A stretch of 24,000 nucleotides of DNA, taken from NCBI GenBank assembly GCA_964502345.1, contig CAZCWH010000006.1, positions 1,684-25,683 on the forward strand, given 5' to 3'. The stretch's first letter is position 1. The number at the start of each line of letters is the position of its first letter. This DNA is from an uncultured Candidatus Saccharibacteria bacterium (GTDB taxonomy: Bacteria > Patescibacteriota > Minisyncoccia > Phycocordibacterales > UBA918). A program made the position numbers and the translations under genes. Below the pieces are notes generated by a model. It was not told where the DNA came from and did not search any database. It saw nothing but the letters and a program-made list of their open reading frames with translations. Shown piece by piece: positions 1 to 24,000 of the stretch.

Positions 1-1784
1 TTGGTTGCATTTGCAACACTGACCCCGACCTCCACTACTGAAGTTGCGACGAGGATGTCGATATCGTGTTCAAGAAACCGCTTCATCGTTTTCTCTTTTT
101 CAGCAGGGGTCATCTTGCTGTGAAGAATTCCAATACGCGCATCTTTAAAAACACTTTTCTTGAGACGCTCCGCCTCGCTCTTTACTGATTTAAGTTGGAG
201 CGCATTCTCCATAAGTGGATCAGGTTCATCGATGCGTGGGCAGATGACGTATGCCTGTCGTCCATCTTTGAGTTCACTTCGAATATGTTTATAGACCTCC
301 TCGATACGAGTAGGGAGGACAACTTTAGTAATGATGGGCTTTCGTCCTTTCGGCATCTCGTCGAGGAGCGTGATATCGAGATCCCCATAGACGGTGAGTG
401 CTAAGGTGCGGGGAATTGGTGTCGCGGTCATAGATAAGAGGTGCGGCATCCTCGTATCTTTTTTCGCGAGCGCGCGTCGCTGGTTTGTGCCAAAGCGGTG
501 TTGTTCATCTATGATGACGTGGGCAAGGTGCTTAAATGCAACGGACTTATAAATAAGTGCATGAGTACCAATGAGGATGGGAATCTCGCCGTTCTGTACC
601 CATTTCAAAAGTTGAGCCTTTGAGATGGTTGTTGGTTTTGTGGGGTCGGTTTTTGAGGGGAATTTCATGCAGCCACTCCCCGTAATGAGGCCAATCTGAA
701 TAGGGAGGTGATGGAAGTATTCAATGAAGGACTCAAAATGCTGACGGGCGAGAATTTCAGTCGGCGCCATGTATGCCACCTGGAGATTACCAAATTGAAG
801 TTTGCTCGTGAGCCCCTCAGGGGGTCGGGATGTCGCGACTGCGTATGCAGTGGTCGCTGCTACCGCTGTCTTGCCACTTCCCACATCTCCCTCAAGGAGG
901 CGTGACATTGGATGTTTCCCACTGAAGTCCTTAAGCATGGCGTTGATGGCCCTGGTCTGTGCTCCTGTGAGCGGAAAGGGGAATCGACTTGTGAATGCTT
1001 CGATGTGCTCCCTGTCAGTCATAAACTGGTAGCTCGTCGCCACATTTATCTGTGCACGTTCATGTGCTTTTGCTACCTGAATTGAAAATACTTCTTCAAA
1101 AGCAAAACGCTTTCGTGCACTTTCTGCATGCTCAGCTTTCTTTGGAGTGTGTATCCATATGAGTGCCGTATTGAGTAGGGGGAGGTTGTATCGCTTCAAA
1201 ATTTCTTCAGGAATTGGATCCGTGAGTTTCTCTAGCACTCCTGCGTTAAAACATTTTTGCACCGTATGGAAGAACCACTTTGAGGTCACCCCCTTTGTCT
1301 CCCGGTACACAGGATAGATGGTTTCATCGAGATTCTCAGTATTGTTGAAAATCGAATCATGACGATCAATCGGAAGGCTTTCTAATTTTTCAATTTCAGG
1401 GTTTGCGAGATACAACTTTCCCTCAGTTCCTGTTACTTTGCCGGCGAGCTTCACGTAGGCGCCATCGACGAGCATCTTTGCAATGTATGGTTGATTGAAC
1501 CACATGATTTTAATACGTGCAGTCCCGTCCTCCACCCATCCTTCCGATATCGGCACACGACTCTTCCATGACTTTCTTGTTTTGAGTCCTCCGATGGCTC
1601 CATAGACGACAGCATCCTGACCTTTTACAAGCGACCCAACTGACTGAATTGATGAAATATCTTCGTAGCGCTGAGGGAGATGAAGGAGGAGGTCCAAGAC
1701 AGTATGAATTCCAAGGCGCTTGAGCGCCTTTTGATGTACTGCATCAATTCGAAAGTGGGTAGTGAGGAGGTCGGTAGGTGACAT
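1..1784 (-). CDS. recG: ATP-dependent DNA helicase RecG (3' end truncated by window start)
   Basis: Absent from the ORF track because the frame runs off position 1. Manual reverse translation from the ATG (complement of 1784-1782) gives MSPTDLLTTHFRIDA. The same frame contains PMSRLLEGDVGSGKTAVAATTAY (Walker A, about 840-910), VIIDEQHRFGTNQ (DEQH box, about 485-520) and GILHSKMTPAEKEKTMKRFLEHDIDILVATSVVEVGVSVANAT (helicase C-terminal motifs, about 5-140). The short ORFs listed at 182-1032 lie inside it. Confidence 0.9.
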   Translation of the reverse strand, partial: MSPTDLLTTHFRIDAVHQKALKRLGIHTVLDLLLHLPQRYEDISSIQSVGSLVKGQDAVVYGAIGGLKTRKSWKSRVPISEGWVEDGTARIKIMWFNQPYIAKMLVDGAYVKLAGKVTGTEGKLYLANPEIEKLESLPIDRHDSIFNNTENLDETIYPVYRETKGVTSKWFFHTVQKCFNAGVLEKLTDPIPEEILKRYNLPLLNTALIWIHTPKKAEHAESARKRFAFEEVFSIQVAKAHERAQINVATSYQFMTDREHIEAFTSRFPFPLTGAQTRAINAMLKDFSGKHPMSRLLEGDVGSGKTAVAATTAYAVATSRPPEGLTSKLQFGNLQVAYMAPTEILARQHFESFIEYFHHLPIQIGLITGSGCMKFPSKTDPTKPTTISKAQLLKWVQNGEIPILIGTHALIYKSVAFKHLAHVIIDEQHRFGTNQRRALAKKDTRMPHLLSMTATPIPRTLALTVYGDLDITLLDEMPKGRKPIITKVVLPTRIEEVYKHIRSELKDGRQAYVICPRIDEPDPLMENALQLKSVKSEAERLKKSVFKDARIGILHSKMTPAEKEKTMKRFLEHDIDILVATSVVEVGVSVANAT

Positions 1785-1833
1785 AGCGCTAATAGTAGCA
1801 GAAAGACTGGCGACAAAAGAAAGCGAGGGTACA

Positions 1834-1861
1834 TTGACAATACGTCACTATATGTTATAAT
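1834..1861 (+). promoter_or_regulatory. Near-consensus sigma70-type promoter with extended -10
   Basis: TTGACA at 1834-1839, a 16-nt spacer, then TGtTATAAT (TG at 1853-1854, TATAAT at 1856-1861). It lies 23 nt upstream of the first ATG of the 1884 ORF. Confidence 0.55.
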
Positions 1862-1883
1862 ACAAAACAGGTGTCGCCCTTTA

Positions 1884-2957
1884 ATGAGTGGCGATTTTTG
1901 TTGTTTTCCAGTCGAGGAGCAAGTCATGGCCAGAGAAGGAATTCCGGGAAATATCACACAGAACGTCGAGAGCACCGAAGCTGGAAAGCAGCGCAAACGC
2001 GCCGCACGGAAAGCTGAGGAGAAGGCACGGCTCGCCCGGCAAGAGCAAAGCCAGAGGGACTCCGACAGAGCCTTCTTGACGCTTGCGTCGCAGGCGTCGC
2101 CCTCGCGGATGTACATCATCAGCGGGATTGTGGGCAAACGGGTGGTCCTCGACCTCTCCCATGTGAGTGGCGAGAAGACCATCAGCGGCAAGATCGTCGT
2201 CGAAGTGGTGCAGGTGCCGTTTGGCCCGCATGAGCTCGGCAGGCTGATTCCGGCCATCAAGGTCATCGGGTCGAACTACAGTTTGGTGCCTGCCGACCCA
2301 GATCTCTGGCTTCACGCCCACCTGCTCATGAAATCCGACTTTCAAACCAGGCTCGAAGGCCGCCGCGCCGAACAGCAACGCAAGATGTGGGAGGTGCTTC
2401 GGACGGCATGTGCAAAGGAAATCGAAGAAAAGAACCTCACCAGGAAGGTACGGCAAGAAGAGCCGCAGGGGCAAACGACTCCCGCCGGCCAAGTATCCAT
2501 CGAGGTCACACCTCCTGCGGTGCATGTTCCGGTTCGGCCTGCGTTCGATACGAGTGGTGCGGTCACCCTCACCGTTTCCCACATCGCGCAAAAGGCGGGA
2601 CAGTGGAATGGGGAGGTGCTCAAGGTGTGCGCCGAACGTGGCTGTGCATACTTCGTGCGTGAGTTGGTCGCGGGGTCGCGGAAGCTCGTTCTCGTGTACG
2701 CAGACGACGACCACGAGCTCGCGCCCATTCTCGACGCGCACGCGTCAGTGCAGCTGGACTTCGCGGAGTTTCTCCGAGCAGAACCCCAGCCGGCCCGTGA
2801 TCTTCACGATATCCGTGAGGCGCGGAAAGAGGTCGCTCGGTACGTGTACCACGAGCTCCGGAGGCTTGGACTGAAACCTCGGGTCGTACAGCAGGAAACG
2901 ACGAGCGCTCCTGCACTCAGGGTGAAGGACTTCAAGGCTCTGAGCCACGTGAAGTGA
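1884..2957 (+). CDS. Hypothetical protein, compositionally foreign (high GC, high GC3); no recognisable domain
   Basis: 357-aa ORF. The coding frame is supported by third-position bias: 18 of 20 codons from 2100 end in G or C. The alternative start at ATG 1926 (MAREGIPGN) is where GC begins to rise. Flanked by the promoter at 1834-1861 and the terminator at 2988-3038. Confidence 0.6.
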   Translation: MSGDFCCFPVEEQVMAREGIPGNITQNVESTEAGKQRKRAARKAEEKARLARQEQSQRDSDRAFLTLASQASPSRMYIISGIVGKRVVLDLSHVSGEKTISGKIVVEVVQVPFGPHELGRLIPAIKVIGSNYSLVPADPDLWLHAHLLMKSDFQTRLEGRRAEQQRKMWEVLRTACAKEIEEKNLTRKVRQEEPQGQTTPAGQVSIEVTPPAVHVPVRPAFDTSGAVTLTVSHIAQKAGQWNGEVLKVCAERGCAYFVRELVAGSRKLVLVYADDDHELAPILDAHASVQLDFAEFLRAEPQPARDLHDIREARKEVARYVYHELRRLGLKPRVVQQETTSAPALRVKDFKALSHVK

Positions 2958-2987
2958 GAAAACAATAGTTCCACGGAGGTACTCAAA

Positions 2988-3038
2988 GGCCCGAGGAGGA
3001 ATGCGCAAGCATTCGCTCCTCGGGCCTTTTTCTTTTTC
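2988..3038 (+). terminator. Rho-independent terminator
   Basis: GGCCCGAGGAG (2988-2998) pairs with CTCCTCGGGCC (3016-3026) and is followed by TTTTTCTTTTTCTT. Confidence 0.7.
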
Positions 3039-3089
3039 TTGTGTGACTGATGTCGTATACTGGTAACCTTATTCATTGTCTTATGCACT

Positions 3090-4274
3090 GTGTCAAAAAA
3101 AGCATCACCTAAAAAGGTAGTTTCAAAGAAAGTAGTAAAAAAGGATTATGGTAAGCTCGCACTCGCGCTCCATAAGAAACTCAAAGGAAAACTTTCAGTG
3201 ATCTCGAAAGGGAAACTCGAGACCCGCGATGACTGGAGCATGATGTATACGCCCGGTGTTGCTGCGGTTTCAAGTCATCTCGCAAAAAATCCTCGTGATG
3301 CGCGTGAGTATACGATTAAAGGTAATACTGTCGCAGTTGTAAGTGATGGTACGGCAGTGCTTGGGCTTGGGAATATCGGTCCTATTGCTGCACTTCCCGT
3401 CATGGAAGGGAAGTGCGCCATCCTCAAAGAGATGGCAGGGATTGATGGTTTCCCAATTGTGCTTGACGCACATAGCATTGATGAAATCGTCGCGACAGTA
3501 AAAAATATTGCTCCTGGATTTGGAGCGATTAACCTCGAAGATATCGCAGCTCCTCAGTGTTTTGAAATCGAAGAGCGTCTCAAAAAGGAGCTCAATATTC
3601 CAGTCATGCATGATGATCAGCACGGAACCGCGATTGTGGTTTTAGCTGGACTCATTAACGCCTCGAAAGTTGTAAAGAAAAAACTCGAGTCACTCAAGGT
3701 AGTGATTGTCGGTGCAGGAGCTGCAGGGCGAGCTATTGCACTCCTTCTCCTCAAAGCAGGAGTTACAGACGTGATTGTCGTAGATAGTAAGGGAATTATT
3801 TATAAAGGGCGCGGTGGCATGGTGTCATACAAGGAATCACTCGCCAAAATCACTAACCCACGAGGGGTGAAAGGGGAGTTACTTGAAGCGGTGACGGGAG
3901 CAGATGTGCTTGTTGGTGTTTCTGGCCCTGGGTCAGTCGCAAAGATGCATGTTGAGCGTATGGCAAAGGATGGAATTGTGTTTGCACTCGCAAATCCAAT
4001 TCCGGAAATTATGCCTGAGGACGCAAAAATGGCCGGTGCACGAGTGGTTGCTACTGGGCGCTCAGATATGCCAAATCAGGTCAACAACTCTCTCGCATTT
4101 CCAGGAATTTTTCGTGGGGCACTTGATCGCCGCATCAATGAAATCACAGATGAAATCAAACTAGCTGCAGCAAAAAAGTTGGCGAGCCTTGTAAAGAAGC
4201 CAATAGAGAATGAGATTATTCCGCACGTGTCGACACCAGGCCTCGTGAAGGCGGTTGCGAGTGTTGTGAAATAA
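3090..4274 (+). CDS. NAD(P)-dependent malic enzyme (short form, no phosphotransacetylase domain)
   Basis: 394 aa with a GTG start. Motifs YTPGVA, VAVVSDGTAVLGLGNIGPIAALPVMEGKCAILKEMAGID, NLEDIAAPQCFEIE, HDDQHGTA and the Rossmann motif VIVGAGAAGRA are all typical of the malic enzyme family. Confidence 0.92.
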   Translation: MSKKASPKKVVSKKVVKKDYGKLALALHKKLKGKLSVISKGKLETRDDWSMMYTPGVAAVSSHLAKNPRDAREYTIKGNTVAVVSDGTAVLGLGNIGPIAALPVMEGKCAILKEMAGIDGFPIVLDAHSIDEIVATVKNIAPGFGAINLEDIAAPQCFEIEERLKKELNIPVMHDDQHGTAIVVLAGLINASKVVKKKLESLKVVIVGAGAAGRAIALLLLKAGVTDVIVVDSKGIIYKGRGGMVSYKESLAKITNPRGVKGELLEAVTGADVLVGVSGPGSVAKMHVERMAKDGIVFALANPIPEIMPEDAKMAGARVVATGRSDMPNQVNNSLAFPGIFRGALDRRINEITDEIKLAAAKKLASLVKKPIENEIIPHVSTPGLVKAVASVVK

Positions 4275-4279
4275 GAAAA

Positions 4280-4309
4280 GGCCTCGACGTTACGTCGGGG
4301 CCTTTTTTA
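4280..4309. terminator. Bidirectional rho-independent terminator between convergent genes
   Basis: GGCCTCGACGT (4280-4290) pairs with ACGTCGGGGCC (4292-4302, one G.T). It is flanked by an A-run upstream and TTTTTT downstream, so it reads as hairpin plus U-tract on both strands. Confidence 0.7.
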
Positions 4310-4341
4310 TTGAGTTCTTATCCAGCAGTAAGTGTCGAGTG

Positions 4342-4911
4342 TTATTGATTGTAGAATTTCTCGAGATAGTCTTCCTCAGTCATCACGGTGACCCTTGCGT
4401 CATGAGTGGTGTGTTCATGGTTATGGTACGTCCATGTACCAACTTTTGTGAATGTAAAATTCCATGACCCTCCCATTTTTACCCATTCACATTGGTCAAA
4501 AGAACTTCCTGCACAGTCATCTCTTCCTTTTTCTGGGTACAAACTATGGATTGGGTGATTGTCTGATGCGATCCACATTTTGTCATCGCTCACGTTCATG
4601 AATTTAACCGTTCCACCCTTGATGATTGTGACTTTGTTTGGGAGGAACTTTTTTCCGTCGTATATGACAAATGCGGTGGTAGGGAGCACAGGTGCACTGT
4701 CTACTGCTGGTTTTTTTGCAGTTGAAACGAATTTTTGAGTAGCAGTTCCTAGAGGGGTAGTTTCAAGGCTTTCCGTCGTTGTACCCATATCACCTGTTGT
4801 CTCCAGAATTGGGTCATTGACCTCTGGTGCTGCAACCTGCTCTGTCTGCATGAAGTAGAGTACACAGACAATGGTAACTACAGTCACGAGCCCGATAAGT
4901 AGCTTATGCAT
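4342..4911 (-). CDS. Membrane-anchored secreted protein with C-terminal cupredoxin-like fold (putative)
   Basis: 189 aa. It has an N-terminal hydrophobic anchor (LLIGLVTVVTIVCVLYF), a Thr/Pro-rich linker, then KVTIIKGGTVKFMNVSDDKMW...HPIH...C...C...GTWTYHNHEH, which resembles plastocyanin/EfeO-type beta-sandwich proteins with His/Cys ligand candidates. Confidence 0.55.
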   Translation of the reverse strand: MHKLLIGLVTVVTIVCVLYFMQTEQVAAPEVNDPILETTGDMGTTTESLETTPLGTATQKFVSTAKKPAVDSAPVLPTTAFVIYDGKKFLPNKVTIIKGGTVKFMNVSDDKMWIASDNHPIHSLYPEKGRDDCAGSSFDQCEWVKMGGSWNFTFTKVGTWTYHNHEHTTHDARVTVMTEEDYLEKFYNQ

Positions 4912-4968
4912 ACTCTATTCTGTAACGAAAATGGGTATATGTGCAAGCAAATATAAGTGCTTCTAGAA

Positions 4969-5001
4969 TGTGGGATTTGATCCTTACAGGATCTGTTCAG
5001 G
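4969..5001 (-). repeat. 33-nt direct repeat, copy 1 (tRNA-Ser T-arm seed plus GATCC-TTACA-GGATC hairpin)
   Basis: TGTGGGATTTGATCCTTACAGGATCTGTTCAGG is identical to 5061-5093. Its first 12 nt equal 5199-5210 inside tRNA-Ser. Confidence 0.9.
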
Positions 5002-5060
5002 GATTTGGTCACAGATAAATTTCTTACAGAAATTTTCCGCGACCCCGACTCGCTGAAAGG

Positions 5061-5093
5061 TGTGGGATTTGATCCTTACAGGATCTGTTCAGG
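5061..5093 (-). repeat. 33-nt direct repeat, copy 2
   Basis: Identical to 4969-5001. With the preceding G, 13 nt (5060-5072) equal 5198-5210 of tRNA-Ser. Confidence 0.9.
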
Positions 5094-5143
5094 TTGTATG
5101 ATATTTTCTTATAGAAAATATCGACAACCTCTTCAAATCCCAC
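5062..5143 (-). ncRNA. Candidate structured RNA / hairpin module A (three-stem element, function unknown)
   Basis: Read on the minus strand there are four pairings. Outer stem: GTGGGATTTGA (comp. 5143-5133) with TCAAATCCCAC (comp. 5072-5062). AGGTTGT (comp. 5130-5124) pairs with ACAACCT (comp. 5097-5091). GATATTTTC pairs with GAAAATATC (5100-5108 and 5114-5122). Hairpin GATCC-TGTAA-GGATC lies at 5071-5085. The module is homologous to 22868-22932 on the plus strand, with compensatory changes in the stems. Confidence 0.45.
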
Positions 5144-5149
5144 GCGCAG

Positions 5150-5189
5150 AAACTAGAAATCCCATACAAAAGTATGGGATCTCTAGTTT
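5150..5189 (-). terminator. Long hairpin immediately 3' of tRNA-Ser (possible terminator or processing signal)
   Basis: An 18-nt arm at 5150-5167 pairs with 5172-5189 at 17 of 18 positions around an AAAA/TTTT loop. The 3' arm is U-rich on the minus strand (GGGAUUUCUAGUUU). The hairpin starts 2 nt after the tRNA discriminator base. Confidence 0.45.
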
Positions 5190-5191
5190 TG

Positions 5192-5278
5192 CGGAGAGTG
5201 TGGGATTTGAACCCACGAGGGTTTTAAGGCCCTGCCTCGTTAGCAGTGAGGTGCTTTCGACCACTCAGCCAACTCTCC
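5192..5278 (-). tRNA. tRNA-Ser (anticodon GCU), class II with long variable arm; CCA not encoded
   Basis: The minus strand reads GGAGAGT-TG-GCT-GAGTGGTCGAA-AGC-A-CCTCA-CTGCTAA-CGAGG-CAGGGCCTTAAAACCCTC-GTGGG-TTCAAAT-CCCAC-ACTCTCC-G. The acceptor, D and T stems pair. The anticodon stem has one A.C mismatch next to the loop. Confidence 0.9.
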
Positions 5279-5392
5279 GTGCGTTACTTCGCAAGAACGT
5301 TCTTACGAGAGTAATTGTTCGATTCGGTTTCCTCCTTTAGTCTGTTCGCGAAAGCTCACAACGACTAATCTGCTCACATTCGTTCGCAGACC

Positions 5393-5424
5393 GGACAAGA
5401 AATGAAATTGTTCATTTCTTGTCC
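5393..5424. repeat. Perfect 14-bp inverted repeat (hairpin) in the tRNA-Ser/comFC spacer
   Basis: GGACAAGAAATGAA (5393-5406), loop ATTG, TTCATTTCTTGTCC (5411-5424). No U-tract follows on either strand. It abuts a 13-nt copy of the tRNA-Ser D-loop region (5423-5435 equals 5261-5273). Confidence 0.8.
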
Positions 5425-5484
5425 ACTCAGCCAACAACCAGTTCTCTAGATGTGCAATGGACCGAGGAAGAATAGCATATTTTT

Positions 5485-6096
5485 TTAATGGGCTAAAGCG
5501 AGGCAGGTAACCCTAAGAGGAGCTGCCTTTTGCAAAGCTATCTTTGCGGATAGCATTGTTGCTCCCGTTGTCATCACATCATCAACAAGAACGATGTGTA
5601 GATAAGCGAGCGAGTCGGTCTTTTTAAGACTGAAAGCATTTAATACATTTTTAATACGCTCTTCTTTTGGAATTTCTGTTTGTGGACGTGTATTTTTAGT
5701 ACGAATAAGTAACTTCGGATTAATCACCATCGCAGGAATCAGGGCTTGTGTATTCAAGAGGATTTCGTGAATTTGATTATACCCGCGTTCACGCATTCTT
5801 TGAGCGGAAAGTGGCATTGGAATAAACACTGCATCTTGAAACTGCGTGTGTGAACCTACGTAGAGCGCTACGAGTTTACCAAGAAGCTTCTGTGCATGTG
5901 CATTGCCATGAAACTTCGCTTCATGAATAAGTGCGCGAACAGTAGGGTTCTTGAAATCACAAAGAGTGATGCAGCCGTTAAGTCCTTGCGGAGTAAGAAG
6001 TGTTGGCAAGAATGCGTCAGTAATATTTCGAACAACGAGCGTCTCAGTGCTTGGAGGGAAGAGTATATCAAAAAATTTTTGTACAAAGACATTCAT
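5485..6096 (-). CDS. comFC: ComF family protein (ComFC-type phosphoribosyltransferase-domain competence protein)
   Basis: 203 aa. The C-terminal PRTase signature is HIVLVDDVMTTGATMLSA. Size and layout match ComFC/GntX, and it is divergently adjacent to the pilus locus. Confidence 0.8.
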   Translation of the reverse strand: MNVFVQKFFDILFPPSTETLVVRNITDAFLPTLLTPQGLNGCITLCDFKNPTVRALIHEAKFHGNAHAQKLLGKLVALYVGSHTQFQDAVFIPMPLSAQRMRERGYNQIHEILLNTQALIPAMVINPKLLIRTKNTRPQTEIPKEERIKNVLNAFSLKKTDSLAYLHIVLVDDVMTTGATMLSAKIALQKAAPLRVTCLALAH

Positions 6097-6120
6097 ACGT
6101 AACGTGTGTGCAATGACTCA

Positions 6121-6129
6121 TGATAGAAT
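6121..6129 (+). promoter_or_regulatory. Possible extended -10 element upstream of pilM
   Basis: TGaTAGAAT at 6121-6129, 12 nt before the pilM ATG (6142). I found no convincing -35 and no Shine-Dalgarno sequence, so any transcript would have a very short leader. Confidence 0.3.
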
Positions 6130-6141
6130 ATTTCAGTCGAT

Positions 6142-7233
6142 ATGGCATTTGACCTATCAAAACTCAAGTCGGTCCTCAAGATGGACATCGCGAAGCCGGT
6201 AAAAAAAGCCGTGGTGGGTGTTGATGTGGGCTCCTCATCAATCAAGGTAGTACAGCTCTTTGATAGTAAGGGAGTGCCGACACTTGAGACATACGGTGAG
6301 TTGCAACTTGGCCCGTACGAGAACGTCGATATCGGACGCACAACCCATCTTCAAGCAGTGAAGCTTACCGAAGCATTTGTCGATATTTTGCGTGAGTCAT
6401 CGGTAACGGCTAAAGATGTTGCACTCGCAGTTTCATATAGTGGTAGTTTTACTTCAATTATTCCGATTCCTACCACAAATACAGCCCAAATTAGCGCCAT
6501 GGTACCGGTGGAGGCTCGAAAATACGTTCCTGTTCCACTTATTGAGGTGACACTCGATTGGTCACCGGTTTCATCGCTTTCTGATAAAGCTGAGACCAAG
6601 GTGCTTCTCATCGCAATTCATAATGAGGTTCTTAAGAAGTACGACATCATGGTTAAAGGAGCAGGACTGAACCCTGCCTTAAATGAAATAGAGATGTTTA
6701 GCTCAATTCGTTCGGCAGTTACTCAGGAAGACGACGTAGTCGCAATCATTGATATTGGCGCTGGCTCGACGAAAGTATATATCGCAGTGAAGGGGGTAGT
6801 TGCAAAGACACACAGTGTACTCATGAGTGGAGTCGAATGCACGAATGCGCTCTCACGCGCGCTTGCGGTAGATTTCAAAAATGCAGAAGAAATGAAACGC
6901 AGATTAGGGTTGCAGGGGACAACGGATGATCCGCGCGTTACAAAGGCTCTTGCCGAGATACTTGAGCGAGGATTCCGTGAGATTCATAAGGTCATGCGGC
7001 GTTTTGAAGAGACCGATGGTGTCGAGATACAGAAAGTTATCCTGAGTGGAAGCGGCTCACTCCTGCGCGGCATTGATTTATATGCACAAGATATGTTTTC
7101 AAAACCCGTAGTGATTGCTGATCCATTTTCTAAAGTTGCATATCCAGCATTCCTCGAAGATACACTCAAAGAGGCAGGCCCATCTTTCACGGTCGCTGTT
7201 GGTGCTGCCCTCCGTGCACTCATGGCCGAGTAG
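6142..7233 (+). CDS. pilM: Type IV pilus assembly protein PilM (actin-like ATPase fold)
   Basis: 363 aa. Contains VGVDVGSSSIKVVQL and AIIDIGAGSTKVYIA phosphate-binding motifs of the actin/FtsA-like fold. It sits first in the pilMNO arrangement. Confidence 0.85.
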   Translation: MAFDLSKLKSVLKMDIAKPVKKAVVGVDVGSSSIKVVQLFDSKGVPTLETYGELQLGPYENVDIGRTTHLQAVKLTEAFVDILRESSVTAKDVALAVSYSGSFTSIIPIPTTNTAQISAMVPVEARKYVPVPLIEVTLDWSPVSSLSDKAETKVLLIAIHNEVLKKYDIMVKGAGLNPALNEIEMFSSIRSAVTQEDDVVAIIDIGAGSTKVYIAVKGVVAKTHSVLMSGVECTNALSRALAVDFKNAEEMKRRLGLQGTTDDPRVTKALAEILERGFREIHKVMRRFEETDGVEIQKVILSGSGSLLRGIDLYAQDMFSKPVVIADPFSKVAYPAFLEDTLKEAGPSFTVAVGAALRALMAE

Positions 7234-7289
7234 CAATGTCCACACCTACTCTCAGTCATCCCGTCTGCTCGTGACGTATAATATGCAGG

Positions 7290-8009
7290 ATGGCAGAATC
7301 ACCACGTTCTTCGTTTATACCTAGACAGTCAAGTACTGCAATTCCTGCAAAGATGCAGCGAAGGAGAACATTTAGTGTGTTCAATTTTCTTGCGTCGGTA
7401 ATCCTTATTGCATCGCTCATTGCCGCAGGGGGTGCATATTTCTATAAGGGAGTAGCTGAGAAGAAGCTCGTTGAAGCACAACTCAAACTTAAGGCAGAGA
7501 GTGAGAAATTTGGTATTGAAAAACTCAATGAAGTTCGTGACTTTAATCGACAACTGCTCGCCGTAAGGTACCTACTCGACCACCATATTGCACCATCCAA
7601 GATTTTTGATGCACTAGAACTTGATACACTTGGGAGCGTACAGTTCATGGAATTTACGCTTGAGTATGATCCTGAGGTAAATGACGTGCTCCTCACCGTA
7701 CTCGGCGGTACAGAAGAATTCAAGACGGTTGCACTTCAGGCACTCAAGTTTAGTGAACAGCCACTTCTCAAGGACGCCTTCTTTACCGAACTTGGATCAA
7801 AAGAAGTAACAAGTAATGAAATTGGAGTTAGTGGTACTAATGACCAATTCGAGCATGAGGTCAATTTCACTGTTGCCGGCAAAGTCCCAAGTGAATTGCT
7901 TGTGTACGGTGGAACGGAAGCAACACAAGCCGTAACAGAGGGAGTGATGGAGGCAGAGACCGTCGAAGAAGTACCGCAAAGTCCAGAGACCGTCAGTAGC
8001 CCAATTTAA
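7290..8009 (+). CDS. PilN-like bitopic membrane protein (by topology and position)
   Basis: 239 aa with a basic N-terminus, a single TM helix (FNFLASVILIASLIAAGGAYFY) and a coiled-coil segment. It lies directly after pilM. The start is uncertain; ATG 7353 is an alternative. Confidence 0.5.
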   Translation: MAESPRSSFIPRQSSTAIPAKMQRRRTFSVFNFLASVILIASLIAAGGAYFYKGVAEKKLVEAQLKLKAESEKFGIEKLNEVRDFNRQLLAVRYLLDHHIAPSKIFDALELDTLGSVQFMEFTLEYDPEVNDVLLTVLGGTEEFKTVALQALKFSEQPLLKDAFFTELGSKEVTSNEIGVSGTNDQFEHEVNFTVAGKVPSELLVYGGTEATQAVTEGVMEAETVEEVPQSPETVSSPI

Positions 8010-8011
8010 AT

Positions 8012-8578
8012 ATGTTTAGAACCATTACACCAATATTCTCAGTCGTGCTTGCAATCGCTATGTACTTCTTTTTTACGGGCGATATATTTACTGAAATTAA
8101 AACCATTCAAGCCGAGACCACTGAATATGAGGTTGCTGTGCAGAAAGGAATAGAGTACAACCAAAAGCTTGAGTCATTACTTGCTACCAAACGTTCATTT
8201 AGTCCGCTTGATTCAGAGCGCGTCGCCACACTTGTTCCAACAGACCTTGATGAAGTACGTGTCCTTGTTGATCTAGAAGCGATGGCACAAACACATAAGA
8301 TGCTCCTCGGGAATATCGAGGTGGAAAATGGGGAAGTGATTTTAGCGGGAGTCGAGGAGGGCGTATCAAGTACCGAGGTGGGGATGCGAGATTTTGCCTC
8401 AGCTGACATATCATTTGGTCTCATTGGTACGTATGACCAGTTCAGAGCGCTGCTAGCAGATATTGAGAAGAGCCTTGTACTTATGGAAATAACTAACATT
8501 GATTTCATAGCGACTGAAGGAAGTCTTCAACAGTTTGATGTGACTATCCGTGTATATTCGCTACTGTCAGCAGTGTAA
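8012..8578 (+). CDS. PilO-like bitopic membrane protein (by topology and position)
   Basis: 188 aa with an N-terminal TM helix (ITPIFSVVLAIAMYFFF), a coiled coil, then a ferredoxin-like-sized C-terminal domain. It starts 2 nt after the preceding gene. Confidence 0.5.
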   Translation: MFRTITPIFSVVLAIAMYFFFTGDIFTEIKTIQAETTEYEVAVQKGIEYNQKLESLLATKRSFSPLDSERVATLVPTDLDEVRVLVDLEAMAQTHKMLLGNIEVENGEVILAGVEEGVSSTEVGMRDFASADISFGLIGTYDQFRALLADIEKSLVLMEITNIDFIATEGSLQQFDVTIRVYSLLSAV

Positions 8579-8587
8579 TACTTACCT

Positions 8588-8887
8588 ATGTCAAATTTAC
8601 TTAAAAACCTTCTCTTTGCACTCGGACTCGCACTCTTGCTGTGGTTGGGGTACGTCCTTTTCCTTCGAGATACTGAAGAAGCACTCATCACTGCAACTGG
8701 AGAAGGAATGTCAGCAGAAGCTGCTGTAAAAACACAGGAATTTATCGTTCGACTCAACGAGCTTGATCGCATGCGACTGGATACTTCGGTTATTACTGAC
8801 TCTCGTTTTATGTCACTGGCTAATTTTAGGCAGCCGATTACTGATGAACCATCTGGACGAAACAATCCATTTGCCCCACTGCAGTAA
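8588..8887 (+). CDS. Small single-pass membrane protein, unknown function (pilus-locus accessory)
   Basis: 99 aa with an N-terminal TM helix (LLFALGLALLLWLGYVLFL). It is tightly packed between the pilO-like gene and pilB. Confidence 0.45.
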   Translation: MSNLLKNLLFALGLALLLWLGYVLFLRDTEEALITATGEGMSAEAAVKTQEFIVRLNELDRMRLDTSVITDSRFMSLANFRQPITDEPSGRNNPFAPLQ

Positions 8888-8904
8888 GTAGTGGAGTACA
8901 TTGA

Positions 8905-10776
8905 GTGAATATGAATCTTCTTGCACTCCTAGAAGAAAAAAAGGTTATTGATAAGGAGGTCGCCTCGCGTGTTGAGGTGTATGCTCGTGAGCATAATGTT
9001 TCATATGAGCGCGCACTTCTTGAGGATGGTTTTGATGAAGAGGTGATTCGTACAACGGTGAGCGAGTATTTTGAACTTCCTCCGCGCACGATACCGGAAA
9101 ACGAAAAGATTGACCCTATGGTACTCAGGTATTTGCCTGAGGAGTCTGCTCGACACTATGGGATTATTCCGCTTCGCATGGAGGATGGAGTACTTGAGGT
9201 CGGTATCACCGATCCTGAAGATCTTTCGTTTCGCGATGCACTCAATTTTATCACTTCAAAACAGCAACTTCCGTATCGCCTCGCATACATTCTCGAACAA
9301 GATTTTGAACACGCAATGCACTCATACGAAAACCTCACCGGCGAGGTTGATGAGGCTCTTGTAGACCTAGAAACTGAACTCGAAGAAGATATTGCGGAGA
9401 AGACCGAAGAAGCGAAAAAAGATCAGCGGAAAGGTGACGGAGTGGAACATATCAAGGAAGATGCTCCGGTAACTAAGATTGTTGCCACGATACTCAGATA
9501 TGCTGTTGATGGTTCGGCGTCAGATATTCATATTGAACCAACAGAGAAGAAGGTGGTCGTACGTTTCCGTGTTGATGGGATACTCGAAAATAGCCTCGAA
9601 CTTCCTTTCAAAGTCCACCTTGCAGTTGTTGCACGTATTAAAATTCTAGCTTCGCTCAGGCTCGATGAGAAGCGTAAGCCTCAAGACGGTCGTTTTTCAG
9701 CATCGATTGATGGAAGACAGATAGACTTCCGTGTTTCAATTCTTCCAACGAGTCATGGTGAGAAAGTGGTAATGCGTATTCTCGATACCGAAACAGGTGT
9801 ACGTACACTTGAAGACACCGGTGTATCAAAGTACAACATCGAGCTCATTAGGAAAGCTATTGCTCAGCCATACGGTATCATCCTCATTTCAGGACCGACA
9901 GGTTCAGGTAAGTCGACAACCTTGTATGCGATGCTCTCAGAGGTTGATCGTGTCGGGAAGAACGTTATTTCACTCGAAGACCCGGTTGAATACAGTATTG
10001 AAGGAGTAAGTCAGTCGCAGATGCGTCCTGAGATTGGATACACGTTTGCAAACGGGCTTCGCACTGCACTTCGTCAGGACCCCGATGTCATCATGGTGGG
10101 GGAGATTCGTGATAAGGAGACAGCACAACTCGCTATTCAGGCGGCGCTTACTGGTCACCTTGTGCTGTCAACAATTCACACAAACAATGCTGCGGGAGTT
10201 ATACCTCGCCTCATTGATATGGGTGTGGATCCGTACCTTATCGCACCAACTCTCCAGTTAGCCATTGCTCAACGTCTTGTACGACGTATTTGTCCAAACT
10301 CCGGAAGAAAAGTACCTGTAGAAGGTGGTATTAAAATGATGCTCGAACATGAGTTTGATGGGCTTCCTGAAAAATATAGGACAAACATCCCGAAATTTGA
10401 GTCTATTCTCTACGCTGAGCCAACCGCTGAATGTTCAAATGGAACCAAAGGTCGTGTTGCGGTTATGGAAGCAATACAGATTAACGATGAAATCCAAAAG
10501 CTTATTCTCAGCAACTCCACTGAAGAGGAAATATTGAAGACTGCACGTAGGAACGGCTTTATGAGCATGAAGGAAGATGCAATCATTAAGGCGCTTGAGC
10601 ACTCCATTCCATTTGAGGAGATCAGTACTCTTGGAGGTGCACTTCTTATGTCAGATGAGGCTGAAGAAGAGGCAAAGGTCCCTGTAGAATTAACAGAAAC
10701 AGAAAAACTTGAGGCAGAGGGGATTGAAGTAGCAGATCCAACGCCTGTCGATAACCAAGAGATTCCGAAGTTTTAA
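8905..10776 (+). CDS. pilB: Type IV pilus extension ATPase PilB (GspE family)
   Basis: 623 aa. Has a T2SSE N-terminal domain (LPEESARHYGIIPL), Walker A GPTGSGKST, Asp box SLEDPVEY, Walker B DPDVIMVGEIRD and His box TGHLVLSTIHTNNA. The start is GTG 8905 or ATG 8911. Confidence 0.95.
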   Translation: MNMNLLALLEEKKVIDKEVASRVEVYAREHNVSYERALLEDGFDEEVIRTTVSEYFELPPRTIPENEKIDPMVLRYLPEESARHYGIIPLRMEDGVLEVGITDPEDLSFRDALNFITSKQQLPYRLAYILEQDFEHAMHSYENLTGEVDEALVDLETELEEDIAEKTEEAKKDQRKGDGVEHIKEDAPVTKIVATILRYAVDGSASDIHIEPTEKKVVVRFRVDGILENSLELPFKVHLAVVARIKILASLRLDEKRKPQDGRFSASIDGRQIDFRVSILPTSHGEKVVMRILDTETGVRTLEDTGVSKYNIELIRKAIAQPYGIILISGPTGSGKSTTLYAMLSEVDRVGKNVISLEDPVEYSIEGVSQSQMRPEIGYTFANGLRTALRQDPDVIMVGEIRDKETAQLAIQAALTGHLVLSTIHTNNAAGVIPRLIDMGVDPYLIAPTLQLAIAQRLVRRICPNSGRKVPVEGGIKMMLEHEFDGLPEKYRTNIPKFESILYAEPTAECSNGTKGRVAVMEAIQINDEIQKLILSNSTEEEILKTARRNGFMSMKEDAIIKALEHSIPFEEISTLGGALLMSDEAEEEAKVPVELTETEKLEAEGIEVADPTPVDNQEIPKF

Positions 10777-10800
10777 TGAGTATAATGAAGCTTACACACT

Positions 10801-11199
10801 ATGAAAATTCTTCTTGTTGATGATGATGAGTTTCTTCGCGACATGTACGCCACGAAATTTGGTGAGGATGGACATACTGTGCATGTAGCACAGAATGGAC
10901 CTGAGGCACTCGGGATAATGGCTAATGAGCGTTTTGATGCCGTGCTCATGGATGTAATTATGCCTGGAATGACAGGAGTTGAACTTCTAAAAAAGATTAA
11001 AGAATCAGGTCTCTCGTATAGTCCTACATGTATTGTGCTCTCAAATCAGGGCGAGCAACACGATATCGATGATGCAACACAGGCAGGTGCTCACGGTTAC
11101 ATTATTAAAGCGGAAATGATCCCGAGTGAAGTCGTGGAAAAGGTTAAGAGTATAGTCCTGGGTAATACACCGAGCGCACCAACATATGGCAACAGTTGA
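10801..11199 (+). CDS. Stand-alone response regulator receiver domain (CheY/PilH-like)
   Basis: 132 aa. Has the acidic pocket LLVDDDE, the phospho-acceptor context AVLMDVIMPGMTG, a conserved Ser in CIVLSNQG and Lys in GYIIKAEM. There is no output domain. Confidence 0.85.
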   Translation: MKILLVDDDEFLRDMYATKFGEDGHTVHVAQNGPEALGIMANERFDAVLMDVIMPGMTGVELLKKIKESGLSYSPTCIVLSNQGEQHDIDDATQAGAHGYIIKAEMIPSEVVEKVKSIVLGNTPSAPTYGNS

Positions 11200-12256
11200 T
11201 TATAAAAGAGAATTAGAGGATCTCATTGATATCGTTATTACTGAAAACGGGTCTGATATCCATCTTTCACTTAATTCTCATCCAATCATTCGTGTCGCGG
11301 GAGCACTCATTCCACTCATTAAGAAGCCAATTTTAAATACGAACGATCTCACGGGATTTTTGCGTGTACTCCTTACTAAGGAGAAGGAGGCAAAATTTAT
11401 GGAGACAAGCGAAATCGACTTCTCGTTCGCTGCTCAAAAGGGAGTACGGTTTCGAGGTAACTGCTTTTTTCAGAAAGGGTCTATCGCGATTGCGCTTCGA
11501 CATATTCCGAGTAACGTTCGTACGTTTAGCGAGCTCATGCTCCCACCAATACTTGAGACATTTACACAGAGACCACAGGGATTTTTCCTTTGTGTGGGGC
11601 CGGTAGGACAGGGAAAGTCCACAACACTCGCCGCCATGGTTGATCTGATTAACTCAACACGCGCAGAGCACATTGTGACAATCGAAGATCCTATCGAGTA
11701 CATTTTTGAACCTAAAAAATCTCTTGTTGAACAACGTGAAGTGGGCCTTGATACAGCAGATTTTTATACTGGCCTCCACTCCGCATTCCGACAGGACGTA
11801 GACGTCATCATGGTGGGTGAGATGCGTGGTCATGAAACTATCAGTACAGCCGTAACCGCTGCAGAAACAGGTCACCTTGTGTTCTCGACACTCCACACAA
11901 ATAATGCTGCACAAACTCTCGACCGTATCATTGATACATTTCCTGCAGAGCAGCAAGATCAAATCCGTACCCAGCTTTCGGGCTCACTTGCAGCAATCTT
12001 CTCGCAACGACTCATTCCACGTATCTCAGGAGGTCTTATTCCAGCCTACGAGCTCCTCATAAATAACTCTGCAGTCGCAAATCTTATCCGTGAGAGGCGG
12101 ACACATGAAATTCAGACAGTCATTGAGACTGGGCTAGAACACGGTATGATAGATATGAACCGCTCGCTCGTTGAACTTGTTCAGAAAGGAGAAGTCACTG
12201 TCGAGAACGCCTTTGCGTATTCAACAAATCCAAAAGGTCTTGAACGTTTGATGTAA
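11186..12256 (+). CDS. pilT: Type IV pilus retraction ATPase PilT
   Basis: 356 aa. Contains GSDIHL, Walker A GPVGQGKSTT, TIEDPIEY, DVDVIMVGEMRG, TGHLVFSTLHTNNA and AANLIRE-type motifs. Confidence 0.93.
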   Translation: MATVDYKRELEDLIDIVITENGSDIHLSLNSHPIIRVAGALIPLIKKPILNTNDLTGFLRVLLTKEKEAKFMETSEIDFSFAAQKGVRFRGNCFFQKGSIAIALRHIPSNVRTFSELMLPPILETFTQRPQGFFLCVGPVGQGKSTTLAAMVDLINSTRAEHIVTIEDPIEYIFEPKKSLVEQREVGLDTADFYTGLHSAFRQDVDVIMVGEMRGHETISTAVTAAETGHLVFSTLHTNNAAQTLDRIIDTFPAEQQDQIRTQLSGSLAAIFSQRLIPRISGGLIPAYELLINNSAVANLIRERRTHEIQTVIETGLEHGMIDMNRSLVELVQKGEVTVENAFAYSTNPKGLERLM

Positions 12257-12267
12257 TAACAACACAT

Positions 12268-13476
12268 ATGCTCTTCTCATATAAAGCAATTGATCAGTCG
12301 AGCACCCCACGTGAGGGGACTGTTGAAGCGAAGAATACTGAGTCTGCGATTCAGACGGTACAAGACCGCGGGTACACTATTATTTCAGTTGAGCCACTCA
12401 ATGAAAAGAAGTCAGCACTCAATATTGAAATCAAGTGGTTTGAACGTGTTTCAAATAAGGAGGTGGTGATTCTGTCGAGGCAGATATCAACGCTCTTTGA
12501 GGCACAGGTATCAGCGCTCCGTGTGTTTAGGTTACTTGCGGCAGAAACAGAAAATCCAAAATTGCAGCGCATCATGACCGAAATCTCAGACGATTTGCAA
12601 GGAGGAAGTTCGATTTCAAGGGCACTTGCGAATCACCCTGATGTATTTACACCTTTTTACGTAAGCATGGTCCGCTCAGGCGAAGAATCAGGTACGCTCG
12701 AGCAAGTGTTTGCGTACCTTGCAGATTATCTCGACCGAATGTACCAGGTAGTCTCAAAGGCTCGGAACGCACTCATCTACCCAGGGTTCGTGATTTCGAT
12801 ATTTATTGCCGTGATGCTCCTTATGCTTACTCTGGTTATTCCACGCATCAGTGAAATTCTCACAAGCTCAGGACAAGAAATTCCAATTTATACAAAAATC
12901 GTCATCGGTCTTTCTGATTTCTTTGCGAATTATATTGGTCTCATAGCGATAGCAGTTGCGCTCATTGGAATTGTGTTCTGGCAATTTATGAAGACTGCAG
13001 TCGGACGCCGTGCTGTTGATGAGTTTAAGCTCAAGATTCCAGTCATCGGAGATCTCTATGAAAAATTGTTTTTGACACGTATTTGCGACAACCTTTCGAC
13101 AATGCTTTCCTCAGGTATCTCAATGGTACAGGCACTTGAGATTACCGCTGAAGTTGTTGATAATGCGGTGTATCGGGAAATCATTGAAGATACCGTCGTT
13201 GATGTAAAAGGAGGGAAGTCGTTTGCTGACTCTATTTCTGAATATCCAGAGATTCCAGGTGTGCTCGCACAAATGAGTAAGGTTGGAGAGGAAACAGGTA
13301 AGCTTGGAGACATTCTCAGCACACTCTCAACGTTCTACCGACGTGAAGTAAACAATTCTGTTGATACACTCATTTCGCTCATTGAACCAGCCATGATTGT
13401 GCTTCTCGGTCTTGGGGTAGGAACACTACTCGCTTCTGTGCTTATCCCAATTTATAACATCACGGGCTCTATATAG
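12268..13476 (+). CDS. pilC: Type IV pilus platform protein PilC (GspF family)
   Basis: 402 aa. Shows the duplicated T2SSF domain architecture with three TM segments and a typical C-terminus (EPAMIVLLGLGVGTLLASVLIPIYNI). Confidence 0.9.
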   Translation: MLFSYKAIDQSSTPREGTVEAKNTESAIQTVQDRGYTIISVEPLNEKKSALNIEIKWFERVSNKEVVILSRQISTLFEAQVSALRVFRLLAAETENPKLQRIMTEISDDLQGGSSISRALANHPDVFTPFYVSMVRSGEESGTLEQVFAYLADYLDRMYQVVSKARNALIYPGFVISIFIAVMLLMLTLVIPRISEILTSSGQEIPIYTKIVIGLSDFFANYIGLIAIAVALIGIVFWQFMKTAVGRRAVDEFKLKIPVIGDLYEKLFLTRICDNLSTMLSSGISMVQALEITAEVVDNAVYREIIEDTVVDVKGGKSFADSISEYPEIPGVLAQMSKVGEETGKLGDILSTLSTFYRREVNNSVDTLISLIEPAMIVLLGLGVGTLLASVLIPIYNITGSI

Positions 13477-13500
13477 ACGTATGAGGGGCAGTATAAAAAA

Positions 13501-13530
13501 CTGAGCTACCGTAGGTGGCTCAGTTTTTTA
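13501..13530 (+). terminator. Rho-independent terminator after pilC
   Basis: CTGAGCTACC (13501-13510) pairs with GGTGGCTCAG (13514-13523, one G.T), followed by TTTTTTA. An A-run precedes the stem. Confidence 0.65.
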
Positions 13531-13619
13531 TACACACATGAAGGCCAAAACCTACTGAAACCTCGTATAATGGTAGGTAACCACACTACGTGGAGTAATA
13601 TATTACTTATTTATAATTT

Positions 13620-14051
13620 ATGATGAACAATAATACATACAAACGAGGTTTCACACTCATCGAGCTCCTCGTAGTGATCGCCATCATCGGTATCCTTGCA
13701 TCCGTTGTACTCGCGTCACTAAACTCAGCTCGCGATAAGGGTGCAGATGCAGCTGCAAAGTCTTCAATGAATAACGCTCGAGCGCAGTCAGAGTTGTACT
13801 ACGATGACAATGCTCGAACATACACAACTGTATGTACAGCGGGTACTAACAACATTTCACCATTGCTTGATGCAGCCGATGCTGCAGTTACAGCTGCAGA
13901 TGCTTGTTTTGATACTGCCGCGGGTTGGGCAGCATCAATCGACCTCAATGCAACTGGAGCAGCAGGTTGGTACTGCGTTGATAGTACAGGATTCGGAGGT
14001 ACACTTGCAGCTGACCCTGCAATTTCGGACGCAAACCTTACTTGTCTATAG
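13620..14051 (+). CDS. Type IV pilin (probable major pilin)
   Basis: 143 aa. Prepilin signature KRG/FTLIELLVVIAIIGILASVVL (class III signal peptide with Glu5). The C-terminal domain has four Cys, giving two potential disulfides. Confidence 0.9.
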   Translation: MMNNNTYKRGFTLIELLVVIAIIGILASVVLASLNSARDKGADAAAKSSMNNARAQSELYYDDNARTYTTVCTAGTNNISPLLDAADAAVTAADACFDTAAGWAASIDLNATGAAGWYCVDSTGFGGTLAADPAISDANLTCL

Positions 14052-14066
14052 AAGTACGCTATACAC

Positions 14067-14096
14067 AAAAAAACGCCCTCAGGGCGTTTTTTTGTT
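14067..14096. terminator. Bidirectional rho-independent terminator between the convergent pilin genes
   Basis: AAAAAAACGCCC-TCA-GGGCGTTTTTTT gives a GC stem flanked by complementary A and T runs. Confidence 0.75.
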
Positions 14097-14124
14097 GTAT
14101 TACCTCAACACCACTTTTTACACA

Positions 14125-14610
14125 TCAGAAGCGAGAAGTACATAATGTTGTAGCATTTGCGGCATACCATACAGCACATCCATACGGTCCAGGGCCACGG
14201 GTAACACTACAATAGTTGCTCCCGCCCTTATCTTGTTCTGTGTTTACGGCGAGCAAAATTGATTTTCTATCTGCTGAGACGCAGTAATAATAGTGTGTTG
14301 CAGCTTCAGGTGGAACGCTTGTCATAAACTGTGTTGAACTGAAGAAACTCGGTTCAATTCCACTGAGGTTTCCTCCAGTATTTACGCCAGCAACACCAAA
14401 ATATGGATATACTCCATCGGTTGTAAAGTATAATTCTAATGCCTTAAGTACTTCTTGGATTTGAGTTTTTCGAGCAGCGTCCCGTCCTTTTGTTCGCGAA
14501 TCTTGAACAGACATAGCAACGATACTTGCAAGTACTCCAATAATTGCCATCACTACAAGTAACTCGATAAGCGTAAATCCAAGTGTTTTATAAAAGTTTT
14601 TGACAAACAT
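14125..14610 (-). CDS. Type IV pilin (second pilin, opposite strand)
   Basis: Prepilin signature MFVKNFYKTLG/FTLIELLVVMAIIGVLASIV. I place the start at ATG 14610 rather than the TTG at 14628 used by the ORF track. The C-terminal domain has four Cys. Confidence 0.88.
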   Translation of the reverse strand: MFVKNFYKTLGFTLIELLVVMAIIGVLASIVAMSVQDSRTKGRDAARKTQIQEVLKALELYFTTDGVYPYFGVAGVNTGGNLSGIEPSFFSSTQFMTSVPPEAATHYYYCVSADRKSILLAVNTEQDKGGSNYCSVTRGPGPYGCAVWYAANATTLCTSRF

Positions 14611-14767
14611 AAGTAGATCAACACACAATTATACCTTTTTTTGTTTGAATTACGCTTCTTTTTCGGGTAACAAGAGCATTCATACATGTCAGATCAGCTG
14701 ATGTACATAGATTGGTAGTGATGGATATTTTTCTCGCCACCTGTTCGGATAAGGTACAATAATGTGA

Positions 14768-15589
14768 ATGGAACTATATTGGTTTGTTATTGTCTTTGTA
14801 TTCGGTGCCATCATTGGCAGTTTTCTTAATGTGGTTATCTATCGCCTTCATACCGGAAGGTCTCTCAATGGTCGTTCACACTGTATGACCTGTGGGACTC
14901 ATCTGAGATGGTTTGAACTCTTTCCTGTTTTTTCATATGTAATACTTCTTGCGAAGTGTCGTTATTGTAGGGCTTTTATTCCGAGCCGGTATCTGCTCGT
15001 CGAAATGCTCACAGGGATCTCATTTGTCCTTTTATGGCAAAGCATGAGTCATAATCTAGTACTCTTTGGACTCTATGGAGGTCTCATCTCAACACTCATT
15101 ATTATTCTCCTCTATGATATTCGGCATACCATAATCCCGGATGAACTCACGGTCATTGTGGGAATTTTCGCGCTTGTGATACTTGGATACGAGTATGTCG
15201 AGTATAGAGACCTCGCGACACTCATTTACGATGTACTTGGTGGTATGTCAGCAGGTCTTTTCTTTGCGGGGCTCTGGTACGTTTCAAGAGGGAGGTGGAT
15301 TGGTTTAGGGGATGCAAAGCTTGCGCTCCCTTTGGCAATAATAGTTGGATACAACCAAGTGTTTTCGATGGTTGTGCTCTCGTTTTGGGTTGGTGCGATA
15401 GTTAGTCTCACAATCTTATCTTTACAGCATCTGCTTGAAAGGTGGAAAACACACTTACCTTATCTCACGCAAACCATTACAATGAAGAGTGAGGTTCCCT
15501 TTGCCCCCTTTCTTATCGCGGGATTCTTGCTCGCCCACTTCTTTCATGCGGATATCTTCGACATCACTAACAGCCTCTTATTCTTCTAA
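14768..15589 (+). CDS. pilD: Prepilin peptidase / N-methyltransferase PilD (peptidase A24)
   Basis: 273 aa polytopic membrane protein. Has an N-terminal CxxC...CxxC motif (CMTCG...CRYCR) and conserved Asp contexts (YDIRHTIIPD and GLGDAKL). Confidence 0.9.
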   Translation: MELYWFVIVFVFGAIIGSFLNVVIYRLHTGRSLNGRSHCMTCGTHLRWFELFPVFSYVILLAKCRYCRAFIPSRYLLVEMLTGISFVLLWQSMSHNLVLFGLYGGLISTLIIILLYDIRHTIIPDELTVIVGIFALVILGYEYVEYRDLATLIYDVLGGMSAGLFFAGLWYVSRGRWIGLGDAKLALPLAIIVGYNQVFSMVVLSFWVGAIVSLTILSLQHLLERWKTHLPYLTQTITMKSEVPFAPFLIAGFLLAHFFHADIFDITNSLLFF

Positions 15590-16169
15590 TATTTGCCCGC
15601 GTGCCCGTGGGTTTACATTAGTTGAGCTTCTTATTTCAATTGCGATTATTAGTGTCATCTCGGCACTTGTTATCGTCAAGTTCTCGGCGTTTGACAGTAC
15701 CGTTCTTCTTAAGAGTGCTGCATATGAAGTTGCGCTCTCACTCCGTGACGCACAGGTGTACTCAATAAGTGTGCACGGACAAACAGGTCAATTTGATTAT
15801 CCGTACGGTGTACACTTTGTGCCAGGGAATACGTACACCTTCTTTAGAGACAGTGTTGTAGGAGCTTCACCTCCCATCTATCTGGCCGGGACAGATACAA
15901 ATATTAATACGTTCACCATTGGAAGGTCTATAGTCATACAGAGTGTCTGTGTAACGAACTCAGCTGGATCAGAGACATGTGCAACAAGCGCTTCTAATCC
16001 CGTACTCGACATTTCTTTCAGACGACCTGAATTTAGTGCGCTTTTCTACTCTGATTTACTTGGAGGTGGAATAGTATCTGCAAAGATTAAACTCCAATCG
16101 ACTACAGGGACAGAGGTCTGGGTTGTTGAGGTGGGACTCTTGGGTCAAATCTCAGTGTATAAGCAGTGA
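15546..16169 (+). CDS. Minor pilin / pseudopilin 1
   Basis: Prepilin motif RG/FTLVELLISIAIISVISALVIV. The start is uncertain. The only in-frame ATGs (15489, 15546) lie inside pilD. An ATT at 15591 would give a canonical 7-aa leader. Confidence 0.75.
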   Translation: MRISSTSLTASYSSNICPRARGFTLVELLISIAIISVISALVIVKFSAFDSTVLLKSAAYEVALSLRDAQVYSISVHGQTGQFDYPYGVHFVPGNTYTFFRDSVVGASPPIYLAGTDTNINTFTIGRSIVIQSVCVTNSAGSETCATSASNPVLDISFRRPEFSALFYSDLLGGGIVSAKIKLQSTTGTEVWVVEVGLLGQISVYKQ

Positions 16170-16170
16170 T

Positions 16171-16773
16171 ATGTATCGTATGAGTATTTTTAAAGTAAAA
16201 AGGAAGATACCATCACAATCAGGCTTTTCGCTTATTGAACTAATGGTATCGCTCACCATTTTCTCTCTCGTCATGGTGGTGAGTATTAGTACACTTCTCA
16301 CCATTATTGATGCGAATGCGAAAGCACAGGCACTCTACTCGTCGATGACGAACCTCTCCTTTGCTGTCGATAGTATGAGTCGAAACACCCGCACCGCGTA
16401 TGATCACTATTGTGGTAGTTATGCAAATGTGAGTGGTGCTAACCTTCCAGCAGGGAACAGGGACTGTAGCGGTGGAGACGCGATTGTCTTTACGCGTGAA
16501 CGGGATGGGAGTCGAGTCGGGTATCGTTGGGATAGCAACAAGATGACGATTGAGCAAAAAATTGCAGGAGTTGCGAACGACGCATGGCTTCCTATTACCT
16601 CCTCCACAACTAAAATAACAGTTTTTGAGGTAACAGTGGATGGAAGTACAGGCGGGGATGATAGGCAAACAAACGTCACGATACTCATCAATGGGTATGT
16701 AATGAACGGCCTTGATACATCAACAGATTTTGTCCTTCAAACCAATGTTACTCAGCGAATTTTGAATTATTAA
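16171..16773 (+). CDS. Minor pilin / pseudopilin 2
   Basis: Prepilin motif SG/FSLIELMVSLTIFSLVMVV. ATG 16171 follows the upstream stop by 1 nt, so the ORF-track start at 16123 is probably an over-extension. Confidence 0.8.
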   Translation: MYRMSIFKVKRKIPSQSGFSLIELMVSLTIFSLVMVVSISTLLTIIDANAKAQALYSSMTNLSFAVDSMSRNTRTAYDHYCGSYANVSGANLPAGNRDCSGGDAIVFTRERDGSRVGYRWDSNKMTIEQKIAGVANDAWLPITSSTTKITVFEVTVDGSTGGDDRQTNVTILINGYVMNGLDTSTDFVLQTNVTQRILNY

Positions 16774-16774
16774 T

Positions 16775-17392
16775 ATGAAACGTCTTGGACAAAAGAAGTG
16801 TATAGACGCAGTGCAGGGTGGTTTTACTCTTGTAGAAACTCTTGTTGCAATCAGTATCCTCCTTCTTGTAGTTATTGGGCCAATGACTATCGCCGCAAAG
16901 GGAATGCAGATGGGATATTACGCCAATGAGCAGAGTACAGCAGTATTTATGGCACAAGAGGCAATCGAATCGATTCAGAAATTACGTGACGATAATGCCC
17001 TCGCACTCCTCGAGAGTCCTCCGACGAGTGCAAACTCATGGGACTGGTATAACAATCTTCCTGATTCCTGCAAGATGGACGGTGGCAATGATAATGGGTG
17101 TGATTTAGATATTACTGGACCAAGCTATATTAATTGTAATGCGACAAGTACGTGCACAATTGAGATGGATACGAATAATGTCGGTATCGTTATATATGGA
17201 TACGGTGGGGGAGGTTGGGTCCCTACAATTTTTAACCGTTTCATTCGGGTTGAACCAGAAGTTGTGGGGGGTGTCACCATTGGTGCGAAAGTAAGCGTAA
17301 CGGTTACTTGGCCTGCACACCTTTTTTCCGACACGAACCGCGTGGTAAGGATGCAGACATGGATATATGATCACTATCAACACTTTGAATAA
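16775..17392 (+). CDS. Minor pilin / pseudopilin 3
   Basis: Prepilin motif GG/FTLVETLVAISILLLVVIGP. Starts 1 nt after the upstream stop. Confidence 0.8.
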   Translation: MKRLGQKKCIDAVQGGFTLVETLVAISILLLVVIGPMTIAAKGMQMGYYANEQSTAVFMAQEAIESIQKLRDDNALALLESPPTSANSWDWYNNLPDSCKMDGGNDNGCDLDITGPSYINCNATSTCTIEMDTNNVGIVIYGYGGGGWVPTIFNRFIRVEPEVVGGVTIGAKVSVTVTWPAHLFSDTNRVVRMQTWIYDHYQHFE

Positions 17393-17393
17393 T

Positions 17394-17966
17394 ATGAACA
17401 TGTCATCACAAAAACAGAGTGGTTTTACACTTCTCATCACACTCCTCCTCATGAGCGTACTCCTTGGTGTGAGTGGATCGCTTCTCAGTGTGGTGTTACG
17501 TCAGTATCTGCTTTCGGGTATTTCCGAAAATTCAGAGATGGCATTCCAAGCTGCGAATGCAGGTATTGAATGCCTCTTGTACCATGACCATAAGAATGAT
17601 TTAACAACCGGAATAAGTATCTTTGATGTCGATGGTACGTCACCGTTCACTCCCCGTGCTGCGGTCGTCGGTCTTTCATGTATGGGTGACACCTCAAATG
17701 ATGTGAGCGGTAGTGGTGATATAACGAGTGGCGAAGAACAGGAGTTTCAATTTGATTGGGGAAGCCCAGCTCTGTGTACAGAGGTGAGCATCTACAAATT
17801 TAGTAGTGATGTTGCCGCTACAAATATGGCAGGTATTGGTGTCGCAAGGGTGTGTCCGGCAGATAGTGTTTGTACAGTCATAAAATCGCGCGGATACAAT
17901 ACCTCATGTGCGAATATTACGACCATGCCTCGAACAGTTGAACGAGAGCTCGTTCAAGTGTATTAA
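17394..17966 (+). CDS. Minor pilin-like protein lacking Glu5 (PilX/GspK-like)
   Basis: Motif SG/FTLLITLLLMSVLLGV has Ile where Glu5 is expected. ATG 17394 follows the upstream stop by 1 nt. Confidence 0.65.
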   Translation: MNMSSQKQSGFTLLITLLLMSVLLGVSGSLLSVVLRQYLLSGISENSEMAFQAANAGIECLLYHDHKNDLTTGISIFDVDGTSPFTPRAAVVGLSCMGDTSNDVSGSGDITSGEEQEFQFDWGSPALCTEVSIYKFSSDVAATNMAGIGVARVCPADSVCTVIKSRGYNTSCANITTMPRTVERELVQVY

Positions 17967-17988
17967 TCCCGTTAAAGATTATGACGTT

Positions 17989-20276
<2,288 letters not shown>

Positions 20277-20295
20277 GGATGCTAGTATAACGCCC

Positions 20296-20601
20296 ATGCA
20301 AAGAGAAGATATTGAACATTTGGCACGACTTTCACGCATTGAGCTTGCGGGAGATGAAGCCGATGTGCTTGCGGAAAATATCACCTCCATTCTTAATTAT
20401 GTGAGTGAGATTAATGAGATTACGGGGGATGCGGGACTCACTAAAAAAGTTGGACCGGTACATAATGTATTTCGAGAAGATGGAGAGCCTCATGCAGCGG
20501 GTCAGTACACCAATGACCTCCTCAATGCCGCCCCCGATAGAGACGGCGCATATGTGAGGGTCAAGAAAATCTTGGGAGGAGAGCCAAAAAATAAAATATG
20601 A
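20296..20601 (+). CDS. gatC: Asp/Glu-tRNA(Asn/Gln) amidotransferase subunit C
   Basis: Begins MQREDIEHLARLSRIELAGDEADVLAENITSILNYV, typical of GatC. Start taken at ATG 20296. Overlaps gatA by 4 nt. Confidence 0.85.
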   Translation: MQREDIEHLARLSRIELAGDEADVLAENITSILNYVSEINEITGDAGLTKKVGPVHNVFREDGEPHAAGQYTNDLLNAAPDRDGAYVRVKKILGGEPKNKI

Positions 20602-22007
20602 CCATTTCTGAACTCCGAAAAAAATTTATAGCTGGTACCTACACTCCACTTGACGCATATAATGACATGCGAGCCATAATTGATGCGCAAAATGCTGAGC
20701 TCAATGTGTTTATAGATGTGTACGACGACGCGCGAGTTGCTGCAGAAGAAGCTACGGCACGCTACGCAGTGGAGGGGGAGAATGCACCAATGCTTCTTGG
20801 TATGCCAATTGCGATAAAGAACAATATTCTCACAAAAGGAAAGCGTGCCACAGCGGCCTCAAAAATACTTGAAAACTATATTGCGACCTACGATGCAACG
20901 GTTATTGAGCGAATGAAAAAGGATGGACCTGTTTTTATGGGGAGTACCAACCTCGATGAATTCGCCATGGGATCCTCAACAGAGAATTCAGCCTTTGGTG
21001 TTACAAAAAATCCAATTGATCCATCTCGTATCCCTGGAGGTTCTTCAGGGGGTTCTGCAGCGGCAGTTGCTATGGGTGCCGCTGTAGCTGCGCTAGGAAC
21101 GGATACAGGGGGTTCCGTACGACTTCCTGGTAGTTTCTGTGGTCTTGTTGGTTTTAAACCAACCTATGGGGCTATTTCACGGCATGGTCTTATTGCAATG
21201 GGCTCTTCACTCGATCAGGCAGGTACCCTCACGGAGTCAGTAGAGGACGCAGAGATTATTTTCGATGTAGTGAGTGGAAAAGACGTTATGGATGCGACCA
21301 CTATTGATGAGCATACCTATCCTGAAGTCGAGGTGAAGGAAAAATATCGCATTGGAATACCACGAGATTTTCTTATGGGGGGAATTGATGCGGATGTACT
21401 CACTGTTTTTGAAAAAAAGATTCAAGATTTGATTGCAGCGGGACATGAAGTTGTTGATGTTGAGTTACCACTCATGAAGCGAGGGCTCGCAGCATACTAT
21501 GTGGTGATGCCTGCTGAAGTTTCATCAAATTTGGCGCGATACGATGGGGTTCGGTACGGACTACATGTGGAAGGAGACACGCTTCTTGCAGATTATATGA
21601 AGACACGTGCAACAGGTTTTGGTGAAGAGGTGAAACGCAGAATCCTTCTGGGTACCTATGTACTGAGTGCTGGTTACTATGATGCCTACTACGGTAATGC
21701 CGAGAAGGTGCGCGTCATGATGCGTGAAGAACTTGCAAATATTTTTGAGAAAGTAGACCTTATCATGACGCCGACAGCACCTATTGTCGCTCCTAAAATT
21801 GGTGAGAAGAGTGACCCACTCTCGATGTACCTACTCGACATATTCACTGTTCCGGTTAACCTTACGGGTGTACCCGCAATCTCATTACCGAGTGGAACTG
21901 TAGAGAGAGAGGGAATTCAGTTACCGGTTGGGGTACAATATATAGCACCACTGAATGGAGACCGCAGACTTTTTGATTTTGGTAAAAAGGTTCACGATAC
22001 AAAATAG
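20598..22007 (+). CDS. gatA: Asp/Glu-tRNA(Asn/Gln) amidotransferase subunit A
   Basis: 469 aa with the amidase signature GGSSGGSAAAVA...GTDTGGSVRLP. Sits immediately after gatC. Confidence 0.93.
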   Translation: MTISELRKKFIAGTYTPLDAYNDMRAIIDAQNAELNVFIDVYDDARVAAEEATARYAVEGENAPMLLGMPIAIKNNILTKGKRATAASKILENYIATYDATVIERMKKDGPVFMGSTNLDEFAMGSSTENSAFGVTKNPIDPSRIPGGSSGGSAAAVAMGAAVAALGTDTGGSVRLPGSFCGLVGFKPTYGAISRHGLIAMGSSLDQAGTLTESVEDAEIIFDVVSGKDVMDATTIDEHTYPEVEVKEKYRIGIPRDFLMGGIDADVLTVFEKKIQDLIAAGHEVVDVELPLMKRGLAAYYVVMPAEVSSNLARYDGVRYGLHVEGDTLLADYMKTRATGFGEEVKRRILLGTYVLSAGYYDAYYGNAEKVRVMMREELANIFEKVDLIMTPTAPIVAPKIGEKSDPLSMYLLDIFTVPVNLTGVPAISLPSGTVEREGIQLPVGVQYIAPLNGDRRLFDFGKKVHDTK

Positions 22008-22039
22008 TTCAGTATCGTATCTCAACTGGTGGACCAAGC

Positions 22040-22648
22040 ATGTATCCACAAGTAAATTTTGAAGAGAGAACACTCGAAGGTCCCGGAATTGATATTTTCG
22101 GGCTTATTAAAGCAGCATTTGACGCCATTCGGGGTACGGATGGCACCTCGTTTATTGATATGATCGTGGGTTGGTGGAATATTTACTCTGTCATCGCAAT
22201 CATTTTCTCACTTCTTTTTTTCCTCGGATTTATATATGCAAAAATTCGTTACGGTGAACTATCAGATATTGAGCAGGAGGCACTTCGAGAAGCCGAAGCA
22301 AAGTGGCTCGCAATGACAGGGGGATTGAAGACTGAAAACAATAGATGGTCTGAGATAGAGCGCCACAGTAATGAGGAGAATCCAAACTCGTGGCGAATCG
22401 CGATTATCGAGGCCGATATCCTACTTGAGGAGACATTGAATAATGCTGGATATGTTGGCGCAACAATGAGCGAGAAGCTCAAATCAGCAAACGTAACTTC
22501 GTTTACGACATTACAAGATGCATGGGAAGCACATAAGGTTCGTAATGAAATTGCACACGTTGGAAGTGATTTTGTCCTTACAAAACGGATTGCACAAGAA
22601 ACGCTTACGCGATACGAGCGTGTGTTCAAGGAATTTGGCGTTATATAG
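22040..22648 (+). CDS. Membrane-anchored hypothetical protein with C-terminal HEPN-like RNxxxH motif
   Basis: 202 aa. One TM helix (WWNIYSVIAIIFSLLFFLGFIY), then a helical domain ending in WEAHKVRNEIAHVG (the Rx4H pattern of HEPN/DUF4145-type domains). This is motif-level evidence only. Confidence 0.4.
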   Translation: MYPQVNFEERTLEGPGIDIFGLIKAAFDAIRGTDGTSFIDMIVGWWNIYSVIAIIFSLLFFLGFIYAKIRYGELSDIEQEALREAEAKWLAMTGGLKTENNRWSEIERHSNEENPNSWRIAIIEADILLEETLNNAGYVGATMSEKLKSANVTSFTTLQDAWEAHKVRNEIAHVGSDFVLTKRIAQETLTRYERVFKEFGVI

Positions 22649-22742
22649 TTTGCATATCTCTGAGACATGAGGTACATTCTTGTGTACATTATGTTGTTCA
22701 CGTTGAACACATAACACACTTCAACGCGAGTAGAGGAAGAGG

Positions 22743-22811
22743 GTAATCAATCCAGTGGATTGATTACGGGGAGGCGTAGCCTCCCGAGGACTTTCTTTAC
22801 TCCGCAAGGAG
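22743..22811 (+). other. Three consecutive stable hairpins upstream of the initiator tRNA locus (unassigned structured region)
   Basis: Hairpin 1: GTAATCAATCC-AGT-GGATTGATTAC (22743-22767, 11 bp). Hairpin 2: GGGAGGC-GTA-GCCTCCC (22769-22785, 7 bp). Hairpin 3: CTCC-GCAA-GGAG (22800-22811, GNRA-type loop). Confidence 0.5.
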
Positions 22812-22822
22812 ACATATAATCG

Positions 22823-22844
22823 TCAGATTAATTCATCGCGGGGT
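22823..22844 (+). repeat. 22-nt direct repeat, copy 1 (14 nt of upstream leader plus first 8 nt of initiator tRNA)
   Basis: TCAGATTAATTCATCGCGGGGT is identical to 22946-22967. A TATAAT hexamer lies just upstream at 22815-22820. Confidence 0.9.
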
Positions 22845-22867
22845 GAGACAGTCCTGTGGACTGTCGC

Positions 22868-22932
22868 AAGAGGTTGTCCATATTTCGAGTTTACGAGAAA
22901 TATGATACAACCTGAACAGGTTCTGTAAGAAC
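22868..22932 (+). ncRNA. Candidate structured RNA / hairpin module B (homologue of module A at 5062-5143)
   Basis: Sequence: AAGAGGTTGTC-CATATTTC-(loop)-GAAATATG-AT-ACAACCTGAACAG-GTTC-TGTAA-GAAC. It shares AAGAGGTTGTC and ATACAACCTGAACAG with module A. In the stems, paired positions are changed on both sides. Confidence 0.45.
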
Positions 22933-22945
22933 GAGGAGAGGTAGA

Positions 22946-22967
22946 TCAGATTAATTCATCGCGGGGT
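22946..22967 (+). repeat. 22-nt direct repeat, copy 2 (overlaps the true 5' end of initiator tRNA)
   Basis: Identical to 22823-22844. The period is 123 nt. Confidence 0.9.
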
Positions 22968-23030
22968 AGAGGAGAGGTACCTCGGGAGGCTCATAACCTC
23001 CAGACCCCGGTTCGATTCCGGGCCCCGCAA
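22960..23030 (+). tRNA. Initiator tRNA-Met (anticodon CAU); CCA not encoded
   Basis: Reads CGCGGGG-TA-GAGG-AGAGGTA-CCTC-G-GGAGG-CTCATAA-CCTCC-AGAC-CCCGG-TTCGATT-CCGGG-CCCCGCA-A. All four stems pair. The C1xA72 mismatch and A11:U24 pair are bacterial initiator determinants. It is 71 nt long, with a short D loop and a 4-nt variable loop. Confidence 0.88.
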
Positions 23031-23035
23031 CAAGA

Positions 23036-23069
23036 AACACAAAAGCCACCTCAGAGTGGCTTTTGTGTT
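23036..23069 (+). terminator. Rho-independent terminator after initiator tRNA
   Basis: A perfect 14-bp stem: AACACAAAAGCCAC (23036-23049) pairs with GTGGCTTTTGTGTT (23056-23069). The 3' arm is U-rich. Confidence 0.65.
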
Positions 23070-23074
23070 ACGCC

Positions 23075-23124
23075 GTTGCGGGGCCAGCAAGCAAAATGCT
23101 TTGCTTGCGTCGGAATCGAACGAG
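23075..23124 (-). pseudogene. Inverted, degenerate copy of the initiator tRNA 3' half interrupted by a 22-nt hairpin
   Basis: GTTGCGGGGCC (23075-23085) is the exact reverse complement of tRNA positions 23021-23031. GGAATCGAAC (23112-23121) is the reverse complement of the T-loop segment 23010-23019. Between them lies the hairpin GCAAGCAAA-ATGC-TTTGCTTGC (23087-23108). The T stem does not pair, so this is not a functional tRNA. Confidence 0.5.
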
Positions 23125-23292
23125 CGGAACCATGTTTCGGCTAAACAAAATGCCGAAACGGGTGAGCTGAGCTAACAGATACTTATGAGCGTAGCGAATT
23201 AGTAATCTGATGTCGATTCTATACCCTCATTACCTGATTCTGTGACTAAACGCATCCTCAAACACATGTTTTTGTGATATAAATGCAGGCAT

Positions 23293-24000
23293 ATGCAATG
23301 TGTCATTCTTGCGGCCGGCAAAGGTACACGACTCCGACCACTCACAGAGAATTGTCCAAAACCGCTTGTGCAGGTTGCTGGAAAGCCGCTTCTCGACCAT
23401 ATTGTTGAAGCACTCCCTTCAGGTGTTGATGAGCTCATTATTGTTGTTGGCTATTTAGGTGAGATGATCAAGTCGTATTGCGGTTCCGAATTTCATGGGC
23501 GTAAGGTGACATATGTTGAACAAAAGGAGCAGAATGGAACCGCGTGGGCACTGTGGCTTTGCAAGGATCTGATAAAAGGTCGGTTCCTATTCCTTTTTGC
23601 TGACGATATTCATGGGAGGGAAGACCTTGCTCGCGCAACTTCATACACCCGTTCGCTTCTTGTAGCTTCGGTCAGTAACCCAGAGAAGTTCGGTATCGTT
23701 GTCCGAAATCCCGACGGTACACTCGGACTCATGATTGAAAAGCCTGAACACGCGCCCTCAAATTGTGCGAGTACTGGAGCAATGGTTCTTGATGAACATA
23801 TTTTTGAATTCGAGCCACAGACTCCCGTAAAAAATGAATTCTATCTCACGGAGGTGATTGAGCGATATGCCAAGAAATACCCAATTGCAGTAGTGGAACA
23901 GCAACTCTGGATTCCTATCGGATTCCCAGAAGACATTGCACGCGCTGAAAAGTTCCTCTCAATTCGGAAGGATGGACGAGTTGAAGTGGGGAGTATCTAA
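23293..24000 (+). CDS. Sugar-phosphate nucleotidyltransferase (NTP_transferase family, G1P thymidylyl/uridylyltransferase-like)
   Basis: 235 aa. N-terminal signature VILAAGKGTRLRPLTENCPKPLV, with downstream GTAWAL and EKP motifs. The stop is at the window end. Confidence 0.85.
   Translation: MQCVILAAGKGTRLRPLTENCPKPLVQVAGKPLLDHIVEALPSGVDELIIVVGYLGEMIKSYCGSEFHGRKVTYVEQKEQNGTAWALWLCKDLIKGRFLFLFADDIHGREDLARATSYTRSLLVASVSNPEKFGIVVRNPDGTLGLMIEKPEHAPSNCASTGAMVLDEHIFEFEPQTPVKNEFYLTEVIERYAKKYPIAVVEQQLWIPIGFPEDIARAEKFLSIRKDGRVEVGSI

Follow-up and report, generated by a model that had tools for sequence, protein, structure and literature searches.

A GC-rich gene at the recG/malic enzyme junction belongs to a fast-diverging and probably long-resident family of Patescibacteria-like genomes

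A single gene between recG and a malic enzyme gene stands out by its base composition in a 24,000-nucleotide stretch of DNA from an uncultured Candidatus Saccharibacteria bacterium (contig CAZCWH010000006.1; hereafter the window), which raises the question of whether this composition betrays a recent arrival or belongs to the gene itself. The first-pass annotation had described a self-contained cassette with an orphan 357-aa ORF, recently acquired and possibly transferred from a high-GC host. Its counts agree with ours: 37 of 60 bases are G or C at positions 2041-2100 and 27 of 60 at 3661-3720, and third codon positions are G or C in 18 of 20 codons from 2100 and in 6 of 20 from 3318, both read in frame. 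The ORF (1884-2957, 357 aa) has a GC content of 0.601 and a GC content at third codon positions (GC3) of 0.707. With the likelier start at 1926, GC3 rises to 0.718, whereas the 23 other ORFs of the window average 0.399 (standard deviation 0.041, range 0.28-0.49; z = 7.7), and total GC is 0.607 against 0.449 +/- 0.019 for the same ORFs (z = 8.4), a composition that is indeed foreign to the window. Two-boundary maximum-likelihood change points and a fine-scale GC profile delimit a block of GC 0.61 at 1964-3026, so that the block opens some 40 nt after the start of the coding sequence and closes where the terminator stem ends on its 3' side, while the rest of the window stays at or below 0.54 GC in 300-nt windows (over positions 1-8000) and at or below 0.52 in 600-nt windows (all 24 kb).

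This enrichment affects all three codon positions of the gene (GC1 0.67, GC2 0.43, GC3 0.71) and shifts its amino-acid content to Arg and Ala. NNY, NNR and four-fold codons all show more C and more G (0.32 and 0.39, respectively, at four-fold sites), and since the enrichment spans all of these boxes, a shift to tRNA-preferred codons is not seen. The probable major pilin gene at 13620-14051, also expected to be highly expressed and used as comparison gene in a set that holds no ribosomal protein genes, has a GC3 of 0.37. When synonymous codons were shuffled, the mRNA structure of family genes scored z = -2.0, -2.9, -4.9 and -11.1, and that of one malic enzyme control -4.2. As had been noticed from the sequence, scarce stop codons in the other frames (1-13 per 994 nt, compared with 6-26 in the malic enzyme gene) leave long spurious ORFs across the gene, seven in all (286, 154, 128, 98, 94, 91 and 87 aa). 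The chosen frame displays the coding pattern GC1 > GC2 < GC3, and the 286-aa antisense ORF, whose codons lie exactly opposite those of the gene, shows it in mirror image, so that composition alone cannot tell the two frames apart.

The gene is flanked on the left by the divergent, conserved recG (3-1784, reverse strand; N-terminal 594 codons with Pfam RecG_wedge, DEAD and Helicase_C), which runs off the window, and on the right by the conserved NAD(P)-malic enzyme gene (3090-4274, forward strand; Pfam malic and Malic_M). Between them, on the forward strand, the sigma-70 promoter at 1834-1861 matches the consensus at 12 of 12 positions (-35 TTGACA at 1834-1839, a 16-nt spacer ending in the TGt of an extended -10, and -10 TATAAT at 1856-1861), with 0.7 +/- 0.8 such sites expected in shuffles; near-consensus promoters also lie 5' of the family gene in the related loci L081, L082, L084, L085, L087, L088 and L097. 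Folding predicts a 5' leader (1873-1907) made of a stem-loop at 1873-1895, near the likely transcription start, and a U-rich run at 1896-1907. This hairpin may act as an mRNA stabiliser. The fold of 1870-1928 (dG -14.9 kcal/mol, z = -1.66) is weak alone, and a 5'-proximal hairpin recurs at an equal position in L082, L087, L088 and L090 without sequence conservation. A Shine-Dalgarno motif, GAGGAG, can be read at 1914-1919, 6 nt 5' of the ATG at 1926, and relatives carry AAGGAG or GGAGG 5' of their start codons. Downstream, folding delimits an intrinsic terminator at 2985-3040, whose G+C core stem at 2988-3026 (GGCCCGAGGAGGAATGC-GCAA-GCATTCgCTCCTCGGGCC) is followed by UUUUUCUUUUUCUU; the hairpin has a dG of -39.9 kcal/mol (z = -7.1, 0 of 200 shuffles equally stable) with the U-tract next to it. 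Terminators of a like style (GGCCCG...CGGGCC-U) are found 3' of the gene in L085, L087, L088 and L090, and hairpin-plus-U terminators with different stems in L081, L084 and L097. A simple terminator scan did not pick up 2985-3040, presumably because the nested stem is unlike the simple stem-loop pattern of the scan. Promoter, Shine-Dalgarno motif and terminator thus bracket the gene as the self-contained, independently expressed single-gene unit that had been proposed.

The frame and the 357-aa ORF of the first-pass annotation are real, and only its start probably needs correction. Since no Shine-Dalgarno motif precedes 1884, since the 14-codon in-frame extension at 1884-1925 (forward strand; also included in the NCBI gene call) overlaps the leader hairpin, and since family N-termini align from Met15 (MAREG... 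vs MAK...), the true start is probably the ATG at 1926, and the extension is probably 5' UTR. The coding sequence would then be 1926-2957 on the forward strand (343 aa plus stop), as supported by the family found with phmmer, by colinear full-length alignments and by an AF2 model built with the alignment. A 333-aa form of the family protein reflects a difference in start-codon call.

The gene is not a strict orphan. An exhaustive HMMER search (phmmer) of 1.84 billion representative proteins retrieved 24 other cluster representatives, mostly as full-length matches, with E-values down to 8e-32; 12 of these 24 lie at E <= 1e-10, and P0002 alone falls below 1e-30. The alignments are colinear over the full length, with motifs conserved throughout. 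This exhaustive search alone brought the family to light, as a word-indexed homologue search returned only the query itself, plus one extra member once a family profile was used. One metagenome scan yielded only two contigs, with proteins that the homologue search had already retrieved, and the exact window sequence is found on a single contig in the database. As the first-pass annotation had also concluded, no domain is recognisable: Pfam, NCBIfam, PHROGs and PADLOC gave nothing usable for the family protein, the best PHROG E-value being 0.13 and the one PADLOC hit a weak SAVED_TM match (E 0.003) to the low-complexity linker of one member, with none in the other 22. GTDB representative genomes gave no match when scanned with the family protein, and none of the 80 loci found there with the malic enzyme (at <= 72% identity) holds a family member, which indicates that the clade is absent from the species representatives. 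Searches of INPHARED phages (tblastn) and three IMG/VR scans found none, PLSDB plasmids gave one match at E = 0.04, and no homologue was found in well-sampled high-GC phyla among the 1.84 billion representatives. Every recoverable family context is Patescibacteria-like. Judged by these searches, this is a small, unannotated, lineage-restricted family of Patescibacteria-like genomes.

The window's member (343 aa, 38 kDa, pI 9.4) has a maximum 19-residue hydropathy of 1.11 and a strongly hydrophilic N-terminus (mean KD -1.17 over 30 aa), a profile that argues against a signal peptide or transmembrane segment; pI is at least 7.8 in 19 of 23 aligned members, and the protein is predicted to be soluble, basic and cytoplasmic. 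Supplying AF2 with the family alignment raised pLDDT from 45.7 (single sequence) to 86.4. The confident model starts with a basic arm and long helix (residues 1-56, 1926-2093; 12 Lys+Arg, segment pI 10.4; pLDDT 85-98 for the helix block at 10-56) carrying the motif SEAGRxRKRAxR, kept in most members. Module 1, as delimited by AF2 and the alignment (residues 57-180, 2094-2465), consists of a short helix, a three-stranded meander, a short strand with helix and a long helix pair (H62-66, E72-81, E84-98, E107-116, E128-130 and H146-178), with conserved motifs V.V.GS.F.PIP and Q.EL..ALR; a stand-alone copy, a 158-aa paralogue, lies at 7611-8087 of L085 (E 1e-7). After a variable Pro/Ala/Val-rich linker (residues 181-212, 2466-2561; pLDDT < 50 at residues 188-197), unalignable in length and sequence across the family, comes module 2 (residues 213-318, 2562-2879), whose element order is that of module 1 in the alignment and the AF2 model and which holds the best-conserved motifs (AYF.R, D.HPLA.LLD.H and GDLHD[VI]R.AR..V..YLR), H272 and A299 being kept in at least 90% of 23 sequences. 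All four segments are on the forward strand. An internal duplication was considered and set aside: weak colinear BLAST matches link the modules, but the hhalign profile-profile comparison is not significant, so that a duplication is visible only at the level of element order.

Foldseek searches with the model found no significant match in PDB or BFVD (best E 0.067), and a profile search of PDB sequences found only a spurious iNOS match (E 0.31). Chains of PURA and of tandem dsRBDs appear repeatedly near the top of the weak Foldseek matches, and the layout resembles PUR-alpha repeats (beta-beta-beta-beta-alpha) and tandem dsRBDs (alpha-beta-beta-beta-alpha) in having two modules of a three- to four-stranded meander plus long helix, a flexible linker and a basic arm in front. 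However, Foldseek E-values are at least 0.067, probabilities at most 0.15 for the leading matches and 0.23 for any listed PDB match, and TM scores at most 0.29, while the modules measure about 110 aa compared with 65-80. No Pfam PurA or dsrm match occurs in 23 family members; PUR-alpha/Whirly-like repeats show no significant structural or profile similarity, and for tandem dsRBDs the AF2 element order is compatible, with Foldseek E-values of at least 1.0 to those of DRB4 and MLE. Together with the charge, this non-significant resemblance suggests that the protein may bind nucleic acids.

In at least six other genomes (L081, L084, L085, L087, L088 and L090), a family member lies at the recG/malic enzyme junction, as seen in independent NCBI, ENA and Logan assemblies. 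The complete recG(-)/gene(+)/malic enzyme(+) order is present in L085, L088 and L090; the gene lies 5' of the malic enzyme gene in L086 and L087, and recG lies upstream in L081 and L084. RecG of the window is 82-84% identical to that of L085, L088 and L090, and 78% and 81% identical to the partial RecG of L081 and L084, respectively. As the slot is common to genomes whose RecG proteins are only 78-84% identical, it has probably been occupied since before these genomes diverged. Malic enzymes are 71-81% identical among the syntenic genomes, and ABC ATPase and FtsX 72-73% between related genomes. In contrast, the family proteins are only 28-35% identical between genomes with RecG at 83-84% and malic enzyme at 71-81%, and 28-37% across all slot genomes, the closest being that of L081 (37%). 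Could fast-evolving genes simply be GC-rich in this lineage? This was ruled out by the gene at 4342-4911, whose 189-aa hypothetical protein shares only 41-44% identity with its orthologues but whose GC3 is normal, so that divergence alone does not raise GC.

The alleles of L085 and L088 share two insertions, whereas malic enzyme similarity groups L085 with L090 (distances are saturated and taxa few); allele classes look incongruent with the flanks, which would fit allele exchange better than simple vertical descent. The slots of L085 and L090 also hold GC-rich acidic 406/407-aa genes, 33% identical to each other. Population hypermutation was considered too: four near-clonal strains show no synonymous differences in the flanks, and one 27-bp in-frame deletion plus one substitution in the family gene, too little variation to infer anything. 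A diversity-generating retroelement (DGR) target was rejected, there being no gene-body repeat in the window and no reverse transcriptase among its ORFs scanned with Pfam (all apart from a few short ones).

We then compared GC3 of the family gene with its surroundings at the ten loci with recoverable DNA, which lie among housekeeping genes. Their contigs have an overall GC of 0.43-0.56, and the other genes on them a GC3 of 0.32-0.62. Family-gene GC3 exceeded that of flanking genes or DNA in nine of these ten loci (0.61-0.87 vs 0.32-0.62): 0.72 vs 0.40 in the window, 0.80 vs 0.43-0.50 in L085, 0.87 vs 0.32-0.58 in L087, 0.69 vs about 0.5 in L090, 0.63 vs about 0.47 in L088, 0.61 vs 0.43 in L084, 0.67 vs 0.39-0.47 in L082, 0.69 vs 0.48-0.62 in L097 and 0.80 in L093, where the comparison is with the total GC of the flanks (0.45-0.49) instead of neighbour-gene GC3. 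The exception is L081 (0.37 vs 0.40), the closest relative and one that shares the slot, yet without any excess, which indicates that GC-richness is not required for function. The excess thus recurs in five of the six slot relatives and in three different genomic contexts. It is limited to the coding body, the first 13 codons being lower than the remainder in 8 of 9 loci, and the 100 nt upstream of the cassettes have a GC of 0.29-0.45, with an AT-rich consensus promoter and leader in each.

On balance, we think that this is a long-resident, strongly expressed, fast-diverging lineage-specific gene, and that its GC-richness is a long-standing trait of the family's coding sequence and not residual donor composition. 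The perfect sigma-70 promoter with extended -10, the leader hairpin, the strong Shine-Dalgarno motif and the very stable terminator would form a monocistronic unit for strong expression. Its product, with a Lys/Arg-rich helical arm and two alpha+beta modules of equal element order joined by a disordered linker, may be an abundant cytoplasmic nucleic-acid-binding protein. Divergence several-fold faster than that of the neighbours could come from diversifying selection, or from exchange of old alleles via recombination in the conserved flanks. Some force on the gene body would maintain the GC-richness, either selection for a GC-rich, stable transcript or GC-biased gene conversion (gBGC) in a frequently recombining gene. 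To our knowledge, an excess of +0.3 to +0.45 in GC3 exceeds the sizes attributed to gBGC or GC selection in bacteria, and the whole range seen here (+0.1 to +0.45) lies far above the effects attributed to bacterial gBGC, from which the locus also differs in having one allele, L081, without excess. The locus otherwise resembles recombination-linked GC elevation, with C and G up in all synonymous classes, only particular genes affected and allele exchange plausible. Across bacteria, genes of higher GC content tend to show more evidence of recombination within the gene, and this holds independently of codon selection (PMC4450053).

The locus also shares features with hypervariable loci between housekeeping genes (capsule, O-antigen, flagellin, pilin and S-layer): flanks of 71-84% identity around a centre of 28-37%, allele classes that do not clearly follow the flanks and, as in S-layer genes, strong expression signals of the gene's own together with a structured 5' leader. 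However, the slot protein has no signal peptide, transmembrane segment or surface-targeting feature and is basic and predicted to be cytoplasmic, and its alleles all belong to one protein family with one fold. Moreover, loci of this type are usually AT-richer than the genome, whereas the slot gene is GC-richer.

A less probable explanation, which still deserves weight, is that the slot is a recombination hot spot into which alleles are swapped from an unsampled GC-rich pool (a mobile element or GC-rich relatives), with the two flanking genes, recG and malic enzyme, serving as homology arms, so that donor GC is continually renewed. The low identity within well-conserved flanks would fit such exchange, as would the conflict between the insertions shared by L085 and L088 and the malic enzyme similarity of L085 and L090, the spread of allele GC3 from 0.37 to 0.87 and the varying slot content (the acidic 406/407-aa genes of L085 and L090, the 158-aa module-1 paralogue of L085); GC raised at all codon positions with a shift to Arg and Ala is also what a gene from a GC-rich genome would show. 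However, no member was found in a GC-rich context, all ten loci being on the GC 0.43-0.56 contigs described above, and the phage, plasmid and IMG/VR searches were negative but for the E = 0.04 PLSDB match. Neither integrase, transposase, att repeats nor flanking tRNA was found: the window's tRNAs are at 5191 and 22960, away from the cassette borders, and the only repeats that overlap the cassette are two-copy matches to distant window positions, weak (72-81% identity), at chance level and not in flanking pairs. Every cassette also retains its AT-rich consensus promoter and leader, and alleles clearly GC-poorer than their host, which random import between genomes of differing GC would predict, are never seen.

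It is very unlikely, in our view, that the gene arrived in a single recent transfer from a high-GC donor, perhaps an episymbiont's host, and has simply not had time to drift to the composition of its new genome. A sharp GC step (z about 8 for GC and GC3), self-contained expression signals and the lack of an annotated domain are shared with horizontal-transfer islets and had motivated this proposal. Yet the slot is shared by six other genomes with RecG only 78-84% identical, and proteins that are 28-37% identical are not copies of one recent import. The empty orthologous site expected of a recent island was not seen, the junction being filled in all six relatives examined. In addition, GC here is above that of the host and not below, there are no mobility genes, att repeats or border tRNA, and the atypical composition recurs in alleles about 30% identical, while promoter and 5' UTR keep a host-like or lower GC. 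A high-GC donor also finds no support in the absence of homologues from well-sampled high-GC phyla, nor in the ten loci, which all sit among housekeeping genes. Finally, an artefact, be it an assembly chimera or a GC-rich non-coding stretch in which high GC cuts stop-codon frequency and leaves several long overlapping ORFs by chance, has almost no credibility left despite the exact sequence being known on a single contig, given that arrangement and GC step recur in independent NCBI, ENA and Logan assemblies (which makes a chimera very unlikely), that the protein is conserved to E = 8e-32, that AF2 needs the family alignment to reach pLDDT 86, that expression signals bracket the chosen frame and that this frame has the coding pattern GC1 > GC2 < GC3, if mirrored in the 286-aa antisense ORF.

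Genes of unusual composition are routinely taken for recent horizontal transfers, which would be a mistake here: if a long-resident gene is the right explanation, the anomaly is a trait of a gene family kept at one chromosomal site, which stays GC-rich even as protein identity falls to about 30%. Should GC-biased conversion or transcript selection be the cause, the locus would offer a compact natural test case in which the effect is large and the allele without the excess (L081) serves as internal control. More tentatively, the slot may hold an undescribed Patescibacteria-specific system, in which an abundant, fast-diverging basic protein, its fold without a significant Foldseek match, is accompanied in some genomes by the hypervariable, very acidic 406/407-aa protein and by a small RNA, the protein genes being held at GC3 0.1-0.45 above the genome through a gene-specific force. 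In some slot genomes (L088 and L090), this small RNA of about 250-290 nt is conserved and independently transcribed; it has no match in Rfam. If true, this would be an unusually strong case of gene-specific gBGC or GC selection in bacteria, or else a ribonucleoprotein system or a conflict system (in host interaction or against phages) that only these ultra-small bacteria have. In organisms whose lineage-specific biology is mostly little explored, this uncharacterised, apparently highly expressed Patescibacteria-like family, whose confident model has no significant structural match, is a reasonable target for expression and binding studies.

Within the window, which has an overall GC content of ~45% and carries recG, malic enzyme, ComF-like phosphoribosyltransferase, LigA and GatA genes together with a type IV pilus cluster (PilM, PilB, PilT, PilC, pilins and a prepilin peptidase), the ORF at 1884-2957 between recG and the malic enzyme gene stood out with a GC content of 0.60 and a third-position GC (GC3) of 0.71. 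The first-pass annotation had described it as compositionally foreign: its base and third-position counts were exact on recount, and the shadow ORFs that it reported in other frames were found. Its start at 1884 (357 aa) is less likely than ATG 1926, since a GAGGAG lies 6 nt upstream of that codon and the N-termini of family members align from that Met, so that the product probably has 343 aa. Counted from 1926, GC3 was 0.718, compared to 0.399 +/- 0.041 in the 23 other ORFs of the window (z = 7.7), which bears out the sharp anomaly, and a likelihood change-point analysis set the limits of the GC-rich block at 1964-3026.

No usable match for the window protein was found in Pfam, NCBIfam, PHROGs or PADLOC, in line with the initial statement that it has no recognisable domain, and a word-indexed homologue search returned no protein other than the query. 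When 1.84 billion representatives were searched exhaustively with HMMER, 24 further family proteins were detected (12 at E <= 1e-10, the best at 8e-32), with 24-46% identity and most aligned over their full length, so that the label of orphan has to be dropped; as judged from these alignments, the ORF encodes a member of a real protein family. The family alignment shows an N-terminal basic arm (MAKK..GGKQNA..G.V...SEAGRxRKRAxR), a module 1 with the pattern V.V.GS.F.PIP...L.LP followed by Q.EL..ALR, a variable, Pro-rich linker, a module 2 with AYF.R...GA.KL.L...D.HPLA.LLD.H..V.VD and a C-terminal helix (GDLHD[VI]R.AR..V..YLR). AlphaFold2 pLDDT rose from 45.7 with the single sequence to 86.4 with this alignment; in the model, residues 10-56 form a long helix, the linker is disordered and both modules run in the order short helix, three-stranded meander, short strand/helix, long helix. 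The window protein is basic (pI 9.4; pI >= 7.8 in 19 of 23 aligned members), with neither signal peptide nor TM segment. In P0005 (487 aa) and P0017/P0031 (462 aa), some 120-140 residues are added to the length of typical members; two stretches of P0005 were matched in the search, and its additional region looks like another copy of module 1. A 158-aa ORF adjoining recG in the relatives' locus L085 (7611-8087) matched the family profile (E 1e-7) in module 1 only and was therefore taken as a stand-alone module 1 paralogue.

The slot between recG and the malic enzyme gene holds the family gene in seven genomes or populations counting the window, in independent NCBI, ENA and Logan assemblies. In L088, L089 and L094-L096 (P0026 and variants), recG on the minus strand is followed by the family and malic enzyme genes on the plus strand; L085 (P0004) has the same genes and strands with the 158-aa ORF and a 407-aa ORF between recG and the family gene, and L090 (P0011) has recG on the minus strand, a 406-aa ORF, the family gene and the malic enzyme gene. 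The family gene precedes the malic enzyme gene in L086 (P0004) and a 120-aa ORF and the malic enzyme gene in L087 (P0005), while recG lies directly upstream in L081 (P0002) and L084 (P0003), 78% and 81% identical to RecG of the window. Two other contexts, infB-rbfA-gene (L082, L083) and RNase J-gene-ddl (L097, L098), carry it as a stand-alone cassette among housekeeping genes. The family gene has a fixed place in this conserved slot within a Patescibacteria-like clade. The closest malic enzymes among species representatives were those of Nomurabacteria and other Patescibacteria (70-72%), and the family is narrowly distributed, since none of 80 loci for malic enzyme in such representatives (<= 72% identity) held a member.

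GC3 was raised in nine of ten family alleles, over three genomic contexts, and clearly below the host in none. Compared to adjacent genes, it was 0.72 versus 0.40 in the window, 0.80 versus 0.43-0.50 in L085, 0.87 versus 0.32-0.58 in L087, 0.69 versus about 0.5 in L090, 0.67 versus 0.39-0.47 in L082, 0.69 versus 0.48-0.62 in L097, 0.63 versus about 0.47 in L088 and 0.61 versus 0.43 in L084; in L093 it was 0.80 against a total GC of 0.45-0.49 in the flanks. The GC excess is thus a family trait, which is dispensable since the L081 allele lacks it (0.37 versus 0.40). Both C and G were over-represented at NNY, NNR and four-fold codons, indicating general GC pressure rather than tRNA-type codon selection, and amino acids shifted in the same direction (Arg 9.0% versus 4.7%, Ile 4.4% versus 7.6%). 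Only the coding body carries the excess: over the 100 nt that precede the gene, GC content was 0.29-0.45, and the first 13 codons were lower in GC than the remainder in 8/9 loci. Divergence alone does not raise GC, since a fast-diverging 189-aa neighbour (window 4342-4911) has a normal GC3. When selection for extra mRNA structure was probed by synonymous shuffling, one control gene behaved like the family genes. Two other short ORFs in relatives, without Pfam match on record, were also GC3-rich, one at L082 803-1063 (minus strand, GC3 0.75), which begins with a signal-peptide-like sequence (MRKNLIALSIACLVAGLGLVAQAG), and one at L090 4073-4558 (GC3 0.70); in these genomes, lineage-specific genes of high GC may thus form a small class that extends outside the slot.

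Both expression signals initially proposed for the cassette were confirmed: the promoter (1834-1861) agrees with the sigma-70 consensus at 12/12 positions with an extended -10 TG, and the GC-rich terminator is a hairpin of -39.9 kcal/mol (z = -7.1) followed by a U-tract. Most family genes are preceded by a TTGACA-17-TATAAT-type promoter and a strong SD, with a leader hairpin near the transcription start and then a U-rich run; these hairpins are singly weak (z -0.85 to -2.45), yet their position recurs. A hairpin-plus-U terminator ends each cassette, of the GGCCCG...CGGGCC type in the window, L085, L087, L088 and L090. Such signals suggest that the gene is expressed constitutively and at a high level, from a monocistronic mRNA that is stabilised.

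Between syntenic genomes, amino acid identity was 83-84% for RecG, 71-81% for malic enzyme, 72-73% for the ABC ATPase and FtsX, 48% for a HlyD-like protein and 28-35% for the family protein, whose identity did not follow the trend of malic enzyme. Two insertions are common to the L085 and L088 alleles and absent from the window, L081, L084 and L090, whereas malic enzyme similarity pairs L085 with L090; with saturated distances and few taxa, this conflict speaks mildly, and not decisively, for an exchange of alleles or an old polymorphism rather than for vertical divergence alone. Among four near-clonal strains, the family gene varied only by an in-frame deletion of 27 bp and a single substitution, too few changes to speak for or against hypermutation within the population. 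The deletion (L095 6001-6969 compared to L088 10001-10996) has CAG microhomology at its borders and removes nine residues that immediately precede the conserved Q.EL helix, in a population otherwise clonal, with 0 synonymous differences in recG, the malic enzyme gene and an ABC-3 (PF00950) transporter permease gene.

Some relatives carry other elements in the slot. A conserved non-coding element (L088 9613-9870, L090 9640-9900, L085 8163-8420, L093 ~154-400) probably represents a gene for a small RNA (about 250-290 nt), since it has its own TTGAC(A/G)-17-TA..AT promoter and terminator in L088, L090 and L085; neither was visible in the L093 copy. Its nucleotide identity is ~75%, compared to ~30% amino acid identity for the adjacent protein gene. 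RNAalifold on the four sequences gave 29 pairs, five with compensatory changes; Rfam gave no match even at E <= 1, and blastn (word size 7) found no copy in the window. A second hypervariable slot gene (L085 8600-9823, L090 8323-9543, L086 2-529; GC3 0.72-0.77), absent from the window, encodes a very acidic protein (406/407 aa, pI 4.5, 86 D+E) with the conserved motifs HYFGFAGKGDGFEEYVE and GTPR.V, 33-34% identical between L085 and L090; it has no Pfam match on record and no relation to the family profile, and IMG/VR gave no match to it. Elsewhere in the window, a 33-nt perfect direct repeat (TGTGGGATTTGATCCTTACAGGATCTGTTCAGG; 4969-5001 and 5061-5093, 92 nt apart) lies just 3' of tRNA-Ser(gct) (5191-5278, minus strand) and resembles its T-arm end, and an overlapping 32-nt stretch (5075-5106) has a 91% inverted copy at 22898-22929, ~30 nt upstream of tRNA-Met; the repeat copies could be remnants of tRNA fragments or of att-like sequences. 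A 22-nt perfect direct repeat (22823-22844 and 22946-22967, the copy lying 123 nt upstream) spans 14 nt upstream of tRNA-Met and its first 8 nt, and the 3' end of tRNA-Met recurs inverted, at 81% identity, 43 nt downstream (23011-23031 / 23075-23095).

Altogether, we consider it reasonably probable that the family gene is a long-resident, strongly expressed, lineage-specific gene, encoding a basic two-module cytoplasmic protein that probably binds nucleic acids and that would either diverge very fast or be swapped between alleles via conserved flanks, while an intrinsic force on the gene body would maintain its GC-richness. One candidate force is GC-biased gene conversion, as intragenic recombination correlates with gene GC content across bacteria independently of codon selection (PMC4450053); beside it stand the type IV pilus cluster and ComF-like protein of the window, of the kind used in DNA uptake. 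The other candidate is selection for a GC-rich, stable transcript. To our knowledge, the GC effect exceeds what either force has been credited with in bacteria.

The main rival, in which alleles are continually replaced from a GC-rich reservoir not yet sampled, seems unlikely to us. Recent transfer from a high-GC donor, as the first-pass annotation had suggested, is very improbable: the composition that inspired it stands, but it is contradicted by the shared slot, which that annotation had itself named as an argument against recent acquisition, no donor-side homologue was found, and the reading as recent import or orphan is largely refuted. No mobile-element borders were found at the window cassette. 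A phage, plasmid or viral origin found no support in tblastn against INPHARED phages (no match) and PLSDB plasmids (a single match, E = 0.04) or in three scans of IMG/VR viral contigs (no match); a DGR target was rejected as neither template repeat nor RT was found in the window, and a defence system as PADLOC matches were not consistent. An artefact is hardly credible, since recurrence of the slot in independent assemblies excludes an assembly chimera and protein-level conservation also contradicts it.

With a long-resident gene as the preferred reading, the gene can be described as hypervariable, persistently elevated in GC and, as it appears, highly expressed; it belongs to an unannotated family without significant structural match and would represent, in variant form, a case of the known hypervariable loci between conserved flanks.

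Follow-up and report, generated by a model that had tools for sequence, protein, structure and literature searches.

Two similar arrays of hairpins lie beside the two tRNA genes of the window, by which the whole 24,000-nt stretch of DNA analyzed here is meant. The locus raises the question of whether these arrays are a folded nucleic acid under selection, whether they belong to a known family, and what they are doing next to tRNA genes.

Fold of the two window modules

Both modules were found where the original prediction had placed them. As delimited here, module A spans 5143-5060 on the minus strand and module B 22844-22932 on the plus strand, and both belong to one wider family (Table 1). 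Module A sits within the 3' trailer of tRNA-Ser(GCU), and module B is placed inside a duplicated 5' fragment of the initiator tRNA-Met (tRNA-iMet). The further TGTAA hairpin and the 33-nt repeat near module A were also recovered, the latter with 100% identity between 4969-5001 and 5061-5093; the partial tandem copy there has a period of 92 nt. The 5' part of module B, TGAGA-P1-CGCAAG (22844-22870), had not been noticed before.

Table 1. Parts of the two modules and neighboring features, in window coordinates.
Feature	Position	Strand	Remarks
tRNA-Ser(GCU), intact	5191..5278	-	ARAGORN; Rfam tRNA 57.3 bits
Terminator-like hairpin AAAACTAGAGATCCCATAC-TTTT-GTATGGGATTTCTAGTTT	5150..5190	-	Separates tRNA-Ser from module A
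Module A outer-stem 5' strand, GTGGGATTTGA	5131..5143	-	GTGGGATTTGAAG = 5143-5131; antisense of tRNA-Ser T-loop and T-stem 3' strand, then junction bases AG
Module A core	5085..5130	-	Basal helix AGGTTGT/ACAACCT, C and AU bulges, P2, junction GAACAG; 79.6 bits
Module A segment AGGTTGTC	5130-5123	-	
Module A variable hairpin P2, GATATTTTCTATAAGAAAATATC	5122-5100	-	
Module A segment ATACAACCTGAACAG	5099-5085	-	
Module A hairpin P3, ATCCTGTAAGGAT	5072..5084	-	ATCC-TGTAA-GGAT; stem hypervariable, GTA invariant
Module A outer-stem 3' strand, CAAATCCCACAC	5060..5071	-	Direct copy of tRNA-Ser T-loop/T-stem 3' end
Separate stem-TGTAA-stem hairpin	5017..5036	-	AAAATTTC-TGTAA-GAAATTT
Partial tandem copy	4970..5001	-	CCTGAACAG, P3 and third tRNA-Ser T-arm fragment; 25.3 bits
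22-nt direct repeat, copy 1	22823..22844	+	14-nt leader and tRNA-iMet positions 1-8 (pseudo 5' fragment)
Module B 5' part	22844..22870	+	TGAGA, P1 hairpin GACAGTCC-TGT-GGACTGTC, GCAAG junction
Module B core	22871..22919	+	Basal helix, P2, junction GAACAG; 81.4 bits
Module B segment AGGTTGTC	22871-22878	+	
Module B hairpin P2	22879-22904	+	
Module B segment ATACAACCTGAACAG	22905-22919	+	
Module B hairpin P3, GTTCTGTAAGAAC	22920..22932	+	GTTC-TGTAA-GAAC
Pseudo D-arm fragment GAGGAGAGGTA	22933..22943	+	tRNA-iMet positions 10-20; resumes interrupted 5' copy
Leader copy 2, then intact initiator tRNA-Met	22946..23031	+	Leader 22946-22959; tRNA 22960-23031, C1:A72

Module A had been drawn as a three-way junction, and the computed fold is indeed closed in this way (dG -36.9 kcal/mol, z = -6.0); module B is predicted to form hairpins in series (z = -2.3). 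The 11-bp outer stem of module A is present as described and, in addition, its two strands copy the T-loop/T-stem of the adjacent tRNA-Ser, one in inverted and the other in direct orientation. The two shared segments of 11 and 15 nt are present too, but they are not single-stranded as proposed, because they contain a covarying helix, AGGTTGT:ACAACCT. The truly unpaired bases of the core are limited to AAG, the C and AU bulges and GAACAG.

Two window copies are insufficient to prove covariation, whereas 119 aligned copies do prove it. The junction bases and the GUA loop were constant across these copies, while P2 and P3 varied freely in sequence with pairing kept at 95%, compared with about 45% in slid controls; P2 ranged in length from 14 to 44 nt. 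Every variable pair was changed on both sides, and none of 500 shuffles reached the covariation values observed in the sample of 119 + 27 copies. The basal helix covaries among diverged copies, and the long-range outer stem and basal helix covary across the intervening hairpin. Mismatches of the G.T type outnumbered A.C (43 vs 23, p = 0.019), which indicates that the sense strand is the folding strand.

The family has a constant scaffold composed of (TGAGA-P1-CGC)AAG, the basal helix with its C and AU bulges, GAACAG and the GUA-loop hairpin P3. Its three-helix junction is closed in two mutually exclusive ways, either by the local 5' P1 hairpin or by the long-range outer stem, in which the 5' segment of the element pairs with the 3' flank of the target. 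The suggested likeness of the P3 loop to an anticodon loop was not borne out. The pairs flanking GUA (C:G in 101/119 copies, U:A in 90/119) covary as base pairs, so that the loop amounts to a triloop, GUA, with U:A and C:G as its closing pairs. Neither ARAGORN nor the Rfam tRNA model called the module, both detecting only the two genuine tRNAs, and tRNA-like sequence is confined to the flanks.

These data support the original argument that selection acts on the fold of a single strand, be it RNA or ssDNA, and not on a duplex protein site. A duplex feature, such as a promoter or a dimeric protein site, could in principle mimic this pattern if the covariation were a mutational by-product of quasi-palindrome template switching, a process that can alter both arms simultaneously. 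One orthologous pair of copies at tRNA-Lys (L036/L100) has a double change in P3 and just a single further substitution, which would fit such an event, and in both window copies the reverse complement reads CTTACA-16 nt-TATGAT, a 9/12 promoter-like match. Nevertheless, promoter-like matches occurred at chance frequency in scans and their spacing depends on the variable P2, so a sigma-70 promoter was rejected. A promoter would also leave the invariant spacer, bulges and junction unexplained. The P2 length range and the G.T excess argue against a duplex feature as well, and local template switching offers no explanation for covariation in the long-range outer stem and in the basal helix across a hairpin. 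The duplex reading is hardly credible.

A dispersed family and its relation to known elements

The family was observed at no fewer than 118 loci in 45 Patescibacteria genomes among the matches listed, with up to 13 exact-pattern copies per genome, and all true loci among these matches were in Patescibacteria metagenome assemblies. Five candidates from non-Patescibacteria genomes (L103, L109, L111, L113 and L114) were rejected as chance matches, as were the two matches in a viral collection scan, both within coding DNA. The element is about 70-115 nt long. Further forms include nested and stand-alone companion hairpins and tandem arrays. A protein-coding module was rejected, since core lengths lack multiple-of-3 periodicity. 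At least a dozen copies of the fold are kept in Patescibacteria genomes of about 1 Mb in which non-coding DNA is scarce.

No known family was assigned to the element, and this absence is supported at several levels. At the gathering threshold, Rfam 15 matched only the two tRNAs in the whole window; region 4900-5300 gave no credible match on the module at E <= 10; and in 18 loci the matches were confined to rRNA, tRNA and group I introns. Neither topic nor sequence searches of the literature returned anything relevant, and no paper was found to contain the module sequence. The original prediction had named three outcomes that would refute it, namely a lack of additional copies, a lack of covariation or assignment to a known family, and none of them occurred.

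One general likeness is to the Rickettsia palindromic elements (RPE), reportedly described by Ogata et al. in 2000. Both are hairpin-forming repeats of roughly 100-150 nt dispersed in a reduced genome, intergenic, at or in RNA genes and in frame within protein-coding genes, and RPE are not known to have an associated transposase, nor was one seen beside the module in the fetched 8-kb blocks. In proteins both are tolerated as peptide insertions. The corresponding in-frame, stop-free insertion was observed for the module in two cases from one genome, in grpE (L027) and a comEC-like gene (L040), both about 96 nt long and in the sense direction. Unlike RPE, only these 2 of about 120 copies lie inside ORFs. 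There is no sequence relation, and the module further differs in its three-helix junction, invariant unpaired bases, GUA loop, two permuted closures, strong tRNA association and adjacent partial target duplications.

REP/REPINs are mobilized by RAYT proteins (IS200/IS605-like Y1 HUH transposases), and PATEs derive from IS200/IS605. They resemble the module in their miniature size, lack of autonomy and hairpin architecture, in having no terminal inverted repeats, in persisting and diversifying within lineages and in likely acting as folded single-stranded DNA; possible pairing between element and flank in the module also recalls the pairing of guide and cleavage site in IS608. However, the module has no RAYT/TnpA gene in the fetched DNA and no fixed tetranucleotide target, and its stems are far more variable within a genome than REP stems. 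Neither the GTAG head of a REP/REPIN-RAYT palindrome nor the usual doublet symmetry was present in the 119 aligned copies.

Integron attC sites function as a folded single strand with conserved structure and unconserved sequence. Like the module, they are multi-copy, their basal helix contains bulged or extrahelical bases, and their terminal part varies (14-44 nt in the module). In contrast to attC sites, the module copies are dispersed and not in cassette arrays, no IntI gene was seen, and P3 and the three-way junction are additional. The attC core sites RYYYAAC/GTTRRRY were not matched, and AGGTTGT/ACAACCT stands in the opposite 5'-3' order. In fungal mitochondrial DNA, double-hairpin elements and GC clusters are small and mobile, consist of several hairpins and show compensatory changes. 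They occupy intergenic DNA, rRNA variable regions and ORFs and, like the module, are tied to duplicated gene termini, but they belong to another compartment and lineage, have no sequence similarity to it and fold differently.

Flanks copied from neighboring genes, and filled and empty sites

Three aspects had been missed by the original prediction: the tRNA-fragment flanks, the dispersed and non-tRNA-specific nature of the element, and its insertion-like behavior. The flanks of the module were observed to be pieces of the adjacent gene, with a strict polarity rule. P1-type copies (TGAGA-P1-CGCAAG) split a partial 5' copy of a gene whose intact version lies downstream. In P1-less copies the intact gene lies upstream, and the outer stem is formed by an antisense and a sense copy of the 3' end of the preceding tRNA. 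The 3' flank is identical to the segment from the T loop to the 3' end of the upstream tRNA in at least 13 P1-less copies, over 12-13 nt in the window, 21 nt at L061, 24 nt including CCA at L115 and more than 35 nt, terminator included, at L013. For essential targets the interrupted copy is only a fragment, with an intact copy adjoining.

Insertion points are single-stranded. In tRNA genes they are position 8/9, the D loop, position 25/26 and the T loop, and elsewhere loop B of 5S rRNA or the loop of a terminator. The repeats in the flanks measure between 8 and more than 55 nt, and additional target sequence frequently separates them from the module; copies in tRNA leaders lack 1-3 target nt. 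The 5' junction GUGAGA is conserved, with a G|UGAGA boundary. The 3' boundary is inconsistent, being in the P3 loop at L038/L043 and tuf and past P3 in most tRNA-leader copies. The proposal that the 3' strand of P3 is always target-derived holds at tuf and at GNRA terminator loops and partly at T loops. It was rejected as a rule because the match is only about 33% in tRNA-leader copies, and target origin is retained only as a lead.

The trailer arrangement resembles that of tRNA-targeting integrative elements, for which Williams is said to have reported in 2002 that tyrosine-integrase att sites lie in the T loop or anticodon loop. Both comprise an intact tRNA, inserted DNA and a displaced direct copy from the T loop to the 3' end, sometimes with CCA and the original terminator, and in both the interrupted gene is restored by the inserted DNA. 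The direct repeat of a tRNA 3' segment with restoration of the tRNA, which characterizes such elements, was thus found here. Nevertheless, the repeats here enclose no more than about 130-200 nt of non-coding DNA, without an integrase gene. The inserted DNA also carries the tRNA 3' end once more in antisense, and this copy and the displaced one form a stem. Insertions on the 5' side, at position 8/9, in the D loop and at position 26, are a further difference.

Filled and empty orthologous sites were both observed, the latter in related genomes without visible replacement. The tRNA-iMet leader is filled in the window and in L006, L056, L107, L125 and L127, and empty in L122/L123, L126 and L128; the site upstream of tuf is filled in L117 and empty in L112. 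At L125 the iMet site holds a different core subfamily, bounded by a perfect 35-nt direct repeat. Orthologs L121 and L124 are uninformative because the tRNA locus is replaced there by another gene. Two copies from the same genome (L038 and L043) are identical over exactly TGAGA...CTGTAA, 84 nt, in unrelated flanks.

Insertion element or host RNA

We consider the module to be an undescribed family of non-autonomous structured insertion elements of Patescibacteria (Paceibacteria/Kaiserbacteria lineage), with a probability of about 50%; its mechanism and any RNA function are unresolved. The element is inferred to spread at the DNA level, and its folded single strand (ssDNA or an RNA intermediate) may be recognized by an unknown trans-acting protein. 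The intact neighbor would be explained if the element, in the manner of tRNA-targeting integrative elements, brought along a substitute for the gene end. Alternatively, the gene may have been duplicated in tandem, with insertion into one of the copies and later trimming of the duplication.

Several observations stand against insertion. No transposase, integrase or reverse transcriptase adjoins any copy in the window or in the 8-kb blocks (whole genomes were not covered), and no multi-copy protein that could mobilize the element was found within any genome among 1194 ORFs of the fetched 8-kb loci. A search for an autonomous version, with a gene enclosed by separated 5' and 3' halves, also gave none, yielding one nested insertion and otherwise diverged copies. 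At its ends the element reads TGAGA... and ...CTGTAA(G)/P3, with no inverted relation; lacking terminal inverted repeats and a fixed-length target duplication, it does not qualify as a classical MITE. The inconsistent 3' boundary is a further difficulty. At orthologous copies (tRNA-Val L001/L075/L116, tRNA-Lys L036/L100 and tRNA-iMet) the fold is kept by compensatory changes while adjacent spacers diverge, which points to selection in place and is not expected for a dead transposon copy.

Selection in place also favors the strongest rival, in which the module is a host-serving cis-acting RNA domain of tRNA precursors and highly expressed mRNAs, concerned with processing, stability or folding insulation. 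Its tRNA-derived flanks would then be functional, the antisense segment hiding a decoy 3' end or switching between real and decoy ends. In module A, both the real and the decoy 3' ends of tRNA-Ser are possible pairing partners of the antisense segment. Beside tRNAs, 38 copies are on the same strand and 8 on the opposite (p = 9e-6), and many copies occupy 5' UTRs of highly expressed genes, including positions 40-60 nt upstream of the tuf, rplL, nusG, nusA and infC start codons. Such co-orientation and 5' UTR placement would fit a transcribed functional RNA. Module B lies in a transcribed leader downstream of TATAAT at 22815-22820, pseudo-fragments follow their own tRNA (C1 vs A1 in iMet), and an antisense-module-sense trailer, with a different module, is present at iMet in every ortholog examined. 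However, in two genomes (L010, L058) the module lies within a pseudo-5S fragment, antisense to 5S rRNA, and it stands opposite to 8 nearby tRNAs. Trailer copies stand behind a terminator-like hairpin, and copies occur in terminator loops (L059, L064, L098) and in frame in ORFs. The empty sites in relatives and the identical copies at unrelated loci are likewise difficult to reconcile with a host function, and no common downstream gene class is required. Host service is considered unlikely, though it cannot be neglected.

A selfish element acting at the RNA level, either a new small self-cleaving ribozyme or an intron-like RNA, that would invade abundant structured RNAs and return to DNA by reverse transcription, was also considered. 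On this view an inferred catalytic activity would account for the G|UGAGA boundary and for the circular permutation between the two closures. Natural permutation of helix closure, invariant junction nucleotides between freely varying helices, the conserved 5' junction, insertion at single-stranded positions of tRNA and 5S RNA structure and a bias toward highly expressed RNAs are all in keeping with this. Like the module, hammerhead and twister ribozymes have a three-way junction in which the nucleotides are invariant and the helices variable; they too occur in naturally permuted circular arrangements, in many copies per genome and in association with repeats. The core nevertheless differs (AAG/GAACAG/GUA loop vs CUGANGA/GAA/UH), and no Rfam ribozyme or intron matches it. 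The hammerhead core is not present, since the junction strands are AAG, GAACAG and 0-1 nt, CUGAACA lacks G8 and there is no Rfam match. For a group II/III-like intron the GUGAG-like 5' junction is the sole resemblance; there is no AGC-triad hairpin, and the reading is disfavored by copies antisense to 5S, by copies in frame within ORFs and by the truncation of the host fragments. More generally, antisense copies in 5S fragments and by some tRNAs cannot come from insertion into the sense RNA, splicing would make in-frame, stop-free ORF copies unnecessary, the interrupted tRNA copies are truncated with intact genes as backup, and no reverse transcriptase was seen nearby. An RNA-level parasite is very doubtful.

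A bolder form of the insertion reading would see in the module the recognizable core of structure-guided mobile elements (or catalytic RNAs) that form a new class, pick targets by base-pairing with the 3' flank, replace the gene end and exist in two fold states. The 5' strands of P3 and of the outer stem would pair with the 3' flank of the target, and the targets would be loops of tRNA, 5S and terminator hairpins. The host would be protected by a carried or created copy of the interrupted gene end. The P1-type would represent the self-closed state and the outer-stem type the target-bound state of the same fold. This proposal is speculative and regarded as improbable, less so than an RNA-level parasite.

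If the module is a mobile element, it provides a compact, easily spotted marker of genome dynamics in an uncultured radiation and shows a parasite living in essential RNA genes without host death, and its partner enzyme would be a candidate tool for DNA insertion directed by structure or by a guide. As a functional RNA, it would rank with the most abundant of the lineage-specific structured RNAs in the candidate phyla radiation. Either way, its pseudo-tRNA fragments can mislead tRNA and gene annotation in Patescibacteria metagenome assemblies. At least two companion hairpin families cluster around tRNA, 5S and translation genes alongside the module.

The two window copies and the covariation of their fold

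The two copies of the module, a folded element built on a basal helix (AGGTTGT/ACAACCT), hairpins P2 and P3 and junction bases AAG and GAACAG, are present beside tRNA-Ser (module A) and initiator tRNA-Met (module B). Both inter-locus matches were recovered by a repeat finder, as was the 33-nt direct repeat. The three-way junction proposed for module A was reproduced as a closed fold (-36.9 kcal/mol, z = -6.0), and module B gives three hairpins in a row (z = -2.3). The window comes from a bacterial chromosome and carries ligA, gatC/gatA, a type IV pilus cluster, a comF-like gene and two tRNAs. Its GC content is 45%, and an island of 61% GC is possibly foreign DNA.

Features of the window (slashes and hyphens separate helical and connecting segments)
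Feature	Position	Strand	Details
Module A	5143-5060	minus	GTGGGATTTGAAG / AGGTTGTC / GATATTTTC-TATAA-GAAAATATC / ATACAACCTGAACAG / ATCC-TGTAA-GGAT / CAAATCCCACAC
Module B, core and P3	22871-22932	plus	AGGTTGTC / CATATTTC-GAGTTTACGA-GAAATATG / ATACAACCTGAACAG / GTTC-TGTAA-GAAC
33-nt direct repeat	4969-5001 = 5061-5093
Partial module copy	4980-5028
Tandem array	4970-5093
tRNA-Ser(GCU)	5278-5191	minus
Pseudo-5' fragment of tRNA-Ser	5395-5432	minus	GTTGGCTGAGTGG (tRNA positions 6-18), then ACAAGAAATGAA-CAAT-TTCATTTCTTGT
Initiator tRNA-Met	22960-23031	plus	C1:A72
Pseudo-tRNA-iMet	22726-22789	plus	GTAATCAATCC-AGT-GGATTGATTAC; GGGGAGGC-GTAG-CCTCCC
Second structured module	23072-23215	plus	tRNA-iMet trailer
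Third hairpin family	23186-23211	plus
comF-like gene	5485-6096
Type IV pilus/competence-like cluster	6142-17966		PilM, PilB-like ATPase, PilT, PilC, prepilin peptidase, several N-methyl pilins
61% GC island	1884-2957	plus	357-aa orphan ORF, no Pfam match; long ORFs on both strands

Across an alignment of 119 copies there is little or no variation in the junction bases, in the bulges or in the GTA at the centre of the P3 loop. P2 differs between copies in both sequence and length (14-44 nt), and P3 is hypervariable. Standard pairs fill 95.4% of cells for the named structure, compared with 38-48% when partners are slid. Double-sided changes occur in 13 of 13 pairs not fixed by the search pattern (339 cells), and the observed covariation was reached by 0 of 500 shuffles; the fold inferred in the original prediction thus withstands a covariation test. 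That the family is merely a duplex or mutational artefact is regarded as very improbable.

As the basal helix is fixed by the search pattern, it was tested separately on 27 diverged copies. G:C and C:G interchange at two positions, and U:A with C:G or G:C, G:C with U:A and U:A with A:U at three others. Because this helix covaries, much of the segments initially described as single-stranded is in fact helical. The likeness of the P3 loop to an anticodon loop was likewise not upheld: it is a GUA triloop whose flanking bases act as pairs, one being C:G in 101 copies and the other U:A or U:G in 98, out of 119. Mismatches are more often G.T than A.C (43 versus 23, p = 0.019), indicating that folding occurs in the strand as written.

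Distribution of the family and closure of the junction

Scanning one genome per species with the pattern AGGTTGTC-N14-44-ACAACCTGAACAG gave at least 118 loci. Five are chance matches in unrelated phyla; the others belong to Patescibacteria MAGs whose labels read Kaiserbacteria, Paceibacteria, Nomurabacteria or Minisyncoccia; many binchicken bins named 'Saccharibacteria' are among them. Many of the 'Candidatus Saccharibacteria' labels of binchicken MAGs look generic. Among the matches listed, at least 45 genomes carry the module, with a maximum of at least 13 exact-pattern copies per genome. A 1969-nt contig binned as 'Rickettsiales' (L085, JANNVO010000169.1) has two modules in a Patescibacteria-like nusG/secE context and is probably mis-binned. 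A covariance model of the 119 copies, the kind of search proposed with the original prediction, yielded about 30 diverged copies within the same loci beyond the pattern matches; in the window it scored the two complete modules at 81 and 80 bits and also picked up the partial copy. Comparison with Rfam, also proposed there, matched no family to the module at the gathering threshold or at E <= 10, and a literature search by topic and sequence found no paper with its sequence or a description of the element.

The junction is closed in two ways. In 89 of 122 copies, module B included, TGAGA, a 7-9-bp hairpin (P1) and (T)CGCAAG lie 5' of the core; the P1 loop is usually TGGGA and the base before TGAGA nearly always G. 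The rest, with module A, lack P1, are preceded by ...GAAR and have a 5' flank that pairs with the 3' flank, at -14.4 kcal/mol versus -8.8 in shuffled flanks (23 of 32 at -10 kcal/mol or below). Flanks of the P1 type are unpaired (-8.3 versus -7.5). The AAG-adjacent helix is thus formed locally, as a hairpin, in one type and at long range, as a stem, in the other, and the two closures are a circular permutation of one three-helix junction.

Putative insertion sites and flanking gene fragments

Within 350 nt of a tRNA called by ARAGORN lie 46 of 122 copies; 38 share the strand of the tRNA and 8 do not (p = 9e-6). This proximity is underestimated, since tRNAs with group I introns and copies at the edges of blocks go undetected. 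Such introns were seen in the anticodon loops of one tRNA with anticodon GTG (L002, 7319-7578) and of tRNA-iMet in several genomes (L006, 4876-5065; also L107 and L126).

In trailer copies, the intact tRNA is followed by a terminator-like hairpin, the antisense of its own T-loop/T-stem/acceptor 3' strand, GAAR, the module, a direct copy from the T loop to the 3' end (with CCA in L033 and L115) and a second terminator. Module A has this layout: GTGGGATTTGA (5143-5133) is the reverse complement of tRNA-Ser TCAAATCCCAC, and 5071-5060 repeats TCAAATCCCAC directly. In leader copies, a 5' portion of the downstream tRNA is duplicated, and the module breaks this fragment at position 8/9 or 25/26 or in the D or T loop, replacing 1-3 nt; the intact tRNA comes after. 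Module B is of this kind: leader and CGCGGGGT (22823-22844), module, GAGGAGAGGTA (tRNA positions 10-20), GA, leader, tRNA. Given TATAAT at 22815-22820, the whole unit is inferred to lie in a transcribed leader. A systematic k-mer test gave the flank rule: the 5' flank recurs downstream of P1-type copies and the 3' flank upstream of P1-less copies, and in a third class (L059, L064, L098) the module occupies the loop of a terminator-like hairpin.

Several side observations concern these flanks. Tandem arrays of module plus flank, with periods of 92-220 nt (L092, 3700-4000; L035, 3884-4101; L034; the window), suggest unequal recombination between duplicated flanks. Upstream of tRNA-Ser, a pseudo-fragment is interrupted by a 12-bp hairpin of a type unlike P1. 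Upstream of module B, a pseudo-tRNA-iMet has its D arm broken by a P1-like hairpin and also an anticodon-arm-like hairpin; it recurs in L127 (2333-2410) on the opposite side of the module unit.

The module is neither tRNA-specific nor strictly sense-oriented. In L010 and L058, pseudo-5S fragments located downstream of the 5S rRNA carry it on the strand opposite to 5S. In L039 and L055 it follows 39 nt duplicated from the start of msrA, and intact msrA comes next, an arrangement conserved between these two genomes. Other copies lie between genes or ahead of them, at rplK/rplA, rplJ/rplL, rplL, tuf, fusA, infC, nusA, nusG, greA and ftsZ. In one genome it lies within grpE and a comEC-like gene; each insert is sense-oriented, about 96 nt long, keeps the reading frame and contains no stop codon, as predicted for a surviving, translated DNA insertion. 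Splicing imposes no such constraint, which counts against an RNA-level selfish element or ribozyme, an unlikely reading.

The reading with most support, given a probability of about one half, is a structured insertion element, undescribed so far and non-autonomous. In this reading selection acts on its folded single strand, its targets are the single-stranded loops of genes that form hairpins, and in essential genes it persists only where an intact copy has been restored alongside. The insert might bring a replacement gene end, as tRNA-targeting integrative elements do, or might enter one copy of a tandem duplication that is later trimmed; the evidence does not decide between these. The pilus/competence-like cluster and comF-like gene may be relevant if DNA uptake helps the element spread. 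The kind is known from small hairpin repeats (RPE, REP/REPIN, PATE, attC, mitochondrial double-hairpin elements), but the family itself is uncatalogued. It differs from them in its three-helix junction with invariant unpaired bases, its permuted closure, an outer stem made with an antisense copy of the host tRNA 3' end, its systematic nesting in duplicated gene fragments and its confinement, among the matches listed, to Patescibacteria.

Nevertheless, several points do not suit a simple transposon. Near the module, neither the fetched DNA nor the window was found to encode a transposase, an integrase or a reverse transcriptase; no protein was multi-copy within a genome in the fetched DNA, and the module copies have no terminal inverted repeats or fixed target duplication. 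Orthologous copies hold the fold by compensatory change as spacers diverge (the tRNA-Lys trailers of L036 and L100 differ by one substitution and a C:G to A:U swap in P3), and pseudo-fragments follow their own tRNA (C1 versus A1 in iMet). Together with the same-strand bias and the leader and 5' UTR positions, these points keep alive a host-serving cis-acting RNA domain, held only tentatively. None of the four readings excludes the others, and a co-transcribed mobile element may have to fold to be harmless.

For the insertion element, completion of P3 by target sequence is a lead only. It fits tuf, terminator loops, where GGAA or GAAA would be left as the loop, and in part the T-loop copies, but fails for tRNA-leader copies (match about 33%).

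Signs of gain and loss, and companion elements

Orthologous iMet loci were fetched through the conserved 202-aa gene upstream of the window tRNA-iMet; synteny is kept (ligA-gatC-gatA-202aa-(tRNA-iMet)-NTP-transferase). A module occupies the leader at one shared position, 8/9, in the window, L006, L056 and L107. L125 has another core subfamily (ACCTT...AAGGT, GTACAG) between perfect 35-nt direct repeats, and L127 has a degenerate core. In L122/L123, L126 and L128 the site is empty: the gene is followed by just the leader and the intact tRNA. The site upstream of tuf contains a module in L117 and none in L112, and ACGTG, which serves as the 3' strand of P3 in L117, is already present in the empty L112 site. 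Two loci in a single genome (L038, L043) share exactly the 84 nt TGAGA...CATCTGTAA without a difference, and their flanks are unrelated.

In the loci there are 82 P1-type hairpins, about half of them without a canonical core, alone or before a variant core. A third hairpin family (loop GAGCGTAGCGAA/GAACGAAGTGAA; 31 matches in 28 fetched loci), also seen in the window, is often near the module and is nested inside it in L016 (~600-650). The tRNA-iMet trailer of the window holds a second, different structured module, also found downstream of tRNA-iMet in L126, L127, L128 and L122. It consists of antisense acceptor (TTGCGGGGCC), a hairpin, antisense T loop (GTCGGAATCGAAC), GAGCGG-hairpin-GGTGAGCTGAGCTAAC, a hairpin with loop GAGCGTAGCGAA and a decayed sense copy. 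The antisense-module-sense layout is that of module A with a different core, and it is kept even in orthologs without the leader module.

Follow-up and report, generated by a model that had tools for sequence, protein, structure and literature searches.

PATEs of the IS200/IS605 type and REP/RAYT elements are small, non-coding and strand-specific, end in hairpins, lack terminal inverted repeats and target-site duplications, lie in intergenic regions or 3'-UTRs, and are mobilised in trans; the ends of IS200/IS605 elements resemble each other. An identity block running from the T-loop to the 3' end of a tRNA gene is the classic layout of tRNA-integrating islands, and comM is a known integration target. 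For archaea, mobile tRNA introns are described as short structured inserts at non-canonical positions of several tRNAs (Fujishima 2010, as related in a passage of PMC10714607). The closest known analogue of the element analysed here is the set of tyrT/rtT repeats of Escherichia coli. In strain K-12, tyrV is followed by three 178-nt repeats; the final one has a 19-nt overlap with the tyrV 3' end and bears the annotation rttR. One tyrT repeated unit encodes a sRNA (PMC3318445), and the rttR sRNA has been linked to processing of the tyrT transcript (bioRxiv 10.1101/2024.07.17.603846).

The window, by which we mean the whole 24,000-nucleotide stretch that was analysed, carries a comparable unit at its initiator tRNA gene. 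Like the E. coli repeats, units of this family adjoin a tRNA gene in the same orientation, each with a copy of the tRNA terminal nucleotides; in the window, the copy matches the adjacent tRNA end at 22/22 nt. The tRNA-Met(CAT) itself (22960-23031; ARAGORN; Rfam tRNA model, 59.1 bits) is intact and has the C1/A72 mismatch, a feature of bacterial initiators. The initial annotation had reported a duplication of its 5' end, and we found that TCAGATTAATTCATCGCGGGGT is indeed a 22-nt exact direct repeat at 22823-22844 and 22946-22967 (100% identity, repeat family D13), for which the chance expectation in 24 kb is ~1.6e-5 by an arithmetic estimate. Other features claimed there were also present: an 11-nt D-arm duplication, GAGGAGAGGTA, at 22933-22943 and 22969-22979, a hairpin between the repeat copies (GACAGTCC-TGT-GGACTGTC, 22847-22865), and a TATAAT at 22815-22820, upstream of the first copy, with no such box before the second.

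All parts of the unit lie on the plus strand. The first repeat copy (22823..22844) consists of a 14-nt leader and decoy tRNA positions 1-8, mapping to tRNA positions -13 to 8. In the predicted fold, the sequence that follows forms three hairpins, A, B and C. Hairpin A (22844..22868) reads UGAGAcagucc-UGU-ggacugUCGCA and contains a conserved A.G mismatch; an invariant CAAGA (22867-22871) precedes hairpin B, a long irregular stem (22871..22913); and an invariant junction, GAACAG (22914-22919), leads into hairpin C (22920-22932), GUUCU-GUA-AGAAC. Next come the GAGGAGAGGTA copy of tRNA positions 10-20 and a 2-nt filler, GA (together 22933..22945). Repeat copy 2 (22946-22967) is the real leader and runs into the intact tRNA (together 22946..23031). 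A block, GAGGAGAGG, stands directly after the element at six other loci (L005, L125, L144, L084, L111 and L044). The 123-nt unit is best described as a copy of the leader and tRNA positions 1-20 with an 88-nt element at 8/9, followed by the filler and then by the real leader and tRNA. It is a truncated initiator-tRNA 5' region that hosts one member of a phylum-wide family of ~90-nt structured sequences. For the 22-nt repeat, a short duplication made locally at the tRNA 5' boundary is a better reading than a target-site duplication.

The differences from tyrT/rtT are several. There is no sequence or structure homology, and a search with the Rfam rtT model at E<=10 gave no match at either tRNA locus of the window. 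Tandem arrays occur in both families (here at L047, L114, L144 and L011), whereas the core of the present family is conserved phylum-wide, at many tRNAs, tmRNA and comM, and is found on the 5' as well as the 3' side and at internal tRNA positions (8/9, 24/25, T-loop).

Upstream of the unit, a promoter-like site (22650..22678, plus strand; -35 TTGCAT at 22650-22655, 17-nt spacer, -10 TACATT at 22673-22678) lies directly 3' of the upstream gene and is likely the ancestral tRNA promoter. The block TTTGC..(17)..GGTACATTC is conserved in the same place in L125, L005, L083, L132 and L159, and in three loci that lack the unit (L058, L157 and L095) a promoter-like site stands immediately before the tRNA. 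A generic promoter scan of the window left this site unflagged. The TATAAT box (22815..22820, plus strand), which precedes repeat copy 1 by 2 nt, is a possible second promoter; it has no good -35 at 17 nt, and the scan gave no flag there. Between the two lies an older, remodelled partial copy of tRNA-fMet (22725..22789, plus strand), comprising CGCGAGTAGAGGAAGAGGGTAA, a hairpin at 22747-22763, and an anticodon stem with C-GUA-G in place of its loop (GGGAGG-CGTAG-CCTCCC). The same block was found in L144, between unit and tRNA, and an Asn decoy in L017 shares the loop replacement (GTTGA-CGTAG-TCAAC).

The window holds two further units, both on the minus strand (4965..5147), downstream of tRNA-Ser(GCT) (5191-5278, minus). 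Unit 1 (5057-5147) consists of an anti-T-loop piece, GTGGGATTTGA, hairpins B and C, and then TCAAATCCCACAC; unit 2 (4965-5056), a weaker variant, has hairpin C and the copy of the tRNA 3' end in common with unit 1. Covariance-model matches at these positions scored 53.9 bits (5069-5147) and 22.3 bits (4977-5053). We confirmed that a module at 22868-22929 is common to this locus and the initiator locus and points the same way with respect to the two tRNAs (repeats I1, 91%, and I17, 94%), and that the tRNA-Ser units terminate in copies of the tRNA-Ser 3' end (families D3/D4). Three occurrences of the motif CTGAACAGNNNCTGTAAG were counted in the window, with 0.05 expected.

Across the family, the core reads GUGAGA-hairpin A-UCGC, CAAGA, long hairpin B, UGNACAG, and hairpin C with a GUA triloop. 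This ~90-base, three-hairpin, tRNA-linked element is previously uncatalogued and is a new class of structured sequence. The suggestion that the units are members of a single family of small structured elements associated with tRNA gene ends was upheld, since one scan of genomes found an exact 21-nt motif at 41 loci (39 Patescibacteria), with ~2 expected by chance; 39 genomes of the ultra-small Patescibacteria (CPR) contain the core, as do numerous metagenome contigs. A covariance model gave 94 matches with E<1e-3 in 0.94 Mb of loci that had been sampled through motif- or tRNA-anchored searches, that is, regions around matches rather than whole genomes. When the window and 18 loci were searched with the Rfam 15 covariance models, only tRNA, tmRNA and one group I intron reached gathering scores, and at E<=10 nothing was found over the element in both window tRNA loci or in an L114 unit. 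The group I intron, in L005, is genuine and was scored separately from the element. Full-text literature searches on CPR/Saccharibacteria tRNA-linked elements yielded no description of this one.

The stems covary extensively. In a seed of 28 sequences, 12/17 pairs showed compensatory changes. Among 86 copies, whose covariance-model alignment is biased towards the model structure, 98% of cells were paired, compared with 73% in shuffles and 34-50% with slid partners, and both-sides changes were seen in 17/17 pairs (270 cells vs 57 in shuffles). Both-sides changes affected 6/6 pairs of hairpin A helix 1 and, as compensatory changes, 5/5 stem pairs of hairpin C, whose outermost pair occurs as four pair types; the 6-bp base of hairpin B also covaries (GC/CG/UA/AU). 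Within the pairs, GU/UG outnumbered AC/CA by 22 to 4, and therefore it is the sense strand that folds. Beside these freely covarying stems, the unpaired motifs CAAGA, UGNACAG and CUGUAAG are invariant across classes. Hairpins A and C are dissimilar. A candidate antisense promoter on the minus strand inside the element (CTTACA-16-TATCAT) was rejected, as its -10 part is unconserved in hairpin B variants while the stems covary. Covariation and G.T tolerance would be expected, too, for hairpins of single-stranded DNA transposition.

A tRNA or tmRNA lies within 300 nt of 71/94 covariance-model matches, co-oriented in 63 cases and opposite in 8. Among loci selected by their initiator tRNA, the element was found at 10/118 initiator tRNAs and at 22/123 other tRNAs. 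The initial annotation suggested small elements that insert at, or recombine with, tRNA gene termini, a view that had to be revised: the element sits within partial tRNA copies (at 8/9, 24/25 or 53/54) and at the comM 3' end. In Patescibacteria it occurs almost only in partial or remodelled copies of a tRNA, of tmRNA or, rarely, of a protein-gene 3' end, and the partial copy always adjoins the intact gene, usually on the same strand. The targets comprise at least 12 tRNA species, tmRNA and comM, for which there are four cases with the layout intact gene, element, orphan 3' end; the element was also found behind rplB, fusA and rnc. The 5' flank of upstream units is the leader plus the tRNA through position 8 (fMet), 24 (Val, Asn, Thr), 5 (Gln, L037), 51-53 (Gln, L028; Cys, L027) or 54 (Gly, L014), and the constant part of this left flank is the final G only. 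In downstream units, the 3' flank runs from the T-loop through the tRNA 3' end into trailer and terminator, and short inverted 'anti-T-loop' pieces track the local T-loop sequence. Flanking repeats are tRNA segments of 8 to >50 nt. Decoys free of the element were seen in L011, L096 and L144, and nested element-in-element insertions, with no target duplication, in L030 and L018.

So far as the cited passage describes archaeal tRNA introns and split tRNAs, they share with the CPR element short structured inserts at non-canonical positions of several tRNAs. In contrast, the interrupted CPR copies are truncated and unable to give a tRNA, the intact gene adjoins them, and the hosts are bacterial. 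A reading of the element as a tRNA intron failed, in that the window decoy lacks positions 21-72 and the copies in L028, L002 and L014 lack a matching 3' acceptor strand.

The initial annotation had reasoned that one identical arrangement in all relatives, with no empty sites and no further copies in the genome, would favour an ancient fixed duplication. Relatives with the same upstream gene do not share one arrangement: the site is empty in L058, L157, L095, L042 and L060, whereas other orthologous initiator-tRNA loci carry remnants (L083, L104) or full units (L005, L125, L144, L164, L084 and others). Among ~73 syntenic ORF-to-tRNA-fMet loci, the spacer was <=100 nt in 42, and the element was found in 9, plus the window. 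Of two relatives at 69% and 68% identity, the former (L164) has the unit, within which its contig breaks, and the latter (L163) is rearranged. When all loci were compared with one another by megablast, no presence/absence pair was informative, and an exact-protein look-up with the window ORF gave no match. This patchy presence shows that the unit is dispensable and weakens any claim of an essential function.

We found no sign of current mobility, which the initial annotation had suggested. Near-identical copies within a genome were absent: within the loci around matches, copies of one genome were at most 0.80 identical, and the nearest relatives were same-target copies in other genomes (0.86-0.90 for fMet; likewise for Val and comM). 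Neither terminal inverted repeats at unit ends nor fixed-length target duplications were found, and Pfam searches of flanking ORFs at ~10 inspected loci revealed no transposase or integrase near the element. The neighbours are housekeeping genes; the flanking ORFs matched ComM, RNase III, L2, EF-G, a pilin-like protein and a glycosyl hydrolase. A phage or plasmid origin was rejected after viral contigs gave 0 motif matches and phage records no blastn match.

With moderate confidence, we read the unit as an old insertion-derived structured module that persists in decoy tRNA fragments and is transcribed together with the tRNA. The most economical reading of its origin is decoy first, insertion second. 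A short local duplication across the tRNA boundary would first create a harmless decoy. The element would then enter this tRNA-like decoy by a clean insertion behind a G, duplicating none of the target and losing 0-2 nt. A hit on an intact single-copy tRNA would be lethal, and none was seen. Later, unit and decoy could be lost through recombination between the flanking repeats, and such repeat-mediated loss would give the observed mixture of loci that are empty, carry remnants or are full. Retro-duplication, in which transcript ends would bound the repeats, agrees with the data, but tandem arrays made by unequal crossing-over fit equally well. The two-step origin leaves unexplained the inverted 'anti-T-loop' pieces of downstream units and the frequency of short boundary duplications in such compact genomes.

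From position and orientation, we infer that the unit is co-transcribed and released by RNase P. Transcription would start at the conserved promoter-like site upstream and include the unit in a long pre-tRNA leader, the hairpins of the unit would fold in the RNA, and the decoy 5' strand might compete for the tRNA 3' acceptor strand; an RNase P cut at the real +1 would free the tRNA and release a structured leader. A long precursor beginning with a decoy, as the initial annotation proposed, is plausible because the unit lies between that site and the tRNA, and because, in the predicted fold, the acceptor stem can take up the decoy 5' strand instead of the real one. The long retention of orthologous copies, together with the invariance of the unpaired motifs, points to a sequence-specific RNA-level role, for example as a protein-binding or processing module.

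A bolder possibility, which we entertain only tentatively, is that the family is a new RNA-level agent specific for tRNA genes, either an RNA-guided or ribozyme-like insertion element or a 'tRNA-scaffolded' small RNA. An insertion element of this kind might home to helix ends in tRNA-like sequences, with the 'anti-T-loop' segment as its guide and the gene-end duplicate keeping the tRNA intact. A small RNA, on the other hand, might be excised by the tRNA-processing machinery, and its CAAGA / UGNACAG / CUGUAAG core could bind a CPR-specific partner.

It seems rather unlikely that the family is an active selfish element, namely a non-autonomous, hairpin-ended insertion sequence mobilised in trans (e.g., by a HUH transposase) that targets structured tRNA DNA and brings no host benefit. 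Like PATEs and REP/RAYT, the CPR element is small, non-coding, strand-specific and intergenic or in 3'-UTRs, has no inverted repeats or target duplications, bears hairpins A and C at its ends, and has a strand-biased fold. Its clean insertions after a G, the two nested cases, the diversity of targets, and the empty, remnant and full states of orthologous sites would all be accommodated, as would the contig breaks inside the element in metagenomes; the strand bias could reflect replication direction. However, the end hairpins are unlike each other, which is not so for IS200/IS605, the copies are few and diverged and cluster by target across genomes, and no HUH or other transposase was adjacent at the ~10 inspected loci. 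Moreover, the targets are partial gene copies rather than a fixed tetra- or pentanucleotide, viral contigs and phage records gave no matches, and the unpaired motifs are invariant across classes. The marks of a MITE or classical insertion sequence, namely inverted repeats at the unit ends, target duplications of fixed length and, in the loci around matches, near-identical copies, were looked for and not found.

Improbable, in our judgement, is a regulatory decoy, in which the duplicated 5' end and the module form a cis switch and the decoy acceptor strand tunes RNase P processing or initiator-tRNA yield. In the minimum-free-energy fold of 22823-23070 (z = -5.8), the decoy rather than the real 5' end closes the acceptor stem, but this is weak evidence since both acceptor pairings are isoenergetic by construction. 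The decoy 1-8 and the 10-18 block are both kept in fMet units of distant lineages whose spacers are unalignable, and in L110 the decoy, hairpin A and CCCCGCAAC form an acceptor minihelix. Nevertheless, most initiator loci have no element, and elements downstream of tRNAs, at comM and after the three other protein genes are placed where competition is impossible.

We give still less credence to a small self-cleaving or processing ribozyme, which would be a three-way junction with ~20 invariant unpaired nucleotides whose cut at the boundary would separate tRNAs from co-transcribed RNA. The candidate draws on the invariance of the three unpaired motifs and on elements that share the orientation of the tRNAs and lie exactly where tRNA fragments end, whereas no Rfam ribozyme class matched even at E<=10 and the closing P1 stem is missing in some copies. 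By eye, the core did not fit the hammerhead (CUGANGA/GAAA) or hairpin-ribozyme motifs, and an 11-nt match to the hairpin-ribozyme substrate in the window hairpin A is absent from other copies.

Units of this family resemble tRNA-targeting integrative elements in that an intact gene stands beside a displaced gene-end duplicate starting in the T-loop, also at the comM 3' end; they differ in having no integrase or cargo, an insert of ~100 nt, 5'-end duplicates, inverted short copies and nested insertions. The very improbable reading of the direct repeats as att sites, with the hairpin module as an att-flanking arm left after island deletion, takes up the identity block of downstream units, which starts in the T-loop and continues past the tRNA 3' end, but is largely refuted by >90 sites with no integrase or island, inserts of only 90-200 nt, a T-loop split by the element with no contiguous core, the misfit of the 5'-end type, nested copies and strong strand-specific covariation, and the lack of matches in viral collections.

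Patescibacteria account for a large part of bacterial diversity and have tiny genomes with mostly single-copy tRNA genes. It is for this reason unexpected that decoy tRNA fragments with a conserved structured module are tolerated at about 10-30% of sampled tRNA loci, the element-bearing share. If the element is a functional RNA, it is a new, widespread and strongly covarying motif outside Rfam that bears on tRNA processing or control. If it is selfish, it has found a route to colonise essential single-copy RNA genes without killing, inside locally duplicated gene ends, and this would also explain contig breaks at tRNA loci of CPR assemblies. On either reading, the covariance model serves as an annotation tool, and the alternatives are open to direct test in cultivable, genetically tractable Saccharibacteria.

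On the 3' side of the initiator tRNA, a terminator-like 15-bp hairpin (23036..23069, plus strand; assigned to the minus strand by the scan) is followed by a degenerate downstream unit (23075..23219, plus strand; repeat I21), in which the complement of the tRNA 3' end (GTTGCGGGGCC..CGGAATCGAAC) is split by a perfect 9-bp hairpin. It also holds an inner hairpin at 23134-23159, a B-like hairpin at 23176-23209 with a UGAGC-GUA-GCGAA tip, and a decayed T-loop copy, ATGTCGATTC. A minus-strand tRNA hidden here was considered and rejected, as neither ARAGORN nor Rfam found one and the region is a plus-strand unit homologous to those of L132, L083, L157, L039 and L031. Intact versions, in L132, L083, L157 and L095, end in GTCGATTCCGGGCCCCGCAACA, and the same downstream module is also present in L039 and L031.

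The 22-mer TCAGATTAATTCATCGCGGGGT occurs at 22823-22844 and 22946-22967 with 100% identity in a repeat search of the window; by calculation, the chance expectation of an exact 22-nt repeat in 24 kb is ~1.6e-5. The shorter GAGGAGAGGTA lies at 22933-22943 and 22969-22979, an 8-bp hairpin at 22847-22865, and a TATAAT at 22815-22820, all as described in the initial annotation, which had also recognized the initiator tRNA. This tRNA-Met(CAT) was placed at 22960-23031 by ARAGORN (Rfam, 59.1 bits) and has a C1/A72 mismatch, as in initiators. Relative to the tRNA, the unit runs from a 14-nt leader and tRNA positions 1-8 through an 88-nt insert, tRNA positions 10-20 and a 2-nt filler (GA) to the real leader and complete tRNA. 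Given this five-part order, the unit is a short duplication spanning the tRNA 5' boundary, with an insert at position 8/9. The insert is predicted to fold into three hairpins, A (22844-22868), B (22871-22913) and C (22920-22932, closed by a GUA triloop), separated by the linkers CAAGA and GAACAG.

The initiator tRNA gene is flanked by two other pieces derived from tRNA-fMet, both with counterparts in other genomes: an older partial copy at 22725-22789, with C-GUA-G in place of the anticodon loop, and a degenerate unit downstream at 23075-23219, whose first part is the tRNA 3' end in complement, interrupted by a perfect 9-bp hairpin. Within the latter, TCAGATTACTAATTCGC (23197-23215, minus strand) resembles the duplicated tRNA leader TCAGATTAATTCATCGC (22823-22839), a likeness that may reflect chance or derivation of the leader from an inverted B-type hairpin. 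The tRNA-Ser(GCT) locus (5191-5278, minus strand) shares the module, in the same orientation relative to its tRNA, and the window contains three copies of the motif CTGAACAGNNNCTGTAAG, versus 0.05 expected. The window itself is an ordinary bacterial chromosome segment containing gatA, ligA, type IV pilus genes and a nucleotidyl transferase.

We found that the window unit belongs to a conserved family of strand-specifically structured elements residing in decoys, partial tRNA copies that adjoin an intact tRNA gene. In the species-representative genome collection, 41 stretches contain the 21-nt pattern CCTGAACAGRTYCTGTAAGRA (~2 expected by chance, calculated), 39 of which are Saccharibacteria, Kaiserbacteria, Paceibacteria, Parcubacteria or unnamed MAGs resembling CPR (Patescibacteria). 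A motif search of viral contigs and blastn against phage records yielded zero matches to the element. From an alignment of 28 copies, whose consensus has 17 pairs, 12 with compensatory double changes, we made a covariance model, which found 94 copies in 0.94 Mb of fetched loci (E<1e-3). Among 86 aligned copies, paired cells amount to 98%, compared with 73% in shuffles and 34-50% with partners slid, and changes on both sides occur at 17 of 17 pairs (270 cells versus 57 in shuffles), figures biased towards the model structure because the alignment was fitted to the covariance model. The excess of GU/UG over AC/CA pairs in the aligned copies (22 versus 4) indicates that the folding strand is the one co-oriented with the tRNA. 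Little or no variation is seen in the unpaired motifs (G)UGAGA, CAAGA, UGNACAG and CUGUAAG. In the window and the other loci scanned, the element has no counterpart among the Rfam 15 families; what is new is a structured core absent from Rfam within tRNA-linked repeat or insertion units. GUA triloops recur (window 22778-22782 and 23190-23196; fetched loci L017, L144, L086, L083, L132 and L157): besides closing hairpin C, they stand in for the anticodon loop of decoy tRNAs (C-GUA-G) and form the tips of B-type hairpins in a UGAGC-GUA-GCGAA motif with tandem G.A pairs, which suggests a shared recognition or stability motif.

Most copies (71 of 94) have a tRNA or tmRNA no more than 300 nt away, with which 63 are co-oriented and 8 opposite. 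At loci picked solely for the initiator tRNA, 10 of 118 initiator tRNAs have the element upstream, and a co-oriented element stands beside 22 of 123 other tRNAs (elongator Met, 15/51; Asp, 5/35). The element flanks are pieces of the neighbouring gene. Upstream units have a 5' flank identical to the leader and tRNA as far as a fixed position, with a few more tRNA nucleotides after the element; the break falls at position 8 for fMet (a dozen loci, CGCGGGG and AGCGGGG lineages alike), 24 for Val, Asn and Thr, 5 for Gln in L037, and 51-54 for Gln, Cys and Gly. Downstream units have a 3' flank that exactly repeats the gene from the T-loop onwards, including the 3' end, trailer and terminator; their 5' side holds a short T-loop complement, often with a copy of the acceptor 5' strand, so that a tRNA-like fold results. 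Some downstream units form arrays of two or three. After an elongator tRNA-Met, L047 (1380-1680, minus strand) has two identical 136-nt tandem units, each terminating in a tRNA copy from the T-loop to the 3' end, which points to recent local duplication.

In four genomes, the element occupies the same codons (..ARTIADL..) of comM, in the order intact gene, 12-nt inverted copy, element and orphan comM 3' end (L024:3670-4020, L036:3775-4440, L018:3185-3475 and L007:2975-3460). The inverted copy closes a stem, and in L007 truncation leaves a comM ORF of 426 aa. A few copies lie after rplB, fusA or rnc. The initial annotation had suggested a family tied to tRNA termini; the family is indeed tRNA-linked and phylum-wide, but it also uses internal tRNA positions and comM.

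A 202-aa ORF before the window's tRNA (22040-22648, + strand) precedes the initiator tRNA in ~73 of 120 fetched CPR metagenome loci. Its protein, encoded on the tRNA strand, has ~1000 homologues and no match in a Pfam search, and the synteny is strikingly conserved. In 42 of the ~73 syntenic loci the spacer is ≤100 nt, and these are therefore empty sites, with a promoter-like site and then the tRNA (e.g., L058, L157, L095, L042 and L060). Nine syntenic loci and the window carry the element, L083 and L104 retain only hairpin C and GAGGAGAGGTA, and L096 and L144 have element-free decoys. L164, a 69%-identical relative, has the unit, inside which its contig ends. Presence of the unit is patchy among equally related genomes. 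Thus, the comparison proposed with the original observation uncovered empty, remnant and element-bearing initiator loci, and the relatives do not all share one arrangement.

Judged from its flanks, insertion looks clean: a G always closes the left flank ahead of UGAGA, and the target loses 0-2 nucleotides without any duplication. Complete elements are nested in others in L030 (7700-7930) and L018 (3290-3460), one within a hairpin A loop and the other after AAGAG at the base of hairpin B. Each copy is most closely related to those occupying the same target elsewhere, in other genomes (fMet in L005/L125/L144, identity 0.86-0.90; Val in L033/L038/L021; comM in L036/L024/L007), and copies within a genome are at most ~0.80 identical, except for the perfect local tandem duplicate in L047; the copies are therefore old. 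Among neighbouring ORFs at the inspected loci, Pfam revealed no transposase or integrase. As for the mobility initially envisaged, the clean and nested insertions suggest past activity, but the old, diverged copies without such an enzyme nearby give no sign of current movement. For the latter reasons, a currently active selfish hairpin element, which would explain the nesting and the many targets, seems unlikely.

On balance, we favour a composite reading of decoy origin, element insertion, co-transcribed leader and dispensable, sequence-specific RNA role. Short duplications over a tRNA boundary would create harmless decoys; the element would insert into tRNA-like sequence, with only insertions into decoys surviving because the tRNAs are single-copy and essential; and recombination between flanking repeats could delete the unit, giving empty sites. 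Since the unit lies between a conserved promoter-like site (22650-22678) and the tRNA, it should belong to a long pre-tRNA leader, and RNase P, by cutting at the real +1, would liberate both the tRNA and a structured leader RNA. The predicted MFE fold of 22823-23070 (-97.9 kcal/mol, z = -5.8) pairs the 3' acceptor strand of the tRNA with the decoy rather than the real 5' end, so that a competing fold is possible. Such competition would suit a regulatory decoy, a reading that is quite improbable given that the same element also occurs where competition is impossible. Some sequence-specific RNA role is favoured by the long persistence of copies at orthologous sites and by the invariance of the unpaired motifs, and the patchy presence argues that this role is dispensable. 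More novel, and less likely than not, is the reading as an RNA-guided or ribozyme-like tRNA-gene-specific element, or as a tRNA-scaffolded small RNA. A small ribozyme as such, for which the invariant junction nucleotides might speak, is very improbable, as the known classes in Rfam give no match, and integrase scars, despite the identity blocks from T-loop to 3' end, are hardly credible at >90 sites without integrase or island.

The E. coli tyrT operon offers the nearest behavioural parallel (PMC3318445; bioRxiv 10.1101/2024.07.17.603846). In K-12, we confirmed three 178-nt repeats, each starting with the last 19 nt of tRNA-Tyr, one of which is annotated with the sRNA RttR. The CPR family is not homologous to these repeats and, unlike them, has a core conserved phylum-wide, occurs in both 5' and 3' configurations, sits at internal tRNA positions and has a protein gene among its targets. 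Like IS200/IS605-type miniature elements, the CPR element has hairpin ends and lacks inverted repeats and target duplications, but it has neither matched end hairpins nor a known transposase. A tRNA intron was rejected because the interrupted copies cannot give a tRNA. By contrast, the L005 initiator tRNA, from Saccharibacteria and missed by ARAGORN, has a genuine group I intron in its anticodon loop (4876-5065; Rfam RF00028, 62.5 bits), as well as an upstream unit.

In a variant unit in L110 (953-1041, minus strand), the 3' acceptor strand of tRNA-fMet, CCCCGCAAC, comes straight after a decoy CGGGGU, hairpin A and AAGA, and the parts form an acceptor-stem minihelix that lacks hairpins B and C. 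L011 and L025 (JBLIMJ01, labelled Acidimicrobiales) have a CPR-type initiator tRNA, a homologue of the 202-aa ORF, and elements on both contigs; the two probably derive from CPR and were mis-binned into an actinobacterial MAG. Lastly, diverged direct repeats in the window at 10054-10193 and 11771-11910 (74-84% identity) are ordinary paralogy in the type IV pilus cluster; the first is inside a Pfam-confirmed T2SSE (PilB-type) secretion ATPase gene, and the adjacent ORF holding the second is probably a PilT-type paralogue.
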